Below, one piece after another: positions 1 through 64,000 of a DNA stretch of 64,000 nucleotides. The DNA is from Desulfobacterales bacterium. GTDB lineage: Bacteria; Desulfobacterota; Desulfobacteria; Desulfobacterales; SpSt-501. The translations under genes and the position numbers were made by a program. The stretch is from assembly GCA_037481615.1 (NCBI GenBank), contig JBBFLI010000007.1; one strand, given 5' to 3'. Under the pieces are notes generated by a model. That model did not search any database. It had not been told where the DNA came from and saw nothing but the letters and a program-made list of their open reading frames with translations. Numbering within the stretch: the first letter of the stretch is position 1; each line of letters begins with the position of its first letter.

Positions 1-1
1 G

Positions 2-853
2 CGCAACGCCTACACGGGCGGGGCGGCCATGGGGCCCGACCACTTCCGTTTCTTCCACTCGCTCGGCGTGAACCTCAAGCAGATCTACGGCCAGACCGAG
101 GTGGCGGGCATCTCCGTCGTCCACCGTACGGGGGACATCAAGTTCGACACCGTCGGCCGCCCGATCCCCGGCACCGAGGTGCGCATCGCCGAGGACGGCG
201 AGATCCTCACCCGCAGCCCCTCGGTCTTCAAGGGCTACTACAAGAACCCCGAGGCCACGGCGAAGACCCTGAAGGACGGCTGGCTCCACTCGGGCGACAA
301 GGGTTTCATCGACGACGACGGCCATCTCGTCGTTTTCGACCGCACCAAGGACGTCTTCACGCTCAAGGACGGACGCCCCTTCGCCCCCCAGTACCTCGAG
401 ACCCGCTTGAAGTTCAGCCCCTACATCAAGGACGCCTGGGTGGTCGGGGACCGCCGGGACTACCTCGCCGCGGTCATGTGCATCGACTACTCCGTGGTCG
501 GCAAATGGGCCGACGAGCGGAAGCTCAACTACACGAGCTACCAGGAACTCTCGCAGATGCCCGAGGTCTACGACCTCGTGGAGAAGCAGATCCGCCAGGC
601 GAACCGGGACCTCCCCCCGGCGGCGAAGATCCGCAAGTTCACGAACCTCTACAAGGAATTCGACCCCGACGACGAGGAGCTCACGCGCACGCGCAAGCTG
701 CGGCGGGCCTTCGTCGAGAAGCGATACAAAATGATCGTGGACGCGCTCTACTCGGATGCCGACAAGGTCCACATCGACACGACGATCAAGTACGAGGACG
801 GCCGGCAGGCGCACATCGTGACCGATCTGCGGATCGTGGAAATCCGCGACTGA
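2..853 (+). CDS. Acyl-CoA synthetase (AMP-forming), C-terminal part; 5' end outside window
   Basis: Frame is open from the window edge, so the Met at 29 is internal. Adenylate-forming motifs IYGQTE, GWLHSGDKGFIDDDGHL and FDRTKD. Long C-terminal extension, as in ligases encoded inside Liv-type ABC clusters. Confidence 0.85.
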   Translation, partial: RNAYTGGAAMGPDHFRFFHSLGVNLKQIYGQTEVAGISVVHRTGDIKFDTVGRPIPGTEVRIAEDGEILTRSPSVFKGYYKNPEATAKTLKDGWLHSGDKGFIDDDGHLVVFDRTKDVFTLKDGRPFAPQYLETRLKFSPYIKDAWVVGDRRDYLAAVMCIDYSVVGKWADERKLNYTSYQELSQMPEVYDLVEKQIRQANRDLPPAAKIRKFTNLYKEFDPDDEELTRTRKLRRAFVEKRYKMIVDALYSDADKVHIDTTIKYEDGRQAHIVTDLRIVEIRD

Positions 854-878
854 GCGGCCGCGGCGAGGAGCCCACGCG

Positions 879-1763
879 ATGGATCTCTTTCTGATGACGC
901 TGACGACCGGAATCATGGTAGGCGGCATTTACGCGCTCGTCGCCCTCGGCTGGGTGCTGATCTACAAGTGCTCGGGGGTCCTCAACCTCGCCATGGGCGA
1001 GATGACCCTGATCGGCGCCTACGTCTCGCTCAGCTTCTACAGCATGGGGGTGCCTTTTCTCCTCTCGATGCTCCTCATGCTCGCGATCGGCTTCATCCTG
1101 GGCATCCTGACCGAGCGCGTCTTTCTCGACCGGTTGATCGGCGAGCCGGTGCTCACGGTGATCATGGTGACGGTCGGCCTCTCCTTCTTCTTCAAGGGAA
1201 CGATCGAGTTCATCTGGGGCACCGACACGCGCACCTTCTCGCCCCCGGTCTTCTCGATCGAGCCGATCCGCATCGGCCCGCTCGTCGTCGGGCAGGTCTA
1301 TCTCTGGAGCTTCCTGGCGGCGATCGTGCTGCTCGTCGTCTTCGTCAGCTTCTTCAAGTACACCCGCTGGGGGCTCGCCATGCAGGCGACGGCCGACGAC
1401 GAGATGGCCGCCCTCTCCCTCGGCGTGAGCGCGCGCTTCGTCTACGCCGCGGCCTGGGCGATCGCCTTCATGGCCGCCGGGGTCGGGGGGACGCTGCTCG
1501 GCAACATCAACGGCCTGAACATCTCGGTCGGCTACCTGGGGCTGCTCGTGCTCCCGGTGGTCGTGCTGGGGGGCCTGAACTCGGTGCCCGGGGCGATCCT
1601 GGGCGGCATCATCATCGGGGTGCTGCAGAATTTCTGCGGGGCCTATCTCGACCGGTATTTCCCGGGGGGCGTCAAGGAGATCGCCCCCTTCGCTTTCATG
1701 GCCGTCTTTCTGCTCTGGAAACCCTACGGGATCTGGGGCTGGGAGCGGATCGAGCGGGTGTAG
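879..1763 (+). CDS. livH: ABC transporter permease, LivH family
   Basis: 294 aa, strongly hydrophobic multi-TM protein. ATG lies 25 nt after the upstream stop. LivH-like blocks GGIYALVALGWVLIY and GLNSVPGAILGGIIIG. Confidence 0.85.
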   Translation: MDLFLMTLTTGIMVGGIYALVALGWVLIYKCSGVLNLAMGEMTLIGAYVSLSFYSMGVPFLLSMLLMLAIGFILGILTERVFLDRLIGEPVLTVIMVTVGLSFFFKGTIEFIWGTDTRTFSPPVFSIEPIRIGPLVVGQVYLWSFLAAIVLLVVFVSFFKYTRWGLAMQATADDEMAALSLGVSARFVYAAAWAIAFMAAGVGGTLLGNINGLNISVGYLGLLVLPVVVLGGLNSVPGAILGGIIIGVLQNFCGAYLDRYFPGGVKEIAPFAFMAVFLLWKPYGIWGWERIERV

Positions 1764-1882
1764 GAACCGCGTGAGCCGGACTGCGGGGCCGCGGCCCCGC
1801 GGGCGGCGCCCGGGGCGCTGCGCCGGTTGCGGCGGAACCCGCAGCCGGTGTTCGTTCACCCCCCAACGGAGCGCGAGCATTC

Positions 1883-2983
1883 ATGTCGACGACCTTTCTT
1901 CCCTGCGGCGAGTACCACGAGAGCTACCGCGAGGACCACGCCTGGTGGCAGACCAAGTTCATCAAGGCCAAGATGGTGCTCCTCCTGCTCGTCCTCTTCA
2001 TCGGGATCCCGCTCGCGGCGGACTCCTACTGGCTGAGCGTCTGCAACCAGATCGGCTACACCGCGCTCGGCGCCCTCGGGGTCCAGCTGCTGATCGGCTT
2101 CTGCGGGCAGGTGACCCTCGGGCACGCGGCCTTCCTCGCGGTCGGGGCCTACACCTCGACCCTGCTCATCCTCGAGTTCCCCTGGCCGAAGCTCCTCATG
2201 GACCTCGGGCTCGCCTACCCGATCAGCATCTGCATCGCCGCGATCGCGGCCGGCATCTGGTGCGTGCTCTTCGGCCTGCCCTCGGCCAAGGTGAAAGGCT
2301 TCTACCTCATCCTCACCACCATGGCCGCGCAGTTCATCACCGTCGATTTCGTGATCACCCAGTACATCAGCCAGATCGGGGGCCGCGGCCAGGCCTTCTC
2401 GCTCCCCCCGGGGACGATCAAGATCGGCCCCTGGGTGATCGACAGCGACCTCAAGGTCTACTTCATGATGATCGTGCTCGTGATCCTCTTCACGGCCGTC
2501 GTCGCCAACCTCCTGCGCTCGCGCGTGGGCCGCGCCTGGGTGGCGATCCGCGACAACGACATCTCCGCCGAGGTCATGGGGATCCACGTCGTGCGCTACA
2601 AGTTGCTCGCCTTCTTCGTCGCCGGGTTCATCGGCGGGGTGGCGGGCGCCTTCTGGATCAGCAACCTGGCCGCGATCAGCCCCGAGCACTTCCCCTGGTT
2701 CTGGTCGCTGTGGCTCGTCGGGGTGATCCTGATCGGCGGGGTGGGCTCGATCCACGGGACGATCTTCGGCTCGATCTTCATGGTCGTGGTCATGGAGCTG
2801 TTGCAGATGGCGGTCCTCCCGCTTGCCGCGAGCTACCCCAAACTCTTGATGGATTTTCTCTTCATCAAGGAGGCCGCCTTCGGGCTGGCGATCTGCGCCT
2901 TCATGATTTTCGAGCCGAACGGGCTCGCCTACCGCTGGTGGCAGGCGAAGAACTATTTCAATCTCTGGCCCTTCTCCTACTGA
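1883..2983 (+). CDS. livM: ABC transporter permease, LivM family
   Basis: 366 aa multi-TM protein with LivM-like core GQVTLGHAAFLAVGAYT. Position after livH. Confidence 0.85.
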   Translation: MSTTFLPCGEYHESYREDHAWWQTKFIKAKMVLLLLVLFIGIPLAADSYWLSVCNQIGYTALGALGVQLLIGFCGQVTLGHAAFLAVGAYTSTLLILEFPWPKLLMDLGLAYPISICIAAIAAGIWCVLFGLPSAKVKGFYLILTTMAAQFITVDFVITQYISQIGGRGQAFSLPPGTIKIGPWVIDSDLKVYFMMIVLVILFTAVVANLLRSRVGRAWVAIRDNDISAEVMGIHVVRYKLLAFFVAGFIGGVAGAFWISNLAAISPEHFPWFWSLWLVGVILIGGVGSIHGTIFGSIFMVVVMELLQMAVLPLAASYPKLLMDFLFIKEAAFGLAICAFMIFEPNGLAYRWWQAKNYFNLWPFSY

Positions 2984-3046
2984 AGGGCCGCCGGGGGGTC
3001 CCCCGCCGGCCGCGTGCAAACCGGTTTCTCGCGAAAGGAGGAAACC

Positions 3047-4273
3047 ATGAAGGCTGCACCCTTGGCTCTGGCAATGGCGCTCGTGCTCTTCCTGGCGCCC
3101 GCCGCAACCGCCCAGGAGGTGGTCGTCGGCGCCCTGAACGACATGACGGGCGCCACATCCGACGTCGGCAAGGACTACGCCCTCGGCATCGCCGAGGCGG
3201 TCAACTACTGCAACGACAACGGGGGGGTGAACGGCAAGCCGATCAAGCTCGTCCAGTTCGACTACGGCTACCGCGTGCCCGAGGCGCTGACCAAGTACAA
3301 GCTCTTCCAGCGCATGAAGGCGGTCGCCGTCCTGGGGTGGGGGACCGGCGACACCGAGGCGCTCGCGCCCACGGTGACCCAGGACAAGATGCCTTATGTC
3401 TCGGCGTCCTACTCCGGGCACCTCACCGACCCCAAGAAGACGCCGTACAACCTCTTCGCCGCAACCGACTACTCGACCAACGCGCGGGCGACCCTCACCG
3501 CCTGGTACGACACACGCTGGAAGAATCACCCCGACAACGGCAAGCGCAAGCCCCGTTTCGCCTGCTCCTACATGTTCGCCTCGCCGTACGCGAGCGCTCC
3601 GATCAAGGCGATCAAGGACCAGGCGGCCCTGCTCGGCTTCGAGATCGGGCCCGACCAGGACGTCTCGCTCTTCGCCGTGGACGCAAAGAGCCAGGTGCTC
3701 GCGCTCAAGGACTTCAAGCCCGACGTCGTCTGGCACGGCAACACGACGATGTCGGTGTCGGCCACCCTGCGGGACGCCTACGCGCTGGGGCTCGGGGCCG
3801 ACCACATCATCAACCTCTGGGGCCTGGACGAGAACCTGCCGCGGCTGGCGGAAAAGGCGGCCGAGGGTGCCATGGCGGCGACCGTCTGCGCCTTCTACGG
3901 CGAGGCGGGCGTCCCGATGATGCCCAAGGTCGTCGAGTACGCGAAGAAGTTCAACCCCGGCGTGCCCCAGGAGAAGCGCCTGATCCGCACCGTCCAGGCC
4001 TGGTCGAACGTGCTCGCCCTCTGGGAGGCGATGAAGCGGGCCGACAAGGCCGGGGCGCTGAACGGCGAGGGCATCCTGAAAAAGGGCTTCGAGACGATGC
4101 GCGAGTTCGACCTGGGACTGGGCGGGGCGAAGCTCACCTTCACGGAGACCGACCACCGCGTCTCCGGGGCGGTGCCGGTTTACGAGGTGAAGGACGGCAA
4201 GTTCCGCCTCGTGCAGGTGACCGACATCAAGAGCCGCTGGCCGGACAAGTGGAATAGCTGGCTCGGCTGGTAG
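3047..4273 (+). CDS. ABC transporter periplasmic substrate-binding protein (LivK/type I PBP family)
   Basis: ATG 3047 is preceded by GGAGGAAACC. Signal peptide MKAAPLALAMALVLFLAPAATAQ. Sequence resembles Leu/Ile/Val-binding proteins. The track start at 3014 is judged too early. Confidence 0.8.
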   Translation: MKAAPLALAMALVLFLAPAATAQEVVVGALNDMTGATSDVGKDYALGIAEAVNYCNDNGGVNGKPIKLVQFDYGYRVPEALTKYKLFQRMKAVAVLGWGTGDTEALAPTVTQDKMPYVSASYSGHLTDPKKTPYNLFAATDYSTNARATLTAWYDTRWKNHPDNGKRKPRFACSYMFASPYASAPIKAIKDQAALLGFEIGPDQDVSLFAVDAKSQVLALKDFKPDVVWHGNTTMSVSATLRDAYALGLGADHIINLWGLDENLPRLAEKAAEGAMAATVCAFYGEAGVPMMPKVVEYAKKFNPGVPQEKRLIRTVQAWSNVLALWEAMKRADKAGALNGEGILKKGFETMREFDLGLGGAKLTFTETDHRVSGAVPVYEVKDGKFRLVQVTDIKSRWPDKWNSWLGW

Positions 4274-4311
4274 ACGGAGCAAACCCTGCAGCCCGAGGAG
4301 GTCGGCAAGCC

Positions 4312-5124
4312 TTGGATTCGCCGCAAAGCATCCTCAAGATCAACAACATCGAGGTCAAGTATCACGAGGTCATCCTCGTGATCAAAGGGGTCTCGATCGA
4401 AGTCCCCGAGGGGGGGATCGTGGCCCTCCTCGGGGCGAACGGGGCCGGGAAGAGCACGATCCTGAAGGCCGTCTCGGGTCTGCTCAAGCACGAGGACGGC
4501 CGCGTGACCGACGGCTCGATCGAGTTTCTCGGGCAGCGCATCGACCGCATGCCGCCCGAGAAGATCGCCAAGATGGGGATCGTGCAGGTGATCGAGGGCC
4601 GCCGCGTCTTCGAGCACCTGACCGTGGAGCAGAACCTGAAGGTCGGGGCCCACATGCGCAAGTTCGGCCGCTCCATCAAGGAGGGGCTGGAGATGGTCTA
4701 CCACTACTTCCCCCGGCTCTACGAGAAGCGAAACGAGACCGCGGGCTTCATCAGCGGGGGCGAGCAACAGATGACCGTCGTCGGCCGCGCGCTGATGACG
4801 AGCCCGCGGCTGATCCTGCTCGATGAACCCTCGATGGGGCTCGCGCCCCTGCTGATTCACGAGATCTTCAACATCATCATGCGCCTCAACCGAGAGGAGA
4901 AGATTTCCATGCTCCTCGTCGAGCAGAACGCGAAGCTCGCCCTGAACGTCGCCCCCTTCGCCTACGTCCTCGAAAACGGCCGCATCGTGATGAACGACAC
5001 CGCCGAAAAGCTGCGCGAGAACCCCGACATCAAGGACTTCTACCTCGGCATGACCGATCTCGGCGGCCGCAAGAGCTTCCGCGACGTCAAGCACTACAAA
5101 CGCCGCAAGCGTTGGTTGACCTAA
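4312..5124 (+). CDS. livF: ABC transporter ATP-binding protein, LivF family
   Basis: TTG start about 10 nt after GAGGAGG. Walker A GANGAGKST, signature ISGGEQQM, Walker B LILLDEPS. Confidence 0.88.
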   Translation: MDSPQSILKINNIEVKYHEVILVIKGVSIEVPEGGIVALLGANGAGKSTILKAVSGLLKHEDGRVTDGSIEFLGQRIDRMPPEKIAKMGIVQVIEGRRVFEHLTVEQNLKVGAHMRKFGRSIKEGLEMVYHYFPRLYEKRNETAGFISGGEQQMTVVGRALMTSPRLILLDEPSMGLAPLLIHEIFNIIMRLNREEKISMLLVEQNAKLALNVAPFAYVLENGRIVMNDTAEKLRENPDIKDFYLGMTDLGGRKSFRDVKHYKRRKRWLT

Positions 5125-5149
5125 ACGAACCCAGACAGGAGATCGCGCC

Positions 5150-5752
5150 ATGAGATCGCTATCGACCCGCAGGCTGGCCTTCCTCCTTGCGGTCGCGGCC
5201 CTGGCGGCTTCCGGTTGCGCCGGGGTGCAGAAGGCGACCGAAACCTCCTTCCAAGCGCCTTCGGTCGCGCTGAACCGCGCCGAGGTCGCAAGCTACTTCG
5301 GCTTCTGGTTCTACAACAACAAGGTCCAGCCCTCCCTGCCCGAGGGGGGGAAGCCGGGGAACAACGGCGCCCCGCTCATCTACCACTTCGTCTTCGACAT
5401 CACCAACCCGAACGCCTTCCCCGTGCGGCTGGACAATCTCAAGTTCACCGTGGCGCTCGACGGCTTCGACCTGAACACCGTGGGCTCCCAGGACGAGATC
5501 TGGATCCCCGGGGGGAAGACCTCCCAGCTGCGCGTGCCCTGTGTCCTGGGGCCGTTTGAGGCCTTCATGAGCCTGGGCGTGGTCGGCGGCATGCGCCTGC
5601 AGCAGATGGGGAAGAAACCCTGGGACCTGATCCAGACCTGGTGGACGAAGGCGCCCGACTTTTCCTTCCCGGTCGAGGTGCGGGAAGGCTCGGCGGTCTT
5701 CAAGGCCGACGGGATCACGAAGGTCGTCGCTTTCCAGGCGCGATACCCCTGA
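5150..5752 (+). CDS. Lipoprotein with LEA_2 (LEA14/NDR1-HIN1-like) domain
   Basis: Signal peptide ending in the lipobox-like LAASGC. Core FVFDITNPNAFPVRLDNLKFTVALDGFDL matches my memory of the LEA_2 pattern. Confidence 0.55.
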   Translation: MRSLSTRRLAFLLAVAALAASGCAGVQKATETSFQAPSVALNRAEVASYFGFWFYNNKVQPSLPEGGKPGNNGAPLIYHFVFDITNPNAFPVRLDNLKFTVALDGFDLNTVGSQDEIWIPGGKTSQLRVPCVLGPFEAFMSLGVVGGMRLQQMGKKPWDLIQTWWTKAPDFSFPVEVREGSAVFKADGITKVVAFQARYP

Positions 5753-5773
5753 GCCTTACCGCGCGCGGAAAGG

Positions 5774-5797
5774 CCGCCCGCCTCTGAAGGCGGGCGG
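5774..5797 (+). terminator. GC-rich hairpin after the liv/lipoprotein unit (possible terminator, no U-tract)
   Basis: CCGCCCGCC-tctgaa-GGCGGGCGG, a 9-bp perfect stem 22 nt after the stop at 5752. No T-run follows, so this is weak. Confidence 0.3.
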
Positions 5798-5928
5798 ACC
5801 TCCCCGCGCGGCGGAAACCCCACCGCGTCGAAGAGCCGTTTCGAACCCAACCGGCCTGCGGCACGGCGTGCGGCGGGTGCCCGTGAGGTGCGCGCCCGCG
5901 CCGGCGGCAGGCCCTCCCGGGGTGAACC

Positions 5929-7458
5929 ATGGGCCTCCACGACTTCACCTTCTACGATCTCATCCGCCGCAACGCGGCCTGCTTCGCCTCCCGGCCCGCC
6001 CTGCGGGACCGCGAGGAGGGGCGGACGCTCACCTTCGCCGAGGTCCGTGACCTCGTCGACCGCCTGGCCGCGGGCCTGCGCCGCGCCGGCGTCGGAAAAG
6101 GCGACCGGATCGGCGTTCTGGGGAAGAACAGCCTCGAGTATTTCCTCCTCTACGGCGCGGCCGCGGCCCTCGGGGCGATCGTGGTCCCGGTAAACTGGCG
6201 GCTCTCGGCCGAGGAGGCCGTCTACAACCTGCAGGATGCCGCGCCGAAGCTGCTCTTCGCCGACGCCGAGTACACGGCGATGCTCGCCGCGGCGCGGGAG
6301 CGGCTGCCCTCGGTCGTGCGCTGCTTCGACCTGCGGGCCTCCGCGCCGGGGGGCTTCGAGCCCTTCGCCCCGCTGCTCGCCGGGCCGCCGATCGAGGAGC
6401 CGGAGGCGGTCGGCGACGAGGACGGCTTCGTCATCATCCACACCGCGGCGGTGGGGGGAAAACCGCGCGGGGCGCTTCTCTGCCACCGCAACGTGATCGC
6501 CGCGAACGTGCACCTCAATCTCCTCCTGCGCCTCGACCCCGGGGACGTCCACCTGGGGCTGCTGCCCCTCTTCCACGTGGGGGGGCTCTTCATGGCGACG
6601 ATGGCCTTCCACGCCGGGGCGCTCAATCTGAACATGAGCAAGTTCGACGCCGCCCGGGCGGTCGCCTGGATCGAGGAGGAACAGGTTTCGGTGCTCTTCG
6701 ATTTTTCGCCGATCCTCGCCTCCCTGCTCGAGGAGGCCGGCAAGGCGAAGGCCGGCCTGGGCTCGCTCAAGCGCGTGATCGGCATCGAGATCCCCGAGAC
6801 GATCGAGCGCTACCGCGCCTTCACCGGCGGCACCTTCTTCGTGATGTACGGCCAGACCGAAACCTCGGCCATCGCCACCCTGGGGCGCTACGACGAGCGG
6901 CCCGGCTCCGCCGGCCGCCCCATCCCGCTCGCCGAGGTGCGCCTCGTGGACGAGGGCGACCGGAACGTCCCCGTCGGCGAGGTGGGCGAGATCGTCGTGC
7001 GGGGGCCGATGGTCTTCCTCGGCTACTGGAACCAGCCGGCGGAGACGGAGCGGGCCTTCCGCGGGGGGTGGCATCACACGGGGGATCTCGGCCGCTTCGA
7101 CGAGGAGGGCTACCTGTTCTACGCCGGGCGAAAGCCCGAGAAGGAGCTCATCAAGCCGGGCGGCGAAAACGTCTACCCGGCCGAGGTGGAACGGGCGATC
7201 CTCGAGCACCCGGCGGTCGAGAAGACGGTCGTCTTCGGGGTTCCGGACCCCAAGTGGAAGGAGGGGATCAAGGCCGTCTGCCAGCTCAAGCCGGGGGCGC
7301 GCCTCGAGGCCCGGGAACTCATCCGCTTCGTGGGCGAGCGGATCGCCAGCTTCAAGAAGCCGCAGTACGTCGAGTTCGTGGCGGAACTGCCGCTCCGACC
7401 CGACGGGACGCCCGACCGGGCGGCGGCGAAGCGCCGCTGGGGCGGCCCGTCGGGCTGA
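5929..7458 (+). CDS. Acyl-CoA synthetase / AMP-dependent ligase
   Basis: 509 aa. Motifs HTAAVGGKPRGA (variant P-loop), YGQTETS, GWHHTGDLGRFDEEGYL and GRKPEKELIKPGGENVYP. Confidence 0.88.
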   Translation: MGLHDFTFYDLIRRNAACFASRPALRDREEGRTLTFAEVRDLVDRLAAGLRRAGVGKGDRIGVLGKNSLEYFLLYGAAAALGAIVVPVNWRLSAEEAVYNLQDAAPKLLFADAEYTAMLAAARERLPSVVRCFDLRASAPGGFEPFAPLLAGPPIEEPEAVGDEDGFVIIHTAAVGGKPRGALLCHRNVIAANVHLNLLLRLDPGDVHLGLLPLFHVGGLFMATMAFHAGALNLNMSKFDAARAVAWIEEEQVSVLFDFSPILASLLEEAGKAKAGLGSLKRVIGIEIPETIERYRAFTGGTFFVMYGQTETSAIATLGRYDERPGSAGRPIPLAEVRLVDEGDRNVPVGEVGEIVVRGPMVFLGYWNQPAETERAFRGGWHHTGDLGRFDEEGYLFYAGRKPEKELIKPGGENVYPAEVERAILEHPAVEKTVVFGVPDPKWKEGIKAVCQLKPGARLEARELIRFVGERIASFKKPQYVEFVAELPLRPDGTPDRAAAKRRWGGPSG

Positions 7459-7474
7459 AGAGAGAAGCCTCCGG

Positions 7475-7996
7475 CTACTTCAGCTTGGGGCTGCGCCAGG
7501 GGGCGATCTTTCCCTCGAAGTTCCCCCAGAAGCGGGGGTCGGTTTCCATCCAGCGTTCGCCGAAGCGGGTGTTGAAGAAGCCTTTCAGCTCGTCGAACAT
7601 CCGCCCCCAGCCCCGCGGGTATTCCATCGTCAGCGCCTCCTCGAGATAGGGCACGATGTCGGCGAGCTTCTCCTTGGGGAGATAGGCCCAGGCCCCGAGC
7701 TCGATCGACTTCTTGAGCGCCTCGGGGTGGAGCGCATGCGCCGTCAGCATCACGACGGGGATGCCCAGCGCGGCGAGCTTCTGCAGGAGTTCGAAGCCGT
7801 CGACCCCCATGATGTCGAGCACGGCGAGGTCGTAGCGGTTCTCGGCGATCCTCGCGACCGCCTCCGCGTGGCTGCGCGCGCGGTCGACCCGGCAGCGGGG
7901 GGCGGCGGCGAGGATCAGGTCTTCCAGGCTCTCCAGGACGTCGGGCTCGTCGTCCACGGCCAACACCCGCTTGTCGTTCAGCACGGATTCGCTCAT
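7475..7996 (-). CDS. Single-domain response regulator (CheY-like receiver plus ~50-aa tail)
   Basis: Start moved to ATG 7996, which has AAGGAGAAG upstream. Receiver motifs VLAVDDEPD, DLAVLDIMG and AYLPKEK. No DNA-binding domain recognised. Confidence 0.8.
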   Translation of the reverse strand: MSESVLNDKRVLAVDDEPDVLESLEDLILAAAPRCRVDRARSHAEAVARIAENRYDLAVLDIMGVDGFELLQKLAALGIPVVMLTAHALHPEALKKSIELGAWAYLPKEKLADIVPYLEEALTMEYPRGWGRMFDELKGFFNTRFGERWMETDPRFWGNFEGKIAPWRSPKLK

Positions 7997-8037
7997 GGCG
8001 CTTCTCCTTCCGGCCGGGGGCGACGCCGGCATCGGGG

Positions 8038-8517
8038 TTACTTGAAAATGCGGGCCGCGAGGTCGATGTCTTCGGGGCAGAAGACGAAGAGGCACTTCGC
8101 CTCCGGCCCGGCGACCGAGCCGTAGACGTAGTGGATGTTGATCCCCTCCTCGCCGAATTTCCGGGTCACGGCGGCCAGCTCGCCCGGGCGGTTCTCCAGG
8201 TGGAGCGCGATCACGGGCATCAGGTCGAAGAGGTACTCGTTCTCGGAGAGCAGGCTCACCGCCCGGTCCGTGTTGTCGACCAGCATGCGGATCAGGGCGA
8301 ACTCGGCCGAGTCCTTGCTCATCGAGCTGTAGCTCGCCGCCGAGGCGATGCGGTGCAGCACCTTGCCCCGGTTCAGGAAGAGCTGTTGCACGTAGTCGGA
8401 GGCGTCCTGGATCATCAGGGCGTCGATGTTCACCCCGTGGGCGCCGAGCAGGGCCGAGAGGCGGCCGAGTTCCCCGGGGACGTTTTTGAGAAAGAGCGAG
8501 ATTTCCGTCCTGACCAT
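8038..8517 (-). CDS. ACT-domain protein (tandem ACT)
   Basis: 159 aa. Two repeats of an ACT-like pattern: ISLFLKNVPGELGRLSALLGAHGVNI and IALHLENRPGELAAVTRKFGEEGINI. Confidence 0.65.
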   Translation of the reverse strand: MVRTEISLFLKNVPGELGRLSALLGAHGVNIDALMIQDASDYVQQLFLNRGKVLHRIASAASYSSMSKDSAEFALIRMLVDNTDRAVSLLSENEYLFDLMPVIALHLENRPGELAAVTRKFGEEGINIHYVYGSVAGPEAKCLFVFCPEDIDLAARIFK

Positions 8518-8604
8518 CGGCTTTTCCCTTCCTTCCCGCCGTACGGCTCCGGGCCGGCTGCGCCCGGCCGGCGGCCGCCCCGGGGTTGCCCGGCCCGGGG
8601 CCGG

Positions 8605-9759
8605 CTACGGGTTGCGCTTGTCCTTGAGGATGTGGTTGGCGATCACGATGCGCTGGATCTCGGAGGTCCCCTCGTAGATCGTGAAGACCCGGGCGTCGCG
8701 CAGGTAGCGCTCGACGGGGTAGTCGGCCGTGTAGCCGTAGCCGCCGTGGAGCTGGACGGCGCGCGCCGTGACGCGGTTCACCATCTCCGAGGCGTAGAGC
8801 TTCGCCATCGAGGCCTGCAGCGTGTACGGCTCGCCCCGGTCCTTCAGCTGCGCGGCCGAGAGCGCAAGCAGGCGGGCGGCCTCGATCTCGACGGCCATGT
8901 CGGCGATCATCCAGCGGATGCCCTGGAACTTCGCGATCTTCTGGCCGAACTGCTCGCGTTCCTGCACGTAGCGCACCGCGGCGTCGAAGGCCGCCTGGGC
9001 GACCCCGACCGACTGGGCGGCGATTCCGATCCGGCCGCCGTCCAGGCCGGTCATGGCGATCACGAACCCGTCGCCCTCCCGGCCGAGCAGGCGGTCCGCC
9101 GGCAGGCGGCAGTCCTCGAAGATGAGGTCGCAGGTGTCCGACGCCCGCAGCCCCATCTTCTCCTCGAGCGGGCCGGTTTTCAGCCCCTTCGCCCCGGCCT
9201 CGACGAGGAAGGCGCTGATCCCGCGGTGGCCCTTCGCCTCGTCGGTCTTGGCGGTCACGATGATCAGCCCCGCGTTCTTCCCCGTGGTCGTGAAACGCTT
9301 GGTGCCGTTCAACACCCAGCCGTCGCCGTCGCGGACCGCGCGGGTCTTCTGGCGGGCCGGGTCCGAGCCCGCGTTCGGCTCGGTGAGGGCGAAGGCGCCG
9401 ATGATCTGCCCCGCGGCGAGGGGCCGAAGGAACCGCTCCTTCTGCTCCTCGCTGCCGAAGCGCAGCAGGCTTTCGCAGACGATCGAGTTGTGCACGGACA
9501 TCACGACCGCGGTCGCGGCACAGGCATAGGCCACCTCGGAGAGGGCGAGCACGTAGCTCACCGTGTCGGCGCCGGCGCCGCCGTACTCGGGCGGGACCAT
9601 CATCCCCATCAACCCGAGTTCGGCGAGCTGGCGCAGGTTCTCGATGGGAAACCGCTTTTCCCGGTCGTGGGCCGCGGCCTGGGGCGCGAAGCGCTCGCGG
9701 GCGAGGTCGCGCACCATGCTCTGGATCATGAGCTGCTCTTCGGTCAGCGGAAAGGACAT
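8605..9759 (-). CDS. Acyl-CoA dehydrogenase (short/branched-chain type)
   Basis: 384 aa. ACAD blocks GAFALTEPNAGSD and catalytic-base region IYEGTSEIQRIVIA. Confidence 0.9.
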   Translation of the reverse strand: MSFPLTEEQLMIQSMVRDLARERFAPQAAAHDREKRFPIENLRQLAELGLMGMMVPPEYGGAGADTVSYVLALSEVAYACAATAVVMSVHNSIVCESLLRFGSEEQKERFLRPLAAGQIIGAFALTEPNAGSDPARQKTRAVRDGDGWVLNGTKRFTTTGKNAGLIIVTAKTDEAKGHRGISAFLVEAGAKGLKTGPLEEKMGLRASDTCDLIFEDCRLPADRLLGREGDGFVIAMTGLDGGRIGIAAQSVGVAQAAFDAAVRYVQEREQFGQKIAKFQGIRWMIADMAVEIEAARLLALSAAQLKDRGEPYTLQASMAKLYASEMVNRVTARAVQLHGGYGYTADYPVERYLRDARVFTIYEGTSEIQRIVIANHILKDKRNP

Positions 9760-9784
9760 CGGCTTCCTCCCTCCGTGGGCGCCC

Positions 9785-10336
9785 TCAGGGCGTGTAGATC
9801 ACGACCAGCAGCTCCGCGGGCTCGTCCCCCACGTTGCGCAGCTTGTGCCGGATCGCCGAGTTGAAATGCAAGGACTGCCCGGCCGCCAGCGTGTTCACGT
9901 GCTCGCCGACCGTGACCTCGACCCGGCCGGAGAGCACGTAGTCGAACTCCTCGCCCTCGTGCTGGTAGTCGACGCCGTGGTGCTCCTGGCGCGGCGGGAT
10001 CACGACGCGGAAGGCCTTGAGGTGCTTGTTCTCCGCTCCCGGGGTGAGGGTGGTGTAGGCGTAGTTTTCGGTGCGCTTGGCATGGGCCGAGATGCGCTTC
10101 TCGAGGCGCGATTCGCTCTCCCGCAGGAGGGCGGCGCTGTCGATCTCGAGGGCGCGCGCAAGCTGCAGGATCGCCCCCACGGGGGGGATCGTCCGGCCCT
10201 CCTCGATCGCCTCGAGCTGAGCGATCGAAAGCCCGGTTTCGTTCGCCACCCGCTCGAGGGGGATCCCTTTCTCGGTCCGCACCCGACGGATCGCCGCACC
10301 GACCGACTGCCGCTTGGGCTTTGCTTTTCCGGCCAT
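9785..10336 (-). CDS. XRE-family HTH + cupin transcriptional regulator
   Basis: Start moved to ATG 10336 (MAGKAKPK). HTH segment IRRVRTEKGIPLERVANETGLSIAQLEAIE. C-terminal cupin segment HEGEEFDYVLSGRVEV...HFNSAIRHKLRN. Confidence 0.85.
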   Translation of the reverse strand: MAGKAKPKRQSVGAAIRRVRTEKGIPLERVANETGLSIAQLEAIEEGRTIPPVGAILQLARALEIDSAALLRESESRLEKRISAHAKRTENYAYTTLTPGAENKHLKAFRVVIPPRQEHHGVDYQHEGEEFDYVLSGRVEVTVGEHVNTLAAGQSLHFNSAIRHKLRNVGDEPAELLVVIYTP

Positions 10337-10356
10337 GGCCTCTCCTTTTTGGCGCC

Positions 10357-11208
10357 TCAGCGGTACTCGTAGAAGCCGCGGCCCGTCTTGCGGCCGAGCC
10401 ATCCGGCCTCCACGTACTTGCGCAGCAGCGGGCAGGGGCGGTACTTCGAGTCCTTGAACCCGTCGTGGATCGTCTCCAGGATGGCGAGACAGGTGTCCAG
10501 GCCGATCAGGTCCGCGAGCGCAAGCGGCCCCATCGGGTGGTTCATGCCCAGCCGCATCACCGTGTCGATGTCTTCCCGCGTGCCCACCCCGTGATAGAGG
10601 CAATAGATCGCCTCGTTGATCATCGGCAGGAGGATGCGGTTGGCGATGAAGCCGGGGTAGTCGTTCGCGCGCGCGGGGGTTTTGCCGAACTTCTCGGCGA
10701 GCGCCCAGGTGGTCTTCAGGGTCTCCTCGGAGGTGGTGAGCGCCGGGATGACCTCGACGAGCTTCATCACCGGCACCGGGTTCATGAAGTGCATCCCGAT
10801 CACCTTGTCGGGGCGGCGCGTCTGGGCGGCGATGCGGCCGATCGGGATGGAGGAGGTGTTCGTGGCGAGGATGACTTCCGGCCGGCAGAGGCGGTCGAGT
10901 TCGCGGAAGAGCTGGAACTTGATCTCCTGCCGCTCGGTCGCCGCCTCGACGACGAAGTCGGCGGCCGCGAGGTCCTCGAGGCGGACCGCGCCGCGGATCC
11001 GGCCGAGGATCGCCTCCTTCTCGGCGGCGGAGAGTTTGCCCTTCTCCACGCTGCGGGCGAGGTTGCCCTCGATCGACTTCCGCCCCTTGTCGATGAGGCC
11101 CTGCTCGATGTCGTTCAGCAGGACGGCGAGGCCGCTCGCCGCGGCGACCTGCGCGATTCCGCTGCCCATCTGTCCCGCCCCGATGACGCCCAACGTTTCG
11201 ATCTTCAT
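10357..11208 (-). CDS. hbd: 3-hydroxybutyryl-CoA dehydrogenase
   Basis: Start moved to ATG 11208, which has GGAGAGGAGAG upstream. Rossmann motif GVIGAGQMGSGIA. 3HCDH blocks NTSSIPI and MNHPMGPLALADLIGLD. Confidence 0.9.
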   Translation of the reverse strand: MKIETLGVIGAGQMGSGIAQVAAASGLAVLLNDIEQGLIDKGRKSIEGNLARSVEKGKLSAAEKEAILGRIRGAVRLEDLAAADFVVEAATERQEIKFQLFRELDRLCRPEVILATNTSSIPIGRIAAQTRRPDKVIGMHFMNPVPVMKLVEVIPALTTSEETLKTTWALAEKFGKTPARANDYPGFIANRILLPMINEAIYCLYHGVGTREDIDTVMRLGMNHPMGPLALADLIGLDTCLAILETIHDGFKDSKYRPCPLLRKYVEAGWLGRKTGRGFYEYR

Positions 11209-11278
11209 GCCGCTCTCCTCTCCGTTTTCGACTCGTTTGTTCACCCGCCTCCCGCCGGGCGCGACCGGCGGGGGAGGG

Positions 11279-12454
11279 TCACCGGCGCACGACGAGGGCG
11301 ACGGCCTCCCCCCCGCCCAAGCAGAGCGAGGCGAGGCCCGTTTTCGCCTCCCGGCGGATCATCTCGTGGATCAGGGTCACGAGCACGCGGCAGCCGCTCG
11401 CCCCGATCGGGTGCCCGAGGGCGACACTGCCCCCGTTCACGTTCACCCGGGCGGGGTCGAGCTTCAGTTCGCGCAGCACGGCGACCGTCGAGCCGCTGAA
11501 GGCCTCGTTGATCTCGAAGAGGTCGACCTCCCCGATCCCGATCCCCTCCTTGGCGAGCACCTTGGGGATGGCGAGGATGGGGGCGACGAGCACGTACTTC
11601 ATGTCGAGCCCCGCCGAGGCCTGGGCGCCGATGCGCGCGAGCACGCGGCAGCCGAGCGCGCGGGCCTTCGCCTCGGAGGTGACGACCACGGCGGCCGCCC
11701 CGTCGCTGATCACCGAGGAGTTGCCCGCCGTGGCGTAGCCGTTCTTCTGGAAGGCCGGCGCCATGCGCGCGAGCACCTCGTAAGGGGTCTCGCGCGGGCA
11801 CTCGTCTCTCGCAAAGAGGATCGGGTCCCCCTTGCGCTGGGGCACGGCGACGGGGACGATCTCCTCCTCGAAGCGCCCCGCTTGCACCGCGGCGACGGCG
11901 CGGCGGTAGGACTCGGCCGCGTAGCGGTCCTGGTCCTCGCGGCTCACCCCGTATTTTTCGGAGCACAGGTCGTTCGAGATCCCCATGTGGAAGTCGTTCA
12001 CGATGTCCCAGAGGCCGTCGTGCACCATGTGGTCCTGGAGCGTGCCCGGTCCCATGCGGTAGCCGAAGCGCGCCTTCTCGAGGTAGTAGGGGGCGAGGCT
12101 CATGTTTTCCATGCCGCCCGCCACCACGACCTCCGCATCCCCGGTCTGGATCGCCTGGGCGGCGAGCATGACCGCCTTCAGGCCCGAGCCGCAGACCTTG
12201 TTCACCGTGAGCGCCTCGACCTCCCAGGGCATGCGGGCGAGCACCGCGGCCTGCTTGGCCGGATTCTGGCCGTAGCCGCAGGGGAGCACCTGGCCGAGGA
12301 TCACTTCGTTGACGGCCTCTTTGGCGATCCCGGCGCGGCGGACGGCCTCCTCGATCACGACGGCCCCGAGGCGTGTCGCCCCGAGGGAGGCGAGGCTGCC
12401 GTTGAAGGCCCCGAGGGCCGTGCGGACGGCGCTCACGATGACCGGCTGGTTCAT
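11279..12454 (-). CDS. Acetyl-CoA C-acetyltransferase (thiolase II)
   Basis: 391 aa. Active-site blocks NKVCGSGLKA, GGSVALGHPIGASG and CLGGGEAVA. Confidence 0.92.
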   Translation of the reverse strand: MNQPVIVSAVRTALGAFNGSLASLGATRLGAVVIEEAVRRAGIAKEAVNEVILGQVLPCGYGQNPAKQAAVLARMPWEVEALTVNKVCGSGLKAVMLAAQAIQTGDAEVVVAGGMENMSLAPYYLEKARFGYRMGPGTLQDHMVHDGLWDIVNDFHMGISNDLCSEKYGVSREDQDRYAAESYRRAVAAVQAGRFEEEIVPVAVPQRKGDPILFARDECPRETPYEVLARMAPAFQKNGYATAGNSSVISDGAAAVVVTSEAKARALGCRVLARIGAQASAGLDMKYVLVAPILAIPKVLAKEGIGIGEVDLFEINEAFSGSTVAVLRELKLDPARVNVNGGSVALGHPIGASGCRVLVTLIHEMIRREAKTGLASLCLGGGEAVALVVRR

Positions 12455-12509
12455 GGGTGTCCTCCTCCTTGCGGGGTGAGGCGGCGGCGGAGCCCCGTGC
12501 GGGGCCGCC

Positions 12510-15500
12510 TCACATGTTGCGCCGGTAGCGGCCGCCGACCGCGTAGAGCGCCTGGGTGATCTGGCCGAGGCTGCAGCAGCGCACGGTGTGCATCAGCTCG
12601 GCGAAGATGTTCCCCCCGGAGAGGGCGACCTGCTGCAGCCGCTCGAGCGCGGCCGGAGCCTCGTGCGCATGGCGCTCCTGGAACTCCTTCAGCCGCCGGA
12701 GCTGGGACTGCTTTTCCTCCTCGGTGGCGCGGGCGAGCTCGAGGGTCTCGGTGAAGCGGCCCTCGGCGGCGTGCGGGTCGCGGAAGGTGTTCACGCCGAT
12801 GATCGGCAGCCGGCCGTCGTGCTTGAGCGCCTCGTAGTAGAGCGACTCCTCCTGGATCTTCGCCCGCTGGTAGCCCGTTTCCATCGCGCCCAGCACCCCG
12901 CCGCGTTCGGTCAGGCGGTCGAACTCGGCGAGCACGGCCTCCTCGACGAGGCGGGTCAGCTCCTCGACGATGTAGCTGCCCTGGTTGGGGTTTTCGTTTT
13001 TCGTCAGGCCCCACTCGCGGTTGATGATGAGCTGGATCGCCAGCGCCCGGCGCACGGACTCGGCGCTCGGGGTCGTGATCGCCTCGTCGAAGGCGTTCGT
13101 GTGCAGGCTGTTGCAGTTGTCGTAGATCGCGCAGAGGGCCTGGAGGGTCGTGCGGATGTCGTTGAACTGAATGTCCTGGCTGTGGAGCGAGCGCCCCGAG
13201 GTCTGGATATGGTACTTGAGCTGCTGGCTGCGCGGCCCTCCGCCGTACTTGTGCTTCATGGCGATCGCCCAGATGCGGCGGGCGACCCGGCCGATCACCG
13301 TGTACTCGGCGTCCATGCCGTTCGAGAAGAAGAAGGAGAGGTTCGGGCCGAAGCTGTCGATCGGCATGCCGCGCGAGAGGTAGTACTCGACGTAGGTGAA
13401 GCCGTTGGCGAGCGTGAAGGCGAGCTGGGTGATCGGGTTCGCCCCGGCCTCGGCGATGTGGTAGCCGGAGATCGACACCGAGTAGAAGTTGCGCACGCGG
13501 TTCCGGATGAAATACTCCTGGATGTCGCCCATCATCTTGAGGGCGAAGTCGATCGCGAAGATGCAGGTGTTCTGCCCTTGGTCCTCCTTGAGGATGTCGG
13601 CCTGGACCGTGCCGCGCACGGCCTCGAGCACCGCCTGCCGGATGCGGCCCTCCTCCTCGGGGTCCGGGGCGCGGCCGTGCTCGGCGGCGAATTTCTCGAG
13701 CTGCTGGTCGATCGCCGTGTTGAGGAACATGGCGAGCACGATCGGCGCCGGGCCGTTGATCGTCATCGAGACCGAGGTGTTCGGGGCGCAGAGCTCGAAG
13801 CCGCTGTAGAGCACCTTCATGTCCTCGAGGGTGCACACGCTCACCCCCGAGGTGCCCACCTTGCCGTAGATGTCGGGCCGCGGGTCGGGGTCGAAGCCGT
13901 AGAGGGTGACCGAGTCGAAGGCGGTCGAGAGGCGCTTGGCGGGGTAGGCGGCCGAGAGCAGCCGGAAGCGGCGGTTCGTGCGCGCGGGGTCGCCCTCGCC
14001 GGCGAACATGCGCGTCGGGTCCTCGTCGGTGCGCTTGAGCGGGAAGACGCCCGCCGTGTAAGGAAAGCGGCCGGGGACGTTTTCCTCGCGCAGGAAGCGG
14101 TGGATCTCGGCCGGGTCGGCGAAGCGCGGCAGCGCGACCTTGGGGATGCGCGAGTGCGCCAGGGTCTCGGTCGTGAGCGGCAGGCGGATCTCGCGGTCGC
14201 GCACGCGGTAGACGAGCTCGTCGCCGGCGTAGGTGCGGCGGATCTCCTCCCACTCGGCCTCGAGCCGCCGGGTCTCCGGGTCGATCGCCTCCTCGGCGCG
14301 GGCGAGCTCGTCCCGCAGGCGCGCGACGAGCTCGGGGGCCTCGGCGCCGGCTTCGAGGACGGAGAGCGCCTCGGCGAGGTGCCAGCGCCGGCGCAGGGCC
14401 TCCATCTGCTCGGCCGTCCGGCGGTGGTAGGCGCGGACCGTGTCGGCGATTTCCCCGAGGTAGCGCACGCGCTCGGGGGGGATGATGATCGTCTTCGAGG
14501 AGGAATGCTTGCCCTGCGGCCGCGGCAGCCGGGAGGCGAAGCGCACGCCGGTTTTTTCCGCGATCGCCTCGAGCAGCGCGTGGTAGAGCGCGGTCACCCC
14601 GTCGTCGTTGAACTTCGAGGCGATCGTGCCGTAGACGGGCATCTCCTCGGGCCGACGGTCGAAGGCCTTGCGGTTGCGCTGCACCTGCTTGCGCACGTGG
14701 GCGAGGGCGTCCTCGCTGCCGCGTTTTTCGAACTTGTTGACCGCGACCAGATCCGCGAAATCGAGCATGTCGATCTTCTCGAGCTGGGAGGCCGCGCCGA
14801 ACTCGGCCGTCATGACGTAGATCGAGACGTCGACCAGGTCCACGATGCTCGAATCCCCCTGGCCGATGCCGGCGGTCTCGGTGATGACGAGGTCGAAGCC
14901 GGCGGCCTTCACGGCGGCCACGGCGTCGGCGAGGGTCTCGGGGATCTCGGTCTGCGAGCGGCGCGTGGCGAGCGATCGCATGTAGACCCGGGGGTCCCCG
15001 ATCGCGTTCATGCGGATGCGGTCGCCGAGAAGCGCCCCGCCGGTCCGTCGCCGGGAGGGGTCGCAGCTCAGGATGGCGACGCGGACGGTCTTCAAGTCGT
15101 GGAGCAGCCGCACGATCAGCTCGTCGGTGAGCGAGGACTTCCCCGCCCCGCCGGTCCCGGTGATGCCGACGACGGGGACCCGGCGGCCGGCGATGCGGCG
15201 TTCCAGCTCGGCCCGCAGGCGGGCGAGGTGGCCGTTCTCCCGGACCTTGGCGATCTCGGCGGCCGTGATCAGGCGGGCGACGAGCCCCTTGTTCTCGGGG
15301 GAGAGCCGATCGAGGGGCAGATCGAAGTCCTTCACCGTCGGGAAATCGATGCACTGCACGAGGTGGTTGATCATCCCCTGCAGGCCCATGCGCGCGCCGT
15401 CCTCGGGGGAGTAGATCTTGGTGACCCCGTAGGCCTCGAGCTCGCGGATCTCCTCGGGCACGATGACCCCGCCGCCCCCCCCGAAGACGCGGATGTGTCC

Positions 15501-15779
15501 CGCTCCGCGCTCCCGCAGCAGGTCCACGAGGTACTTGAAGAACTCGAGGTGCCCTCCCTGGTAGCTCGAGACGGCGACCCCCTGCACGTCCTCCTCGATC
15601 GCCGCATCCACGATTTCCTGCACCGAGCGGTTGTGCCCGAGATGGATCACCTCGACCCCGGTGTCCTGGAGGATGCGGCGCATGATGTTGATCGCCGCGT
15701 CGTGACCGTCGAAGAGCGAGGTTGCGGTCACCACCCGCACGGGGTGGCGCGGGGTGTAAACGGCGGTTTCCTGGCTCAT
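12510..15779 (-). CDS. icmF: Fused isobutyryl-CoA mutase (B12-binding domain + MeaB-like GTPase + mutase barrel), IcmF type
   Basis: Start moved to ATG 15779 (MSQETAVY), giving 1089 aa. N-terminal B12 domain [20 protein letters not shown]-loop [14 protein letters not shown]-terminal methylmalonyl-CoA-mutase-like barrel. The ATGA overlap with the upstream tetR stop indicates translational coupling. Confidence 0.9.
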
Positions 15780-16507
15780 GGGACCTCCCGGGAACTCCCT
15801 TCCGGCGATGTCTCCGCATCCGCCCCGTCGCCGGCGGCCGGCGGATCGACCGGGGGCGGGTATTCCTCCGGGCCCGCGGTGCACATGCGCAGGATGGCCG
15901 CCGTCTGGAGACGGATGTAGTCTTCGATGCGGTAGTGCTTGGCGAGGAACCAGCGGCGAAACGTCCACATGTGCCCGAGGACGACGATGTTGTGGGCGAG
16001 GATTTCGATCGTCCGCTCGTTCAGGCGCGGCAGCTCACCCGAAGCGGCCAGGCGGGCGAGCACGCCCACGAGCAGCCCGGTGATGCGCAGTTCGTTCTCG
16101 AGCACGCGGCGCTGCCACTGGGAGGGCAGGGACTGGGTCTGCTGATAGATCATCAGGATGAAGTCGCTCATGCGGTGGCAGACGAGGAAATACTCGCGGA
16201 TCACCTCGGCCAGGGCCTGTTTGCCCCCCGCCGCGTGGGCCATCGCCTGGGCGACGCCGTTTTCCATCTCGGCGTGGATCTGCTCGCAGACGAGGTAGAG
16301 GATGTCCTCCTTGCAGGTGAAGTACTCGTAGAGCGAGCCGATCGAGATGCCGGCCGCGCGGGCGATCTGGCGCGTCGTCGTCTTGTGGAAGCCGTTGCGG
16401 ATGAAGAGCTGCACGGCGGCGTCGGCGATCTGGCGCCGACGCCGCTCGACGAGACCGGGGTCCTTGACCTGGGTCGGAATCGTCGCCTGGCGGATCGAAG
16501 CGGGCAT
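15776..16507 (-). CDS. TetR-family transcriptional regulator
   Basis: HTH segment [27 protein letters not shown] 16507 is preferred over the TTG at 16570. The stop overlaps the icmF start by 4 nt. Confidence 0.8.
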
Positions 16508-16553
16508 CTTCCCTCGAGGGGCGGTGGCCGCCCCGGCTACCCGGGGTTGCTTA

Positions 16554-16568
16554 ACCGAGCGAGCGCTC
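16554..16568. promoter_or_regulatory. Putative TetR operator, copy 1 (ACCGAGCGAGCGCTC)
   Basis: 15-nt motif identical to 16688-16702. It contains the palindromic core GAGCGCTC and lies ~47 nt upstream of the tetR ATG. Confidence 0.45.
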
Positions 16569-16655
16569 AATCGATCCTGCCATACACCCCTGAACGAACC
16601 GCTGTCAAGAGTGGGGGGGGGATCGGAAGGCGGCGTTTGCGGCCCTGGCCGGCTC

Positions 16656-16683
16656 TTGACAACGATATCTACTTTCGTTTATC
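16656..16683 (+). promoter_or_regulatory. Putative sigma70-type promoter for the hydratase/lyase operon
   Basis: TTGACA (16656-16661), 16-nt spacer, TTTATC (16678-16683). The operator palindrome follows directly downstream. Confidence 0.4.
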
Positions 16684-16687
16684 CGTT

Positions 16688-16706
16688 ACCGAGCGAGCGC
16701 TCGCTC
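16688..16706. promoter_or_regulatory. Putative TetR operator, copy 2 (contains perfect 16-bp palindrome)
   Basis: GAGCGAGCGCTCGCTC (16691-16706) is its own reverse complement. The 15-nt ACCGAGCGAGCGCTC is shared with copy 1. Confidence 0.5.
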
Positions 16707-16799
16707 ATCAATAGGGTCTTTCGGGAAGGACCGGCGCAGCCGGAGCGCGGCAAAGGGACGGCCGCTTTCCAAGGATTCGGGAAAGGGGGAGGCTTGGCT

Positions 16800-17582
16800 A
16801 TGGGAGAGGAGGTCCTGCGGGTCGAGGAGGCCGAGGGGGTCCTGACGCTCACCCTCAACCGGCCGGAGGTCATGAACTCGCTCAATTTCGCCTTGCTCCA
16901 CGCGCTCAGGCGGGAGATCGAGGCGGTGCGTTTCCGGCGCGACGTGCGTGTGATCCTCATCACCGGGGCGGGCGACAAGGCGTTCTGCTCGGGGGCCGAT
17001 CTCAAGGAGCGCGCGACGCTGCCGCCCGAGAAGGTGCGGGAGTACATCTTCACCATCCGCGATCTCTTCACGGCGATCGAGCAGTTGAACAAGCCGGCGA
17101 TCGCCGCCGTGAACGGGGTCGCCCTGGGCGGGGGAACCGAGCTCGCACTCGCCTGCGACATCCGCCTCGCCGCGAAGAACGCGACCCTCGGGCTGACCGA
17201 AACGAGGCTCGCCATCATCCCGGGCGCCGGCGGCACGCAACGGCTGCCGCGCCTCGTCGGCCGCGGCAAGGCCAAGGAGCTCATCTTCACCGGCAGGCGG
17301 GTGGACGCCGGGGAGGCGCTCGCCATCGGGCTCGTGAACCGCGTCTGCGAGCCCGAGCAGCTTCTGCCGGAGTGCCGCGCCATGGCCGCGATGATCTGCG
17401 AAACCGGGCCGATCGCGATCGAGCAGGCGAAATACGCGATCAACCACGGCCTGGAGACCGATCTCGCCACGGGGCTGGCGATCGAGTCGAACGCCTACTG
17501 GGTCTGCATCCCGACCGAGGACCGCCTCGAGGGGCTCGCCGCCTTCCGCGAGAAACGGAAACCCGTCTACAAGGGACGATAG
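16800..17582 (+). CDS. Enoyl-CoA hydratase, methylglutaconyl-CoA hydratase-like (LiuC/AUH type)
   Basis: Start moved to ATG 16800 (MGEEVLRV), giving 260 aa. Crotonase blocks GGGTELALACDIRLAA and GLTETRLAIIPGAGGTQRLPRLVG closely follow the AUH/LiuC pattern. Confidence 0.88.
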   Translation: MGEEVLRVEEAEGVLTLTLNRPEVMNSLNFALLHALRREIEAVRFRRDVRVILITGAGDKAFCSGADLKERATLPPEKVREYIFTIRDLFTAIEQLNKPAIAAVNGVALGGGTELALACDIRLAAKNATLGLTETRLAIIPGAGGTQRLPRLVGRGKAKELIFTGRRVDAGEALAIGLVNRVCEPEQLLPECRAMAAMICETGPIAIEQAKYAINHGLETDLATGLAIESNAYWVCIPTEDRLEGLAAFREKRKPVYKGR

Positions 17583-17617
17583 CCGTACCCGAGCCATCCC
17601 GACCAAAGGAGGCCCCC

Positions 17618-18784
17618 ATGACCGAGTACGACTACTGGAAGATCTTCCCCCGCATGCCCCGCAAGGTGACGATCGGCGACATCACGGTGCGCGACGGGTT
17701 CCAGCACCTCGAGAAGTTCGTCTCCACCCGGGCCAAGATCTTCTACGCCGAGGAGATGATCTTCGCCGGTTGCCGCCACATCGAGGTGACCAACCTCGGC
17801 AACCCCCACCTCATGCCGCAGTTCCGCGACGCCGAGGAGGTGCTCGCCCACCTGAAGGGCGAGCGCTTCCGCGAGCGCCTCGCCAAGCGCGGGATCCGGC
17901 CCGAGGAGATCTGCATCACCGCGGTGACCATCCGCGAGACCGCGGTCGACCGCGCCGTCGAGCTGCGCCGGCGGGGGATCGGCCCCGACCGCTGCCTGAT
18001 GATGGTCTCGACCGAGGAGGAGCACCACTTCGCCAACTCCGGCTGCACGCTGCCCCAGTACTGGAAGGAGGCCGAGCGGGCGATTCGCAAGTGCCGGGAT
18101 GCCGGGATGCAGATGTGCGGCACGGTGAGCACGATCTGGGGCAGCCCGATCGCGGGGGCGACCGAACTCAAGGACGCGCTCGAATTCACGAAGCGCTGGC
18201 TCTCGATCGGCGCCACCGACATCGAGCACGCCGACCACGACGGCAGCGCCTCGGCCCCCGAGGTCTACCGGTACTTCTCGATGGTCCTCGATGCGCTCCC
18301 CGACACGCGCCTGCACATCGCCCACTTCCACGAGACCAAGCGCGTGGCCGCCGCCTCGGTGCTCGCCGCGCTTCAGGCGGGGATCACCCATTTCGAGGCG
18401 ACCCTGGGCGGCATGGGCGGTCAGCCCGCCAACTTCCTCGACGACTGCCCGGTCCCCGGGACCGGGGAGTACTACTACAAGGACCCGCGCTACGTCGGGC
18501 TCGTCTGCCTCGAGGACCTCCTCGTCCAGATCGACGAGATGGGCATCGAGCACGGCTACGATGTCGACCGCGTCCTGTGGCTCGGGCGCCAGATGGAGCG
18601 CACGGTCGGCCACCGGCTGCGCAGCGAGGCGGTGGTGAACGGCCGCACGCAGAAGGCCGGGCATCCCCAGTTCTCGCGGCCGGGGCTGAAGAAGCTGAAA
18701 GAAAAACTGGGCGAAAAGCCCGGACAGAAATACCCGGACGACTGGGGCGAGACGGCCGTAACGCCGCCGGCGCCGGGGCGCTGA
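17618..18784 (+). CDS. DRE-TIM metallolyase, HMG-CoA lyase-like (divergent)
   Basis: ATG 17618 follows AAAGGAGG. Motifs ITVRDGFQ and AHFHETK. The canonical GGCP active-site Cys block reads GGMGGQP. Has a C-terminal extension. Confidence 0.75.
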   Translation: MTEYDYWKIFPRMPRKVTIGDITVRDGFQHLEKFVSTRAKIFYAEEMIFAGCRHIEVTNLGNPHLMPQFRDAEEVLAHLKGERFRERLAKRGIRPEEICITAVTIRETAVDRAVELRRRGIGPDRCLMMVSTEEEHHFANSGCTLPQYWKEAERAIRKCRDAGMQMCGTVSTIWGSPIAGATELKDALEFTKRWLSIGATDIEHADHDGSASAPEVYRYFSMVLDALPDTRLHIAHFHETKRVAAASVLAALQAGITHFEATLGGMGGQPANFLDDCPVPGTGEYYYKDPRYVGLVCLEDLLVQIDEMGIEHGYDVDRVLWLGRQMERTVGHRLRSEAVVNGRTQKAGHPQFSRPGLKKLKEKLGEKPGQKYPDDWGETAVTPPAPGR

Positions 18785-18825
18785 AGACCGGGCGAGGGCG
18801 CCCGGGAGACGAAAGGAGCCGATCG

Positions 18826-19611
18826 TTGGGCGGACAGAACGGGACGGAGGGCGCCGTGCCGGGCGAAGCCACGGCCCACACGGCAGAGGGCGTCGACCGG
18901 GCCGGGCGGGTGCGTTTTCTGCTCGATGTGATCCACCGCGCGGCCCTGCACCACGGGCTGTGGTTCACCGAGGTACGCCACCAGCTGGGCATGCGGCGGG
19001 CGCTCGAGGCCCTCGATGCGGCCTGGAAGAGAAGCCTCGATATCCAGTTGAACCGGCTTTCGCGCATTCTCGGCTTCGAGCTGGAGGGGGGGCTGCCGCG
19101 GCCGCTGCTCGAGATGGAGGATGACGCCTTCGATCAGCTCCTCGAGGGGCTCTGCGCGAACTGGCTCGTGGGCGACGGGGTCTGGTTCCAGGCGGTCGAG
19201 TTCGCCCACGGGATGAACGACGCCAAGCGCTGCAACGACTCGGTCTGGGCCCAGTTCGCGCCGCTCGAAGCCTGGTCGATCCAGCGCCTGCTCGGGCTCC
19301 CCGAGCGCTCGGGGCTGGAGGGCCTCAAGCAGGCGCTCGCCTGGCGCATCTACGCCCGCATCAACGTCCAGTCCGTGGTCGAAGAGGGCCCGAGAAGCCT
19401 CGTCTTCCGCATGGAAGAATGCCGCGTCCAGTCCGCCCGCAAGCGCAAGGGACTCCCCGACTATCCCTGCAAATCGGCGGGGCTGGTCGAGTACGCCTAC
19501 TTCGCCCGCGCGATCGACGACCGCATCGTGACCGAGTGCATCGGCTGCCCGCCCGACCCTCACCCCGAGGGCTGGTACTGCGCCTGGCGCTTCAGCCTGC
19601 CCGACGGGTGA
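18826..19611 (+). CDS. Conserved hypothetical protein with C-terminal Cys motif (possibly ATC-hydrolase/DUF-type fold)
   Basis: TTG 18826 lies 7 nt after AAAGGAG and is in frame with the long track ORF. The coding-like part begins around RFLLDVIHRAALHHG. C-terminal YPCK...ECIGCPPDPHPEGWYCAW. Confidence 0.55.
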   Translation: MGGQNGTEGAVPGEATAHTAEGVDRAGRVRFLLDVIHRAALHHGLWFTEVRHQLGMRRALEALDAAWKRSLDIQLNRLSRILGFELEGGLPRPLLEMEDDAFDQLLEGLCANWLVGDGVWFQAVEFAHGMNDAKRCNDSVWAQFAPLEAWSIQRLLGLPERSGLEGLKQALAWRIYARINVQSVVEEGPRSLVFRMEECRVQSARKRKGLPDYPCKSAGLVEYAYFARAIDDRIVTECIGCPPDPHPEGWYCAWRFSLPDG

Positions 19612-19660
19612 ATCCCCGCGCGCCGCGCCCGGGCGCCTGGGGCGGCGGGGGCCGGTCCGC

Positions 19661-19689
19661 AAAAAAAGGCCCCGCCGCAGGGCGGGGCC
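19661..19689 (-). terminator. Rho-independent terminator of the 19717-20139 gene
   Basis: On the minus strand: GGCCCCGCC-ctgc-GGCGGGGCC (9-bp stem, 4-nt loop) followed by TTTTTTT. Confidence 0.8.
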
Positions 19690-19716
19690 GGAAACGGTGG
19701 GGGATGACGGCCCGGC

Positions 19717-20139
19717 TCAGCGTCCGGCCTTCCACTGGAAGAGCGACGTCACCGGCTCGGCGCCGACCTGGATGCGGCGCTTCTGCTCCTTGCCCTGGAA
19801 GACCGCCGCCACGTCATAGCTCCCGGCGGGGAGGTTGGCGTAGAGCCAGGGCCCTTGGGTCGTCGTCTCGAGGACGGCCTTGCCCTTCGCATCGGTGATG
19901 CGCACGGCGACCGCCGAGAGGAATTTGCCGCTGCTGTCGGCGAAGACGAGGTGGGTGTTGAACGCCTTGGCGTGTTGCTTCATGGCGTCGCGTTCGTCTT
20001 TCCCTACGCCGCCGCTCAGAAACTCCACCCCCTGGGCCGTTTTCTGCTTGGCCAGGAACGCCGAGGCGGTCGCCGGCGTGGCGGCGAGAAGGAGCAGGAC
20101 GAACGCCGCTGCACTCATGAGAGCCATCCATCTTCTCAT
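19717..20139 (-). CDS. Secreted hypothetical protein (carboxypeptidase-regulatory-like beta-sandwich suspected)
   Basis: ATG 20139 follows GAAGGAGGG. Signal peptide MRRWMALMSAAAFVLLLLAATPATASA. C-terminal LPAGSYDV motif typical of CarboxypepD_reg-like folds. Confidence 0.55.
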   Translation of the reverse strand: MRRWMALMSAAAFVLLLLAATPATASAFLAKQKTAQGVEFLSGGVGKDERDAMKQHAKAFNTHLVFADSSGKFLSAVAVRITDAKGKAVLETTTQGPWLYANLPAGSYDVAAVFQGKEQKRRIQVGAEPVTSLFQWKAGR

Positions 20140-20365
20140 CGCAAATCCCTCCTTTCTTCGGTTCGCGGAAACAACCCCCCCGCGCCGGCGGAACATGCGG
20201 CGGGGAATCTCCTGACGAAAAATCGGCGGGATCGACTAGGAAATTATGACGCCCCGGTCTCTTGTCAAGCCTCGGCGTCTCTCCAGGGCGCCCCCCCCGC
20301 TTGACGACCGCGGGCCTTCGTGGTTCAAGGGGATCTCCCCCGGCCCGCGCAAGGAGGATGTCGCG

Positions 20366-21655
20366 ATGGATCTCCAACCCGAGGATCTCCGCGTCGAGCG
20401 TCTCGGCCCCGCCCGTATCGACTCCCCGGTGACGGGGGTAAAGTTCGTCACCGAGCGGGATCAGGTGGTGTTCAGCCCGGTACCGGAGGACATCCAGGGC
20501 CATATCGCCTCCTTCGGCGCCCCCCTCGCCTTCGAGAAGGCCGGCCCCCGGCGCCGGATCTACTTCGACCCCGCCAAGCTGAAATGCGGCATCGTCACCT
20601 GCGGCGGGCTCTGCCCCGGCTTGAACGACGTCATCCGGGCCGTCGTCCTGAGCCTCTTCCACAACTACGGGGTGAAGACCGTCTTCGGGTTCCCCTACGG
20701 CTACGAGGGGCTGACCTATCGCCACGGCCATGTGCCCGTCGAGCTCACCCCGGCGGCGGTGAGCCGGATCCATGAATACGGCGGCACGGTGCTCGGCTCC
20801 TCGCGCGGCCCCCAGGACGTGGAGGAGATGGTCGACACGCTCGACCGCATGAACATCGGGGTCCTCTTCACCGTGGGGGGCGACGGGACGCTGCGCGGCG
20901 CCCAGGCGATCGCGGCCGAAATCCGGAAGCGGGGGCTGAAGATCGCCGTGGTCGGCATCCCCAAGACGATCGACAACGACATCTCCTACGTCGAGCGTTC
21001 CTTCGGCTTCGAAACCGCGGTCTCCCGCGCCGTGAGCGTGATCGACGCCGCCCACAGCGAGGCCAAGGGCGCCCGCAACGGCGTGGGGCTGGTCAAGCTC
21101 ATGGGCCGGGAGTCGGGGTTCATCGCCGTGTTCGCCACCCTGGCCCGGAGCGACGTCAACTTCTGCCTCATCCCCGAGGTCCCCTTCCGCATCGAGGCGC
21201 TCTGCCGAACGCTCGAGCGGCGGCTCGAGCAGAGCGGGCATGCCGTGATCGTGGTCGCCGAGGGAGCGGGGCAGGAGTTGACCGGGACGACCGGCGAGCG
21301 CGACGCCTCGGGAAACGTGAAGATGCGCGACATCGGGCCCTTCCTGCGCGATCGCATCCAGGAATACTTCCGCGGCCGCGGACTCGAACTCAACCTCAAG
21401 TACATCGACCCGAGTTACGCCATCCGCGGGGTGCCGGCGACCCCCCACGACTCGGCCTTCTGTCTGCTTCTCGGTCAGAACGCCGTGCACGCCGGCCTAG
21501 CCGGCTACACGAACCTCGTGGTCGGCTACTGGCTGCGGACCTTCACCCTGGTGCCGATACCGCTGGCGGTCTCGGAGCGCAAGAAGGTCGACCCCGACAG
21601 CTGGATCTGGAGCAGCGTCCTGACGAGCACGGGCCAGCCGCGGGAGTTGATCTGA
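20366..21655 (+). CDS. 6-phosphofructokinase, long (~430 aa) form
   Basis: ATG 20366 follows AAGGAGG. Motifs CGGLCPGLNDVIRAVV, GGDGTLRGA, IPKTIDNDI and MGRESGFIA. Confidence 0.9.
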   Translation: MDLQPEDLRVERLGPARIDSPVTGVKFVTERDQVVFSPVPEDIQGHIASFGAPLAFEKAGPRRRIYFDPAKLKCGIVTCGGLCPGLNDVIRAVVLSLFHNYGVKTVFGFPYGYEGLTYRHGHVPVELTPAAVSRIHEYGGTVLGSSRGPQDVEEMVDTLDRMNIGVLFTVGGDGTLRGAQAIAAEIRKRGLKIAVVGIPKTIDNDISYVERSFGFETAVSRAVSVIDAAHSEAKGARNGVGLVKLMGRESGFIAVFATLARSDVNFCLIPEVPFRIEALCRTLERRLEQSGHAVIVVAEGAGQELTGTTGERDASGNVKMRDIGPFLRDRIQEYFRGRGLELNLKYIDPSYAIRGVPATPHDSAFCLLLGQNAVHAGLAGYTNLVVGYWLRTFTLVPIPLAVSERKKVDPDSWIWSSVLTSTGQPRELI

Positions 21656-21675
21656 CGCCCGAGGAGGAGGGAAGC

Positions 21676-22824
21676 GTGACCATCCGCAGGATCGCCGTGT
21701 CGACCGGCGGCGGGGATGCCCCCGGGCTGAACGCCGTCATCCGCGCCGTCGTGCTTTCCTCCCTGCGCCGGGGGTGGCAGTGCGTGGGCATCCGCGACGG
21801 CTACAACGGCCTTCTCGACCCCCTGGCCGACCCCCGCGGCGGCCTGGTCGTGCTCGACCGCGATTCCGTCCGCGGCCTCACCCATCTCGGCGGGACGATC
21901 CTCGGGACGACGAACCGGGGAAACCCCCTGCGGTACCCCACGCCCACACCCGACGGGCGCACGGTCGAGCGCGACCGCACCGACGAACTCGTCGCCCGCT
22001 TCCGCGGGGAGGGCCTCGACGCGCTCGTCGCCATCGGCGGGGACGGCTCGCTCGAGATCGCTCATGTGCTCGCGGGCAAGGGGCTCAAGGTCGTGGGGGT
22101 CCCCAAGACGATCGACAACGACCTCGACCAGACGTTCGTCACCTTCGGCTTCGAAACCGCCGTCGAATTCGCCACCGAGTGCATCGACCGCCTCCACTCC
22201 ACCGCCGAGGCCCACCAGCGGATCCTCGTGATCGAGGTGATGGGGCGCTACGCGGGCTGGATCGCGCTCCACGCCGGGGTGGCGGCTTCGGCGGACGCGA
22301 TCCTCATCCCGGAGATCCCCTACGCGATCGAGCACGTGGCGGAGAAGATCGCCGCGCGGGAGCGGAGCGGGCGGCATTTTTCGATCGTGGTCGTGGCCGA
22401 GGGGGCCCGGCCCCGGGGCGGGGGGAGGACCCTCCAGGAGCCCGCCGCCGCCGGGCGCCCCGAACGCCTGGGCGGCGTGGGGGAAAAGGTGGCGGCGGAG
22501 CTTTCGCGCCTGACCGGCAAGGAGTCCCGGACGGTGGTGCTGGGCCACCTCCTGCGGGGGGGCAGGCCCACGGCGAACGACCGCTTGCTCGCCCTGCGCT
22601 TCGGTGCGGCGGCCGTGCGGGCGCTCGCCGAGGGGCAAAGCGGCGTCATGGTCGCCCTCAACCCCCCGGAGGTGCGCTATGTCCCCCTCTCCGCCGGCCT
22701 CCGGCGCATGAAGACCGTCCCCGTGGACGGCGACACCGTCCGGACCGCGCGCGATCTCGGCATCAGCTTCGGCGACGCGGAACCCTCGCCCTCAAGTCCG
22801 GCCTCCCCGCGGCCGATGAGATGA
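21676..22824 (+). CDS. 6-phosphofructokinase, second paralogue
   Basis: GTG start follows GAGGAGGAGGG. Motifs STGGGDAPGLNAVIRAVV, GGDGSLEIA, VPKTIDNDL and MGRYAGWIA. Confidence 0.9.
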   Translation: MTIRRIAVSTGGGDAPGLNAVIRAVVLSSLRRGWQCVGIRDGYNGLLDPLADPRGGLVVLDRDSVRGLTHLGGTILGTTNRGNPLRYPTPTPDGRTVERDRTDELVARFRGEGLDALVAIGGDGSLEIAHVLAGKGLKVVGVPKTIDNDLDQTFVTFGFETAVEFATECIDRLHSTAEAHQRILVIEVMGRYAGWIALHAGVAASADAILIPEIPYAIEHVAEKIAARERSGRHFSIVVVAEGARPRGGGRTLQEPAAAGRPERLGGVGEKVAAELSRLTGKESRTVVLGHLLRGGRPTANDRLLALRFGAAAVRALAEGQSGVMVALNPPEVRYVPLSAGLRRMKTVPVDGDTVRTARDLGISFGDAEPSPSSPASPRPMR

Positions 22825-22872
22825 TCGGCGAGGCAGGCGCCCCTTCGCCTGCCCGGAGGAACCCGGCTCCCC

Positions 22873-23712
22873 ATGGACGAAAAGAAGCTCGAGGCCATCG
22901 TCGGCCGGATCCGGTCCGTGCCGGCGATGCCGGCCACGGCGGCGCGGCTCTTGCCGCTGCTCTCCGACCCCGCGGCGGACGCGCGCCGGGTCGAGGAGGT
23001 CCTGCGCCACGACCCCGGCCTGACGGCCGACCTGCTCAAGATCGCCAACTCCGCCTACTTCGGCCTGCCCGCGCGCGTCGGCTCCGTGCGGCAGGCGGTC
23101 CTGCTGCTCGGCTGGAAGCGGCTGCTCCAGCTCGTCATGACCCTCAGCATGAGCGGGCTGATGCGGCAGCCGCTGCCCGGCTACGATCTCCCCCGCGGGG
23201 CGCTCTGGCGCCACTCGGTCGCGGTGTCGGTCGCCGCCGAGCGGCTGATCGCCCTCCTGAAAATCCCGGACGGGGATGCGGTCTTCACCGCGGCCCTGCT
23301 GCACGACGTGGGAAAGATCGTGCTCGCCCAGTTCGTCCGGGAGGAACTCGGGCGGATCGAGGCCCTGGTCGGAAAGGGCCTCTCCTTCGATGTCGCCGAG
23401 ACGGTCGTCCTCGGGGTCAACCACGCGGAGATCGGGGGCAAGGTGCTCGAGGCCTGGGCGCTCCCGCCGGGGCTCGTGGAGGCGGTCCGCCTGCACCACG
23501 ACCCGGAGCGCTGCGCCCGCGACTGCCCGGTGAGCGACCTCGTCCACGTGGCGAACGCGATCGGCGGGCGGCTCGATGCGGAAGAGCGCGGCGTCGCCCC
23601 GCCGGAGGCATCGCCCGAGGTCCTCGACCGCCTGGGGCTGGGCGGGCAGGATTTCGCGGAAGTGACGCGCCGGACGCGCCGGGAGCTCACGCGCCTGTCC
23701 GAGGCCCTTTAG
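22873..23712 (+). CDS. HDOD domain protein
   Basis: 279 aa. HDOD-like blocks PAMPATAARLLPLLSDP, LLKIANSAYFG and LLHDVGKIVL. Confidence 0.8.
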   Translation: MDEKKLEAIVGRIRSVPAMPATAARLLPLLSDPAADARRVEEVLRHDPGLTADLLKIANSAYFGLPARVGSVRQAVLLLGWKRLLQLVMTLSMSGLMRQPLPGYDLPRGALWRHSVAVSVAAERLIALLKIPDGDAVFTAALLHDVGKIVLAQFVREELGRIEALVGKGLSFDVAETVVLGVNHAEIGGKVLEAWALPPGLVEAVRLHHDPERCARDCPVSDLVHVANAIGGRLDAEERGVAPPEASPEVLDRLGLGGQDFAEVTRRTRRELTRLSEAL

Positions 23713-25294
23713 CCGCCGCGAGGGATTCCCGCCAGCGGAAGCGGACCGCCCGCCCCTCCCGCACGCACTCGAGGTCGCCCCGGCCGAAGGCCGAGGAGAG
23801 CGCCGCCGCGAGCTTGTTGCGGTCGCCCGCGAAAGACGATCCCACGCGCTCGAGCAACCCCGCCAGCGGATCGCCCCCGTCCGGCAGCTCCCAGGATCCC
23901 GCCCCCTCGACCGCTTCCCCCATCATCAGTTCGTAGAGGAGCACGATGCGCTCGAGGTTCTCGAGCGTGCGGCGCTCCTGCTCCCCCGCTTTCCCCTCGT
24001 CGCGCCTTCGCCCGATCTCGGCGAGATACTTCTGGAAGCGCCCCTCCCAGTCGCGGGCGACGGTTTCGAGCAGAGCGGCCGGGGCCGCCTCCGTTTCACA
24101 GACGGCGCGGTTGGCGTCGTAGCGCGACCAGTCGTCGGTCAGGATCCGCAGGCCGAGCGCCGCGCTGCGCTCGCGGACCTCGGTCCCCGGGAAGGGGGCG
24201 AGCAGGTGGAAGCCGTACTGCAGCCCCCGGGCGGCGAGCTCCTCGCCGAAGGCGAGCGTCTCCGCGAGCGTCTCGGGGGTCTCCCCCGGCAGCCCGAGGA
24301 TGAAGGAGGCCATGGCCGTGACCCCCGCCCGCCGGCAGGCCTCGACCGCGGCGCGGGCCTGCTCCGGGGTGATCCCTTTTTTCGCCGTGCGCAGAATCCC
24401 GCGGTTCGCCGATTCCAGGCCGAAACTCACCGCCGCGCAGCCGGCGGCCTTCATCCGGCAGAGCAGCGCCTCGGAGACGGAGTCGACGCGCGCAAAGGAG
24501 GTCCAGCGGATGTTCAGCCCGCGGGCGAGGATTTCGTCGCAGACGGCCCGGCAGCGCCGGGCGTCGGCCGTGAACCAGTCGTCGGCGAGGTTGACCTGGG
24601 GGAAGCCGAGCGCGCTCAGTTCCGCGAGCTCATCCACCACACGCCGCACCCCGTGGAGGCGCACGCGCGGGCCGACCATGCGTCGCCCGACGCAGAAGAT
24701 GCAGCGGTGCGGGCAGCCGCGCGAGGTCGTCATGCTGACCGAAAGCCCGAGCGCCCGATAGCGGCCGAGCGGGAGGAGGTGGCGCGCCGGAAGCGGCAGG
24801 CGGTCGAGGTCGGCGAGAAAGGGCCGGTCCGGGGTGCTGCGGAACCCGTCCCCCTCCCGGACCGTGATGCCGCGGACGGAAGAAAGGGGCCGGCGGCGCT
24901 CAATGGCGCGGCACAGCTCGACGAGCGTCTCCTCCCCCTCGCCGCGGACGACCACGTCGAGCGCCGGGCAGGCGGCGAGGGTTTTCTCCGCGCAGAAGCT
25001 CGCGTGCGGCCCCCCCAGCACGGTCAGCGCCGCGGGGTCCAGGCGCTTGATCGCCGCGGCGAGGGAAAGCGCCCGGTCCACGTTCATCGTCACCGCCGTG
25101 AGGCCGACCGCCTGCGGCGCGAACTCCGCGAGCAGCGTCTCGAGGCGCCGCGCGCCGCCGGGGGTCACCACGAGGTCGAGGACGCGCACCTCGATCCCGG
25201 CGGCCTCGAGCGCACCGGCGAGGTAGGCGAGCCCGAGCGGCGGCGAGGGGGTCTCGCCGATCGGGTAGAAAGGGTTGATCAGGAGCACGCGCAT
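23687..25294 (-). CDS. B12-binding-domain radical SAM protein (class B)
   Basis: N-terminal MRVLLINPFYP...PLGLAYLAGAL, typical of the B12-binding domain. Cluster motif SRGCPHRCIFCVG. About 130 aa of Cys-free C-terminal extension. Confidence 0.85.
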   Translation of the reverse strand: MRVLLINPFYPIGETPSPPLGLAYLAGALEAAGIEVRVLDLVVTPGGARRLETLLAEFAPQAVGLTAVTMNVDRALSLAAAIKRLDPAALTVLGGPHASFCAEKTLAACPALDVVVRGEGEETLVELCRAIERRRPLSSVRGITVREGDGFRSTPDRPFLADLDRLPLPARHLLPLGRYRALGLSVSMTTSRGCPHRCIFCVGRRMVGPRVRLHGVRRVVDELAELSALGFPQVNLADDWFTADARRCRAVCDEILARGLNIRWTSFARVDSVSEALLCRMKAAGCAAVSFGLESANRGILRTAKKGITPEQARAAVEACRRAGVTAMASFILGLPGETPETLAETLAFGEELAARGLQYGFHLLAPFPGTEVRERSAALGLRILTDDWSRYDANRAVCETEAAPAALLETVARDWEGRFQKYLAEIGRRRDEGKAGEQERRTLENLERIVLLYELMMGEAVEGAGSWELPDGGDPLAGLLERVGSSFAGDRNKLAAALSSAFGRGDLECVREGRAVRFRWRESLAAAKGPRTGA

Positions 25295-25320
25295 GGCGCC
25301 CGCCGAGCCCTTCCGGGGGC

Positions 25321-25355
25321 AAAGAAAAAGGCCCGCACCGCGGGGGATGCGGGCC
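25321..25355 (-). terminator. Rho-independent terminator of fhs
   Basis: On the minus strand: GGCCCGCA-(10-nt loop)-TGCGGGCC followed by TTTTTCTTT, 22 nt after the fhs stop. Confidence 0.75.
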
Positions 25356-25376
25356 TTTCCGCAGGCCGTCGCGGAA

Positions 25377-27140
25377 CTAGAACAGGCCGCTCACCTTGCC
25401 CGTGTTCACGTCGACGTCGATCCGCCGGAAGGCGGGGTTCGAGCTCGTCCCGGGCATCAGGCTGATCGTCCCGGCGCAGGGGCAGAGGAATTTCGCCCCG
25501 GAGTAGATCAGGACGTCGCGGATGGGCAGGATCCAGCCCTTGGGCACGCCCTTGAGCGTGGGGTCGTGGCTCAGGCTGAGGTGGGTCTTCACCATCATGG
25601 TCGCGAAATCGGCGTACTTGGGGTCGGATTCGAGCATCTTGGCCTTGGCCTCCGCCTCGGGCGTCCAGCTGACCCCGTCGGCGCCGTAGACCTCTTTCGC
25701 GATCAGCGCGACCCGGTCGCGCAGTTTCATCTCCAGGGGATAGAGGAACTTGAAGTCGCCCTTCTGTTCGCAGGCCTCGATCACGGCGTCGGCCAGCTCG
25801 AGCGCCCCCTCGCCGCCCTTCAGCCAGTGCTCGGAGACCGCGCAGCGGGCGCCGGCCGCCTCGGCCGCCTTCTTCACCGCCTTCACCTCCTCCTCGGTGT
25901 CGGTGTGGAAGCGGTTGATGCAGACGACCGGGTTCATGCCCGACTTGCGGATGACCTGGATCATGTGGACCATGTTCGCGCAGCCCTTTTCGACGAGGCC
26001 GACGTCCGCCCGGGTGTACTCCTCGGGCAGCGGCTTTCCGGGGACGACCTTGGGGCCGCCGCCGTGCATCTTGAGGGCGCGGATCGTGGCCGTCAGCACC
26101 GAGACGTGGGGTTTCAGACCGCTGAAGCGGCATTTCACGTTCCAGAACTTCTCGAAGCCGATGTCGGCGGCGAAGCCCGACTCCGTCACGTGATAGTCGA
26201 ACATCTTCAGCCCGATGCGGTCGGCGATGATCGAGGACTGCCCGACGGCGATGTTGGCGAAAGGCCCGGCGTGGACCATGCAGGGCTGGTACTCGGCCGT
26301 GCTCATGAGCGTCGGGTTGATCGTGTTGCGCATGAAGGCGCACATCGCGTTGCCGACCTCGAGATCCCCGGTCGTGACCGGTTTGCCGGAGCGGTCGAAG
26401 GCGACGGTGATCTCGTTCAGGCGCTTTTTCAGGTCGGCCAGGTCCTTCACGATCGAGAGGATGGCCATGCACTCGGAGCCGACGGCGATGCCGAACTTCG
26501 ACTGCATCATGTAGCCGTCCTGGCGGCCGCCGATGCCGATGATGATGTTGCGCAGCGCCTGCGCGCAGAAGTCGATCACCCAGCCCATCTCCACGCGCGT
26601 GGGGTCGATGTTCAGCCGCCGCATCCCGGTCAGCCGCGCGAGCTGCTCGTCGGTGTAGTTGCGCTCGTGTTGCATCCTCGCCGTGAGCGCGACCATGGCG
26701 AGGTTGTGGGCGTTCATGATGTCGTTGATGTCCCCGGTCAGGCCGAGGGAGAACTCGGTCATGGGGATGAGCAGGGCGTTCCCGCCGCCCGCGGCCGTGC
26801 CCTTGATGTTCATCGTCGGCCCGCCCGAGGGCTGCCGCAGGGCCCCGCCCACGTTTTTGCCGCGTTTGCCGAGACCCTCGATCAGGCCGATCGAGGTCGT
26901 GCTCTTGCCCTCCCCGAGCGGGGTGGGGGTGATCGCGGTCACCTCGATGTATTTCCCGTCCGGCCGGCCCTCCAGGCGACGGATGATCTTCATGAAGTCG
27001 AGCTTGGCGAGCCGCCCCATGGGGAGCATTTCGTCCTTTTCCAGCCCCAGTTTCTCGCGCCACTCCTCCGGGGTGGGCATGTTCTTCTCGGCGGCCTCGG
27101 AAATCTGCCAGTCGGCCATCTTGGTCGCATCGTACGGCAT
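25377..27140 (-). CDS. fhs: Formate--tetrahydrofolate ligase
   Basis: Start moved to ATG 27140 (MPYDATKM), which has AAGGAGGAAGG upstream, giving 587 aa. FTHFS blocks [15 protein letters not shown] and GPFANIAVG. Confidence 0.95.
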
Positions 27141-27273
27141 GAGATCCTTCCTCCTTTGCGTGGGTGTTGTGGGCTCGTTCAGGGGTTCTTCGGGCCCGGG
27201 CGGGCCCGGGGGCGTTCGGCGTCCTCCGGGACCCGGCCGCCGGGTGGGGCGGGAGGCGGCTTCGGCCATGGGG

Positions 27274-29133
27274 CTATAGCATCGGCGTCTGCCCGGCGCA
27301 AGGGCTTTCCGGGGGGGGAGTCCCGCCGTTTTCCGCCTGGGCCTGGTGGAGCCGGAAGTAGAAACCGCGCCGCTCCATCAGGGCGGCGTGGGTCCCGGTC
27401 TCGAGGATGCGGCCGCCGAGGAGGACGAGGATCTCGTCCGCCGCGCGCACGGTGGACAGACGGTGGGCGACGAGGAGGGCGGTGCGCTCGGCGAGCAGCC
27501 GCTCGAGGGCGTCCTGGATCGCCTGCTCGGTCTCGGAGTCGACGGCCGAGGTCGCCTCGTCGAAGAGGATGATCTCCGGGTTGCGGGCGAAGGCGCGGGC
27601 GATGGCGACGAGCTGCCGTTCCCCGGCGGAGATCGCCCCCCCCCCTTCCCCCAGCGGCGAGTCGAGCCCCGCGGGCAGGCGCTCGAGCAGGCGATCGAGG
27701 CGCGCGGCCTCCACGATGCGCGCCTCCTGCACCGGGGAGGGCGGCGGCAGGCCCTGGAAGATGTTCTCCCGCAGGGTGCCCGCGAAGAGCGTGGGGTCCT
27801 GGAGGACGAGGGCGAGCCGGTCGCGGATCGCCGCCCTGGGCCAGGCGCGCAGGTCGACCCCGTTCAGCAGGATGCGCCCCGCCGTGGGGTCGTAGAGGCG
27901 CGGGATGAGCTGGAGGAGGGTGCTCTTGCCGGCGCCGGTCGGCCCGACGACGGCGGTCGTCGCACCGCGCCGCAGGCGGAAGGAAATCCCCTTCAGGACG
28001 GGCTCCCCGGGCACATAGGCGAACTCGACGTTCTCGAAGCGCAGCTCCTCGACCCGCGAAAGGCGGGGGGCGGCCTTCGCCGGAGGCTCGCGCAGCGGGT
28101 TGGGCGTGTCGAACACGAGGAAGATGCGCTCGACCGAGGCGAGCGCGTTCTGGAGCACGTTGTATTTCTCCCCGAGATCCCGGAGCGGCCGGAAGAACAT
28201 GCGGATGTAGGTGAGAAAGGCGACGAGCGCGCCGAGGCTGACCGCCCCGCCGGGCACGCGGCTTCCGCCGTAGCCGATCACGAGCGCGACGGCGGCCAGG
28301 GAGAGCACCTCGATCAGCGGCAGGAAGACCGCGAGCACCCGGATCTGCTCCATGCCGGTCCGGTAGTTCTCGAGGTTGAGGCGCGCGAAGCGCTCGAAAT
28401 TGCGGTCTTCGGCGCGGTGGATCTGGATCACGCGCAAACCGCCGATCGTCTCGGCGAAGCGGGTGTTGATCTCGGCCGTCTGGATGCGCAGCGTGCGGAA
28501 GATCTCGCGCGCCCGCCGCGAGAAGTGCGCGGCCGCGACGGCGACGGGCGGCAGCACGAGAAAGGTGACGAGGGCGAGCCGCCAGTCGAGAACGAGGAGC
28601 ACGGCGGCGATCCCCGCGATCAGCAGGAGATCCTTGAAGAGGAACGAGAGAAAGGAGGTGAAGAGCTCGTAGAGGTTCTGGACGTCGCCCGTCAGCCGGG
28701 TCACGACCCGGCCCACGGGGTTCTTGGCGAAGAAGTCGAGGGGCAGATCCTGCGTGTGGGCGTAGAGCCGCATCCGCAGATCGTGCATGATGCGCTGGCC
28801 GGTCGCCTCCATGAGGACGGACTGGGCGAAGGAAAAGAGGAAATGCAGCAGGACGAGCAGGCTGAAGGCCGCCGCCGTGAGGGAGAGCCCCTGCAGCGCG
28901 GCTTCGGCGGCGGCGGGGTCGCCGCCTGCGGCCGGCAGGATGAAGCGGTCGATCGCATGGCGGATCAAGAGCGGCAGCGCGAGATCGAGCAGCGTAATCA
29001 GAAGCACGAGGGCGATCGAGCCGGCGAGCAGCGCGCGGTGCGGGCGGATCAGGGGCCGCAGGCGCAGGAGCTGGCGGAAATCGTAGCCCCCGATCGGCCG
29101 GACATCCTCGAAATCGAGCGGCTCACGCGGCAT
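27274..29133 (-). CDS. ABC exporter, fused permease/ATPase (MdlB/MsbA-like), subunit 2
   Basis: Start moved to ATG 29133 (MPREPLDF). Six-TM N-terminal half. Walker [11 protein letters not shown], signature ISAGERQL, Walker B ILFDEATS. Overlaps the upstream partner by 11 nt. Confidence 0.9.
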
Positions 29134-30871
29134 GGGCGGCCTCCTCGATCGCCTGGAGGTGAAAGGCGTGCGCGTAGTAGGCCTGGCGCTGCAGCAGCTC
29201 GGCGTGGGTGCCGAGGGCGGCGAGCCGGCCGCGGTCGAGGACGGCGATCCGGTCCGCGAAGCCGACCGCGGCGATGCGGTGGGAGGCGATGCAGATCGTC
29301 CTCCGGCCGACAAGCGACCGGATCGTCCGCAGGATCACCGCGGCGGTGGCGAAGTCGACCTGACTCACGGGGTCGTCGAGGAGCAGCACGGGCGCCTCGG
29401 CGAGCAGGCAGCGGGCGAGCGCGACGCGCTGCTTCTGGCCGCCGGAGAGCAGCACCCCGCGTTCGCCCACCACGGTGTCGAACCCCGCGGGCAGGGCGCG
29501 CACGGTCTCCAGGAGCGCGGCCGCGGCCGCGGCCTCTTCGAGGCGCCGCTCCGGGATCGCCGGGTCGCCGAGCGTGAGATTGTCGCGGAGGGTCCCCGAG
29601 AAAAGGAAGGCCTCCTGGGGCAGCAGGCAGACCGCGCGTCGCAGGTCCTCCAGGCGGAGCTCCCGCAGGTCCCGCCCGTCGAGCCGGATGCGGCCCGCCG
29701 TCGGGTCGTAGAGCCGGGGGAGGAGGCTGAGGAGCGTGCTCTTCCCGCTTCCCGGCGGCCCCACGATCCCGAGCACGGACCCGGCGGGGACGACGAGATC
29801 GATCCCCTCGAGGGCGGATCGCCCCGCCGCCCCCGGATAGGCGAAGGAGACGCCCTCGAAGGCGATGTCCCCGCGCGGCCGCGGCAAGGGCCTGGCCCCC
29901 GTCGGGGAGGCGATCGCCGGCGCCTCGGCGAGGATGGCCGCGATCCGCTCGAGGGAGGCCTTCCCCCGCTGGACCAGGTTCGTCACCCAGCCGAGGGCCA
30001 TCATCGGCCAGGCGAGCAGGCCGAGGTAGGTGATGAAGGCGACGAGGTCGCCCACGGTGATCGCGCCGAGGATCGTGCGCCGGCCGCCGACGAGAAGGAC
30101 GAGGACGAGGCCGGCGCTCGTGAAGAGGAGCATCAGGGGGGAGAACACCCCCGTCACGCGCACGAGCTTCAGGTTTTCCTCGAGGAAGTCCCGCGACACC
30201 CGTTCCACCCGCAAGGCCTCGACATCCTGGCAGTTGTGGGCCTGGATGAGGCGGACCCCGGCGATGCGCTCCCGCACCGCCTCGGTCAGGGCGGCGAAGG
30301 AGACCTGGACCGCCTGGTAGCGGCGGTGCATGCGTCGGCTGAAGAAGCGGGTGCCGAGGGCGACGAGCGGCATCGGGAGCAGCGCCCAGACGGTCAGCAC
30401 GGGGTCGATGTAGGCCATGAAGGCGATGGCCGCCGTGCCCATGATCACGGCGTCGTTCAGCGCGACGATCCCCATGCCGGCCGCCATGCGGATCTGCTGG
30501 AGGTCGTGGGTCGCGCGGGCCATCAGGTCGCCGGTGGTCGTGCGGTCGAAGTAGGCCGTGGGGAGCCGCTGCAGATGCGCGAAGAGGCGGTCGCGCAGGC
30601 CCTGCTCGATTCTCCGGGAGGTGCCGAGCAGGCACATGCGCCAGGCGTAGCGGAAGACCCCGACCAGCGCCGCAAGCCCGAGGATCGCGCCCGCCTGCGC
30701 CGCGAGCCTGCCGGTCTGCGGTTCGGCGAGCGCGAGGTCGTCGACGGCGTGCTTGATCACCCGCGGGATGACGAGCTGGAGCAGATCGACCAGGATCAGG
30801 CTCCCCAGGCCGGCGAGGATCCGGTTCCGGGATTCGGCGAAGTAGGGTCGGATGAGCTCGAGCGAGGGCAT
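29123..30871 (-). CDS. ABC exporter, fused permease/ATPase, subunit 1
   Basis: Start at ATG 30871 (MPSLELIRPYF) inside a 1292-aa track ORF. Walker A GPPGSGKSTLL, signature LSGGQKQR, Walker B LLLDDPVS. Confidence 0.9.
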   Translation of the reverse strand: MPSLELIRPYFAESRNRILAGLGSLILVDLLQLVIPRVIKHAVDDLALAEPQTGRLAAQAGAILGLAALVGVFRYAWRMCLLGTSRRIEQGLRDRLFAHLQRLPTAYFDRTTTGDLMARATHDLQQIRMAAGMGIVALNDAVIMGTAAIAFMAYIDPVLTVWALLPMPLVALGTRFFSRRMHRRYQAVQVSFAALTEAVRERIAGVRLIQAHNCQDVEALRVERVSRDFLEENLKLVRVTGVFSPLMLLFTSAGLVLVLLVGGRRTILGAITVGDLVAFITYLGLLAWPMMALGWVTNLVQRGKASLERIAAILAEAPAIASPTGARPLPRPRGDIAFEGVSFAYPGAAGRSALEGIDLVVPAGSVLGIVGPPGSGKSTLLSLLPRLYDPTAGRIRLDGRDLRELRLEDLRRAVCLLPQEAFLFSGTLRDNLTLGDPAIPERRLEEAAAAAALLETVRALPAGFDTVVGERGVLLSGGQKQRVALARCLLAEAPVLLLDDPVSQVDFATAAVILRTIRSLVGRRTICIASHRIAAVGFADRIAVLDRGRLAALGTHAELLQRQAYYAHAFHLQAIEEAAHAA

Positions 30872-30983
30872 GGCGGAGTCCCGCGACACGGCGGGGCACG
30901 AGGGGGGGGCTCGCGCCGCCGTGGGGGTTGGATAACACAGGAACCCGCGATCGACAACGCCGCGCCCGGCCCGCCCCGCGGCG

Positions 30984-31012
30984 TTGACTTCGCCATCCCC
31001 GGTTGCTATCTT
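30984..31012 (+). promoter_or_regulatory. Putative sigma70-type promoter placed for a leaderless RNase II-family mRNA
   Basis: TTGACT (30984-30989), 17-nt spacer, TATCTT (31007-31012). The ATG at 31019 is only 6 nt downstream, with no SD sequence. Confidence 0.45.
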
Positions 31013-31018
31013 GGCAAT

Positions 31019-33022
31019 ATGGAAGTTGGGAATATTGTTGAATATATCGATCGCGAGCGCATCCTCTGCGCCGTGATCCTCGAAATACGCAACCAGCGCC
31101 TCAAGCTCCTGACCGAGAACAACCGCGAGGTGAGCCTCTCGGCGGGGAGACTCTTGCGTCTGGACACCACCCGGCTCGACCCCGGGATGGGGCGTTTCCG
31201 CCTGGTCGACCGCCTGCGCGAGGTGGCCGAGAAGAGAAACGCGCTCGTTTCCGCGGTCACGATCCGCGATCTCTGGGAGGTGCTCCACCCCGAAAACGAT
31301 TGGATCGACCTCGAAACCCTCACGGCCTTCTGCTTCCCGGGCGAGGCGAACGGGGATCACCAGTCCGCCGTGATGCGCGCGGTCTTCAACGACCGGCTCT
31401 ATTTCCGCTTTCACCCCGGCCGATTTTTCCCCAACCCGCCCGATCAGGTCGAGCGGCTCTTCGCCCGTCGGGAAGCCGAGGCCCGGCGGGCGCGGTTGAT
31501 CGAGCAGGGCGGGGCCTGGCTGCGGCAGGCGCTCTCCCGCACCGGCCCCCCCCCGGCGGAGGCGGCGGGCGAGGTGCCCGGGGAGTGCCTGCGCCTCATC
31601 CGCGACTTCTTCCTCTTCGGCCGGGAGGCCGCCGACCACGATACGGCGCGGGCGCTTCTCGAACGGGCCGGCGTGGACCCCGCGGGGGATCTCTTCCCCC
31701 TCTGCGTGCGGCTGGGGCTCTTTTCCGAGGACGAGAACCTCGACCTCCATCGCCTGCGCGTGCCGGTCGAGTTCCCGCAGGAGGCGCTCGAGGCGGCGCA
31801 GCGGCTCGTCGCCCCCCGGCCTTCGGCCCCCGCGTCCGGCCTCGCCGGGCGGGTTGACCTCACCGGCCTCGAGCTCTTCACGATCGACGGCCAGGCGACG
31901 CTCGATTTCGACGACGCTCTCAGCCTCGAGACCCTCCCCGACGGGCTGCGGCTGGGCGTGCACATCGTGGACGTCGCCCACTTCGTGCGTCGGGACGACC
32001 CCCTCGACCGGGAGGCCCGCCGGCGCGGCAGTTCGATCTATCTCCCCGACCAGCGGATCCCCATGCTGCCCGCGCCGCTCGCCGAGGGCTTGTGCAGCCT
32101 GCGGGCGGGGGAGGTGCGCCCGGCGATCACGACCTTCATCGATCTCGCCTCCGACCTGAGCGTGCGCGGCTACCGCATCCTGCCGAGCTGGGTGCGGGTG
32201 AAGGAACAGCGGACCTATTTCGACGTGAACCTGCTGGCCGACCAGGACCCGAAGCTCCTGCGGCTGCGCAGCATCGCGCGCGCCTTCCGCGAGGCGCGCC
32301 TGGCGGCCGGCGCCGTGCACATCGCCGTGCCCGAGGTGAACGTCTGGATCGCCGAAAACGGCGAGGTTCACGTGAGCCGCCTGAACCGCGAGAGCCCGGC
32401 GCGCATGCTGGTGGCCGAGATCATGATCCTCGCCAACTGGCTTGCGGCGCGCTGCCTTGCCGAAAACGGGCTGCCCGCCGTGTTCCGCGCGCAGCCCGAG
32501 CCGCGCGAGCGGCTCTACGCGGGCGAGGGGGGGAGCCTCTTCCAGCAGTGGATGCAGCGCCGGCTGCTCAACCGCTTCGTCCTGAGCCCGGCCCCCGGGA
32601 AGCACTCGGGGCTGGGGCTTTCGGCCTACGTGACGGCGACCTCCCCCATCCGCAAGTACTACGACCTCGTGACCCAGCGGCAGATCCGGGCCGTGCTCGG
32701 CCTCGAGGCGCCATACGGCGCCGCGGAAATCGAGGCCCTCCTCGAGGACCTCGCCCTCCCGATGAGCCGGGTCGCCCAGCTGCAGGCCGCCCGCCATCGC
32801 TACTGGCTTCTGCGGTTCCTTGAGCGCCGGGTGGGGGAGAAGGAGGAGGCGATCGTCCTGCAGCGGCGCCGCAACGGCTACCAGATCCTGCTCACCGAGT
32901 ACATGCTCGAGTGCGATCTGCCCGACACGGGCGGGCCGGAGCTCTTGCCCGAGGACCTGATCCAGGTGACCCTGCAGGCGGTGAACGCCCGCAAGGACCA
33001 CATCGCTCTCACCATCGGCTGA
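31019..33022 (+). CDS. RNase II/R-family 3'-5' exoribonuclease
   Basis: Start at ATG 31019 inside a 1296-aa track ORF, giving 667 aa. RNB motif TIDGQATLDFDDALSLE. C-terminal S1-like segment. Confidence 0.85.
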   Translation: MEVGNIVEYIDRERILCAVILEIRNQRLKLLTENNREVSLSAGRLLRLDTTRLDPGMGRFRLVDRLREVAEKRNALVSAVTIRDLWEVLHPENDWIDLETLTAFCFPGEANGDHQSAVMRAVFNDRLYFRFHPGRFFPNPPDQVERLFARREAEARRARLIEQGGAWLRQALSRTGPPPAEAAGEVPGECLRLIRDFFLFGREAADHDTARALLERAGVDPAGDLFPLCVRLGLFSEDENLDLHRLRVPVEFPQEALEAAQRLVAPRPSAPASGLAGRVDLTGLELFTIDGQATLDFDDALSLETLPDGLRLGVHIVDVAHFVRRDDPLDREARRRGSSIYLPDQRIPMLPAPLAEGLCSLRAGEVRPAITTFIDLASDLSVRGYRILPSWVRVKEQRTYFDVNLLADQDPKLLRLRSIARAFREARLAAGAVHIAVPEVNVWIAENGEVHVSRLNRESPARMLVAEIMILANWLAARCLAENGLPAVFRAQPEPRERLYAGEGGSLFQQWMQRRLLNRFVLSPAPGKHSGLGLSAYVTATSPIRKYYDLVTQRQIRAVLGLEAPYGAAEIEALLEDLALPMSRVAQLQAARHRYWLLRFLERRVGEKEEAIVLQRRRNGYQILLTEYMLECDLPDTGGPELLPEDLIQVTLQAVNARKDHIALTIG

Positions 33023-33097
33023 CCGGCCCCCGGAAGATCGCGCCCCGCGGCCCCGGCGCAGGGGGCCTTCCGGAGCGGCGCCCGCTCGGAGTTCCGT

Positions 33098-33595
33098 TCA
33101 GTCGGCATCCGGCCCGACGGCGATGCGGACCACCCTTCCCCCGGTCAGGCGCGCGAGCTCGGAGGCCGTGGTGGGGAAGACCGCCCGCGGGGTGCCGGCG
33201 GCGGCCCAGATCTCGGCGTAGGCGAAGAGGTCCTCGTCGATCAGCACGGGAAGCGCGGTGCCGAGGCCCACCGGGGGGACTCCCCCCACGGCGAAGCCCG
33301 TCACCGCGCGCACGAAGTCGGCGTCGGCCTTGCGGGCGGGCGCGCCGAGCAGGCGCGCGAGCTTGCCTTCGTCGACGCGGTTTTTGCCGCTCGTGATCAC
33401 GAGCACGGCCGGCGGTTGGCCATCGGTCCGGAAAACCAGCGATTTGGCGATCTGCCCCACCGTGCAGCCGACGGCCCGGGCCGCCTCGGCCGCCGTGCGC
33501 GTGCTCGCGGGCATCTCGCGCACGCGGCCCCGGGCCCCGAGCTCCTTCAGGGCCTGCTGCACACGCCGGGCGCTTCCGCTCAGCTCCTCGTCCAT
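33098..33595 (-). CDS. YbaK/EbsC-family aminoacyl-tRNA deacylase
   Basis: Start moved to ATG 33595 (MDEELSGS). YbaK-like blocks VGQIAKSLVF and TGFAVGGVPPVG. Confidence 0.8.
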   Translation of the reverse strand: MDEELSGSARRVQQALKELGARGRVREMPASTRTAAEAARAVGCTVGQIAKSLVFRTDGQPPAVLVITSGKNRVDEGKLARLLGAPARKADADFVRAVTGFAVGGVPPVGLGTALPVLIDEDLFAYAEIWAAAGTPRAVFPTTASELARLTGGRVVRIAVGPDAD

Positions 33596-33612
33596 GGGCT
33601 CATCCTTTCCGC

Positions 33613-33641
33613 TTGACGAAACCATCAACAGTTACTAAAAG
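33613..33641 (+). promoter_or_regulatory. Putative sigma70-type promoter in an AT-rich divergent region
   Basis: TTGACG (33613-33618), 17-nt spacer, TAAAAG (33636-33641), followed by an A8 run. This is the most AT-rich intergenic stretch I saw in the window. Confidence 0.4.
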
Positions 33642-33678
33642 TCATTTCATTAAAAAAAATAAATTCAGGTTGGTGACC

Positions 33679-34308
33679 ATGGGCATCCAGGAACGCAAGG
33701 AACGGGAAAAAGAGCGAAGAAAGCAGCAGATTCTGGTTGCCGCCAAGCGCGTCTTCTCCGAGAAAGGGTTCAACAAGGCGACGATGGAGGACATCGCCAC
33801 GCAGGCCGAGCTGAGCCCCGGGACGCTCTATCTCTATTTCAAGAACAAGGAAGAGCTCTACGCCTCCCTTTCCCTGCGCATTCTCCAATACCTGCTCCTG
33901 CGCCTCGAGCATGTGAACGCCATGAGGGAGGCCGACCCCGAAAAGCGGCTGCAGGCCCTCATGGAGGCCATGTTCGACGTCTACGAGTTCGACCCCCTGA
34001 TCATCATGAACATGTTCCATCTGCAATCGAGCGACACGCTCCGGAACCTGAGCCCGCAGTTGCTCCAGGAGATCAAGGACTTGATCGGCAAGTCGATGAA
34101 GTCGATCGTCCAGATCTTCAAGGAGGGGGTCTCCCGCAAGATCTTCATCGACCGCCACCCCGTGGCCCTGGCGGACGCCTTCTGGTCCCTTTTTTCGGGC
34201 GTGATCCTCTGGATGACGAGCAAGCGCCTGGTGAGCGACGGGCCGGATCACCTGAAGGAAACCCTGGCCCTCGCCTTCGAGACCTTTCACCGCGGCATCA
34301 AGCGCTGA
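33679..34308 (+). CDS. TetR-family transcriptional regulator
   Basis: Start moved to ATG 33679 (MGIQERKE). HTH segment FNKATMEDIATQAELSPGTLYLYF. GC is noticeably lower than in the flanks. Confidence 0.85.
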   Translation: MGIQERKEREKERRKQQILVAAKRVFSEKGFNKATMEDIATQAELSPGTLYLYFKNKEELYASLSLRILQYLLLRLEHVNAMREADPEKRLQALMEAMFDVYEFDPLIIMNMFHLQSSDTLRNLSPQLLQEIKDLIGKSMKSIVQIFKEGVSRKIFIDRHPVALADAFWSLFSGVILWMTSKRLVSDGPDHLKETLALAFETFHRGIKR

Positions 34309-34317
34309 GCGCCGCCC

Positions 34318-35736
34318 TCAGGCGAAGAGCCGGGCGATCTCGTCCACCTCGAAGCGCGGCCAGGGGACCGGGCGGCCGTGCCGCATTCCCCGAACCCCGA
34401 CGCCCTTCCGCAGCACCTCGCCGATGCGGGTGATCTCGATCCCGGCCTCGCGGATCGTCCGCTCGAGCCGCGGCGCGTGCCGCGGCCGGCAGGCGATGAG
34501 GAGGCTCCCCGAGCCGATCAGCCCGAGGGGGTCGAGCCCGAGGAGGCGGCAGAGGCGGCGCGTTACGGGCCGGACCGGGATGCGCGCGAGATCGACCTCG
34601 AGGGCGCAAACGCCCGCCGCGGCGAGTTCCTCGACCGCCATGGCCACCCCCCCCTCGGTCACATCGTGCATGGCGCTCACCCCGGGGCAGGCGGCGGCCG
34701 CGCGCGCCTCGGGCAGGATGGGGACGTGCGCGAGGAAGCCCCGGGCGCGGGCGAGCGCCGGCGCGGACAACCCGAGCCGCCTCAACCGCGCCGCGAACTC
34801 GCGGGCGAGGATCGCGGTGCCCTCGATCCCCGCCGCCTTGGTCATGAAGAGGACGTCCCCGGCGCGCAGGCGGCGCTTGTCGATCAGCTTCCGCCGCCGC
34901 ACGCGCCCGGCCATCATGCCGCAGACCACGGGGCGAAGCACCGCGTCGGTGATCTCGGTGTGCCCCCCGCAGAGGGTGATCCCCCAGCGGCGGCAGAAGG
35001 AGGAGAGGTCGGCCAGGACCCCGCGGATGTCGGCCGGGGTCGTCCCCGGCGGGAAGAGGAGGGTGGCGAGCAACCAGCGCGGATCGGCGCCGGCGGTGGC
35101 GATGTCGTTGGCGTTCACCAGGACGGCGTACTGCCCGATCGCGTCGGTGGCGAAGGTGATCGGGTCCGACTTGAGGATCAGGACCTCATCGCGCGCCACA
35201 TCCACGGCGGCGATGTCTTCGCCGACCCCGGGGTTGATCAGGAGGTCCGGGTCCTCGAAGCGGAACTCTTGCAGGAATTCCGCGAGCCAAGCGTTCGGGA
35301 GCTTCCCCGCGGCGAGCGGAAGCTCCCCGCGGATGCGGTGCAGGAGCGCCCGGGGGTCACCTGCGGCCTCCCCCCGGGGATCCAGGCGCACGGTGCGCCA
35401 CCCGGCGCGCTTTGCGGCCTCGAGAAAGGAAGGATCCGCCGAGACGGCGATCCGCCCGCCGGAGGCGGCCCTTGCCTTTCGCGCCGCGGCCCTGAGCGCC
35501 GCCGCGAGTTTGCCGGCCGTCGGCGGCAGCAGGAGAAAGGCCGCCTTCTTCACCGCCCGGGGGCCGAGAAGGGTTCCGAGCCTGCGGCGCGCCTCGGGCG
35601 CCGCCAGCCGGCTGGCGATGCCGACCCGCAGCCCGTGATCCCCCAGCAGGGCGGCCAGGCCCGGCGAGGGCGGAGCGGTGCGGAGAGGGGGAATCCCCTC
35701 GGCGTGGAACCACACGGTGTCGGAGGCGCTGCTCAT
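34318..35736 (-). CDS. PurM-superfamily (AIR synthase-related/HypE-like) protein with ~170-aa N-terminal extension
   Basis: PurM-like N-domain GVGEDIAAVDV...LVNANDIATAGA and C-domain CGGHTEIT...HDVTEGGV. ATG 35736 is chosen; ATG 35775 is an alternative. The extension has no PurM features. Confidence 0.7.
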   Translation of the reverse strand: MSSASDTVWFHAEGIPPLRTAPPSPGLAALLGDHGLRVGIASRLAAPEARRRLGTLLGPRAVKKAAFLLLPPTAGKLAAALRAAARKARAASGGRIAVSADPSFLEAAKRAGWRTVRLDPRGEAAGDPRALLHRIRGELPLAAGKLPNAWLAEFLQEFRFEDPDLLINPGVGEDIAAVDVARDEVLILKSDPITFATDAIGQYAVLVNANDIATAGADPRWLLATLLFPPGTTPADIRGVLADLSSFCRRWGITLCGGHTEITDAVLRPVVCGMMAGRVRRRKLIDKRRLRAGDVLFMTKAAGIEGTAILAREFAARLRRLGLSAPALARARGFLAHVPILPEARAAAACPGVSAMHDVTEGGVAMAVEELAAAGVCALEVDLARIPVRPVTRRLCRLLGLDPLGLIGSGSLLIACRPRHAPRLERTIREAGIEITRIGEVLRKGVGVRGMRHGRPVPWPRFEVDEIARLFA

Positions 35737-35824
35737 GGCCGGCGACCCCTGCTGAACGCGGCCTCGCACTTTCATCGCCCGGCCACCCTGCCACCGATCC
35801 GGGCCCGATGACAAGCGGAAAGTC

Positions 35825-36691
35825 TCACCGTTTCCGCGCGAGCGGCCAGAAGCGGGCAAGTCCGGCGAGGCTCTCCCAGAGCTCGTCCCGGCGGTGGATC
35901 TCGAGGGTCACGAGCGGCGGCTCGGGGTGCATGGCGAAGAGCCTCTCGAGGGTCGGCCCGAAATCGATCCCCCCCCGCCCGACGGGCAAGTGTTCGTCCC
36001 GCTCCCCGCCGTTGTCGTGGAGGTGGAGCTCGGCCACAAAGGGGCCGAGGCGCTCCACCCAGTTCAGCAGCGGCTCCTCCCCGAAGGCGACGGCGTGGCC
36101 GCAGTCGAGGCACAAGCCCACGTCCCTTTCCGCCAAACGCGCGAAGAGCTCGGCCATTTCGCCCGGCCCGCGTTCGAAGACGTTTTCGAGAACCAGGCGG
36201 CCGCCGAGGGGCGAGAGCCGTGCCGCGATCTCCCCCCAGAAACGAAGGGAGTGCTCGAGCCACAAGGGCTGGAAATAGCCGTAGCGCCGCCAGTCGTAGC
36301 CCGCATGGGCGACGACCGTGACCGGGCGGAAGAGCGGGACGAGGGCGAGGAGCTGCTCGTAGCGGCGCGCGGCGACCGCGCGCACGGCCGGGTCGCTCGA
36401 GCCGGCGGAGAGATCGACGAAGGGGCCGTGGAAGCTCACGCGCAACCCCGCCTCCCGGATCGCGCCCGCCACGCGGGCGAAAGAGGCCGGCGCGGTCCCG
36501 TCGAGGGTCTCGGCATCGAAGGCGATCTCGGGGTTCAAGGCGTGCTCGAGGAAGTGTGCGAGATCCCCCGCGGCGAGACGGCGGAAGCTCGTGTGCACCT
36601 GGACCGCGGCCTTGAGCTCCGGCCAGGAAATCCCGCCGGGCGTTGACCGCCCGCCCGTCCCGGGCGTAGAGTGATCGTCACGCCGCGCCAT
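35825..36691 (-). CDS. Sugar-phosphate isomerase/epimerase (xylose-isomerase-like TIM barrel)
   Basis: 288 aa. Pattern VQVHTSF...FHGPF...LVLENV...CLDCGHA...HLHDN is typical of the AP_endonuc_2 TIM barrel. The start is uncertain. Confidence 0.7.
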   Translation of the reverse strand: MARRDDHSTPGTGGRSTPGGISWPELKAAVQVHTSFRRLAAGDLAHFLEHALNPEIAFDAETLDGTAPASFARVAGAIREAGLRVSFHGPFVDLSAGSSDPAVRAVAARRYEQLLALVPLFRPVTVVAHAGYDWRRYGYFQPLWLEHSLRFWGEIAARLSPLGGRLVLENVFERGPGEMAELFARLAERDVGLCLDCGHAVAFGEEPLLNWVERLGPFVAELHLHDNGGERDEHLPVGRGGIDFGPTLERLFAMHPEPPLVTLEIHRRDELWESLAGLARFWPLARKR

Positions 36692-36719
36692 GAAACCTCG
36701 CTCGCGGAGGTCCGCCGCG

Positions 36720-37562
36720 ATGTCCGCCCTCGACCGCCTGGAGCCTTTTCTGCTCGCCTGCGTCGACGCCCTCTTCGACCGCATCCCGCGCCGGCCGCCC
36801 CCGGAAGACCTGCTGCGCCACTGCCGCATCGTCGCCCATCGCGGCGCGCACGACGGCCGCGGGCTCCGGGAAAACACGATCGCCGCCTTCGACGCGGCGG
36901 CCGCCTGCGGCGCCTGGGGTATCGAGTGCGACCTGCGCTGGACGGCGGACGGCGTCCCCGTCGTGGCCCACGATCCCGACCTCGCCCGCGTGTGGGGGCT
37001 GCCGGAGAGGATCCGGGATCTCCCCTTCGCCGCGCTGCGAAGCCGTGTTCCGGAAATCCCCGCCCTCGCGGAGGTGGTCGCGCGTTTCGGCGGCAGAATC
37101 CATCTGCTGCTCGAGATCAAGGAGGAGCCCTGGCCCGACCCCGCCGGGCGCAACCGGCGGCTCGCCGCCATCTTCGCGGGGCTCGAGCCCCGGGCGGATT
37201 ACCATCTCCTCGCCCTCGATCCGCGGCTCTTCGAGCGCATCACCTTCGCCCCGCCCGGCTGTTTCCTGCCCGTGGCCCAGGGGCTGCCGCGCGCGGAAAG
37301 CCGCGTCGCGCTCGAGCGGGGCTTCGCCGGGGTCGCCGCCCATTACCTGCTGCTTTCCCGCGAAACGATCGCGCGCCATCACCGCGCGGGGCAGTCGGTG
37401 GGGACGGGCTACGCCCGCTCCCCGGCCGTTTTCTTCCGCGAAGCCGGCCGCGGCGTGGACTGGGTCTTCACCAATCACGCGGCCTCGCTTCTCGGCGCGC
37501 TCGCCGGCCGGCTCCCCCCCGCCCCGCCGCCACGGGGCGGGTCGGGCTCGCGCACGAAGTAG
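36720..37562 (+). CDS. Glycerophosphodiester phosphodiesterase family protein
   Basis: ATG 36720 lies 9 nt after GGAGG and is preferred over ATG 36690. GDPD motifs VAHRGAHDGRGLRENT and IECDLRWTADGVPVVAHD. Confidence 0.8.
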   Translation: MSALDRLEPFLLACVDALFDRIPRRPPPEDLLRHCRIVAHRGAHDGRGLRENTIAAFDAAAACGAWGIECDLRWTADGVPVVAHDPDLARVWGLPERIRDLPFAALRSRVPEIPALAEVVARFGGRIHLLLEIKEEPWPDPAGRNRRLAAIFAGLEPRADYHLLALDPRLFERITFAPPGCFLPVAQGLPRAESRVALERGFAGVAAHYLLLSRETIARHHRAGQSVGTGYARSPAVFFREAGRGVDWVFTNHAASLLGALAGRLPPAPPPRGGSGSRTK

Positions 37563-38842
37563 AGGAGCCCCGCCCCGGCGGCGAAGAGAAGCAGGATGGA
37601 GGCGATGCTCAGGCGGGCGGCGAGCCTCCCCGCCTGCCGCATCTCTTCCCCCGAGGGCGAATCGGGGAGCAGCATCCGGCTGGCCGCCAGCCCCACCGCC
37701 CCCATGAGGGCGGGCCCCAGGATGGCCGCGAATTTGCCGATCATGTTGTAGAAGCCGAAGAACTCGGCCTCCCGGCCCTCCGGGACGAGCCGGGCGTAGA
37801 GGGAGCGGCTGAGCGCCTGCACCCCGCCCTGCACGAGCCCGATCAGGACGGCGAGCGCATAGAATTCCCGGCGGTCTTCCAGAAACGCCCCCCAGAGCGT
37901 CGCCCCCATGTAAGCCCCGAGCCCCAGGAAAATCGCCCGCCGCGGGCCCAGGCGCGTGCCGAGCCGCCCGAAGGCGAGCGCCGCCGGGAAGCCGACGAAC
38001 TGCACGACGAGCAGGGCGGTGATCAGGTCGGTCGCCGCAAAGCCGAGCGAGAGCCCGTAATCGACGGCCATGCGGATGATCGTGTCGACGCCGTCGATGT
38101 AGCACCAGTAGGCGGCGAGGAAGAGGAGCACCGGGCGGTGGCCGCGGATGTTGCGGAAGGTCGCCGCCAGGCGCCGGAAGCCCGCAGCGGCCGTCGCCCG
38201 GGCCCCGCGGGAAAGGCGGGACCCCCGCGGCTCCGGGACCCAGCGCAGCAGAAACCCCGTGAACCCCCCCCACCAGAGGGCCACGGTGAGAAAGGAGAGC
38301 CGCACCGCGGCTTCCGGTCCGGCGAGGCCGAAGGCGGCGGGGTAGAGCGTCATAACCGCGTTCGCCAGGAACAGCAGGCCCCCGCCGAGGTAGCCCAGGG
38401 CGAAGCCGAGGCTCGAGACGGCATCCAGGCGCCCCGGCGGGGCGACGGCGGGCAGCAGCGCATCGTAGAAGACGTTCGCCCCGGCGAAGCCGAGGATGCC
38501 CGCCGCGTAGGCGAAGGCCGCCTCCGGCCACCCCCCCTCGCCGATGAAATAGAGCGCCGCGGTCGAGGCGACGCCGAGGTAGGCGAAGGCGGCCAGAAAG
38601 CGCTTGCGCGCGGTGGAGACGTCCGCCGCCGCCCCGAGCACCGGGGCGAGCGCGGCCGTGAGCGCGCCGGCGGCGGCGTTGGTGAAGCCGAGCATGGCCG
38701 TGCTCGCGGCGGCGTCCACGCCCGCGGCCCAGTATTGCTTGAAGAAGACGGGGAAGAAGCCGGCCATGACCGTCGTGGCGAAGGCCGAGTTCGCCCAGTC
38801 GTAGAGCGCCCAACCCCATACCGCCCGGCGTTCGGGGCTCAT
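37475..38842 (-). CDS. MFS transporter, UMF1 (Atg22-like) family
   Basis: Start at ATG 38842 (MSPERRAVWGWALYDWANSAF, the typical UMF1 N-terminus) inside a 2124-aa track ORF. 455 aa, about 12 TM segments. ATGA overlap with the upstream gene. Confidence 0.8.
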   Translation of the reverse strand: MSPERRAVWGWALYDWANSAFATTVMAGFFPVFFKQYWAAGVDAAASTAMLGFTNAAAGALTAALAPVLGAAADVSTARKRFLAAFAYLGVASTAALYFIGEGGWPEAAFAYAAGILGFAGANVFYDALLPAVAPPGRLDAVSSLGFALGYLGGGLLFLANAVMTLYPAAFGLAGPEAAVRLSFLTVALWWGGFTGFLLRWVPEPRGSRLSRGARATAAAGFRRLAATFRNIRGHRPVLLFLAAYWCYIDGVDTIIRMAVDYGLSLGFAATDLITALLVVQFVGFPAALAFGRLGTRLGPRRAIFLGLGAYMGATLWGAFLEDRREFYALAVLIGLVQGGVQALSRSLYARLVPEGREAEFFGFYNMIGKFAAILGPALMGAVGLAASRMLLPDSPSGEEMRQAGRLAARLSIASILLLFAAGAGLLYFVREPDPPRGGGAGGSRPASAPRSEAA

Positions 38843-39441
38843 TTCCCCACCGGCGCGAGGTAGAGCGGCTCCTCGCCTTGGGCCAGCCCGGCCAGCTCCC
38901 GGATTTCCCGGTCGCGGAAGGCGCCGATCAGCACACTCTGCAGATCGAGGGCCGCGGCCTGCAGGCAGAGGTTCTGGGCCGCATGCCCGGCCTCGAGGAT
39001 CGCGTAGCGCACGCCGCGTTCCCCGTAGCGGGCGGTCGTGCGGCCGAAGACCGCGGTGAGCAGAAAGACGGCGGGCGCCCGCGCGACCGGCCGCTGGTCG
39101 AGCGCCGCCCGGCAGAAGGCGGGGCGGAGGTCCTCGGCCGAGCGCCGCGCGAGCGCATGCGCGGCGGGCTCGTAGCGATAGAGGCCCGTCGGGAGCCCGA
39201 CGGCGTCTCCGACGGCGGCGTAGATCTCGAGAGGGTAGAGCGCGCCGGCCGACGGGGCCGTGCGGTATCCGTTCGGGTGGGTCACCCCCTGGGCCGCCCA
39301 CAGGAGCTGGGCGATCTCCTCGGCCGTGAGCGGCTCGCGGCCGAAGGTGCGCCGGGAGCGGCGCGCGAGCAGGATCTCTTCGAGCGAAAAGACCCCGCTC
39401 AGGCGCGGCGGGGGGAGGCGGATGCGGTCGGCGGCGGCCAT
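38839..39441 (-). CDS. SagB-type dehydrogenase domain / nitroreductase-family flavoprotein
   Basis: 200 aa. RRSRRTF...LLWAAQGVT...RTAPSAGALYPLEIY...GLYRYEP follows the SagB/ThcOx-type pattern. Confidence 0.8.
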   Translation of the reverse strand: MAAADRIRLPPPRLSGVFSLEEILLARRSRRTFGREPLTAEEIAQLLWAAQGVTHPNGYRTAPSAGALYPLEIYAAVGDAVGLPTGLYRYEPAAHALARRSAEDLRPAFCRAALDQRPVARAPAVFLLTAVFGRTTARYGERGVRYAILEAGHAAQNLCLQAAALDLQSVLIGAFRDREIRELAGLAQGEEPLYLAPVGK

Positions 39442-39468
39442 GGCGGCGATCCCTGCGCCCGCGGCGGG

Positions 39469-42400
39469 TCAGTGCGCCCGCGCGGCCTGCATGCGCCGGT
39501 GGAGGCGTTCCGCCCGCAGGAGGAAGGCCTCGAGCTTGGCGTGGATGAGCTGCGGGAAGGGCGAGCCGTCGGTTTCGATCGCCAGGAAGGGCAGTTCCTC
39601 GATGCCCTCGAGCACCGGGCCCAGGCTGCCGTCGAAGGCGAGGCGGTCGCGGGCGGTCATCGCCTCGCTGAGGATCGCCTCGGAGACGCGGTTCGGCATG
39701 CAGCCGAAGGGTCCGATCGCGATCACGCCGCAGCTGTGGCGCACGATTTCCCGCAGCGCCCCGCCGACGGTGAGCACGGCCTCGCCGGTCAGGTCGGGCG
39801 AGAGGTGCGGCCGGGCGTGTTCGATCACCGAGGCGACATCCGGCATCTCGCCGCGCAGCAGACCCGAGGCGGCGAGGATCGCGCGGATTTGCTTCTCGTA
39901 GCGGCTCTGGAAGAAGTTGCGCAGCTTGAGCTTGAGCTTCTGCAGCGCGCCCATCGGGTCCTGGTTGAAGCCGTGGTCGATGAGGTAGTTGCAGTAGTGG
40001 ACCCACTCGGCGACGGGCGCGCACAGGGCGGCGAAACCCTTCTCGGCGAGGCGCTCGGTCAGGTACTGGCGCGAGAGGGCGTCGCGGCGCACGAAGATCT
40101 CGCCGGTCAGGCTGATCGTGGGCACGCGGGCGGGGTCGGTGCGCAGCGGGATCGCACGGAAGCGCTGGGCGGCGGCGCGGAGCGCCGCGCAGAGGACCTG
40201 GAAATCGGCCCGCTCCATCGCGCTCCGGATGTCCGCCCACTCGGCCTCGAAGACGGCCATCGCCGCCTGCGGGTCGGCGGCGGCCGCGAGCAGCATGGAG
40301 CGGATGTCCTCCAGGGTGTCGGAGACGATCACCGCCCACCAGGCGTGCCGCTCGAAGTCCTTGTCCATGCCGACGTAGGAGTTGTCCGAAGAGAGCGCGA
40401 GCACGGCCACGTCGGGGATTTCCAGCCGCCGCACGAGATCCTCCATGAAGATCGCATACTGCCCGAAGCGGCAGGGACCGGAGCCGGTCGGCATGAAGTA
40501 GACCAAGACCTCGTCGGGGCGCTTGCCGTTGCGGATGTAGCCGAGCAGCGTGCCGGTCGTGAGGATGAGCGGCAGGCACTCCTTGCAGGAGGTGTTGGCG
40601 CGGCCGAGCTTGAGCACGGCTTCGTCGTTTTCGCGGGCGGCCCGGGCGTGGAGCCCGTAGCCCTTCAACACGGCGGCGAAGGCTTCGGTCCCGAGCCGGC
40701 CCATGGAGGGGATGAGCACGGTGACGCGCGGGTCGGTCATGGGGAGGGTCTCGCCCCTCGAGGTGACGACCCGGGCCCCCGACTCCTCGAGGAGGATGCG
40801 CGCGGGGCGGAACTCCGTGCGGCGCGGGGCGATGTGTTTCCGGGAGACGAGCATCCGGTAGGCGCGCACGATGTCGAGGAAGGCCTCGATGCGCGTCTCC
40901 AGGCCGGCGTCCGCCGTGTGGCTGTCGAGCTCGAGGGTGAGCGAGGGCTTGCGGCCGAGGATGTCCCGGAAGTAGGTGATGACGAAGGAGTCGGGCCCGC
41001 AGGAGAAATTCGTGATGTAGGCGCCGAAGAGCTGCGGGTGCCGCTCGGTCAGCCGCGCCGCCTTGAGGATGAGCTTGCCCATCCCCCAGTACATGTGCCG
41101 TTTGGCCCGCTCGGAGCCGAGATCGAGCGCCTCGAGCGGGAGCACGGCGATTCCGCGCGAGGCGAACTTGTGGGGGATGCCCTTGTTCGCCTCGGAGGCG
41201 TAGGCGCTGTAGGGTCGGCCGAAGAGCACCACGGCGAAGCGCCCGGGGTCGGCGGCGAGCTCCGCGAGCAGCCGGTCGCCCGCCGCCCGCAGATCCCGGA
41301 GGAAAGCCTTCTGGGCCTCGAGCGCGGTCGCAAAGGCCCTTTTCGCCCGGCGGGCGTCGAAGCCCATCGCGCGGGCCGCCTCCCGGAGCGGCTTCTCGGC
41401 GCTTTCGACCCCGCGGGAGAGGTCGAGCAGCGGCCGGAGCAGGCGCACGCCCCGGCGCTTGAGCTCCGCGAGTTCGCCGCGGAAGGCGGCCTGCAGGTAG
41501 TAGGTCTCGCCCTGGACGAGCGGGCAGACCTGGGACTGGAGGCTCGTCTGGGGGTCCGTGTTGGGCACGGCCTTGAAATGGGGCAGGAAGACGAACTCGG
41601 CGGGCTCCCCGGCCGCGAGCAGCCGGTGGCAGAACCCGTGGGCGAGCTCGGCCGGGTAGCAGAAGGGGGCGCCGCGGCGGTCCATGCCTTCCTGGGTGGG
41701 GGCCTCGGGCACGACGATGTCGAGGCCCAGCTCGGCGAAGAAGCGCGCGTAGAGGGGATAGAAGGTGTGCACGAGAAAGCTGCGGTTGATCGCCACCCGC
41801 GGCCGGCCGCGGGACTCCCCGGGGGAAAGCGGCGGCACCCCGTGGGTCTCGAAGAGCAGCCGCTCGCGGAGGCTCACGAGATCGAGCGCCTCGACGTCCA
41901 CGCTCACGCGGCGGCGCAGGTTCTCGTAGCGGTTGCAGGCCCCCCCGAAGGGGAACTTTCTCCCCTCGACCCCGATCACCCGGATCGCGCAGCGCCGGTC
42001 GCAGCGTTCGCGGCCGCCGCGGCAGGTGAAGCCGCCGTGGTAGGCCACCTCGCGGGAGGCGAGCGCCTCGAGATCGAAGCGGCCCTCGGCGATCTCCCCG
42101 CTGCGGATCCGCCGGTCGACCTCGAGCGCGACGCCGAAGGCGCCCATCAGCCCCGGTTCGGGGGGGACGACGATCGGCTTGCCGACGAGCCCGGCCATGG
42201 CGAGCGGCACCGCCTCGTTGTAGCAGACCCCGCCCTGCATGAAGACCTTTTCGCCGACCGGCCGGTTGCCCTTCACCCGGTTCGTGTAGTTCATGCAGAT
42301 CGAGTAGACCAGTCCGGCCACGATGTCCTCGCGGGGGAGCCCCTCGTGGATCGCGTTCTTGATGTCGGAGGCGATGAAGGCCGCGCACTGGTCGTTGAAA

Positions 42401-43821
42401 TTGGGCGGCCGCCGGCCCTGCAGCGCGATGCCGGCGATCTCCTCCATCGGCACCCCGAGGGTCTCCTTGGCCGACTCCTCGAGGAAGGAGCCGGTCCCGG
42501 CCGAGCAGGCCTCGTTCATCGCGTAATCGGAGGGCACGCCGTTCGTGATGTAGGTGTACTTCGCGTCCTGGCCGCCGATCTCGAAGATCGTATCGACCCC
42601 GGGGTCGAAGTAGACCGCGGCCGTCGCGTGCGCGATGATCTCGTTGATCACCCCGTCGGTGAGGGCGTGGAGCCCCGCGATCTGGCGGCCCGAGCCCGTG
42701 ACCCCCAGCCCCGCGATCGTGATCTCCCGCGGGTCGACCGCGGCGCGCACCTGCTCGAGAACCGCCCGGTAACACAGGCGGGAGGCGCCGACGGGGTCGC
42801 CGTTGGTCCGGCGGTAGTCGGAGGCGAGCAGCGCACGGTCCGCGCGGCGCAGCAGCACCGCCTTGGTCGTGGTCGACCCGACATCCAGGCCGAGCAGGCA
42901 GACGTCGCCCGGGCGGATCGTGCCGCGCGCGATCGACTTGAACTCCACCTGCGGGCGGAACTCGGCGAGCGGCGGCAGCCGGTCGAAGGAGGCCGCTCCC
43001 TCGACGAAGAGCTTTTCCATCCCGGGGAAGGGGCGGGTTTCGTTTTCGAGCGCCCAGAGGGCGGTCCCCAGGGCCTCGAAGTAGGGCGCCTCCTCGGGGA
43101 CCACGAGGTCGGGGATTTCCCGGCGCAGGTAGGCGATCATCATCCGGTTTTGCGCCGTGCCCCCGGTGACCATGACGGCCCGCCGCTCCACCTTCTTCAG
43201 GAGCTCGAGGATCTTGTTCGCCATCATGCGGCAGAGCCCGGCCGTCACCTCGGCCTTGGGGATGCCCTTGTTGGTCGCGTGGGTGCAGTCGGACTTGCAG
43301 AAGACCGAACAACGGCCGGAGACGGGGTAGGGCCGCTCGACGGCGGCGAACCGCGCGGCCTCCTCGAGGGAGACGTTCATGCGGCGCAGCTGCTGCAGGA
43401 AGAACTCCCCCGTGCCCGAGGCGCATTTGTTGCCGGTGATGACGTTTCCGATGCGGCCGTGGCGGTCGAGGACGTAGACCATGAACGTCTCGCCCCCCGC
43501 GGAGACGACGGCGGGGCAGTCGACGCCTTCGGGCTTGACGAAGGGGTAGGCCGCCTCGACGGCCTCGGGCTCGGGGATGGAGGTGAGGTGGACGAAGGTG
43601 CGGAATTTCCGCCCGGTGGCGGCGATGCGCTCGGCCGACGCCGGCTCGATCGCGGCCAGCGCCTTCTGCAGGGCCGCGCGCGGGTTTCCCTCGTGGGCCA
43701 GGAGAAAGACCCGGGTGATGCGGGGCTTCGCCCCCGGCCGCGCGGCGTCCGTTTCCAGACGGACGGCCGAGATGGTCGACGCCCCCAGGCAGATACCGAT
43801 CGAAGAGGATGCGCGTTTCAT
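39469..43821 (-). CDS. BCR/HAD radical-enzyme family fusion: 2x BcrAD/BadFG (HgdC-like) ATPase + DUF2229/2-hydroxyacyl-CoA-dehydratase-like halves (PlsA/PlsR-type architecture)
   Basis: 1450 aa from ATG 43821. ATPase module 1: IGICLGASTISAV, GNKCASGTGEF, SGRCSVFC. ATPase module 2: LGLDVGSTTTKAV, NEACSAGTGSF, NDQCAAFIASD. These are followed by Cys-rich CRGGRERCDRRC and two dehydratase-like halves (CYPAELAHG...; TSCKECLPL...GSGPCRFGQY). Confidence 0.9.
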   Translation of the reverse strand: MKRASSSIGICLGASTISAVRLETDAARPGAKPRITRVFLLAHEGNPRAALQKALAAIEPASAERIAATGRKFRTFVHLTSIPEPEAVEAAYPFVKPEGVDCPAVVSAGGETFMVYVLDRHGRIGNVITGNKCASGTGEFFLQQLRRMNVSLEEAARFAAVERPYPVSGRCSVFCKSDCTHATNKGIPKAEVTAGLCRMMANKILELLKKVERRAVMVTGGTAQNRMMIAYLRREIPDLVVPEEAPYFEALGTALWALENETRPFPGMEKLFVEGAASFDRLPPLAEFRPQVEFKSIARGTIRPGDVCLLGLDVGSTTTKAVLLRRADRALLASDYRRTNGDPVGASRLCYRAVLEQVRAAVDPREITIAGLGVTGSGRQIAGLHALTDGVINEIIAHATAAVYFDPGVDTIFEIGGQDAKYTYITNGVPSDYAMNEACSAGTGSFLEESAKETLGVPMEEIAGIALQGRRPPNFNDQCAAFIASDIKNAIHEGLPREDIVAGLVYSICMNYTNRVKGNRPVGEKVFMQGGVCYNEAVPLAMAGLVGKPIVVPPEPGLMGAFGVALEVDRRIRSGEIAEGRFDLEALASREVAYHGGFTCRGGRERCDRRCAIRVIGVEGRKFPFGGACNRYENLRRRVSVDVEALDLVSLRERLLFETHGVPPLSPGESRGRPRVAINRSFLVHTFYPLYARFFAELGLDIVVPEAPTQEGMDRRGAPFCYPAELAHGFCHRLLAAGEPAEFVFLPHFKAVPNTDPQTSLQSQVCPLVQGETYYLQAAFRGELAELKRRGVRLLRPLLDLSRGVESAEKPLREAARAMGFDARRAKRAFATALEAQKAFLRDLRAAGDRLLAELAADPGRFAVVLFGRPYSAYASEANKGIPHKFASRGIAVLPLEALDLGSERAKRHMYWGMGKLILKAARLTERHPQLFGAYITNFSCGPDSFVITYFRDILGRKPSLTLELDSHTADAGLETRIEAFLDIVRAYRMLVSRKHIAPRRTEFRPARILLEESGARVVTSRGETLPMTDPRVTVLIPSMGRLGTEAFAAVLKGYGLHARAARENDEAVLKLGRANTSCKECLPLILTTGTLLGYIRNGKRPDEVLVYFMPTGSGPCRFGQYAIFMEDLVRRLEIPDVAVLALSSDNSYVGMDKDFERHAWWAVIVSDTLEDIRSMLLAAAADPQAAMAVFEAEWADIRSAMERADFQVLCAALRAAAQRFRAIPLRTDPARVPTISLTGEIFVRRDALSRQYLTERLAEKGFAALCAPVAEWVHYCNYLIDHGFNQDPMGALQKLKLKLRNFFQSRYEKQIRAILAASGLLRGEMPDVASVIEHARPHLSPDLTGEAVLTVGGALREIVRHSCGVIAIGPFGCMPNRVSEAILSEAMTARDRLAFDGSLGPVLEGIEELPFLAIETDGSPFPQLIHAKLEAFLLRAERLHRRMQAARAH

Positions 43822-43860
43822 GGCTGACCCAGGCAACCGCTCGAATCACCGAAACAAACT

Positions 43861-43889
43861 CTCATAGTGCAAAAGAGATGCGCTGGCAA
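43861..43889 (-). promoter_or_regulatory. Putative sigma70-type promoter of the PlsA/PlsR-like operon
   Basis: Minus strand: TTGCCA (43889-43884), 17-nt spacer, TATGAG (43866-43861). Confidence 0.4.
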
Positions 43890-43972
43890 GGGGGACGGGA
43901 GGATCGATTGCGATTTCAAGGTGTTTGCTTCATGCCGCGTCAGAGCCGGCCGCGGGCGCGGCAGGCCCCCCC

Positions 43973-45460
43973 TCAACGGGCTTGCGCCGGCCGCGGAGGC
44001 CTCTCGGCCCCCGCCTCCGTCGGTCGCAGGTGCCCGGTGAACAGAGGGGAGGCCGCATAGGCGAGCATGAAGAGGAAGAGCACGTAGCCGTAGAAGGGGG
44101 TGAAAATCGAGATCAGCAGGGCGAAGGTCGCCCGGCCGAACCAGGGGTGGCGGCTCATGAAACGGCCGGCGTGGAGGTAGCGCACGGGGTAGAGGTTCAT
44201 CAGCAGGGCCGCCCCGACGAAAGTGAAGGCGCTGACCCAGGCCCAGAACACGGCGGCGGCCGAGACGTCCCCCGCGGCCGGGCCGGCGAGCACCATCGGC
44301 CCGGCGACGAGGAGCGCCCCGGCCGGGGTCGGCATGCCCTTGAAGAAGCCGGGGACGGGGTTTTTGTCGAGGGTGAAGTAGACGAGCCGCAGGATCCCGG
44401 CTGCGGCGTAGACGACCCCGATCGCGGCGGCGGGCAAGGCCTGGACGGAGGCGGCCGGGCTGCGGTCGAGGAGGATGACGAGCATCCAGGCCGGGACGAT
44501 GCAGAAGCTCACCGCGTCGGCGATGTCGTCGAGGAGAGCGCCCGTCGTCACCTTGCGCGGCCGCGGCTCTTCGCCGGGGAGCGGCTCGTTCAGGCCGAGC
44601 CGCCGGGCGAGCGCGCCGTCCAGCTTGTCGAAGAAGGCGGCCCCGATCAGGAAGAGCGAGGCTTCCCGGAAACGGTCGTGGTGGGCGAAGAGAAGGGCGA
44701 GCAGGCCCATGCTCGCGTTCATCAGGGTGAGCGCGTTCGGGAAGAAAGAGAGGATCTTGCGCCGCAGCCGCTCGTCGCCCAGGCAGAGGTCGTCCAGGGC
44801 GAGGTTGCCGTAGCGGCGGATCGTCGCCGCGATGGAGCCGAAATTGATGACGAGGAAGAGGATCTCGATGAAGAAGAGGGTCCGCAGCGGCGCCTCGCCG
44901 AGCTGGGCGATCCAGCGGTAGGGCGTCGTGGTGGGGCCTTCGGGGATGTAGAAGGCGTAGGCGTAGAGGAGCGCCCCGACCGGCGCGGCGACCGCCGTGC
45001 GCAGGCGGGTGAACTCGCGGTACTCGGGCTCCTGCTCGTAACGAAGCGCGACGCCGCGCATGAAGTGCGCGAAGTTGTCGCGCACGAGCACGGTGATCGC
45101 CAGAAACAGGACGAGCACCGCGTGCAGAAGCTCGGTGCGCGTGGGGTCCTCGGCCCTGTGCAGCCGCCACATGCAGCCGACGGCGACGAGCGGGAAGATG
45201 ATCGCGTAGATCAGCTTGTCGAGGATGCGGTCGGCGAGCTGGGCCATCTGGGGGTGGGGGTAGTAACGGGCGGCGAACCAGCCGTCGACCAGGTCGAAGG
45301 TCATCGCGGTGAAGAGAAAGACCACCCCCACGAGATACAAGGCGGGGCTTGCGGTCCACATGACCGCCACGGCGCAGAGCATGCCCCCGAAGACGAGCGG
45401 CAGCCGCCCGAAGACGAGAAGCGCCGTGATGCGCTGGGAGAATCGCACGCTGCGGGTCAT
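43973..45460 (-). CDS. Tandem CDP-alcohol phosphatidyltransferase fusion (two CDP-OH_P_transf domains)
   Basis: Start moved to ATG 45460 (MTRSVRFS), giving 495 aa multi-TM. Domain 1 motif is DLVDGWFAAR...ADRILDKL. Domain 2 motif is DKLDGALARR-(22 aa)-GALLDDIADA. Confidence 0.8.
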   Translation of the reverse strand: MTRSVRFSQRITALLVFGRLPLVFGGMLCAVAVMWTASPALYLVGVVFLFTAMTFDLVDGWFAARYYPHPQMAQLADRILDKLIYAIIFPLVAVGCMWRLHRAEDPTRTELLHAVLVLFLAITVLVRDNFAHFMRGVALRYEQEPEYREFTRLRTAVAAPVGALLYAYAFYIPEGPTTTPYRWIAQLGEAPLRTLFFIEILFLVINFGSIAATIRRYGNLALDDLCLGDERLRRKILSFFPNALTLMNASMGLLALLFAHHDRFREASLFLIGAAFFDKLDGALARRLGLNEPLPGEEPRPRKVTTGALLDDIADAVSFCIVPAWMLVILLDRSPAASVQALPAAAIGVVYAAAGILRLVYFTLDKNPVPGFFKGMPTPAGALLVAGPMVLAGPAAGDVSAAAVFWAWVSAFTFVGAALLMNLYPVRYLHAGRFMSRHPWFGRATFALLISIFTPFYGYVLFLFMLAYAASPLFTGHLRPTEAGAERPPRPAQAR

Positions 45461-45523
45461 CCCCGTTCGTTGCCCTGAGGGGCGGGCGGTGGGTGGGTTG
45501 CGCAACTGCCCGGAACTTTTTCT

Positions 45524-45552
45524 TTCATAGTCAAACGGCCGCGCGAAGTCAA
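45524..45552 (-). promoter_or_regulatory. Putative sigma70-type promoter of the CDP-alcohol phosphatidyltransferase gene
   Basis: Minus strand: TTGACT (45552-45547), 17-nt spacer, TATGAA (45529-45524). Confidence 0.4.
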
Positions 45553-45644
45553 GAAATCCCGGGCCGCGGCGCACGGGCGCGCGGCTTGTGATCGGGCGCC
45601 GGATGGGATAGCCTCGGCCGTCCCGAGCTTCCCGGGCGCGTGCC

Positions 45645-47228
45645 ATGGCCGCTTCGCTGAACACGAAAATCGGTCTTGCTTCGGCCCTGATGATGGCCTC
45701 GGTCCTCTCGAGCCGCCTCGTGGGCCTGCTGCGCGAGATGACGCTCGCCTGGCTCGGCGGGGCCGGGGCCGAGGTCGACGCCTACCAGCTCGCCTTTCTC
45801 CTGCCGGAGATCCTGAACCACCTCGCCGCGACCGGCTTCCTCTCGGTCACCTTCATCCCGATCTTCGCCGCCCGGCGTGAAAAAGACCCCGCGGCCGCCT
45901 GGGAGAGCTTCGCGGTGATCGGGACGGTCTTCGGGGCGGCGGCCGCGGGGCTCGTGTTCTGGGCTTTCCTGGCGGCGCCGGCTCTCGTCGGGCTTCTCGC
46001 CCCCGGGGTCGCGGACCCCGCCGTCCTCCGCGCCGCAACCCGCATGACGCGCATCATCGTCCCGGCGCAGTTTTTCTTCTTCGCCGGCTCGCTCCTCATG
46101 GCGGTGCAGTTCGCCTCCGGCCGCTTTCTCTTTCCCGCCCTCGCCCCCCTCGCCTACAACCTCGGGATCATCGGCGGCGGGGTTTTCCTCTCCCCCTGGC
46201 TCGGGATCGACGGCTTCGCCTGGGGGGTGCTCGCGGGGGCCTTCGGGGGAAACTTCCTGCTGCAGATTCCGGGCGCGCGCCGGGCGGGGCTCACCTTTTC
46301 CCTGCGGTTCGCGCCCTTCCACCCCGACGTGGCGGCCTATCTGAAGATGACGCTCCCCCTCATGGTGGGGCTGACGATGGGTTTTTCCTCCGAGGTCTTC
46401 TTTCGTCTCTTCGGCTCGTATCTCCCCGAGGGCGGGGTGGCCGTCTTGAACTTCGGCCTGCGCATGATGCTCATCCTCGTCGGGGTCTTCGGCCAGGCGC
46501 TGGGGACGGCCTCCTTTCCCTTCCTCGCCGAGCTGGCCGCGGCCGGCCGGCTGGAAGAGCTCCACGCGCTGCTCGACCGCACGCTCCGCGCGCTCGCCTG
46601 GATCCTGCCCGCCGCGGCGCTCCTCGCCGTGGTGAGCCCCGAGGCGGTGCGCCTGCTCTTCCAGCGCGGGCGGTTCGGGGAGGAGGCGGTCGGCCCCACG
46701 GTCCTCGCCCTGCGCGGGTTTCTCCCCGGGGCTGTGGCCTATGCCGCCTACGCCCTGGTGGTGCGCGGCTTTTACGCCCTGCGGAACACCTGGCTCCCCG
46801 CCCTCTACGGCACGGCGGCGGTTCTCGTCTCGATCCCCCTCTATCCCCTCGGACTCGCCTGGGCGGGGGTCGCGGGGGTGGCCTGGGCGGTCTCCCTCTC
46901 GGGGATCCTCCAGGCGGGCGGGCTCTACTGGCTCTGGAGCCGGAGGGCCCCTTCGGCCCGGGGCCGGCGGCAGGTGGCGGCCGCCTACCTGAGGCTGGCG
47001 CTTTTCGGGCTCGCCGTGCTGGGGGTGCTCTCGCCGTTGCGCGCGGCGCTCGCCGCGCGGCTCGCGCCGGGCGCCGGGGCGAGCCTGATCGTTCTCGCCG
47101 CCGTTGCGGCGGGATTTCTGCTGCTGCTCGCGGCGTCGTCGCGACTGGCGGCCTTCCCCGAGGGCGCCGAGGCCGTGCGGTTCCTCGCGCGTCTGGGGTC
47201 TTGGAGGCGGTCGGGCCGGGGGAGGTGA
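45645..47228 (+). CDS. murJ: Lipid II flippase MurJ (MviN family)
   Basis: 527 aa, about 14 TM segments. N-terminus ASALMMASVLSSRLVGLLREMTLAWLGGAGAEVDAYQLAFLLPE is typical of MurJ. Confidence 0.9.
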   Translation: MAASLNTKIGLASALMMASVLSSRLVGLLREMTLAWLGGAGAEVDAYQLAFLLPEILNHLAATGFLSVTFIPIFAARREKDPAAAWESFAVIGTVFGAAAAGLVFWAFLAAPALVGLLAPGVADPAVLRAATRMTRIIVPAQFFFFAGSLLMAVQFASGRFLFPALAPLAYNLGIIGGGVFLSPWLGIDGFAWGVLAGAFGGNFLLQIPGARRAGLTFSLRFAPFHPDVAAYLKMTLPLMVGLTMGFSSEVFFRLFGSYLPEGGVAVLNFGLRMMLILVGVFGQALGTASFPFLAELAAAGRLEELHALLDRTLRALAWILPAAALLAVVSPEAVRLLFQRGRFGEEAVGPTVLALRGFLPGAVAYAAYALVVRGFYALRNTWLPALYGTAAVLVSIPLYPLGLAWAGVAGVAWAVSLSGILQAGGLYWLWSRRAPSARGRRQVAAAYLRLALFGLAVLGVLSPLRAALAARLAPGAGASLIVLAAVAAGFLLLLAASSRLAAFPEGAEAVRFLARLGSWRRSGRGR

Positions 47229-47232
47229 GCCT

Positions 47233-48225
47233 TCAGGCCCAGCGGATGAGGGCGCTCCCCCAGGTCAACCCGCCGCCGAAGACCGGCAGGCAGACGAGAT
47301 CCCCCGGCCGGATGCTTCCGTCGCGCACCGCCTCGTCGAGGGAGATGGCGCAGGAGGCCGAGGAGATGTTCCCGTACTTGTGGAGCGTGACGTAGAATCG
47401 CTCGAAGGGGATCTTCAGGGTGTCGGCGATGCTGCGGAACATGCGCAGGTTCGCCTGGTGCGGGATGAACCAGGCGATGTCCTCGAGACGGATGCCGTTT
47501 GCCGCCACGCATTCCTTGATCGCATCGACGAATCCGCGGACGGCGATGCGGAAGCTCAGGTTCGCCTCGATCATCTTGAGGGTGTGCAGCTTGCGCTCGA
47601 CGCTTTCGTGGCTGATGGGCGTGGTGCGCGAACCCCCGCCGGGGAGGAGCAGGTCCTTGCCGCGGGCGCCGTCGGTGTGCAGGTGGGTGGAGACGAGCTC
47701 GGGGCCCTCTTCGCCGCGGGTGAGCAGGGCCGCCCCCGCGCCGTCGCCCCAGAGGATGCAGGTCGAACGGTCGGTGTAGTCGAGGGTGCGGCTCATCACC
47801 TCGGCGGCCGCCACGAGCACGCGCCGGCAGGCGCCGGTCTTGAGGTACTGCTCGGCGACGTTCAGGGCGAAGACGAAGCCCGAGCAGGCCGCGGTCACGT
47901 CGAAGCTGACCGCCTGGGGGGCGTCGAGCTTGGCCTGGAGCCAGTTGGCGGCCGAGGGGCAGCAGGTGTCCGGGGTGATCGTGGCGACGACGATCAGATC
48001 GAGGTCGCGCGCGCTCCAGCCCGCGGCCGCGAGCGCCCGCCGGGAGGCCTCGAAGGCGAGGTCCGAGGTGGCGACCTCGGGGTCGGCGATCCGGCGCTCG
48101 CCCACCCCCGTGCGGGTGCGGATCCACTCGTCGCTCGTGTCGAGGCCCATGTTCTGGAGGTCCTGGTTGGTCAGCCGCTTCGGGGGGACATAGGAGCCCG
48201 TCCCGGCGATCCGCACGCGTTCCAT
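47233..48225 (-). CDS. fabH: 3-oxoacyl-ACP synthase III (KAS III)
   Basis: 330 aa. Cys-His-Asn triad blocks AACSGFVFAL, IPHQANLRM and YGNISSAS. Confidence 0.92.
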   Translation of the reverse strand: MERVRIAGTGSYVPPKRLTNQDLQNMGLDTSDEWIRTRTGVGERRIADPEVATSDLAFEASRRALAAAGWSARDLDLIVVATITPDTCCPSAANWLQAKLDAPQAVSFDVTAACSGFVFALNVAEQYLKTGACRRVLVAAAEVMSRTLDYTDRSTCILWGDGAGAALLTRGEEGPELVSTHLHTDGARGKDLLLPGGGSRTTPISHESVERKLHTLKMIEANLSFRIAVRGFVDAIKECVAANGIRLEDIAWFIPHQANLRMFRSIADTLKIPFERFYVTLHKYGNISSASCAISLDEAVRDGSIRPGDLVCLPVFGGGLTWGSALIRWA

Positions 48226-48261
48226 CGCTGTCGCTCTCCTTTTCCGCTTCCGCCGTCGATA

Positions 48262-49422
48262 TCAGAGGTACTGGTCCACCAGTTCGGTCACGAACCGCTC
48301 GACGCCCCCATCCCCCTCGCGGGAGCGCAGCTCGTCGATCAGGTTGCGGATCTTGCGCGCGGTGGCGGGGTCGTGCTCGAGGTCGGAAAGCGAGCGGAAG
48401 GCCCCGCCGCGCCGGCCCACGCGGAAGACGAGCCGCTCCTCCTCCGGCAGGGCCTGGTAGTCCCGGATCACCCCGAGCATGCGCTCCCGGTCCTCGGGGA
48501 GCTTTCCCGAAACCTCCTCGAGGAGGTTCATGATGTGGTCGCTGGCGATCGTGCTCGTGATCCCCTCGAGGTGTTCGAGAAAGACGCGGATCTCCTCGAC
48601 GACCTCGTCGTCGCTCGGCAGCTCGAATTCGCCCGCGGCGAGCTTCGCGTGGAGCGGGGCGCGCCGCGGCACCCGGAGGCTCCGCAGGCGGATGAAGTGG
48701 GGGTTGATGCGGTTGAGGACGCGCGCGGTCTCGACGGCGTGCTCGCGCCACAGGGCCCGGCCGCCCAAGCCCGGCATGACGTACTCGGAGACCTCGATGC
48801 CGGCCTCGATCAGCTTCCTTCCCGCTTCGACGTGCCGGTCGGCCGAGACCCCCTTCTTCATGAGGCGGAGCACCGCATCCGAGCCGCTTTCGAGGCCGAG
48901 ATGCACGCGGTCGAGGCCCGCCTCGCGCAGGCGGCGCAGGTCCTCGAGCCGCCGGGCGGCGACGGTGCGCGAGCGCGCGTAGGTGGTCACCCGGCGGATT
49001 TCGGGGAAGGTGCGGCGCAGAAAGGAAAGCAGCCCGGCCAGCTCCTCCGGGGGCAGAATCAGGTTGTCCGCGTCCTGCAGAAAACACGCTCCGGACCCGT
49101 AGTAGAGCCAGGCGACGACACTGCGGGCGCTCGCGTGGAGGGGGGGGGCCTGCAGCAGGGCCCCGGCGACCGCGTCGTTCACCGCCCCGCCGCAGCCCAT
49201 GCGCCAGGAGGTCTCGATCACGTGGTCGGCGATGCGGCGTGCGGCGAGGATGTCCTCGCGGATCTCCTCCGCCGAGCGGCGCGAGAATTTTCGGCCCTTG
49301 TAGACCGGGCAGAATTCGCAGCGGTTCCAGGGGCAGTTGCGCGTGAAGCGCAAGAGCAGGCTCGCCGCCTCGTTCGGCGGACGGATCGGCCCCTGCTCGA
49401 ATTGCATGGCGTTCCGGCTCAT
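48262..49422 (-). CDS. Radical SAM protein (unassigned subfamily, no SPASM/B12 domain seen)
   Basis: ATG 49422 is chosen; ATG 49407 is an alternative. N-terminus GPIRPPNEAASLLLRFTRNCPWNRCEFCPVY, where the cluster motif reads C-x4-C-x2-C. There are no further Cys clusters. Confidence 0.8.
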   Translation of the reverse strand: MSRNAMQFEQGPIRPPNEAASLLLRFTRNCPWNRCEFCPVYKGRKFSRRSAEEIREDILAARRIADHVIETSWRMGCGGAVNDAVAGALLQAPPLHASARSVVAWLYYGSGACFLQDADNLILPPEELAGLLSFLRRTFPEIRRVTTYARSRTVAARRLEDLRRLREAGLDRVHLGLESGSDAVLRLMKKGVSADRHVEAGRKLIEAGIEVSEYVMPGLGGRALWREHAVETARVLNRINPHFIRLRSLRVPRRAPLHAKLAAGEFELPSDDEVVEEIRVFLEHLEGITSTIASDHIMNLLEEVSGKLPEDRERMLGVIRDYQALPEEERLVFRVGRRGGAFRSLSDLEHDPATARKIRNLIDELRSREGDGGVERFVTELVDQYL

Positions 49423-49431
49423 GGGAAAAGG

Positions 49432-49458
49432 GGCCGCCGGCCGGCTTCGCCGGCGGCC
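49432..49458 (-). terminator. Intercistronic hairpin/attenuator between the small Cys-rich gene and the radical SAM gene
   Basis: Minus strand: GGCCGCCGGC-gaagccg-GCCGGCGGCC (10-bp perfect stem) followed by CCTTTTCCC, directly abutting ATG 49422. Confidence 0.45.
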
Positions 49459-49463
49459 GCGGT

Positions 49464-49685
49464 TCAGCGGATCGGGTTCGGTTTGCAGAGGTGGGCCGCT
49501 TCCATCGCGACCCGGCCGCAGCCGCCGCAGACGAACTTCATCGCGGAGATCTTGTCCTTGCACACGTGGCGCGCGTCGACCGCGGGGGCGCCGCAGAAGG
49601 AGCATTTCGTCTTGTCGTCGCAGGGGTTGCAGAGGTGGCCGGGCGAGTCCGCCACGGCCCCGCAGGTCTTGCAGGTATAAGCCAT
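49464..49685 (-). CDS. 73-aa Cys/His-rich protein with three C-x2-C-G-x7-H-x-C repeats
   Basis: ATG 49685 is preceded by GGGAGG. Sequence MAYTCKTCGAVADSPGHLCNPCDDKTKCSFCGAPAVDARHVCKDKISAMKFVCGGCGRVAMEAAHLCKPNPIR. It is hidden in the tail of a 531-aa shadow ORF. Confidence 0.6.
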   Translation of the reverse strand: MAYTCKTCGAVADSPGHLCNPCDDKTKCSFCGAPAVDARHVCKDKISAMKFVCGGCGRVAMEAAHLCKPNPIR

Positions 49686-49801
49686 TGGGTGCCTCCCGAA
49701 CCGGGGGTGCGTTTCAGGACCCTCGGGATTTCGGCCGGTTGCCGACCGTGCCGAATAGTGTTTCCCGCGCCGCGGAAAGTCAAGGCGGGCCCGGGTGGCG
49801 C

Positions 49802-52800
49802 TCAGCGGGCGATCGTGCCGCTTTCGATCTCCTCCATCCCCGGGATGAAGGGCTGGATGATCCGGACGGGAAGGAGGATCGCGCGCTTGAGCATCTCGAG
49901 GAGGCTCGTCCCGACCGCCTCCGGGGAAAGGGGCACGATCCTCGGGTCCTTGAGCTCGCCCGTCGCCTTCATCGGCACGGCGACCAGCCGGCCGCCCAGG
50001 ATCCAGCCCAGCCCGGGGATGCGGTTCACGATACGGTCGATCGTCTTGAAAGGGGAGACCATCAGGGTGAAGTCGAGGGTGCGCTGCAGCAGATCGATCT
50101 CGCCCCGGCCGCCCATCCACAGGGTGGGACCGTCGATCGTCCACTCGCGGACGTAGAGCTTGCCGCCCGCGAGCTCCAGCTCCGCCGTCGAGCGCCGGTA
50201 GTCGAAGCCGCCCGAGTCGAAATCGGGAAGGGAGCCGCGGTAGAGCTCGGTCAGGTTGAGCACGGTGAAGAGCCGGGCGAAAAAGGGGGATTTGCGGATG
50301 GTCCCGTCTTCGGCGACGAAAGCGAAACGGCCCGTCGCCGACCGCAGGAGGTCCTCCCCTCTCCCCCGCGCCTGCAGCGCACCGTCCAGGTTGAAATTGC
50401 CGCTCGCGATGCTCGATTCCCGCGTGAGGCAGGGGACCGTCTCTTCGAGGGGGCGGGCGTCCACGACGGGGACGAGGTAGGCGTCGATCGCGCCGCCGGC
50501 GAACCCCACCCGGCCCATGAAGAGCATGCCGCAGAGGGCGCCGCGCTCGATCCAGACGACCCCCCCCTCCCGCCCGCCGGGCTCGAGGCTCATCCGCAGG
50601 GGGGCGATTTCGAGCTCGCCGAGCACCGCCCGTTCCGCGGCGATCCCGATGCGGCCGGTCGGCTCGAGGGGTTCCGCCCCGCGGCGGCCGGCGAGCGGCT
50701 CGAGGTCCTTGGCGAGCCGCACGAGGTCGAGCCGGCCGGCCGTGAGATCGAGGCTCAGCCGGATCGCTTTCCCCTCGGCTTCGATCTCCCCGTCGACCCG
50801 CGCCGCGTTCGGCCCCAGGCCGGCCTCGATCCCCGCGAGCGCAAGGCGCAGCCCTGCGGGAGGCCCTTCCCGGCTGCCGGCCCGCAGGTGCCCCCCGGCG
50901 AGGCGGAGCGGCGCGCCCAGGAAGGGTCCGGCAAGCGAGAAATCCTCGGGCGCGGCCTCGAAGGCGAGGTGTGCGCTTGCACTTCCGTCGAGGGGAAGAT
51001 CGATCTCCGCCGGCGAGAGGCGGAGCGCACCGCCGGCGCTTTCGATTTCCGAGAGCCACGCTGCCGCCGGCGGCAGACGGCGCAGCGCGGCGAGGAATTC
51101 CGCCGCCTCGATCCGCACCTCGGGGGCCGCGAGGTGGAAACGGCGGCCGGGGGCATACTCGAGGACCGCCTCCCGGGCCGTTGCGCCGCCGAAGGAGACG
51201 GCCTCCCCGGAAAGAGAAAGCCCCCCCCCGGCGGCCGACACCTCCCCGGAGCGGAGCGCAAGGCGGCCCCCCGGAAGAGCGCTTCCGACGGCGGCCTCCT
51301 CGATCGCCGCCCGCAGGAAGAGGCCTCCCGCGTCCTGCCGAAAAAGGGGGATCCGGGCTTCGAGATCCCGCGCCCGCAGGGTGCCGGCGGCGTCCGCGGG
51401 GAACAGGCCGGCCGCGGCCGGCGCGGCGGCGGCGATGAGGGGGACGAGGTCCCGGGCGTCGAGATGGAGGCGCTCGGCCGCGAGCTCGAGGCCGGGCTCC
51501 TGCGCCCAGCGGAAGGCGCCCGCGAGGTTCGTGACGCGCGAGCGGGAGAGCCCGACAGCGGGGCTGCGGAAGGCGAGGCCGGCACCGCGGAACTCGAGCC
51601 GCGCCTGGTCCACCTCGAGCGGGCCGGGGAGAGGGGCCGCCTCCAGCGAAAGGCCCCGCAGGTCGCCCGCGGCGGAGAGGCGCCAGGTGGCCGCCGCGAG
51701 CGGGTCGCCCTCGAAGCGCGCCTGCCGCAGGGAAAGCCGGCCGCGCCCCACGGCGAGCCCGCCTGCGGGCCGCAGCCGGGCGAGGAGATCGGCCGCCTGA
51801 GCGAGGTCGATCTCGGCCTCATCGGCCGCGGCCGTGAGGCGGGTTTCGCCGCCCGCCCCCACGAGGCAGCCGAATCCCAGGCCGCGCAGGCGGGAGTCTC
51901 CGATTTCCGCCTCCACCCCGGCGGCCTGCACCCGCCTCCCCTCGAGGGCGAAAGAGCCGCCGCGGACGGCGATCGGCCCCGGCAGGGGAAGGTAGCGGCC
52001 CCGGAGATCGAGATCCCGGGCGCTGACCGTGACGTCCACATCCGCGTGCGTGCCGCTCAACTGCAGCCTTCCCCGCGCGGTGCCGGAAAAATCGCGGACG
52101 AGGGCCATCTGCTCCCGGAAGGCGGGGATGCGGACCAGCCGCGCGAGCAGCCCCGGCAGGGGGGAGAGCTCGGCTTCGATCGCAATGTCGAGGGAAAGGA
52201 GCGGGTTGGCCGAGGAGAGTCCGACATCCAGGCTCCCCTCGCTTCCGGACGCCCCGAGCGTGCGGGCGGAGAGCGCCCGGCCGTGGAGGATGCCGCGCTC
52301 GATCCGCGCCTCGCCGTTCACTTCCTCGAGGTCGAGATCGACCCACGGGAGCCGGATGCGGCCCCCCGCGAGGCGGCCGCGGAGGAAGAGACGGTCCAGG
52401 CGGTCGAGATCCGACCAGGTGTCGCCCGTGAGGCGGACCTCGACCTCGGGCGCGTTTCCCGCCCGCAGGACCTCGAAGAGGAGGCGCACGTCTTCGAAAT
52501 CGCCGAGCAGGCCGAGGGCCGCCTCGCGGGCCCTCTCCACCCCCGCCCGCCCGGCGATCGTGACCTGGATGCGCGGGGTGGCGCGGTCGTCCACGACCGC
52601 ATCCAGCGTGAGCGCGGCCGCCGGATTCCGGAAGGAGAGCCCGGGGACCGAAAGGTGCGTCCGCAAGCCTTCCCGCCCGAGCCGGGCTTCGAGACGCTCG
52701 ATCGCCAGAGCCGTGCGGCGGCCTCCGGTCTCGAGCAGGAGCTCGGCGGAGCCTGCGGTGAGGGTGATCGCGGAGGTGTCGCCGGGGCCGAAGAGGGCCT

Positions 52801-53545
52801 CGGCCTCGAAGGCCTCGATCGTGCCCGCGGCGATGCGCAGGGGCCCCCCGGGGTGGAGGAATTCCTGGAGCCGCGCGGGGTCGACCCCCCGGGTCGAGAG
52901 GTTGGCCCGCGTCGTCCCGGGGCTCCCCTCGTGGCGTCCCGCGAAGGAGAAGAATTCGAGCCCCTCGGCTGCGCCCGTGGCCGACCAGGAAAGCCCTTCC
53001 CGCCCGCCGCCCTCGACCGCGAGGGCGAGGTCCCGGAGAAGAAAGGCCCGCCCGCCGCCTTCCTCGAGGAGAAGCCGGCCGCCTCGGACGGTGACGCGGG
53101 CGGCCGGAAGCGACCGGGCGAGACGCTCGGCGAGGCCCGGGAAAACGGACAAATCGGGCAAGCCGGGGGAGGAAGGGGAGACCGCGGGAAGCGCGGCCTG
53201 GATCGCGGGGGCCTCGAGCGCGATCTCCTCGAGCGCCACCCGGCCGCGGAGGAGGGCGAAGGGGTCGAGGCAGAATTCGAGCCGCGGGGCTTCGAGGGTC
53301 GCCCCCTGCGGCCAGGAGAGCCGGAGGTCGGCGAGGGCCGCGCAGGGGCCCGGGAGGAGCCGCACGCGGAGGGCGCCGAAGGAGACGCGCGCCCCGGTTT
53401 CGGCCGCGAGGCGGCCCTCGAGGAAGCGCCGCGCCTCGCGGGAGTTCGCGATCGCCGTGGGGAGCACGGCGAGGAGCAGGACGGCGCAAAAAGCGGCGAC
53501 GACGAGGGCGAGAAGAGCGATCTTGATCCGCGCCGGGATGCGCAT
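49802..53545 (-). CDS. AsmA-family / YhdP-like giant envelope protein
   Basis: 1247 aa. N-terminal TM anchor IKIALLALVVAAFCAVLLLAVL. Long repetitive beta-rich body. C-terminal block GRGEIDLLQRTLDFTLMVSPFKTIDRIVNRIPGLGWILGG is typical of the AsmA_2 C-terminus. Confidence 0.8.
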   Translation of the reverse strand: MRIPARIKIALLALVVAAFCAVLLLAVLPTAIANSREARRFLEGRLAAETGARVSFGALRVRLLPGPCAALADLRLSWPQGATLEAPRLEFCLDPFALLRGRVALEEIALEAPAIQAALPAVSPSSPGLPDLSVFPGLAERLARSLPAARVTVRGGRLLLEEGGGRAFLLRDLALAVEGGGREGLSWSATGAAEGLEFFSFAGRHEGSPGTTRANLSTRGVDPARLQEFLHPGGPLRIAAGTIEAFEAEALFGPGDTSAITLTAGSAELLLETGGRRTALAIERLEARLGREGLRTHLSVPGLSFRNPAAALTLDAVVDDRATPRIQVTIAGRAGVERAREAALGLLGDFEDVRLLFEVLRAGNAPEVEVRLTGDTWSDLDRLDRLFLRGRLAGGRIRLPWVDLDLEEVNGEARIERGILHGRALSARTLGASGSEGSLDVGLSSANPLLSLDIAIEAELSPLPGLLARLVRIPAFREQMALVRDFSGTARGRLQLSGTHADVDVTVSARDLDLRGRYLPLPGPIAVRGGSFALEGRRVQAAGVEAEIGDSRLRGLGFGCLVGAGGETRLTAAADEAEIDLAQAADLLARLRPAGGLAVGRGRLSLRQARFEGDPLAAATWRLSAAGDLRGLSLEAAPLPGPLEVDQARLEFRGAGLAFRSPAVGLSRSRVTNLAGAFRWAQEPGLELAAERLHLDARDLVPLIAAAAPAAAGLFPADAAGTLRARDLEARIPLFRQDAGGLFLRAAIEEAAVGSALPGGRLALRSGEVSAAGGGLSLSGEAVSFGGATAREAVLEYAPGRRFHLAAPEVRIEAAEFLAALRRLPPAAAWLSEIESAGGALRLSPAEIDLPLDGSASAHLAFEAAPEDFSLAGPFLGAPLRLAGGHLRAGSREGPPAGLRLALAGIEAGLGPNAARVDGEIEAEGKAIRLSLDLTAGRLDLVRLAKDLEPLAGRRGAEPLEPTGRIGIAAERAVLGELEIAPLRMSLEPGGREGGVVWIERGALCGMLFMGRVGFAGGAIDAYLVPVVDARPLEETVPCLTRESSIASGNFNLDGALQARGRGEDLLRSATGRFAFVAEDGTIRKSPFFARLFTVLNLTELYRGSLPDFDSGGFDYRRSTAELELAGGKLYVREWTIDGPTLWMGGRGEIDLLQRTLDFTLMVSPFKTIDRIVNRIPGLGWILGGRLVAVPMKATGELKDPRIVPLSPEAVGTSLLEMLKRAILLPVRIIQPFIPGMEEIESGTIAR

Positions 53546-53636
53546 CCGGGGGCTCTTTCCGGGTCGGAGACAGGGGCGTTCCCCGCATCTTCCCTTACCC
53601 GCAGAGACCGCGCGAAGTCAAACGGCGCCCCCGCGG

Positions 53637-53666
53637 TTGCATCCGTCGTCGGAACGGGAGTATAAG
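53637..53666 (+). promoter_or_regulatory. Putative sigma70-type promoter of the iscU operon
   Basis: TTGCAT (53637-53642), 18-nt spacer, TATAAG (53661-53666). Confidence 0.4.
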
Positions 53667-53749
53667 GCGCTCGGCCCGGGCGGGCTTTACGCAGGGCGGG
53701 GAATGCTTACGCTCCGGGCCGGGGCAGAACACCCGAGGAGGCAATCGCG

Positions 53750-54265
53750 ATGATGTACAACCAGGTCGTGATGGATCATTTCCGCAACCCCCGCAACGTC
53801 GGGGTGATCGAGGACGCCGACGGCGTGGGCGAGGTCGGAAACCCCCTCTGCGGCGACATGATGACCATCTACCTCAAGGTCCGCGACGAGCGGATCGAGG
53901 ACATCAAGTTCCAGACCTTCGGCTGCGGCTCGGCGATCGCCGTCTCGAGCATGCTGACCGAGATCGCCAAAGGCAAGACGATCGAGGAGGCCAAACGCAT
54001 CACCAACCAGGATGTGGCCGAGGCCCTCCAGGGGCTGCCGAAGAACAAGCTGCACTGCTCCAACCTCGGCGCCGACGCCCTGCAGATGGCGATCCGCGAC
54101 TACGAGGCCCGCAAGGCGGGGATCCGAAGGCCGGAGCCGAAGCGCAAGGACGAGCACGAGCATTCCCACGGGGACAAGTGCTACTGTCCGTACTGCGATG
54201 TCGAGGTCGAGGAGGGGGCGAGCTTCTGCGAGGCCTGCCAGCACGATCTGAAGGAAGAACACTGA
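53750..54265 (+). CDS. iscU: Fe-S cluster scaffold IscU/NifU-N with C-terminal His-rich + zinc-ribbon-like tail
   Basis: GAGGAGG lies upstream. Scaffold Cys blocks NPLCGDMM, FGCGSAIA and LHCSNLG. Extra tail DEHEHSHGDKCYCPYCDVEVEEGASFCEACQHD. Confidence 0.9.
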   Translation: MMYNQVVMDHFRNPRNVGVIEDADGVGEVGNPLCGDMMTIYLKVRDERIEDIKFQTFGCGSAIAVSSMLTEIAKGKTIEEAKRITNQDVAEALQGLPKNKLHCSNLGADALQMAIRDYEARKAGIRRPEPKRKDEHEHSHGDKCYCPYCDVEVEEGASFCEACQHDLKEEH

Positions 54266-54299
54266 CCCGCGCAGGGGCTGCACCGGGGGAGGCCGGCCG

Positions 54300-55478
54300 A
54301 TGAGCTTCGTCAACCTGGATCACATCTCCGCGAACCCGCTCCTGCCCGAGGTGAAGCGGGCGATGATCGCGGCGATCGAGCACGATTACCACAACCCCTC
54401 GAGCCAGCACCGGCGGGGGGAGGAGGCGGCCGCGGCGCTCGAGCAGGCCCGCGCCGAGGTGGCGCGGCTGGTCAACGCCGAGGACCCCCGGGAGATCGTC
54501 TTCACCTCGGGGGGGACGGAGTCGGTCAACCACGCGATCAAGGGGGTGGCGCTCGCGAACGCCGACCGGGGCCGGCACATCGTCACGACGAACATCGAGC
54601 ACAACGCCGTGATCCGCAGCCTCCGGAGGCTGAAGTCCCAGGGCTTCACGGTGACGAGCCTCTCGGTCGACGGGCACGGCCGCGTGGACCCCGCGGCCGT
54701 GGCCGCGGCGATCACGCCGGAGACGATCCTCGTCTCGGTCATGCACGCGAACAACGAGACCGGGACGCTGCAGCCGATCGCCGAGATCGCGGCCGTCGCC
54801 CGGGAGAGGAAGGTCCTCTTCCACACCGACGCCGTGGACTCCGTGGGGGTCGTGCCCTTCGATGTGCGGCAGATCGGGGCCGATCTGGTGAGCTTCGCCG
54901 CCAACGCCTTCTACGGGCCGGCCGGCGTGGGCGGGCTCTACATCCGCAAGGGCGTGAAGATCTTTCCGCTCCTCGACGGCGGGGTCCAGGAGCACAACAA
55001 GCGGGCCGGGACCGAGAACCTGATCGGGATCCTCGGCATGGGGGCCGCGGCCGCGCTCGCCCGGCGCGAACTCGCCTCCCGCACGGCGCATCTCTCGCGG
55101 CTGAAGACGCTCTTTCTCGAGGGGCTCGCGGCGGAGATCGACGAGGTGATCGTGAACACGCACCCCGTGCACAGCCTGCCGCACCTCGTCTCGGCCTCCA
55201 TCCGCTACGTCGAGGGGGAGAGCGTCATGCTCATGCTCGACGACGAGGGCTTCGGGGTCTCGACCCGCTCGGCCTGCGCGACGGGGTCGCTCCGGGCCTC
55301 GCACGTGCTGCTCTCCCTCGGGCTGAGCCACGCGGACGCCCAGGGGACGATCCTCGTCTCCTTCGGCCTCGAGAACACCGAGGAGGACGTGCGCCGCTTT
55401 CTCGCCGCGCTCAAGAAGGTCGTCACCACCCTGCGCGGCATCTCGCCCCTCTACCGCAAGAAGGCCTCCACGGGTTGA
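54300..55478 (+). CDS. NifS/IscS-family cysteine desulfurase homologue lacking the PLP-binding lysine
   Basis: 392 aa, class V aminotransferase fold (TSGGTESVN, IEHNAV, HTDAVDSVG). The persulfide loop STRSACATGS is retained. The canonical S-x-H-K block reads SFAANAFYGPAGVGGLYIR, so both His and Lys are absent. Confidence 0.88.
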   Translation: MSFVNLDHISANPLLPEVKRAMIAAIEHDYHNPSSQHRRGEEAAAALEQARAEVARLVNAEDPREIVFTSGGTESVNHAIKGVALANADRGRHIVTTNIEHNAVIRSLRRLKSQGFTVTSLSVDGHGRVDPAAVAAAITPETILVSVMHANNETGTLQPIAEIAAVARERKVLFHTDAVDSVGVVPFDVRQIGADLVSFAANAFYGPAGVGGLYIRKGVKIFPLLDGGVQEHNKRAGTENLIGILGMGAAAALARRELASRTAHLSRLKTLFLEGLAAEIDEVIVNTHPVHSLPHLVSASIRYVEGESVMLMLDDEGFGVSTRSACATGSLRASHVLLSLGLSHADAQGTILVSFGLENTEEDVRRFLAALKKVVTTLRGISPLYRKKASTG

Positions 55479-55487
55479 GGACCCCTC

Positions 55488-56213
55488 GTGGCGGAGCAGC
55501 CCTTCGACCGCGTCGCCCGCGACTACGAGGCGATCCACGAAAAAAGCCTCCCCCCCGGGGTCCACAGCGGGGAGTTCGTCCGGCAGAAGGCCGAGACCCT
55601 CGCCCCCCTCTTTTCCCTCGAGGCGGCCGGAGGCTTCGACTACCTCGACTTCGGCTGCGGCAACGGGAGGCTGTTCGCCGCGCTCGCGCGGGAGCCGCGC
55701 CTGCGGGCCGCCCTGGAAGCCGGACGGTTGCGCTTCTTCGGCTACGACCCCTCGGGGGAGTCGATCGCCGCGGCCCGCGGGATCGTCGCCCCGCTTCCGG
55801 TCCGGCTCGCAAGCCGACTGGAGGATCTGCCGCCGCAGGTGCGCTTCGATCTCGTCGTGAGCTGCAACGTCTTCCACCACATCGCCCCCGCCGAGCGGCC
55901 GCAGACGGTGGAAAGGCTTCGCGGGCTGCTCAAGCCGGCGGGGCGGGTTTTGATCTGGGAGCACAACCCGTTCAACCCCTTCGCCCGGCTCGTCGTGGCG
56001 GCCTGCCCCTTCGACCGCGGGGCGGTGCTGCTGCCGCTCGCCGAGGCGAGCGCCCTCTTTGCGCGCGCCCGTCTGCGACGGGTCGCCCACGCCTATGTGA
56101 ACGTCGTCCCGCCCGGCTGGGGGCGCCTCCCCGGGGCCGCACGGCTCGAGCGCAGGCTTTCCCGTCACCCGTTCGGCGCCCAGTACTGGGCGCTCTTCGC
56201 GCGCGATGCCTAA
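55488..56213 (+). CDS. Class I SAM-dependent methyltransferase
   Basis: GTG start. Motif I YLDFGCGNGRL. Later block LLKPAGRVLIWEHN. Confidence 0.75.
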   Translation: MAEQPFDRVARDYEAIHEKSLPPGVHSGEFVRQKAETLAPLFSLEAAGGFDYLDFGCGNGRLFAALAREPRLRAALEAGRLRFFGYDPSGESIAAARGIVAPLPVRLASRLEDLPPQVRFDLVVSCNVFHHIAPAERPQTVERLRGLLKPAGRVLIWEHNPFNPFARLVVAACPFDRGAVLLPLAEASALFARARLRRVAHAYVNVVPPGWGRLPGAARLERRLSRHPFGAQYWALFARDA

Positions 56214-56856
56214 CCCGGTCGCCTCGGCCTGGAGGATCTACCGCGGAGCCCCGCTCCCCGTGCGGCTGCACGTGCTCGTCCGGGCGCTCACCTGCCCCCT
56301 GGGCGCGCTCGCCGCGCGCTTCCCGCGGGAGGGGACCGCACTCGATGTCGGCTGCGGGCACGGCCTGCTCGTCCACCTCCTCGCCCGCGACCCCCGCAGG
56401 CCGCGGTTGCGGCTTGCGGGCATCGACCACGACGCCGCGAAGATCCGCGCCGCCCGCGCCGTCCCCGCGCCGCGCGCGCGCTTCTGGGCGCTCCCCCTGG
56501 AGGCCCTCCCCGCGGCGGCCTTCGATTTCGTCTCCGTCGTGGACGTCCTCTACACCGTGCGGCGGGACTCCTGGCCCGGCCTGCTCGCCGGCTGCCGCCG
56601 CGTGCTCAAGCCCGGCGGCGCGCTCCTGCTCAAGGAGGTGATCGACCGGCCGCGCTGGAAGCACCGCGCGATCCTGCTCCAGGAGACGGTCTCGGTCCGG
56701 CTGCTCGGGATCACGAAGGGCGACCCCCCGCACTTCGAGTCCCCCGCGGGTTACGCCCGCGCGCTCCGGGAGTCGGGGTTTTCCCCCTTCGAGGAAGCCC
56801 CCCTATCGTCCTTCCACTGGGTGAGCCATTACCTGATCCTCGCCCGCCGCCGCTGA
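56206..56856 (+). CDS. Class I SAM-dependent methyltransferase (second)
   Basis: Overlaps the previous gene by 8 nt. Motif I ALDVGCGHGLL. Later block VLKPGGALLLKE. Confidence 0.75.
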   Translation: MPNPVASAWRIYRGAPLPVRLHVLVRALTCPLGALAARFPREGTALDVGCGHGLLVHLLARDPRRPRLRLAGIDHDAAKIRAARAVPAPRARFWALPLEALPAAAFDFVSVVDVLYTVRRDSWPGLLAGCRRVLKPGGALLLKEVIDRPRWKHRAILLQETVSVRLLGITKGDPPHFESPAGYARALRESGFSPFEEAPLSSFHWVSHYLILARRR

Positions 56857-57708
56857 CCCGTCCCCCCCGCGGAAGCCGCAGAGGCGGATCCCGCGCCGGG
56901 CGACGAGGGCGCGCACGCGCGCCGAGGTGAGCGCCCGGAGTTCCTCCTCGTGGCGGTAGCCCCAGGCGGCGACCTCCGGCATCGAAGGGGAGAGGCCGGG
57001 GTGGCACATGAGCTCGGTCGTCGTCCCCCCCTCGAGGCCCGAGAGCAGGGCGATCAGCCGCTCCTCGGTGAGGCACCCGCCGTCCAGGAAGCCCGCAAAG
57101 CGGGGGGCCGCGGGAGGGCGCGGCAGCCGGCGGGCGCGCGCGCAGAGCACCCGCAGCGCCAGAAGCCCCGGCAGGCGGAAGAGGCGCGCCGCGGGGACCC
57201 CCCGGCGGGGGAGGCGCTCGGCGGGGAGGCGCACCGTTTCGATCCCGAAGCGGGCGGCGAGATCGAGGATGCGCTCGAAGACGCCGGGCAGCAGATGGAC
57301 GTGCTGGTGGCTGTCGAGGTGCGAGGGGCGGAGGCCTGCGGCGCGGATGCGCTCGATCTGCAGGCGCGCCTCGGTTTCGAGATCCTCCCCGCGGATGCGG
57401 CCGGCGAGCCAGCGCCGGGCGAAGGCCCCGGCCGAGGGGGGAAGCCTCCCGCCGGGGCAGGTGAGGGTGTTCCCGGCCCCGGAGAGGGCCGGCTCGGCCA
57501 CGAAGGCGAGGTGGACGCCCACGTCGAGACGGGGGGCGGCGTGCAGGCGGAGAACGGCGTCCTCGAAGCCGCGTCCCGTCGCCAGCAGCGAGGCGGCGGT
57601 CACGATCCCCTCGCGGTGGGCGCGGAGGATGCCCGCGTTCACCTCGGCGCACAGGCCGAGGTCGTCGGCGTTGACGATCAGCCGCGGGGGGGGGCGGCGC
57701 TCAGTCAT
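56803..57708 (-). CDS. YdjC-family (ChbG/HpnK-like) carbohydrate deacetylase
   Basis: 301 aa. N-terminus LIVNADDLGLCAEVNAGILRAHREGIVTAASLL plus DSHQHVHLLP is typical of YdjC. Confidence 0.85.
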   Translation of the reverse strand: MTERRPPPRLIVNADDLGLCAEVNAGILRAHREGIVTAASLLATGRGFEDAVLRLHAAPRLDVGVHLAFVAEPALSGAGNTLTCPGGRLPPSAGAFARRWLAGRIRGEDLETEARLQIERIRAAGLRPSHLDSHQHVHLLPGVFERILDLAARFGIETVRLPAERLPRRGVPAARLFRLPGLLALRVLCARARRLPRPPAAPRFAGFLDGGCLTEERLIALLSGLEGGTTTELMCHPGLSPSMPEVAAWGYRHEEELRALTSARVRALVARRGIRLCGFRGGDGSAAAGEDQVMAHPVEGR

Positions 57709-58687
57709 GGACGGGCGGCCGGGTGCCGGGGAAATTCACGATCTCGCTCACGATGAAACGCGGCCTCCGGCGCACCTCGACCACCATGCGGCCGATGTAC
57801 TCGCCGAGGACGCCCAGGTAGATGAAGAGGAGAAAGAAGAGCAACGAGAGCACCATCAGGGTCGAGGCCCAGCCGGGGACGACCCCCTTGCCGAAGAAGC
57901 GGCCGAAGAAGGAGTAGAGGATGCCGCCGGCGGAGACGAGGCTGCCGACCAGCCCGATCAGGATCCCGATGCGCAGCGGCATGATCGAAAAGGAGCTCAC
58001 CCCGCTCCAGCCGAGCCGGATCATCTTCTTCAGGCTGTACTGCGAGACGCCGTGCACCCGCCTTCCCGGCCGGTAGGGCAGGCTGCAGGCGGGGAACCCG
58101 ATCCACTCCGTGAGCCCCCGCAGGAAGAGCCCCTCCTCGCGGAAGCGGACGAGCTCGTTCAGGGCCTGGCGGTCGAGGAGGCGGAAATCGGCCAGGCCCG
58201 GCTGCAGTTCCACGCCGCTCAGGAAGGAAAAGAGCCGGTAGAAGGCCCGCGAGGAGACCCGCTTGAACCAGGAGAGCTCGGAGGGCGTCTCCTCGCGAAG
58301 CGTCTTCACCACGAGGTAGCCCTCGCGCCACTTGGCGAGCATCTGCGGCACGAGCTCGACGGGGTGCTGGAGATCGCCATCCATGGTGACGACCGCCCGG
58401 CCCGCGGCCGCCTCCATGCCGGCGAGCAGCGCGTACTGGTGCCCGAAGTTGCGCGAAAGGCGAAGCCCGCGCACTTCGGGGCTCTCGGCCGCGAGCGCCC
58501 GGATCTCCCGCCAGGTCCCGTCGCGGCTGCCGTCGTCGACGAAGATGAGCTCCCAGGGGGCGATCCCGTGGGCCGCGAGCACTTCGCGCAGCCGGCCGTG
58601 GAGGAGCCGGATGTTCTTCTCCTCGTTGTAGGCCGGGACCACGACGCTCAGCAGGATCCCGTCCGGGGGGGGAGGGCTTGGGTTCAT
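57701..58687 (-). CDS. GT2 polyprenyl-phosphate glycosyltransferase (ArnC/GtrB/DPM1-like)
   Basis: 328 aa. Motifs VVVPAYNEE, DDGSRDGT and MDGDLQHP. Two C-terminal TM helices. 8-nt overlap with the downstream YdjC gene. Confidence 0.88.
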   Translation of the reverse strand: MNPSPPPPDGILLSVVVPAYNEEKNIRLLHGRLREVLAAHGIAPWELIFVDDGSRDGTWREIRALAAESPEVRGLRLSRNFGHQYALLAGMEAAAGRAVVTMDGDLQHPVELVPQMLAKWREGYLVVKTLREETPSELSWFKRVSSRAFYRLFSFLSGVELQPGLADFRLLDRQALNELVRFREEGLFLRGLTEWIGFPACSLPYRPGRRVHGVSQYSLKKMIRLGWSGVSSFSIMPLRIGILIGLVGSLVSAGGILYSFFGRFFGKGVVPGWASTLMVLSLLFFLLFIYLGVLGEYIGRMVVEVRRRPRFIVSEIVNFPGTRPPVHD

Positions 58688-58688
58688 T

Positions 58689-59855
58689 TCAACTCGTCCA
58701 GTAGTGGTTCACGAAACAGAGGGTGTAGAGCGCCTGGAGCAGGCTCGAGCCGAAGAGCCAGGCGAAGCGCAGCGCGAGGGGGCCGACCGCCGCTCCGGCG
58801 AGATGGATCGGGAAGAGGACCATCGTGTAGCGCGCGGCCCCGAGCAGGCTCCCGCTGCCGACCGCGACCCCGAGGGTGACGAGCACATAGAGGCCGTAGG
58901 AGGCCCGCAGCCGGAAGAGGGCCCAGAGCCCCGCCGCCGCCGCCGTGGCGAGGAAGAAGTAGTCGAGCAGCCGCACGACGAGCCCCGGGGCGTTGCGTGC
59001 GGCGAGATCCGCGGCCGTCACGGCGAGATCGCGGCCGAATTTTCGCTGGGCCTCGAAGAAGAGAAAGAAATCGCCGAAGACGATCTGGTGGTGGAGAAAG
59101 AAGAGGAGCAGCCCGAGGGGGGCGAGCGCGAGCGCGAAGACGCGGCGCGTGAGCAGCCCGCGGACGCCGTAGGCGTGGAGGAACTCGAAGGCGAGGAGGA
59201 CTGCGGCGAAGAGGCCGGCGACGCGCGTCGCCGAGGCGAGTGCGGCGAACAGACCGGCCAGCCAGAAGCGCCTGCGCCGTGCGGCGAGCAGCATCGAAAG
59301 GGTGAGGAAGAGGAAGAGCGACTCCGAATAGACCGCGTTCAGAAAGAACGCCGCCGGGTGGGCGAGGAGAAAGACCACGGGGAGCACGGGGTCGATCCCC
59401 GGGTGGAACTCCCGGGCGAGACGGACGAGGACGACCGCCGCCAGCGTGAGGCACAGGCTGCTCACGAGCCAGCCGGCGAGCACGAGGTCTCCCCCCGCGG
59501 CGTGCCCCGCCAGGCGGACGAGGAGCGGGTAGAGGGGAAAGAAGACGACGTTCGCCTGGTCGCTTTCGCGCAGGTAGTAGCCGTTGCGGGCGATGTCGAG
59601 GTACCAGTAGGCGTCCCAGCGGTCGTGGAGGGCGATCACATCCCAGTCCGGCGCAACCGGCCGGACCGTCTGCGGGCTGATCCACTCGAGGGAGGTGTCC
59701 GGGGGGAGCTCGAAACGGTTGAAGGCGAGCAGGGCGAAGAGGTTGGCGACGACGAGCCAGGCCGCGACCAGCGTGACCGCCGTCCACGCCCCCCCGGGGC
59801 TCTGCCGGGGGGGGGGCGCGGAAAACGCCGGGGATGCCTGCTCGTTTGGGCGCAT
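58689..59855 (-). CDS. GT-C type membrane glycosyltransferase, PIG-V (mannosyltransferase 2)-like
   Basis: 388 aa multi-TM protein. The periplasmic-loop motif HDRWDAYWYLDIARNGY followed by FFPLYPLL matches my memory of the PIG-V family signature. Confidence 0.7.
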   Translation of the reverse strand: MRPNEQASPAFSAPPPRQSPGGAWTAVTLVAAWLVVANLFALLAFNRFELPPDTSLEWISPQTVRPVAPDWDVIALHDRWDAYWYLDIARNGYYLRESDQANVVFFPLYPLLVRLAGHAAGGDLVLAGWLVSSLCLTLAAVVLVRLAREFHPGIDPVLPVVFLLAHPAAFFLNAVYSESLFLFLTLSMLLAARRRRFWLAGLFAALASATRVAGLFAAVLLAFEFLHAYGVRGLLTRRVFALALAPLGLLLFFLHHQIVFGDFFLFFEAQRKFGRDLAVTAADLAARNAPGLVVRLLDYFFLATAAAAGLWALFRLRASYGLYVLVTLGVAVGSGSLLGAARYTMVLFPIHLAGAAVGPLALRFAWLFGSSLLQALYTLCFVNHYWTS

Positions 59856-59941
59856 GGAACCTTACCGGCCTCGGGGGTTCCGGGGTCTTCCCCCCGCGGG
59901 TGCGGAGGCGGCGAGGAAGGTAGCCGAGATCTCCTGGGCGA

Positions 59942-60406
59942 TCAAGGCGTTCCCCCGGCCTGCGCCTCGATCCGCGCGATCGCCCGGCGCACGGCCTCCG
60001 GCACTTCCGTCTTGCGCTTTTCGCGGTAGTCGAAGCACACGACGGTCCCCTCGCCCTCGGCCGCGATGCGCCCGAGGGCGGCGCTCCAGACCGCGTAGCG
60101 CATGCGGAAGCGGTCCGCCGCGACCTCCTCCACGGTCGCCCCCACGGTCACGCGGTCGGGGTAGGCGAGAGCGGCCCGGAAACGGCAGCTCGCTTGCGCG
60201 AGGATGGGCCCGACCGGGTTCCGGCCGATGAAGTCGGGGCAGCCGAGCCGCTCGAAGTAGGTCATGCGTGCGGTTTCGAACCAGCGGAAGTAGACGACGT
60301 TGTTCACGTGGCCGTAGGCGTCCATCTCCCCCCAGACCACGGGCAGCTCGACCCGCACGGGAAAGCGCGAGAGAGCGGCGGCGGCCGCATCCGGGGTTTC
60401 CTTCAT
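59942..60406 (-). CDS. Hotdog-fold acyl-CoA thioesterase (4HBT/YbgC-like)
   Basis: 154 aa. Motif VVWGEMDAYGHVNNVVYFRWFE. ATGA overlap with the upstream gene. Confidence 0.8.
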   Translation of the reverse strand: MKETPDAAAAALSRFPVRVELPVVWGEMDAYGHVNNVVYFRWFETARMTYFERLGCPDFIGRNPVGPILAQASCRFRAALAYPDRVTVGATVEEVAADRFRMRYAVWSAALGRIAAEGEGTVVCFDYREKRKTEVPEAVRRAIARIEAQAGGTP

Positions 60407-60993
60407 TTGCGCCTCTCGGGCTCCTCCTCCGTGAGCGGCCGGCCCCGGGACCAGCGGATGACCCGCTCGGCCACGTGCCGCCCGAATTTCTGCATCAGGT
60501 CTTCCATGTCGAGGAAGCTGATCCCGCCGATCCCCGCGCCGCCCATGTAGCTCTCCTCGGCGTCGAATTCGGCGAGCGTTTTGCCCGCGGGGTCGAGCAG
60601 GAGGAAATTCCCCGCCGCCTTCTGCTTGCCCGCCCCGAAGCCGACCAGCCAGCGCAGGGCGGCGTTTCCTTTGTCCACTTCGGTGATCGTCCCCCGGAAC
60701 CGCACGGCGCCGGGGCCGAGGGCCTCCGGTGCGGGGTGGAGGATCTCGGCGAAGGCCCCTTCCTCGACGAGCCGCTCTCTCAGGCCGCGCTCGAAGTGCG
60801 CCCCGAGCGGCTCCCAGAGACGATCCGGGAAGCGGAGCGGATCGATCGCCAGGACGGCGGGTGCGGCGGAGGGCTTTTCGGCGTGACGGGCCTGGATGTG
60901 GCTTGCCGTGCAGGCGGCGGACAGCAGGAGCAGGACCGGGAGAAAAAGCGTGCGGACGAGGGTTCGGTCGGCGAGTCTGCTTGCGCTCTCCAT
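60403..60993 (-). CDS. Lipoprotein, DUF4410-like
   Basis: Signal peptide with lipobox LLSAAC. Block VDKGNAALRWLVGFGAGK recalls DUF4410. Confidence 0.6.
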   Translation of the reverse strand: MESASRLADRTLVRTLFLPVLLLLSAACTASHIQARHAEKPSAAPAVLAIDPLRFPDRLWEPLGAHFERGLRERLVEEGAFAEILHPAPEALGPGAVRFRGTITEVDKGNAALRWLVGFGAGKQKAAGNFLLLDPAGKTLAEFDAEESYMGGAGIGGISFLDMEDLMQKFGRHVAERVIRWSRGRPLTEEEPERRK

Positions 60994-61027
60994 CGGGGCC
61001 TCCTCAGGCGTTCCGGGTTTCGAGTCT

Positions 61028-61771
61028 TCAGTCGGAAACGGTTTTCAGGTTGAGTTCCAGGCGCAGGCTGCGGCCGTCTTCGGTCACGACGACGATATCA
61101 TCCCGGCGGATCGCCCGCACGCGGAAACCCTCGACGGACTCGCCCTCGCGCACGATGTGGCCGTTCACCACGGCGAGCCTCCGGCCGGGGTCGTCGAACC
61201 AGGCGATCGCCATGAGCTTGAGCCGCCCGTCCTCGAGGCGGGGGAGGCCTTCGCCCTGGGGTGCGCGGGCGGCCTCCGGACGCGCCGGCGGGGTTGCCGG
61301 AGGGCGCGGCGCAGGGGGGGCTTCCGCCGGGGCGCGAAGCCGCGCCGAGGGCGGGGGCGCCTGCACCGCAGGCGGGCCCGGCCGGCGCGGGTCGGCGGCC
61401 GGCGGCCGGGCGGCGGGGGGTTTCGTCTCCTGCGAACCGGGGCCGGCCGGGGCCGGCGCAGGGGGCTCGCTTTCCCGGCGCGCCGGGGCTTCGGGCGGCG
61501 CGGGGGACGCGGCGGGGGGCGATTGCCCCTCGGGTGGGAGCTTCGCCCGCAGGGCGCCGGGGAGCGTCCTCACCTCCCCGGGCCCGCGGCTCGCGAGGAG
61601 AAAAGCCGCGCCCGCCGCCAAAAGGGCCAACATCCCCCCGACGAGGAAAAGCCGCGTCGGCCGCCGGCTCGGCGCCGGGTCGCGGGCGGGGAAGGCGGCG
61701 GCCGGACCGGCGCCCTCCGGCGGCCTGGCGGCCGATTCGACTCGTTTCAGCGCCTCGAGGATCGAACTCAT
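61028..61771 (-). CDS. gspB: GspB/ExeB-like protein
   Basis: N-terminus MSSILEALKRVE, one TM segment, a long Pro/Ala-rich linker, and C-terminal LKLMAIAWFDDPGRRLAVVNGHIVREGESVEGFRVRAIRRDDIVV (T2SS-B pattern). ATGA overlap with the ExeA-like gene. Confidence 0.7.
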   Translation of the reverse strand: MSSILEALKRVESAARPPEGAGPAAAFPARDPAPSRRPTRLFLVGGMLALLAAGAAFLLASRGPGEVRTLPGALRAKLPPEGQSPPAASPAPPEAPARRESEPPAPAPAGPGSQETKPPAARPPAADPRRPGPPAVQAPPPSARLRAPAEAPPAPRPPATPPARPEAARAPQGEGLPRLEDGRLKLMAIAWFDDPGRRLAVVNGHIVREGESVEGFRVRAIRRDDIVVVTEDGRSLRLELNLKTVSD

Positions 61772-63438
61772 GAGTTTTCCTGAGTCGCCGTGCGCCCGGC
61801 CAGCACCCGCGGCACGGCGAAACGGTCGCTTGCGCGGTAGAGGGCGATCTTGGTCAGGTTGCCCACCACGCCGTCCACGGGAAGCCCGAAGCGGGACTGG
61901 ACCTCCTCGACGGCCCGCCGGGTCGCCCCGTCGTATTCGCGGTCGAGCGGGACGTCATCGTGGCCCAGCTCGCGCAAGAGCATTTTGAGGGCGAGGATGG
62001 AGTCGGGGGGGGCGCTTCCCGGGATGGTCCCGGTGAGCGCAAGGAAATTCTTCCAGGGGAGGTAGGCGACCCCCCGCCACAGGCGGCCGAGCTCGGCCTC
62101 GGCGATCGTAAGCGGCGGGGTTTCCCCGGTTGCGGCGAAGAAGAACCGCCCGCCCGCGATGCGCGTGAGCGCAAGGTAGCGCGGCGCGGGGTCGTCCGGC
62201 GGGCGCATCTCGAGGACGACGGGCATGTCGAGCGCGCGCAGCGCTTGCGGGTCGGCCTCTTCGATCCGCTGGAGGGAAAAACCCGCGGCCTTGGCCGAGA
62301 GGTTGAACCAGCTGGCATCGTCGGCCACGTCGTCCAGGAACCCGCGGGAGGCGAAGGTTTCGCCCCAGGCGGCGAGCGCCGCCGCGAGCGCCTGCCGACG
62401 GCTCTCCCTGGGCTCGAGCGCGCGGAGCCTGTCGGCGGCCGCCGCCCCGGCGGCCTCCGGGGGCCTTTCCGCGGCCGGGGTCTCGACGCCCTGCAGGGGA
62501 AGGGCCGTCCGGCGCGGCGCGAAGGCCTCGCGGAGGGGCTCGGGGTAGAGAAAGAGGGCGGCGGCGAGTGCGGCGAGGAGAAAGGCCGCAAAGGCCAGGC
62601 GTCCCTGGAGCAGAAGCGGCGGCCGCAGCGCGGCCCGCGGGGAGAGCTCGGCGATCGCCCGTCGCGCCAGGCCGCCCGTGACGCGGCGGCGGTTTTTGCC
62701 GAAGGCCGCAAGCAGCGCGCGGTCGCAGGCGATGTTGATCCGCCGCGGGATGCCGCCCGACCACGCGTGGATCCGCCGGATCGCCGCCGGGGTGAAGAGA
62801 TCGAGGGGCCGCCTGGCGGCGACGTTCAGCCGGTAGCGGATGTATTCCCCGGTCTGCCGCCGGTCGAGCGGCAGGAGCCGGCAGCGGGTCGCGATCCGCT
62901 GCCCCACCTGGCGCAGGGCGGGGGAGTCGAGGAGGTCGGCGAGCTCGGGCTGGCCGACGAGAACGATCTGGAGGAGCTTCTCGCGGGGGGTTTCCAGGTT
63001 GGAGAGCAGGCGCAGCTGCTCGAGGACGTTGCGCGCGAGGTTCTGGGCCTCGTCGATGAGGACGATCACCCGTTTCCCCTCGGCCTTCTTCTCGAGGAGG
63101 AAGCGGTTCAGGGCGTCGACCAGGCCCTTCGTGTCGGCGGCCTCGGCGGCGATCCCGAATTCGTCGCACAGGGCGCGCAGCAGCTGCCGCGGCCCGAGCC
63201 GCGGGTTGAAGATGTAGGCCGCGCAGGTCGTCTCGTCCAGCCCCTCGAGAAACGCCCGGCACAGCGTCGTCTTGCCCGTGCCCACCTCGCCGGTGATCTC
63301 GACGAAGCCCTCCCCCTGCGCGAGCGCGTAGTGCAGCTGCGCGAGCGCCTCGCGGTGGCTTTCGCTCAGGAAAAGGTACTCGGGGTTCGGGACGAGCCGG
63401 AAGGGCTTTTCGCGGAACCCGAAATGGGCGGTGTACAC
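61768..63438 (-). CDS. exeA: ExeA/GspA-like AAA ATPase with C-terminal peptidoglycan-binding domain
   Basis: GTG start after GGGGGAAA. Motifs FGFREKPF, Walker A GEVGTGKTT and Walker B VLIDEAQ. One TM segment. C-terminal PG_binding_1-like YDGATRRAVEEVQSRFGLPVDGVVG. Confidence 0.85.
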   Translation of the reverse strand: MYTAHFGFREKPFRLVPNPEYLFLSESHREALAQLHYALAQGEGFVEITGEVGTGKTTLCRAFLEGLDETTCAAYIFNPRLGPRQLLRALCDEFGIAAEAADTKGLVDALNRFLLEKKAEGKRVIVLIDEAQNLARNVLEQLRLLSNLETPREKLLQIVLVGQPELADLLDSPALRQVGQRIATRCRLLPLDRRQTGEYIRYRLNVAARRPLDLFTPAAIRRIHAWSGGIPRRINIACDRALLAAFGKNRRRVTGGLARRAIAELSPRAALRPPLLLQGRLAFAAFLLAALAAALFLYPEPLREAFAPRRTALPLQGVETPAAERPPEAAGAAAADRLRALEPRESRRQALAAALAAWGETFASRGFLDDVADDASWFNLSAKAAGFSLQRIEEADPQALRALDMPVVLEMRPPDDPAPRYLALTRIAGGRFFFAATGETPPLTIAEAELGRLWRGVAYLPWKNFLALTGTIPGSAPPDSILALKMLLRELGHDDVPLDREYDGATRRAVEEVQSRFGLPVDGVVGNLTKIALYRASDRFAVPRVLAGRTATQENS

Positions 63439-63470
63439 GGGTTTCCCCCGGAACGGGTAAACAACCAGAA

Positions 63471-63499
63471 ATTTTAGAAAACCGGGCGGGTTCTGTCAA
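63471..63499 (-). promoter_or_regulatory. Near-consensus sigma70-type promoter of the exeA-gspB operon
   Basis: Minus strand: TTGACA (63499-63494), 17-nt spacer, TAAAAT (63476-63471), about 33 nt upstream of the GTG start. Confidence 0.55.
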
Positions 63500-63538
63500 A
63501 CCCGGAAACCGGGGGCAAACAGGCCGCGCGGCGGGATC

Positions 63539-64000
63539 TCAGGGTTCGCCGTCGCGGGCGAGGCCTGTCCCCGCGAGGCGCTCGAGTTCCTCTTCGCGCT
63601 TTGCGGGGGGGAGTGCGGCCAGGCGGCGGCAGGCCGCGTAAAAGACTTCGAGATCGCCTCCGGCCTCCGCGAGCAGCCGGCGGAAGGCGGGGACGCGGTC
63701 GTGGTAGGCGGCGAGCGGAACGAGCGCCGCGTTGTTCGCCCCCGCCGCGGCGAAGGCCGCGCGGGGCCTCGTGAAGGCGGGGTCCCGTTCCTCTTCCTTT
63801 TCGAGGTCGCCCACGAGGGCGGCGAATACGGCGGTCTTGGCCGCGCGTTTCTGCGCGTCGGGAAGGGGGGCGTCGTAGATCGCCCGGAGCTCCGCGCGGC
63901 GGGCGGCGACGAGGGCGAGCAGGCGTTCGTTCACCGCGCGGCGCCTCTCCCAGGCGGCGAGCGCCTCGGGGCGGCCCTTCGCCGTCGCCCAGCGCCGCAC
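63539..64000 (-). CDS. Hypothetical protein, C-terminal part (possibly PF10023-type putative aminopeptidase); 5' end outside window
   Basis: The frame is open to the window edge. The tail ...GANNAALVPLAAYHDRVPAFRRLL...FYAACRRLA resembles that family from memory only. Confidence 0.45.
   Translation of the reverse strand: MRRWATAKGRPEALAAWERRRAVNERLLALVAARRAELRAIYDAPLPDAQKRAAKTAVFAALVGDLEKEEERDPAFTRPRAAFAAAGANNAALVPLAAYHDRVPAFRRLLAEAGGDLEVFYAACRRLAALPPAKREEELERLAGTGLARDGEP

Follow-up and report, generated by a model that had tools for sequence, protein, structure and literature searches.

A candidate Ger/PlsAR-type anaerobic ether-lipid synthase gene in an undescribed, lineage-restricted operon context of a Desulfobacterales bacterium

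The window analysed here, a 64,000-nucleotide stretch of contig JBBFLI010000007.1 from the metagenome-assembled genome of an uncultured Desulfobacterales bacterium, carries three closely spaced genes on its minus strand: a candidate ether-lipid synthase gene (39469-43821) encoding 1450 aa and 158.9 kDa when read from its ATG; a gene for a SagB-type, nitroreductase-fold flavoprotein of 200 aa without a signal peptide (38839-39441), which starts 27 nt past the stop of the large ORF; and a gene for a 455-aa MFS transporter of the ATG22/UMF1 family (37475-38842), whose start overlaps the flavoprotein stop (ATGA). Immediately upstream, also on the minus strand, lies a fused tandem CDP-alcohol phosphatidyltransferase of about 496 aa (43973-45463), in which CDP-OH_P_transf matches two stretches with intact motifs in both, the second domain being PssA-like. 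Downstream, on the plus strand and convergent with the transporter gene, is a cytosolic GDPD-family phosphodiesterase (36690-37562), the 3' ends of the two genes overlapping by 88 nt. The trio was thus found again as the preliminary description had laid it out, and domain matches confirmed both of the flanking genes that it had named. Overlapping long ORFs on both strands (e.g., 37475-43849) were discarded as high-GC artefacts; the GC3 of the large ORF is 0.95. The 1450-aa gene is probably co-transcribed with the cytosolic SagB-type FMN protein and, in this genome, also with the UMF1 transporter, and the operon appears to sit within a conserved membrane-lipid island comprising YhdP-like, FabH, MurJ, tandem CDP-alcohol phosphatidyltransferase and GDPD genes.

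The large protein, for which a TTG at 43836 offers an alternative start (ORF 39469-43836), matches Pfam BcrAD_BadFG (PF01869) twice, with 199 bits, and DUF2229 (PF09989) with 146 bits. The first ATPase ("activase") module (43036-43806, minus strand; about aa 6-262) bears C133 and C171 in the motifs GNKCASGTGEF and SGRCSVFC, and the second (42124-42894, minus strand; about aa 310-566, or 315-571 for the Pfam match in TTG numbering) bears C439 and C479 in NEACSAGTGSF and NDQCAAFIASD. In alignments to HgdC (1hux) and HadI (4eht), both pairs fall on Cys127 and Cys166 of HgdC, which, from the HgdC structure, we take to be the ligands of the bridging [4Fe-4S] cluster. Among 79 homologues the conservation of these residues is 0.97 and 0.99 in module 1 and 1.0 in module 2. 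Between the ATPase modules and DUF2229 lies a cysteine cluster, C600-x6-C607-x3-C611...C629 (41935-42024, minus strand), each residue of which is kept in 100% of the same 79 homologues, and which is probably an extra Fe-S site. The DUF2229 "reduction" domain (41128-41799, minus strand), with conserved C721 and C766, represents the first dehydratase-like half, which is closed by C941 and by the first of two copies of the "LxLExD" C-terminal motif of YjiM-type subunits, near residue 959. The C-terminal region (39472-41127, minus strand) takes in these closing elements and, after them, the second dehydratase-like half, with conserved C1079, C1082, C1117, C1364 and C1374, the second LxLExD motif near residue 1410, and a single sub-threshold match to HGD-D (PF06050; E = 0.007, 16 bits, cut-off 28). 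About 17 further cysteines are kept in at least 95% of homologues. The architecture first read from motifs, with two HgdC/BcrAD-type ATPase modules followed by two dehydratase/DUF2229-like halves, is therefore borne out by the repeated Pfam matches, the aligned cysteines and the DUF2229 match, the second half being indicated by its weak HGD-D match and its own LxLExD motif.

Upstream of this gene lies a promoter-like or operator element, CTTGCCA-N12-TGCACTAT(GAG), at 43861-43890 on the minus strand, some 40 nt before the start codon. Within it, a -35-like TTGCCA (43889-43884) is separated by 17 nt from a -10-like TATGAG (43866-43861). A strict sigma-70 scan did not call the TTGCCA-N17-TATGAG site, because the -10 hexamer lacks a T at position 6. 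Nevertheless, CTTGCCA-N12-TGCACTAT recurs in the intergenic region between the CDP-alcohol phosphatidyltransferase and large genes of related loci (numbered L) L001/L002, L003, L004, L082, L162 and L169, and nowhere else among the 170 loci compared; since L001 and L002 are one contig fetched twice, the element is present in six related genomes. The hexamers and spacer of the promoter proposed earlier for this gene are present, and the large gene would have its own conserved promoter-like element.

The flavoprotein passes both Pfam Nitroreductase and the NCBIfam SagB domain TIGR03605 (127.1 bits, cut-off 78.4), and carries RRSxR and RTAPSAGALYP motifs. SagB-type azoline dehydrogenases, which dehydrogenate a C-C bond beside a heteroatom, possess a conserved Lys-Tyr catalytic motif; at the position aligned with the KY of CyaGox the window's protein has R138-Y139, where most of its homologues have K-Y. 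Neither a YcaO cyclodehydratase nor a precursor peptide was found between 27 kb and 55 kb of the window or in related loci. Lipoprotein or secretion signals are present on 76% of the flavoprotein homologues, and the signal-less, cytosolic form is enriched among copies linked to the large gene (15/23 versus 6/67). Several linked copies (L041, L042, L080 and L127) do have N-terminal hydrophobic or Tat-like signals, which fits poorly with a common role as cytosolic partner.

The transporter matches Pfam ATG22 (PF11700) over its full length, with 203 bits, and MFS_1 with 82 bits. JGI annotates homologues as "UMF1 family MFS transporter", and one protein that is 100% identical to it, P0191, bears the title "MAG: MFS transporter [Desulfobacterales bacterium]". 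The convergent pair of transporter and GDPD genes is kept in L002, L003, L010, L028, L082, L095, L162, L163 and L165-L169. In L165 the pair occurs in the absence of the large gene, and in L164 the transporter adjoins a Zn-dependent phospholipase C. That the transporter gene goes with the GDPD gene in this manner weakens the earlier suggestion that its product moves a lyso- or ether-lipid intermediate, and points away from an intermediate of the large enzyme, towards head-group or lyso-lipid turnover. The transporter and the phosphodiesterase would then form one unit, probably serving the turnover of head groups, glycerophosphodiesters or lyso-(ether)lipids.

As for the large protein itself, it has more than 7000 homologues, hundreds of them from Desulfobacterota at 60-92% full-length identity (many orthologues at 60-75%), including named Desulfobacterales, Desulfonema and Desulfobulbus proteins at 60-69%. 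The literature ties Ger/PlsAR-type anaerobic ether-lipid synthases to a fused BB-D architecture: two BcrAD_BadFG domains plus DUF2229 ("BBD") are common to all confirmed alkyl-ether producers, and PlsAR and Ger are the only characterised proteins built in this way (PMC13159169). The large protein has this same set of Pfam domains. The fused architecture, the lipid-biogenesis neighbourhood and the Desulfobacterales genome all agree with the family assignment made in the preliminary description. We therefore read the 1450-aa gene, with a probability of about 0.6, as a Ger/PlsAR-type anaerobic ether-lipid synthase, the flavoprotein and transporter genes being lineage-restricted accessories rather than part of the enzyme core. 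The validated Ger (AGL49404, SHJ90043) and PlsA (Q8XL48, Q835P9) sequences were absent from the best 120 matches of two protein searches and from 80 genome loci; orthology to an active Ger is inferred, the 60-69% identity to the named proteins above lending it indirect support.

The gene neighbourhood is conserved only in part. Among 64 related Ger genome loci, the flavoprotein gene is nearby in 14, the transporter gene in 16, both in 7 and neither in 41 (64%), so that 78% of related Ger genes have no flavoprotein gene near them. The full trio was found at 14 loci, the window being one of them; the 13 trio loci placed on the Ger tree fall into three clades. Another three or four clades showed linkage to the flavoprotein alone, in differing orientations, and sister clades showed linkage to the transporter alone. 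The CDP-alcohol phosphatidyltransferase lies upstream of Ger in all trio loci with sufficient upstream sequence. The gap between the Ger and flavoprotein genes is 7-29 nt throughout the window's clade (the window, L001, L162, L163, L166 and L169); the ATGA overlap is not kept, the flavoprotein and transporter genes of relatives being 22-277 nt apart. When counted from the flavoprotein, 4/52 or 3/19 of the evaluable homologues (8-16%) are linked to Ger, and most of the others are found elsewhere, as exported lipoproteins. The trio is thus a recurring arrangement, as its presence at 14 loci and in three clades of the tree indicates, but not a general one, given the 41 loci without either neighbour and the small share of linked flavoproteins. 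The operon had been thought undescribed, and no mention of a Ger-flavoprotein-MFS operon was found in the literature searched. What the window holds is a known, oxygen-sensitive kind of enzyme in an undescribed, lineage-restricted operon context.

Do these partners matter to Ger? When expressed in anaerobic E. coli, Ger of Thermotoga maritima and Desulfatibacillum alkenivorans gives rise to 1-O-alkyl glycerols (PMC13159169), together with some diethers (dialkyl glycerols) (PMC11150832). Since Ger forms alkyl ethers there by itself, the flavoprotein and transporter can be accessory at most, and the enzyme can probably do without them. One may go further and consider both genes unrelated to Ger, as synteny inherited within a membrane-biogenesis island, with the transporter working only with GDPD, for instance in the salvage of glycerophosphodiesters or head groups, and the SagB-like protein acting as a general redox or detoxification enzyme. 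Several observations favour this possibility, which we nevertheless judge unlikely: Ger is active alone in E. coli (PMC13159169), 64% of its loci do without both genes, most flavoprotein homologues occur in unrelated and non-recurrent contexts and 76% have a lipoprotein or secretion signal, and the transporter accompanies GDPD without Ger (L165) or stands by phospholipase C (L164). Against it, at least five separate clades have the flavoprotein gene close to Ger, and its placement takes three forms: on the same strand, convergent, or at a distance of about 3 kb. By a rough estimate, this is far more often than a gene of 0.6 kb would land there by chance in a several-Mb genome. Moreover, the 7-29 nt spacing is kept among orthologues that are merely about 64-66% identical, and it is the signal-less form for which Ger-linked copies are enriched. 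Among accessory roles, the flavoprotein would most plausibly assist in two-electron redox steps, with the ether product or an intermediate as its substrate, or else protect the enzyme.

The nature of the ether is a separate matter. The characterised two-activase enzymes, those of Thermotoga and Desulfatibacillum, form saturated 1-O-alkyl ethers, and the same is probably true here. However, there is as yet no sequence signature that separates Ger from PlsA, or alkyl from alkenyl products (PMC13274423). The protein could therefore be a PlsA/PlsR-type synthase making vinyl ethers, with a plasmalogen as its product. Family and domain set are common to both, and single-gene fused PlsA enzymes do yield plasmalogens in facultative anaerobes (PMC12838417). 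We hold this to be decidedly improbable, as the BB (two-activase) architecture and a Thermodesulfobacteriota host correlate with alkyl-only producers (PMC13274423, PMC8788747) and one-activase forms with plasmalogens (PMC13274423), and as the active Ger of D. alkenivorans has nearly the same mass (159 kDa; PMC11150832) as that predicted here (158.9 kDa). In place of a diagnostic signature, it is solely the two-activase heuristic and the taxonomy of the host that favour Ger over PlsA.

A third alternative makes the flavoprotein an obligate, product-determining partner in a two-enzyme pathway, responsible for the reduction of a vinyl ether to an alkyl ether, for the reverse desaturation, or for etherification at sn-2. 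The tight translational coupling and recurrent linkage of the genes speak for it, as do the dehydrogenation of C-C bonds beside heteroatoms by SagB-type enzymes and the K/R-Y aligned with the KY of CyaGox. The literature, too, leaves open the second reduction and the origin of the sn-2 ether, and Ger2 was inactive alone, possibly because a cofactor was missing (PMC11150832, PMC8788747). Yet saturated mono- and diethers arise from Ger alone in E. coli (PMC13159169, PMC11150832), and plasmalogens accumulate and persist in E. coli expressing PlsA/PlsR (PMC12838417), from which it follows that no vinyl-ether reductase comes from the host and that a separate one is not required. The lack of a nearby flavoprotein gene at 78% of related Ger genes, the Arg in place of the motif Lys in the window's protein and, on chemical grounds, the poor quality of an unactivated enol ether as hydride acceptor add to the difficulty, and we regard an obligate partnership as very doubtful. 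The same formation of 1-O-alkyl glycerols by Ger alone argues against the interconversion of vinyl and alkyl ethers by the SagB-like enzyme, which had been put forward in the preliminary description; its other proposal, that this enzyme feeds electrons to the radical enzyme, fits poorly with two-electron nitroreductase chemistry.

Finally, one might take the large protein for a member of the benzoyl-CoA reductase/2-hydroxyacyl-CoA dehydratase superfamily that has no part in lipid synthesis and whose substrate is a CoA thioester or another small molecule, as the name "acyl-CoA dehydratase activase" given to homologues by NCBI and JGI and the 25-28% identity of each ATPase module to E. coli YjiL might suggest. 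This is highly improbable, because the protein's fused BB-D chain differs from a separate activator with HgdAB/YjiM subunits and gives no full PF06050 match, it resembles YjiM only at the limit of detection (E = 0.008), which sets it apart from YjiL/YjiM-type proteins, its neighbours are lipid genes with no CoA-ligase, CoA-transferase or fermentation genes near it, and PlsAR and Ger are the sole characterised proteins of this architecture (PMC13159169).

If the 1450-aa protein is indeed an ether-lipid synthase, its working can be sketched from what is known of the enzyme family. The two HgdC-like ATPase modules would share a bridging [4Fe-4S] cluster and, using ATP, would supply the fused dehydratase-like halves, at their Fe-S centres, with low-potential electrons; in a membrane glycerophospholipid, these halves would in turn reduce the carbonyl of the sn-1 acyl ester, and the resulting hemiacetal-type intermediate would then be dehydrated to the ether.

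When compared by description with Ger (glycerol ester reductase, or "modified PlsA"; SHJ90043 of D. alkenivorans and Tmari_0479 of T. maritima), the protein shares the fusion of two BcrAD_BadFG domains with DUF2229, possibly the small HGD-D-like dehydration segments of the C-terminal part, a size of about 159 kDa, an anaerobic host of the Thermodesulfobacteriota type and the expected conversion of an sn-1 ester to an alkyl ether. Whereas Ger appears in published work as a stand-alone gene, here it forms part of a block (CDP-alcohol phosphatidyltransferase, Ger, SagB-like flavoprotein and UMF1 transporter, with GDPD convergent) with a conserved upstream element. The oxygen-sensitive PlsA/PlsR of Clostridium perfringens and the fused PlsA of Enterococcus faecalis have the superfamily and the proposed chemistry in common with it, namely ATP-driven Fe-S ester reduction followed by dehydration; in contrast, PlsA/PlsR is encoded by two genes in Clostridium and makes a vinyl ether, forms with one activase being associated with plasmalogens (PMC13274423), while the protein described here has two activases. 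HgdC/HgdAB, HadI/HadBC and E. coli YjiL/YjiM share the HgdC-type ATPase fold, the equivalents of Cys127/Cys166 and the LxLExD motifs of the dehydratase subunits, but they consist of separate subunits, as opposed to one 1450-aa chain with a tandem-duplicated activator and DUF2229 in a lipid-gene rather than a CoA-ester context. The flavoprotein has the nitroreductase fold of SagB, McbC, CyaGox/ThcOx, BmdC and the structural-genomics relatives 3eo7, 3hj9, 3hoi and 8cqs; unlike the SagB-type azoline dehydrogenases, it comprises 200 aa without a docking or RiPP-recognition domain. The pairing of an MFS protein with a GDPD-family phosphodiesterase, or with phospholipase C in one relative, may be likened to GlpT/GlpQ, yeast Git1 and LplT/Aas, although the transporter belongs to ATG22/UMF1 rather than to the GlpT or LplT families, and its gene is convergent, not co-transcribed, with that of GDPD.

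With about 70% G+C, the window commonly contains long spurious ORFs, and its genuine genes were singled out by third-position GC. In minus-strand order, the locus starts with a tandem CDP-alcohol phosphatidyltransferase gene (43973-45463), followed after an AT-richer gap of 137 nt by a Ger-type ORF of 1450 aa (39469-43821, with an alternative TTG start 15 nt upstream), a SagB-type flavoprotein ORF of 200 aa (38839-39441) after a further 27 nt, and an MFS ORF of 455 aa (37475-38842; Pfam ATG22 and MFS_1), whose ATG overlaps the flavoprotein stop as ATGA. A convergent GDPD gene on the plus strand (36690-37562; Pfam and NCBIfam) shares 88 nt with the 3' end of the MFS gene. Everything that the preliminary description had read directly from the sequence, namely the ORFs, domains, Cys motifs, 27-nt gap, ATGA overlap and flanking genes, was confirmed. 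An Rfam scan of 33-54 kb revealed no RNA families, and the repeat search returned chance high-GC matches only, besides a trace of the ATPase-module duplication. The very long overlapping ORFs present on both strands at 29087-33097 (1311 and 1324 aa) and 37475-43849 (2124 and 1649 aa) are artefacts of the high GC content; the genuine genes in the first stretch, which diverge from about 31 kb, encode an RNase II/R-type protein on the plus strand and an ABC transporter on the minus strand.

Considering its architecture, cofactor ligands, host and context, the large gene is a well-supported candidate for a Ger/PlsAR-type anaerobic ether-lipid synthase located in a Desulfobacterales lipid-biogenesis island. 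Its product comprises two BcrAD_BadFG modules plus DUF2229 (Pfam, NCBIfam), and, when aligned to the HgdC and HadI structures, its residues C133/C171 and C439/C479 fall on Cys127 and Cys166, the two cluster-ligand cysteines of HgdC. These four residues and about 17 other cysteines are kept in at least 95% of 79 homologues. Full-length homologues number in the thousands; among the matches listed, proteins from Desulfobacterales, Syntrophales, Desulfonema magnum and Desulfobulbus alkaliphilus are 60-75% identical, and the nearest genome among the best 80 loci, a MAG labelled Desulfatibacillum sp., shows 90% Ger identity and identical synteny. Between the second ATPase module and DUF2229, an invariant C-x6-C-x3-C...C pattern (residues 600-629; window 41935-42024, minus strand) falls outside every Pfam model and may form an additional Fe-S site relaying electrons.

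The large gene had also been credited with its own promoter. The sequence TTGCCA-N17-TATGAG is indeed located upstream and its pattern is conserved in relatives, but it escapes a strict sigma-70 scan, since the final T of the -10 hexamer is missing. Of 170 related genome and metagenome loci, only 7 (L001 and L002, which are one contig, and L003, L004, L082, L162 and L169) contain the exact pattern TTGCCA-N10-14-TGCACTAT, which is always intergenic and directly upstream of the Ger orthologue, while the intergenic sequence around it diverges. There is, thus, good comparative evidence for a genuine regulatory element, either promoter or operator, and its conservation supports a transcription unit starting at the large gene. 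A sigma-54 reading of the element (CTTGCCA-N12-TGCACTAT) was rejected, as the -24 GG is absent at the right spacing.

The conservation of the neighbouring genes was assessed by tblastn of the window proteins against the best 80 species-representative genome loci (Ger identity 51-90%). Among the 64 loci whose downstream sequence extends for 2.5 kb or more, which are phylogenetically non-independent, the flavoprotein lies within 6 kb of Ger in 14, the MFS transporter in 16 and both in seven. Linkage of either partner recurs in several clades, but 41 of the 64 loci have neither. Since the two collection scans kept the best 80 loci each, with Thermotogota and Bacillota outside the sample, these statistics describe Desulfobacterota-type Ger genes rather than the whole family. 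Across genome, metagenome and MFS-derived loci, with genes called by a simple longest-ORF and GC3 heuristic, the full trio is found in the window and in L002, L003, L009, L010, L011, L039, L059, L082, L095, L162, L163, L166 and L169. In a rough neighbour-joining tree, which placed 13 of these 14, the trio is distributed over three Ger clades whose sisters keep only Ger and MFS, and another three or four clades show linkage of the flavoprotein alone. In these latter cases, the flavoprotein gene is adjacent to Ger and converges on it in L041, L042 and L080, shares the Ger strand in L127, and is separated from Ger by about 3 kb in L020, L024, L058 and L064. Within the window's clade, the gap between Ger and flavoprotein is always 7-29 nt, whereas the spacing of the flavoprotein and MFS genes ranges from an overlap to a gap of 277 nt.

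A different recurrent Ger neighbourhood characterizes another clade (L020, L024, L058, L064 and L013), covering 0.3-3.7 kb downstream of Ger, in which Ger is followed by genes for peptidase-U32-family and histidine-phosphatase-family proteins; in four of these five loci a longer SagB-like flavoprotein (244-260 aa) comes next on the opposite strand. In the MFS-derived locus L167, a 716-aa DUF2229 fragment (5861-8011) occupies the place of Ger, preceded by two unannotated opposite-strand ORFs, and represents either a decayed Ger or long-read assembly frameshifts.

When considered from the side of the flavoprotein, the linkage is sparser. The protein matches Nitroreductase (Pfam) and the SagB domain model TIGR03605 (127 bits, cut-off 78.4), and a profile scan of metagenome contigs yielded the best 80 homologues (46-67% identity), five of which adjoin Ger: four of the 52 that have 300 nt or more of flanking sequence at each end, and three of the 19 where this reaches 2 kb. 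The contexts of those away from Ger are diverse, without a recurrent partner. An N-terminal hydrophobic segment is found in about 76% of the family, many members having lipobox-like or twin-arginine-like motifs, which implies an extracytoplasmic, membrane-anchored family; SagB-like members among L083-L161 (e.g., L122, L107, L116, L156 and L041) mostly carry lipoprotein-like (lipobox Cys) or twin-arginine-like signals. The signal-less form is commoner among Ger-linked copies (15/23 vs 6/67; Fisher's test 3e-7, or 0.005 with linked clades collapsed). Motifs shared across the family are the FMN-type RRSxR and RTAPSAGALYP, together with a K/R-Y dipeptide that aligns with the KY of CyaGox and reads R-Y in the window copy. 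No listed Ger homologue contains a nitroreductase domain, as judged from Pfam annotation and ORF lengths.

The transporter was followed in eight MFS homologues on long contigs (62-67% identity). Five of them (L162, L163, L166, L167 and L169) lie in a block with MurJ on the opposite strand, then CDP-alcohol transferase, Ger, in some cases the flavoprotein, and MFS, and finally an opposite-strand GDPD; in L167 Ger is apparently broken and the flavoprotein missing. As for the others, L165 has the convergent MFS and GDPD pair only, with Ger absent, L164 has MFS followed by a Zn-dependent phospholipase C, and L168 has none of these arrangements. The transporter is thus associated with phospholipid head-group enzymes no less faithfully than with Ger. 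The MFS/GDPD 3' overlap, 88 nt in the window (37475-37562), measures 19-88 nt in relatives (L001 16309-16396; L162 9320-9338; L163 9292-9347). A PDB search with the MFS protein gave no match, and the literature searched yielded nothing relevant on bacterial UMF1 function. The CDP-alcohol phosphatidyltransferase, a fusion of two domains that both contain DxxDGxxAR...D-x3-D, precedes Ger as a 495-497-aa protein in all trio loci with enough upstream sequence; its first domain has Ala for the usual Gly before D-x3-D, and its second is PssA/archaetidylserine-synthase-like (73 bits, below cut-off).

Further genes surround this block. Upstream of MurJ, the minus strand (47233-53617) encodes FabH, a radical-SAM protein and a 1271-aa YhdP/AsmA-like protein. 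The radical-SAM gene (48262-49713) has weak, generic class-B-like matches, including a 'lipid biosynthesis B12-binding/radical SAM' model, for which reason a membrane-spanning-lipid synthase is not claimed; in relatives, a B12-binding radical-SAM gene is instead found directly downstream of GDPD (L163 10159-12000; L166 15303-16967; L167 11926-12981). Downstream of GDPD in the window (34318-36640, minus strand) lie genes for an AP_endonuc_2 protein similar to CbiR, a phosphodiesterase of cobamide remodelling (66 bits, cut-off 105), and for an N-terminally extended, AIR-synthase-related protein of 529 aa (HypE/ThiL/SelD-like). L001 keeps both; AP_endonuc_2 homologues occur downstream in L162 and L169, and an AIR-synthase-related homologue in L163.

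The repeated, non-random linkage of flavoprotein and of transporter to Ger argues for a functional connection, but both are often absent, and Ger of Thermotoga maritima and of Desulfatibacillum alkenivorans, each alone in anaerobic E. coli, leads to 1-O-alkyl glycerols (PMC13159169). We accordingly rank the partners as probable lineage-restricted accessories of Ger, the flavoprotein being a putative redox helper and the MFS/GDPD pair a possible unit for the turnover of head groups, glycerophosphodiesters or lyso-(ether)lipids. That the signal-less flavoprotein is a dedicated redox partner of Ger, with UMF1 and GDPD carrying out lyso-ether-lipid or head-group turnover, is unlikely, at roughly one chance in five; such a partner might serve a second two-electron step, sn-2 etherification or alkyl/alkenyl interconversion. 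The vinyl-ether reductase role foreseen in the preliminary description is weakened: plasmalogens build up in E. coli when PlsA/PlsR is expressed (PMC12838417), which means that the host supplies no such reductase and that the extra reduction must be performed by Ger itself. The other proposal, electron feeding, is improbable, because nitroreductase-fold enzymes carry hydride, that is two electrons, whereas activases need one-electron, low-potential donors. Identity as a TOMM dehydrogenase was rejected, since neither YcaO nor a precursor peptide is encoded near the flavoprotein.

Bacterial alkyl-ether lipids matter for the 'lipid divide' and as sediment biomarkers, and no enzyme other than Ger/PlsA is known for making them anaerobically. 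The field itself names the origin of the saturated ether and of the sn-2 ether as a gap, and the paralogue Ger2 is inactive alone, perhaps without a needed cofactor (PMC11150832, PMC8788747). The conserved block, which comprises the genes for Ger, flavoprotein, transporter and phosphodiesterase and has an upstream element of its own, provides concrete candidates for co-expression. Should the dedicated-partner reading hold, the anaerobic synthesis of ether lipids in bacteria would gain its first described accessory factors, which would also be candidates for the 'missing cofactor' of Ger2; should the partners be irrelevant, the locus is one more Ger homologue in a sulfate-reducer MAG.

With respect to known systems, the enzyme is of a known kind, and its conserved operon context and upstream element appear undescribed. 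Published work handles Ger as a stand-alone gene; as already suspected, the literature searched contains no paper describing a Ger, flavoprotein and MFS operon, nor one in which a nitroreductase or SagB protein is connected with Ger or PlsA. The comparison with YjiL/YjiM that had been proposed sets the large protein apart from that type, as E. coli YjiL shares only 25-28% identity with each ATPase module and similarity to YjiM is barely detectable. Ger and Ger2 of D. alkenivorans are not among the best 120 matches to the window protein or to its Desulfatibacillaceae orthologue, nor among the best 80 genome loci. According to the field, Ger and PlsA are indistinguishable by sequence (PMC13274423), and an alkyl-ether product is favoured here only by the two-activase heuristic and host taxonomy. 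Ger has been defined as a 'modified PlsA' whose pair of activation domains and single reduction domain are common to all alkyl-ether producers (PMC13159169), and its expression in E. coli also gives small amounts of diethers (PMC11150832). When compared with these published descriptions, the window protein has the same architecture of two activation domains and one reduction domain, and its computed mass is 158.9 kDa; the active D. alkenivorans Ger has 159 kDa and the inactive Ger2 has 153 kDa (PMC11150832).

Follow-up and report, generated by a model that had tools for sequence, protein, structure and literature searches.

In the archaeon Archaeoglobus fulgidus, IscS is devoid of desulfurase activity, and its cysteine is a ligand to a [2Fe-2S] cluster on IscU (PMC7585200, PMC8918507, PMC13066941). 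The protein was crystallised with non-covalent PMP, PLP was modelled in the complex, and a D199K back-mutant was still PMP-bound (PMC8918507). Because PMP is bound in the crystal, this IscS is not cofactor-free. Sulfide was proposed as its sulfur source because the host is a sulfate reducer, and the route by which [2Fe-2S] is assembled on IscS-IscU without desulfurase chemistry was left as an open question (PMC8918507). A. fulgidus IscS has so far been treated as an isolated archaeal oddity.

Methanosarcina acetivorans IscS1 is likewise reported to lack the lysine, lies next to its own IscU, and has been proposed to act like A. fulgidus IscS; the recombinant protein was insoluble alone, suggesting dependence on its IscU (PMC7585200). 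It is also archaeal, is uncharacterised and likened here by description, and is one of three IscSU copies alongside a functional PLP-dependent IscS2. The MIS system (MisS-MisU) of anaerobes is a two-gene module of a desulfurase-like protein and a scaffold, without hscBA, fdx, iscA or iscR, and reportedly can draw on sulfide (PMC13066941, PMC12192291). It was, however, described with an active cysteine desulfurase, and PMC13066941 and PMC12192291 mention neither lysine loss nor a Cys-rich IscU tail. In the SMS system (SmsCB) of methanogens, sulfide has been demonstrated as the sulfur source (PMC12192291). SMS resembles the locus described below in function only, being desulfurase-free and sulfide-using with a Cys-rich C-terminal cluster site (PMC12192291), whereas its proteins are unrelated (SufBC-type ATPase scaffold) and an analogy to the IscU tail is speculation. 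A literature search, which was not exhaustive, found no bacterial lysine-less IscS, tailed IscU, or TusA-DsrE-IscS-IscU linkage.

We analysed a window of 64 kb, the whole stretch of DNA under study, from a Desulfobacterales bacterium. In our assessment its lysine-less IscS is a bacterial form of the known archaeal oddity.

The iscU and IscS-like genes

The gene pair and its features are as follows.

53750..54265 (+), iscU, 171 aa plus stop; Fe-S scaffold (Pfam NifU_N, 3.2e-52)
53750..54115 (+), IscU core (residues 1-122), which carries the cluster ligands C34, D36, C59, H102 and C103
54116..54169 (+), linker of IscU spanning residues 123-140, charged, rich in His (H136, H138, H140) and predicted disordered
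54170..54262 (+), IscU C-terminal Cys-rich, zinc-ribbon-like tail, residues 141-171 (C144-x-C146-x-x-C149-D150 ... C160-x-x-C163)
54285..54292 (+), Shine-Dalgarno-like GGGGGAGG, 7 nt ahead of the IscS-like ATG, read from the sequence
54300..55478 (+), IscS/NifS-like gene, 392 aa plus stop; type I desulfurase fold with four catalytic residues missing
54327..54335 (+), residues 10-12, S-A-N
54837..54839 (+), codon for Asp180, which stands where E. coli has Gln183 (hydrogen-bonded to PLP O3')
54903..54908 (+), codons for Asn202-Ala203, which stand where E. coli has His205-Lys206, the Lys being the PLP Schiff-base residue
55275..55277 (+), Cys326 codon, the mobile-loop cysteine equivalent to E. 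coli Cys328, in the loop STRSACATGS
55353..55355 (+), codon for Leu352, which stands where E. coli has Arg354, a residue that positions the substrate alpha-carboxylate / Cys-aldimine

The product of ORF 54300-55478 (+) is a full-length type I (NifS/IscS-like) protein of the class-V aminotransferase fold. Residues 6-367 aligned with positions 3-371 of the 371 in Pfam Aminotran_5 (PF00266) with E=3.8e-72 and 243.7 bits, against a gathering cutoff of 21.5, and residues 5-384 were covered by the NCBIfam NifS model TIGR03402 (379 positions). The full-length homology read from the letters in the first-pass annotation was thereby confirmed. The protein scored under the equivalog cutoffs for NifS (TIGR03402, 423.3 vs 530.75) and for IscS (TIGR02006, 340.2 vs 643.2; NF010611, 345.7 vs 548). 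In Foldseek its AF2 model matched NFS1, A. fulgidus IscS and E. coli IscS with a TM of ~0.8. The model was only moderate (mean pLDDT 68.8) and weak at the active site and Cys loop; it was therefore used solely to confirm the fold.

The IscS-like gene begins 34 nt downstream of iscU, whose ligands are intact. This short gap after the iscU stop and the Shine-Dalgarno-like GGGGGAGG suggest that the two genes are co-transcribed. The GC3 of the IscS-like gene (0.97) was typical of real genes in the same genome. A promoter and terminator scan around the pair was uninformative in this 70% GC DNA, and Rfam and tRNA scans of the window gave no matches.

The IscU scored 198.5 bits against NCBIfam TIGR03419 (NifU_clost), over the cutoff of 187.9, and its best solved relative was the A. 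fulgidus IscU (4eb5_C, E=1.1e-55). All five ligand positions were invariant in clade A, to which the window proteins belong (37/37), in clade B (4/4) and in the IscUs neighbouring canonical enzymes (8/8). The AF2 model gave pLDDT values of ~70-94 for the core, below 50 for linker residues 134-140, and 62-74 for the tail, which was modelled with four short beta bridges. H136, H138 and H140 were invariant in alignment A1. The five tail cysteines and D150 were likewise invariant (clade A, 37/37; clade B, 4/4), and the tail was missing from 8/8 IscUs adjoining canonical H-K enzymes. It has no existing annotation; Pfam Zn_Ribbon_1 was hit with E=7.8e-4, which misses the cutoff, and the tail was similar to a ribbon in 9sfa with the pattern CPxC...CxxC (E=0.0018). 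When PDB sequences were searched with the tail alone, 4eb5_C was not matched at E<=10; the A. fulgidus IscU may carry such a tail in its residues 126-153.

Catalytic positions and cofactor pocket

The IscS-like protein shares with canonical NifS/IscS (E. coli IscS, H. pylori NifS) the fold, length, dimer architecture and Cys loop, the equivalents of E. coli His104 and Asp180, and the C-terminal SPL segment, but Lys206, His205, Gln183 and Arg354 are all missing. Nucleotides 54891-54920 read agc ttc gcc gcc aac gcc ttc tac ggg ccg, encoding S198-F-A-A-N202-A203-F-Y-G-P. When HMMER aligned the protein with 9wep, its best solved homologue, SFAANAFYGP fell on SFSAHKMYGP without a gap, replacing His by Asn and Lys by Ala. 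The first-pass annotation had reported this replacement; the profile alignments and the DNA reading upheld it, together with the retention of the persulfide Cys loop. The loss proved wider than had been noted, extending to Gln183 (Asp180) and Arg354 (Leu352).

At these sites the canonical enzymes were nearly uniform, with His205 in 100%, Gln183 in 100% (106/106) and Arg354 in 98%. The Gln183 equivalent was Asp in 37/37 clade A proteins and Ala in A. fulgidus IscS; the Arg354 equivalent was Val or Leu in clade A and Leu in A. fulgidus IscS. N202 was invariant in the clade, and position 203 varied among T, P, S, A and N and was Lys in none. Residues 10-12 (S-A-N) correspond to A-T-T in canonical enzymes (94/93/92%) and to S-A-K in A. 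fulgidus IscS, S10 being invariant in clade A. Cys326 was invariant in clade A as well, and a clade-specific Arg lies two residues ahead of it (TRSAC vs SGSAC). Among the other lysine-less lineages, the Gln183 and Arg354 equivalents were each retained in 1/24 and the loop Cys in 24/24.

The ring-stacking His (E. coli His104, here H101) and the pyridine-N Asp (E. coli Asp180, here D177) are retained. The pocket residues T73, H101, N151, D177 and S198 were all invariant in the clade, as were the replacement residues D180 and N202, against a baseline of only 28% invariant columns. Because of this invariance the cofactor pocket seems still to be in use, and some non-canonical chemistry might take place in it. 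A relocated, compensating lysine was considered and rejected: the only lysines conserved in at least 90% of the clade are K81 and K234, and canonical enzymes also carry Lys there (47% and 17%).

The pattern parallels that of A. fulgidus IscS2-IscU (PDB 4EB5, 4EB7, 4HVK, 4R5F), in which the type I fold and the loop Cys are likewise kept and the lysine is replaced. At the sites of Gln183, His205, Lys206 and Arg354, A. fulgidus IscS has A/N/D/L and the window protein D/N/A/L, so that the acidic residue stands at the Lys position in the former and at the Gln position in the latter. Each is paired with an IscU of intact ligands, and A. fulgidus is a sulfate reducer. The resemblance proposed in the first-pass annotation thus holds for the substitution set; its description of the archaeal protein as lysine-less, inactive and an IscU partner with a cluster agrees with the literature (PMC7585200, PMC8918507), whereas its statement that PLP is lacking overlooks the bound PMP. 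The window protein was no closer to A. fulgidus IscS (43% identity) than to canonical enzymes (46-49%); the resemblance is therefore probably parallel, not orthologous. In the NJ tree, A. fulgidus IscS fell outside the clade of the window protein, the deep nodes having bootstrap values <10%. The relatives of A. fulgidus IscS are often linked to TusA/DsrE and to short IscUs, whereas no relay genes were found at the clade A/B loci searched, and the IscU there has a five-Cys tail for which the search gave no match to the A. fulgidus IscU C-terminus.

Conservation and gene neighbourhood

The lysine was absent in 120/120 of the nearest database proteins (74-100% identity), which come from many independent samples; this excludes the sequencing or assembly error that had been kept in view when the replacement was first noted. 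Turning GCC back into a Lys codon takes two or more base changes, and H-K was brought back by no frameshift. A decayed gene was also rejected, the ORF being intact and full length, the pattern common to ~39 GTDB species-level genomes, and dN/dS in the closest pairs of IscS-like genes 0.06-0.10, indicating strong purifying selection. Two related MAG loci carry probable errors of their own, a TAG at codon 324 in L037 and frameshifts in L036.

The lysine-less clade had 100% bootstrap support in the NJ tree. It extends over these ~39 GTDB species and, in metagenomes, over hundreds of clusters, under the host names Desulfobacterales, Thermodesulfobacteriota, Desulfonema, Desulfatibacillum and Desulfotignum, the last three being culturable genera. 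Of the nearest cluster representatives at 50% identity, ~15% were also without the lysine. With regard to a single origin of all lysine-less proteins, 30/36 of the sequences fell on one side of the NJ tree, where bootstrap support was <10%; the pairwise identities speak for separate groups around A. fulgidus IscS and the window protein.

Conserved synteny across the clade is limited to the iscU-iscS pair. In clade A, iscU was directly upstream in 35/36 loci and iscS was present in 36/36, and flanking genes were shared by 0-7/36. Pfam annotation of the window flanks showed no chaperone, ferredoxin, A-type carrier or IscR families, so the locus has the two-gene S-U architecture of MIS. In tblastn searches, no second class-V desulfurase was found in the 64 kb window, and no TusA/DsrE homologue in the window or in ~40 clade A/B loci (E<=1e-3). 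The gene orders TusA-DsrE-IscS-IscU and Fd-TusA-IscS, each with a lysine-less IscS, occurred in three independent lysine-less lineages; the lysine-less lineages that adjoin TusA/DsrE sulfur carriers include those closest to A. fulgidus IscS. No dsr/apr genes were found in the window. The host, earlier assumed to be a sulfide-rich anaerobe, does bear the name Desulfobacterales, and the label of sulfate reducer rests on taxon names.

Possible roles of the IscS-like protein

On balance, and with moderate confidence, we favour the reading that the IscS-like protein has no catalytic role and serves IscU as a Cys-donating partner within a minimal, sulfide-using ISC system. It probably helps to build Fe-S clusters without extracting cysteine sulfur. 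Together the two genes would make up a minimal Fe-S assembly module of ISC type (MIS-like) in this Desulfobacterales bacterium, with an IscS-like subunit that would no longer be a cysteine desulfurase; because the Schiff-base Lys and the His, Gln and Arg are lost, we infer that it performs no PLP-dependent C-S cleavage. The dimeric type I fold, the ring-stacking and ring/phosphate-anchoring residues, the C-terminal LRxISPLY and the mobile-loop Cys326 are retained, and binding to IscU as an (IscS-IscU)2 complex is therefore most likely. Most likely, too, Cys326 is lent to the nascent [2Fe-2S] on IscU, either as its fourth ligand or for hand-over, as in the A. fulgidus complex, and the sulfur would come from free sulfide, made in excess by a sulfate reducer. 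PMP or PLP may be held non-covalently in a structural capacity. The five-Cys tail of IscU is left unexplained by this reading.

The first-pass annotation had suggested a non-catalytic, structural partner of IscU. The adjacent intact IscU and the purifying selection speak for a partner of this kind; a purely structural role would go a step further, and a persulfide shuttle is a live rival to it. In such a shuttle, the protein would have ceased to make persulfide from cysteine; Cys326 would be loaded with sulfane sulfur from a different source, for example an intact desulfurase encoded outside the window, a relay of the TusA/DsrE type, or polysulfide, and would hand it to IscU. Because other lysine-less lineages adjoin TusA/DsrE, in the gene orders given above, the retained Cys may carry persulfide sulfur and not merely ligate a cluster; its presence in all 24 of those lineages and the clade-specific Arg near it are consistent with this. 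E. coli IscS and TusA are known to interact physically (structure 3lvj, among the Foldseek fold matches). Against a shuttle stand the lack of TusA/DsrE in the window and in the ~40 clade A/B loci, and iscU as the sole syntenic partner of the IscS-like gene. We regard it as possible but unlikely.

Strong conservation combined with loss of catalytic residues, as found here, is typical of pseudoenzymes. The protein might thus be a regulatory or chaperone-like pseudoenzyme, acting as a cap or stabiliser of IscU or as a sensor of sulfide or iron, that gives neither ligand nor sulfur; the insolubility of M. acetivorans IscS1 alone points the same way (PMC7585200). Such a role would, however, leave the invariance of the loop Cys across every lysine-less lineage unexplained, and in the A. 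fulgidus structure the Cys is bound to the cluster (PMC7585200, PMC13066941), which makes it distinctly improbable.

Very unlikely, in our view, is a protein that is still an enzyme, with non-covalent PLP or PMP in the pocket, a different or slower reaction, and new roles for Asp180 and Asn202. The invariance of the five pocket residues in a clade where few columns are invariant, that of D180 and N202 while position 203 is free, and the PMP bound by A. fulgidus IscS (PMC8918507) would fit such a protein. Yet neither the Lys that serves as general base and forms the Schiff base nor the Arg that anchors the substrate remains, and there is no clade-specific replacement Lys, K81 and K234 being shared with canonical enzymes. 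Moreover, E. coli IscS K206A and Q183E are each inactive (PMC9978102), and A. fulgidus D199K stays PMP-bound (PMC8918507). A sequencing or assembly artefact, or a recently inactivated pseudogene, has practically no standing, being refuted by the conservation and favoured by nothing at the window gene.

A bolder extension of the favoured, sulfide-using reading, which we put forward tentatively and do not expect to hold, takes in the tail. The tailed IscU and the dead IscS would form a distinct, self-contained, sulfide-dependent Fe-S assembly machine, widespread in sulfate-reducing Desulfobacterales. The five-Cys/His-rich tail would stand in for the lost PLP chemistry, through sulfide/iron capture and delivery, a second cluster, or electron supply, and the dead pocket (D180, N202, H101, D177) would be repurposed, for example for PMP holding or tail docking. 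If true, and taken with the TusA-DsrE-IscS-IscU operons, this would mean that desulfurase-independent ISC-type assembly arose repeatedly and is common in anoxic sulfidic biology.

The four-residue catalytic knock-out known from A. fulgidus IscS is now found fixed in a large, abundant bacterial clade under strong purifying selection, which provides experimentally tractable bacterial systems for the A. fulgidus-type question. Tailed-IscU, TusA/DsrE-linked and canonical forms make up a natural comparative series for tests of ISC on sulfide or relay sulfur. Genes of the clade are at present named 'cysteine desulfurase (family protein)', and metabolic reconstructions of sulfate reducers may therefore wrongly credit them with mobilising cysteine-derived sulfur.

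Active site of the IscS-like protein

The locus comprises the following features:
53750-54265 (+): iscU, ending 34 nt before the IscS-like gene
54116-54262 (+): unannotated C-terminal extension of IscU (IscU residues 123-171)
54300-55478 (+): IscS-like ORF, 392 aa

Residues 6-367 of the IscS-like protein spanned the whole 371-position Pfam profile Aminotran_5 (E=3.8e-72), and residues 5-384 matched NifS TIGR03402 (NCBIfam). The first-pass annotation had read the SFAANAFYGP block from the DNA, proposed that Asn-Ala replaces the PLP-binding His-Lys pair in a protein that retains the persulfide Cys loop, and suggested a profile alignment as a check. Its reading of 54891-54920 was exact, and the lysine loss is confirmed because HMMER aligned the block without gaps to SFSAHKMYGP of 9wep, the best solved homologue, placing Asn202 at the His and Ala203 at the Schiff-base Lys. 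The Cys loop, STRSACATGS, indeed retains C326. HTDAVDSVG was aligned to HTDAVQSLG of 9wep.

Comparison of 37 clade members with 106 canonical His-Lys sequences identified four positions, 98-100% conserved in the canonical enzymes, that are substituted in the clade: E. coli Gln183 (Asp180 in the window protein), His205 (Asn202), Lys206 (Ala203) and Arg354 (Leu352, with Val predominating across the clade). The loss thus extends beyond the pair first noted. The canonical N-terminal A-T-T motif was changed to S-A-N, and T73, E74, H101 (E. coli His104), N151, N152, D177 (E. coli Asp180), S198, R235 and C326 (E. coli Cys328) were invariant in the clade. In IscS, His205 contacts the phosphate and Arg354 anchors the carboxylate. 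E. coli IscS is inactive as K206A or as Q183E, and deprotonation of its Cys-aldimine is accelerated by Arg354 (PMC9978102). Position 203 varies freely, but the substitutes D180 and N202 were themselves invariant, a sequence pattern suggesting that selection still acts on the pocket. Arg323 (window 55266-55268), two residues ahead of the loop Cys, was clade-specific (TRSAC vs canonical SGSAC), with Arg in 86% of clade A and Gly in 95% of canonical enzymes.

Conservation and the iscU-iscS pair

A database entry identical to the window protein came from a Desulfobacterales MAG, and S-[FI]-[AG]-[SA]-N-[TAP]-x-x-G-P and DA(V/A)DS were found in each of the 120 closest database proteins, which share 74-100% identity and come from many independent samples. 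Across GTDB species genomes, 80 loci were compared (39 clade A, 4 clade B, and 37 canonical). Clade A, the lysine-less relatives including the window protein (62-79% identity, NJ bootstrap 100%), had N-[TPSA], Asp180 and the TRSAC loop in 39/39 loci, with hosts named Desulfobacterales, Thermodesulfobacteriota, Desulfonema, Desulfotignum, Desulfatibacillum and an Olavius symbiont. The four loci of clade B, a second, more distant lysine-less group (~51% identity), had an N-P motif and Ala at position 180, and loci at ≤50% identity were canonical throughout (37/37). The dN/dS (Nei-Gojobori) was 0.06-0.10 in the closest pairs, and its median across 346 pairs was 0.14. At locus L037 of one relative, codon 324 of the IscS-like gene, within the Cys loop, reads TAG instead of TCG (Ser324), and at locus L036 iscS and iscU are both frameshifted; both cases probably reflect faulty MAG or nanopore assembly, not real inactivation.

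A GGGGGAGG motif was located 7 nt before the ATG of the IscS-like gene. Among 36 full-length clade A loci, the IscS-like gene was present in 36 and an adjoining IscU in 35, whereas each window flanking gene recurred in just 0-7. The conserved pair and unconserved flanks therefore mark the two genes as a module of “minimal ISC” (MIS) type (PMC13066941; PMC12192291). No second class-V enzyme and no RNA gene was found in the window. Tandem, slightly overlapping SAM-dependent methyltransferase genes (55488-56856) begin 10 nt past the IscS-like stop codon; they are probably outside the module, since only 2/36 related loci share this arrangement.

The window IscU had an invariant ligand set (C34, D36, C59, H102, and C103), and its best solved relative was A. 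fulgidus IscU of the IscS-IscU complex (4eb5_C, E=1.1e-55). Unexpectedly, it carries ~50 extra C-terminal residues, a His-rich linker predicted to be disordered followed by C144-x-C146-x-x-C149-D150...C160-x-x-C163, and neither the five Cys nor the Asp varied among the IscUs of clade A (37/37) or clade B (4/4). Beyond the window, the tail was seen in the IscU genes of relatives' loci L001-L042, L049 and L064; every IscU paired with a lysine-less IscS of clade A or B had it, and it was absent from 8/8 IscUs adjoining canonical enzymes and from those of the TusA/DsrE-linked lysine-less lineages. It looks like a small zinc ribbon, a fold that needs one Cys fewer than five. Tailed IscUs of 170-172 aa are abundant (at least 120 clusters among the matches listed, at ≥79% identity) but annotated only as “NifU-like”.

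Other lysine-less lineages and the proposed role

The first-pass annotation had described A. fulgidus IscS as lacking both lysine and PLP, inactive, yet in a cluster-holding complex with IscU. The literature agrees on the inactive, complexed protein: Asp replaces Lys, desulfurase activity is absent, and the [2Fe-2S] cluster on IscU D35A takes the IscS Cys as a ligand (PMC7585200; PMC13066941). Contrary to that annotation, the protein is not cofactor-free, as it holds PMP non-covalently, even as the D199K variant, and the complex was modelled with PLP; since A. fulgidus is a sulfate reducer, its sulfur was proposed to come from sulfide (PMC8918507). Its aligned motifs (HIDATASVG, SSNDIYGP, and GTLLLTLG) gave Q→A, H→N, K→D and R→L at the same four positions as in the window protein, which is, however, only 43% identical to it, compared with 46-49% to canonical enzymes. 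A. fulgidus IscS instead grouped with three other lysine-less lineages (51-53% identity).

Among the 150 closest representatives of 50%-identity clusters (P0121-P0270), 22 lacked Lys, with varied replacements (N-Q, Q-Q, H-R, N-D, S-A, and others); almost all 22 also lacked the Gln183 and Arg354 equivalents and retained the loop Cys. Across 24 lysine-less lineages, Cys (24/24), Asp177 (24/24) and His101 (22/24) were retained, and Gln (1/24), Arg (1/24) and His205 (6/24) were rarely kept.

Gene contexts of lysine-less IscS-like proteins among cluster representatives.
P0247 (L084/L085 2394-4577): TusA, DsrE, lysine-less IscS, IscU
P0187 (L088 2-2131): TusA fragment, DsrE, lysine-less IscS, IscU
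P0191 (L081 2378-4185): ferredoxin, TusA, lysine-less IscS
P0124: NuoF-like, lysine-less IscS
P0127, P0200: context uninformative

The TusA/DsrE- or ferredoxin-TusA-linked lineages were those closest to A. fulgidus IscS, and IscU in the TusA/DsrE-linked operons was 129-131 aa. These gene orders suggest that sulfur is relayed to a dead desulfurase. From the differing contexts and the tail distribution, at least two architectures thus appear around dead IscS, with adjoining sulfur-relay proteins or, as in the window, a Cys-rich IscU tail; that they are functionally equivalent solutions is speculation.

For the window pair, we lean towards an IscS-like subunit that, without catalysis, would still dock IscU and contribute Cys326 to the nascent cluster, the sulfur coming from sulfide. 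That the protein instead shuttles persulfide received from another donor is rather unlikely; Cys326 is retained, and neither TusA nor DsrE was found in the window. We doubt still more a pseudoenzyme acting as regulator or chaperone, which would not explain the invariant loop Cys. Residual or novel B6 chemistry seems improbable, with an invariant D180/N202 pocket on one side and four substituted catalytic positions on the other. An artefact is hardly conceivable: the 120/120 pattern, the 39 clade A loci and the low dN/dS rule out sequencing or assembly error or a decaying gene.

An inactive lysine-less IscS with IscU has been known in A. fulgidus since 2012-2015 and is suspected for M. acetivorans IscS1. 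A literature search, covering work other than the MIS-defining paper, found no account of a bacterial lysine-less IscS clade; nor did it find descriptions of the tailed IscU, of the TusA-DsrE linkage, or of a general signature in which the four residues are lost together. The clade, no surprise in principle, extends what was an archaeal curiosity to a widespread, testable bacterial system and flags systematic mis-annotation.

Other genes in the window

The rest of the window has a gene content characteristic of anaerobes that have many Fe-S clients (beta-oxidation, IcmF-like mutase, formate-THF ligase, BcrAD/BadFG-type activase, and B12-radical-SAM enzymes). The following were observed:
12513-15968 (-): 1152-aa IcmF-like fusion of B12-binding, MeaB-type GTPase and methylmalonyl-CoA-mutase domains, adjoining thiolase, 3-hydroxyacyl-CoA dehydrogenase and acyl-CoA dehydrogenase genes
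18559-19716 (-): 386-aa stop-to-stop ORF, GC3 0.75 (below its neighbours), no Pfam match
20246-22821 (+): tandem phosphofructokinase-family paralogues, 469 and 382 aa
29132-33019 (+): 1296-aa RNB-domain (RNase II/R-like) ORF, first ~770 residues without Pfam match
39472-43836 (-): 1455-aa protein with two BcrAD_BadFG ATPase stretches and DUF2229 (CoA-enzyme activase type), adjoining a nitroreductase-family gene

The true start of the RNB-domain ORF is probably further downstream, because its 5' end as called overlaps the convergent ORF of an ABC exporter at 27277-29334 (-).
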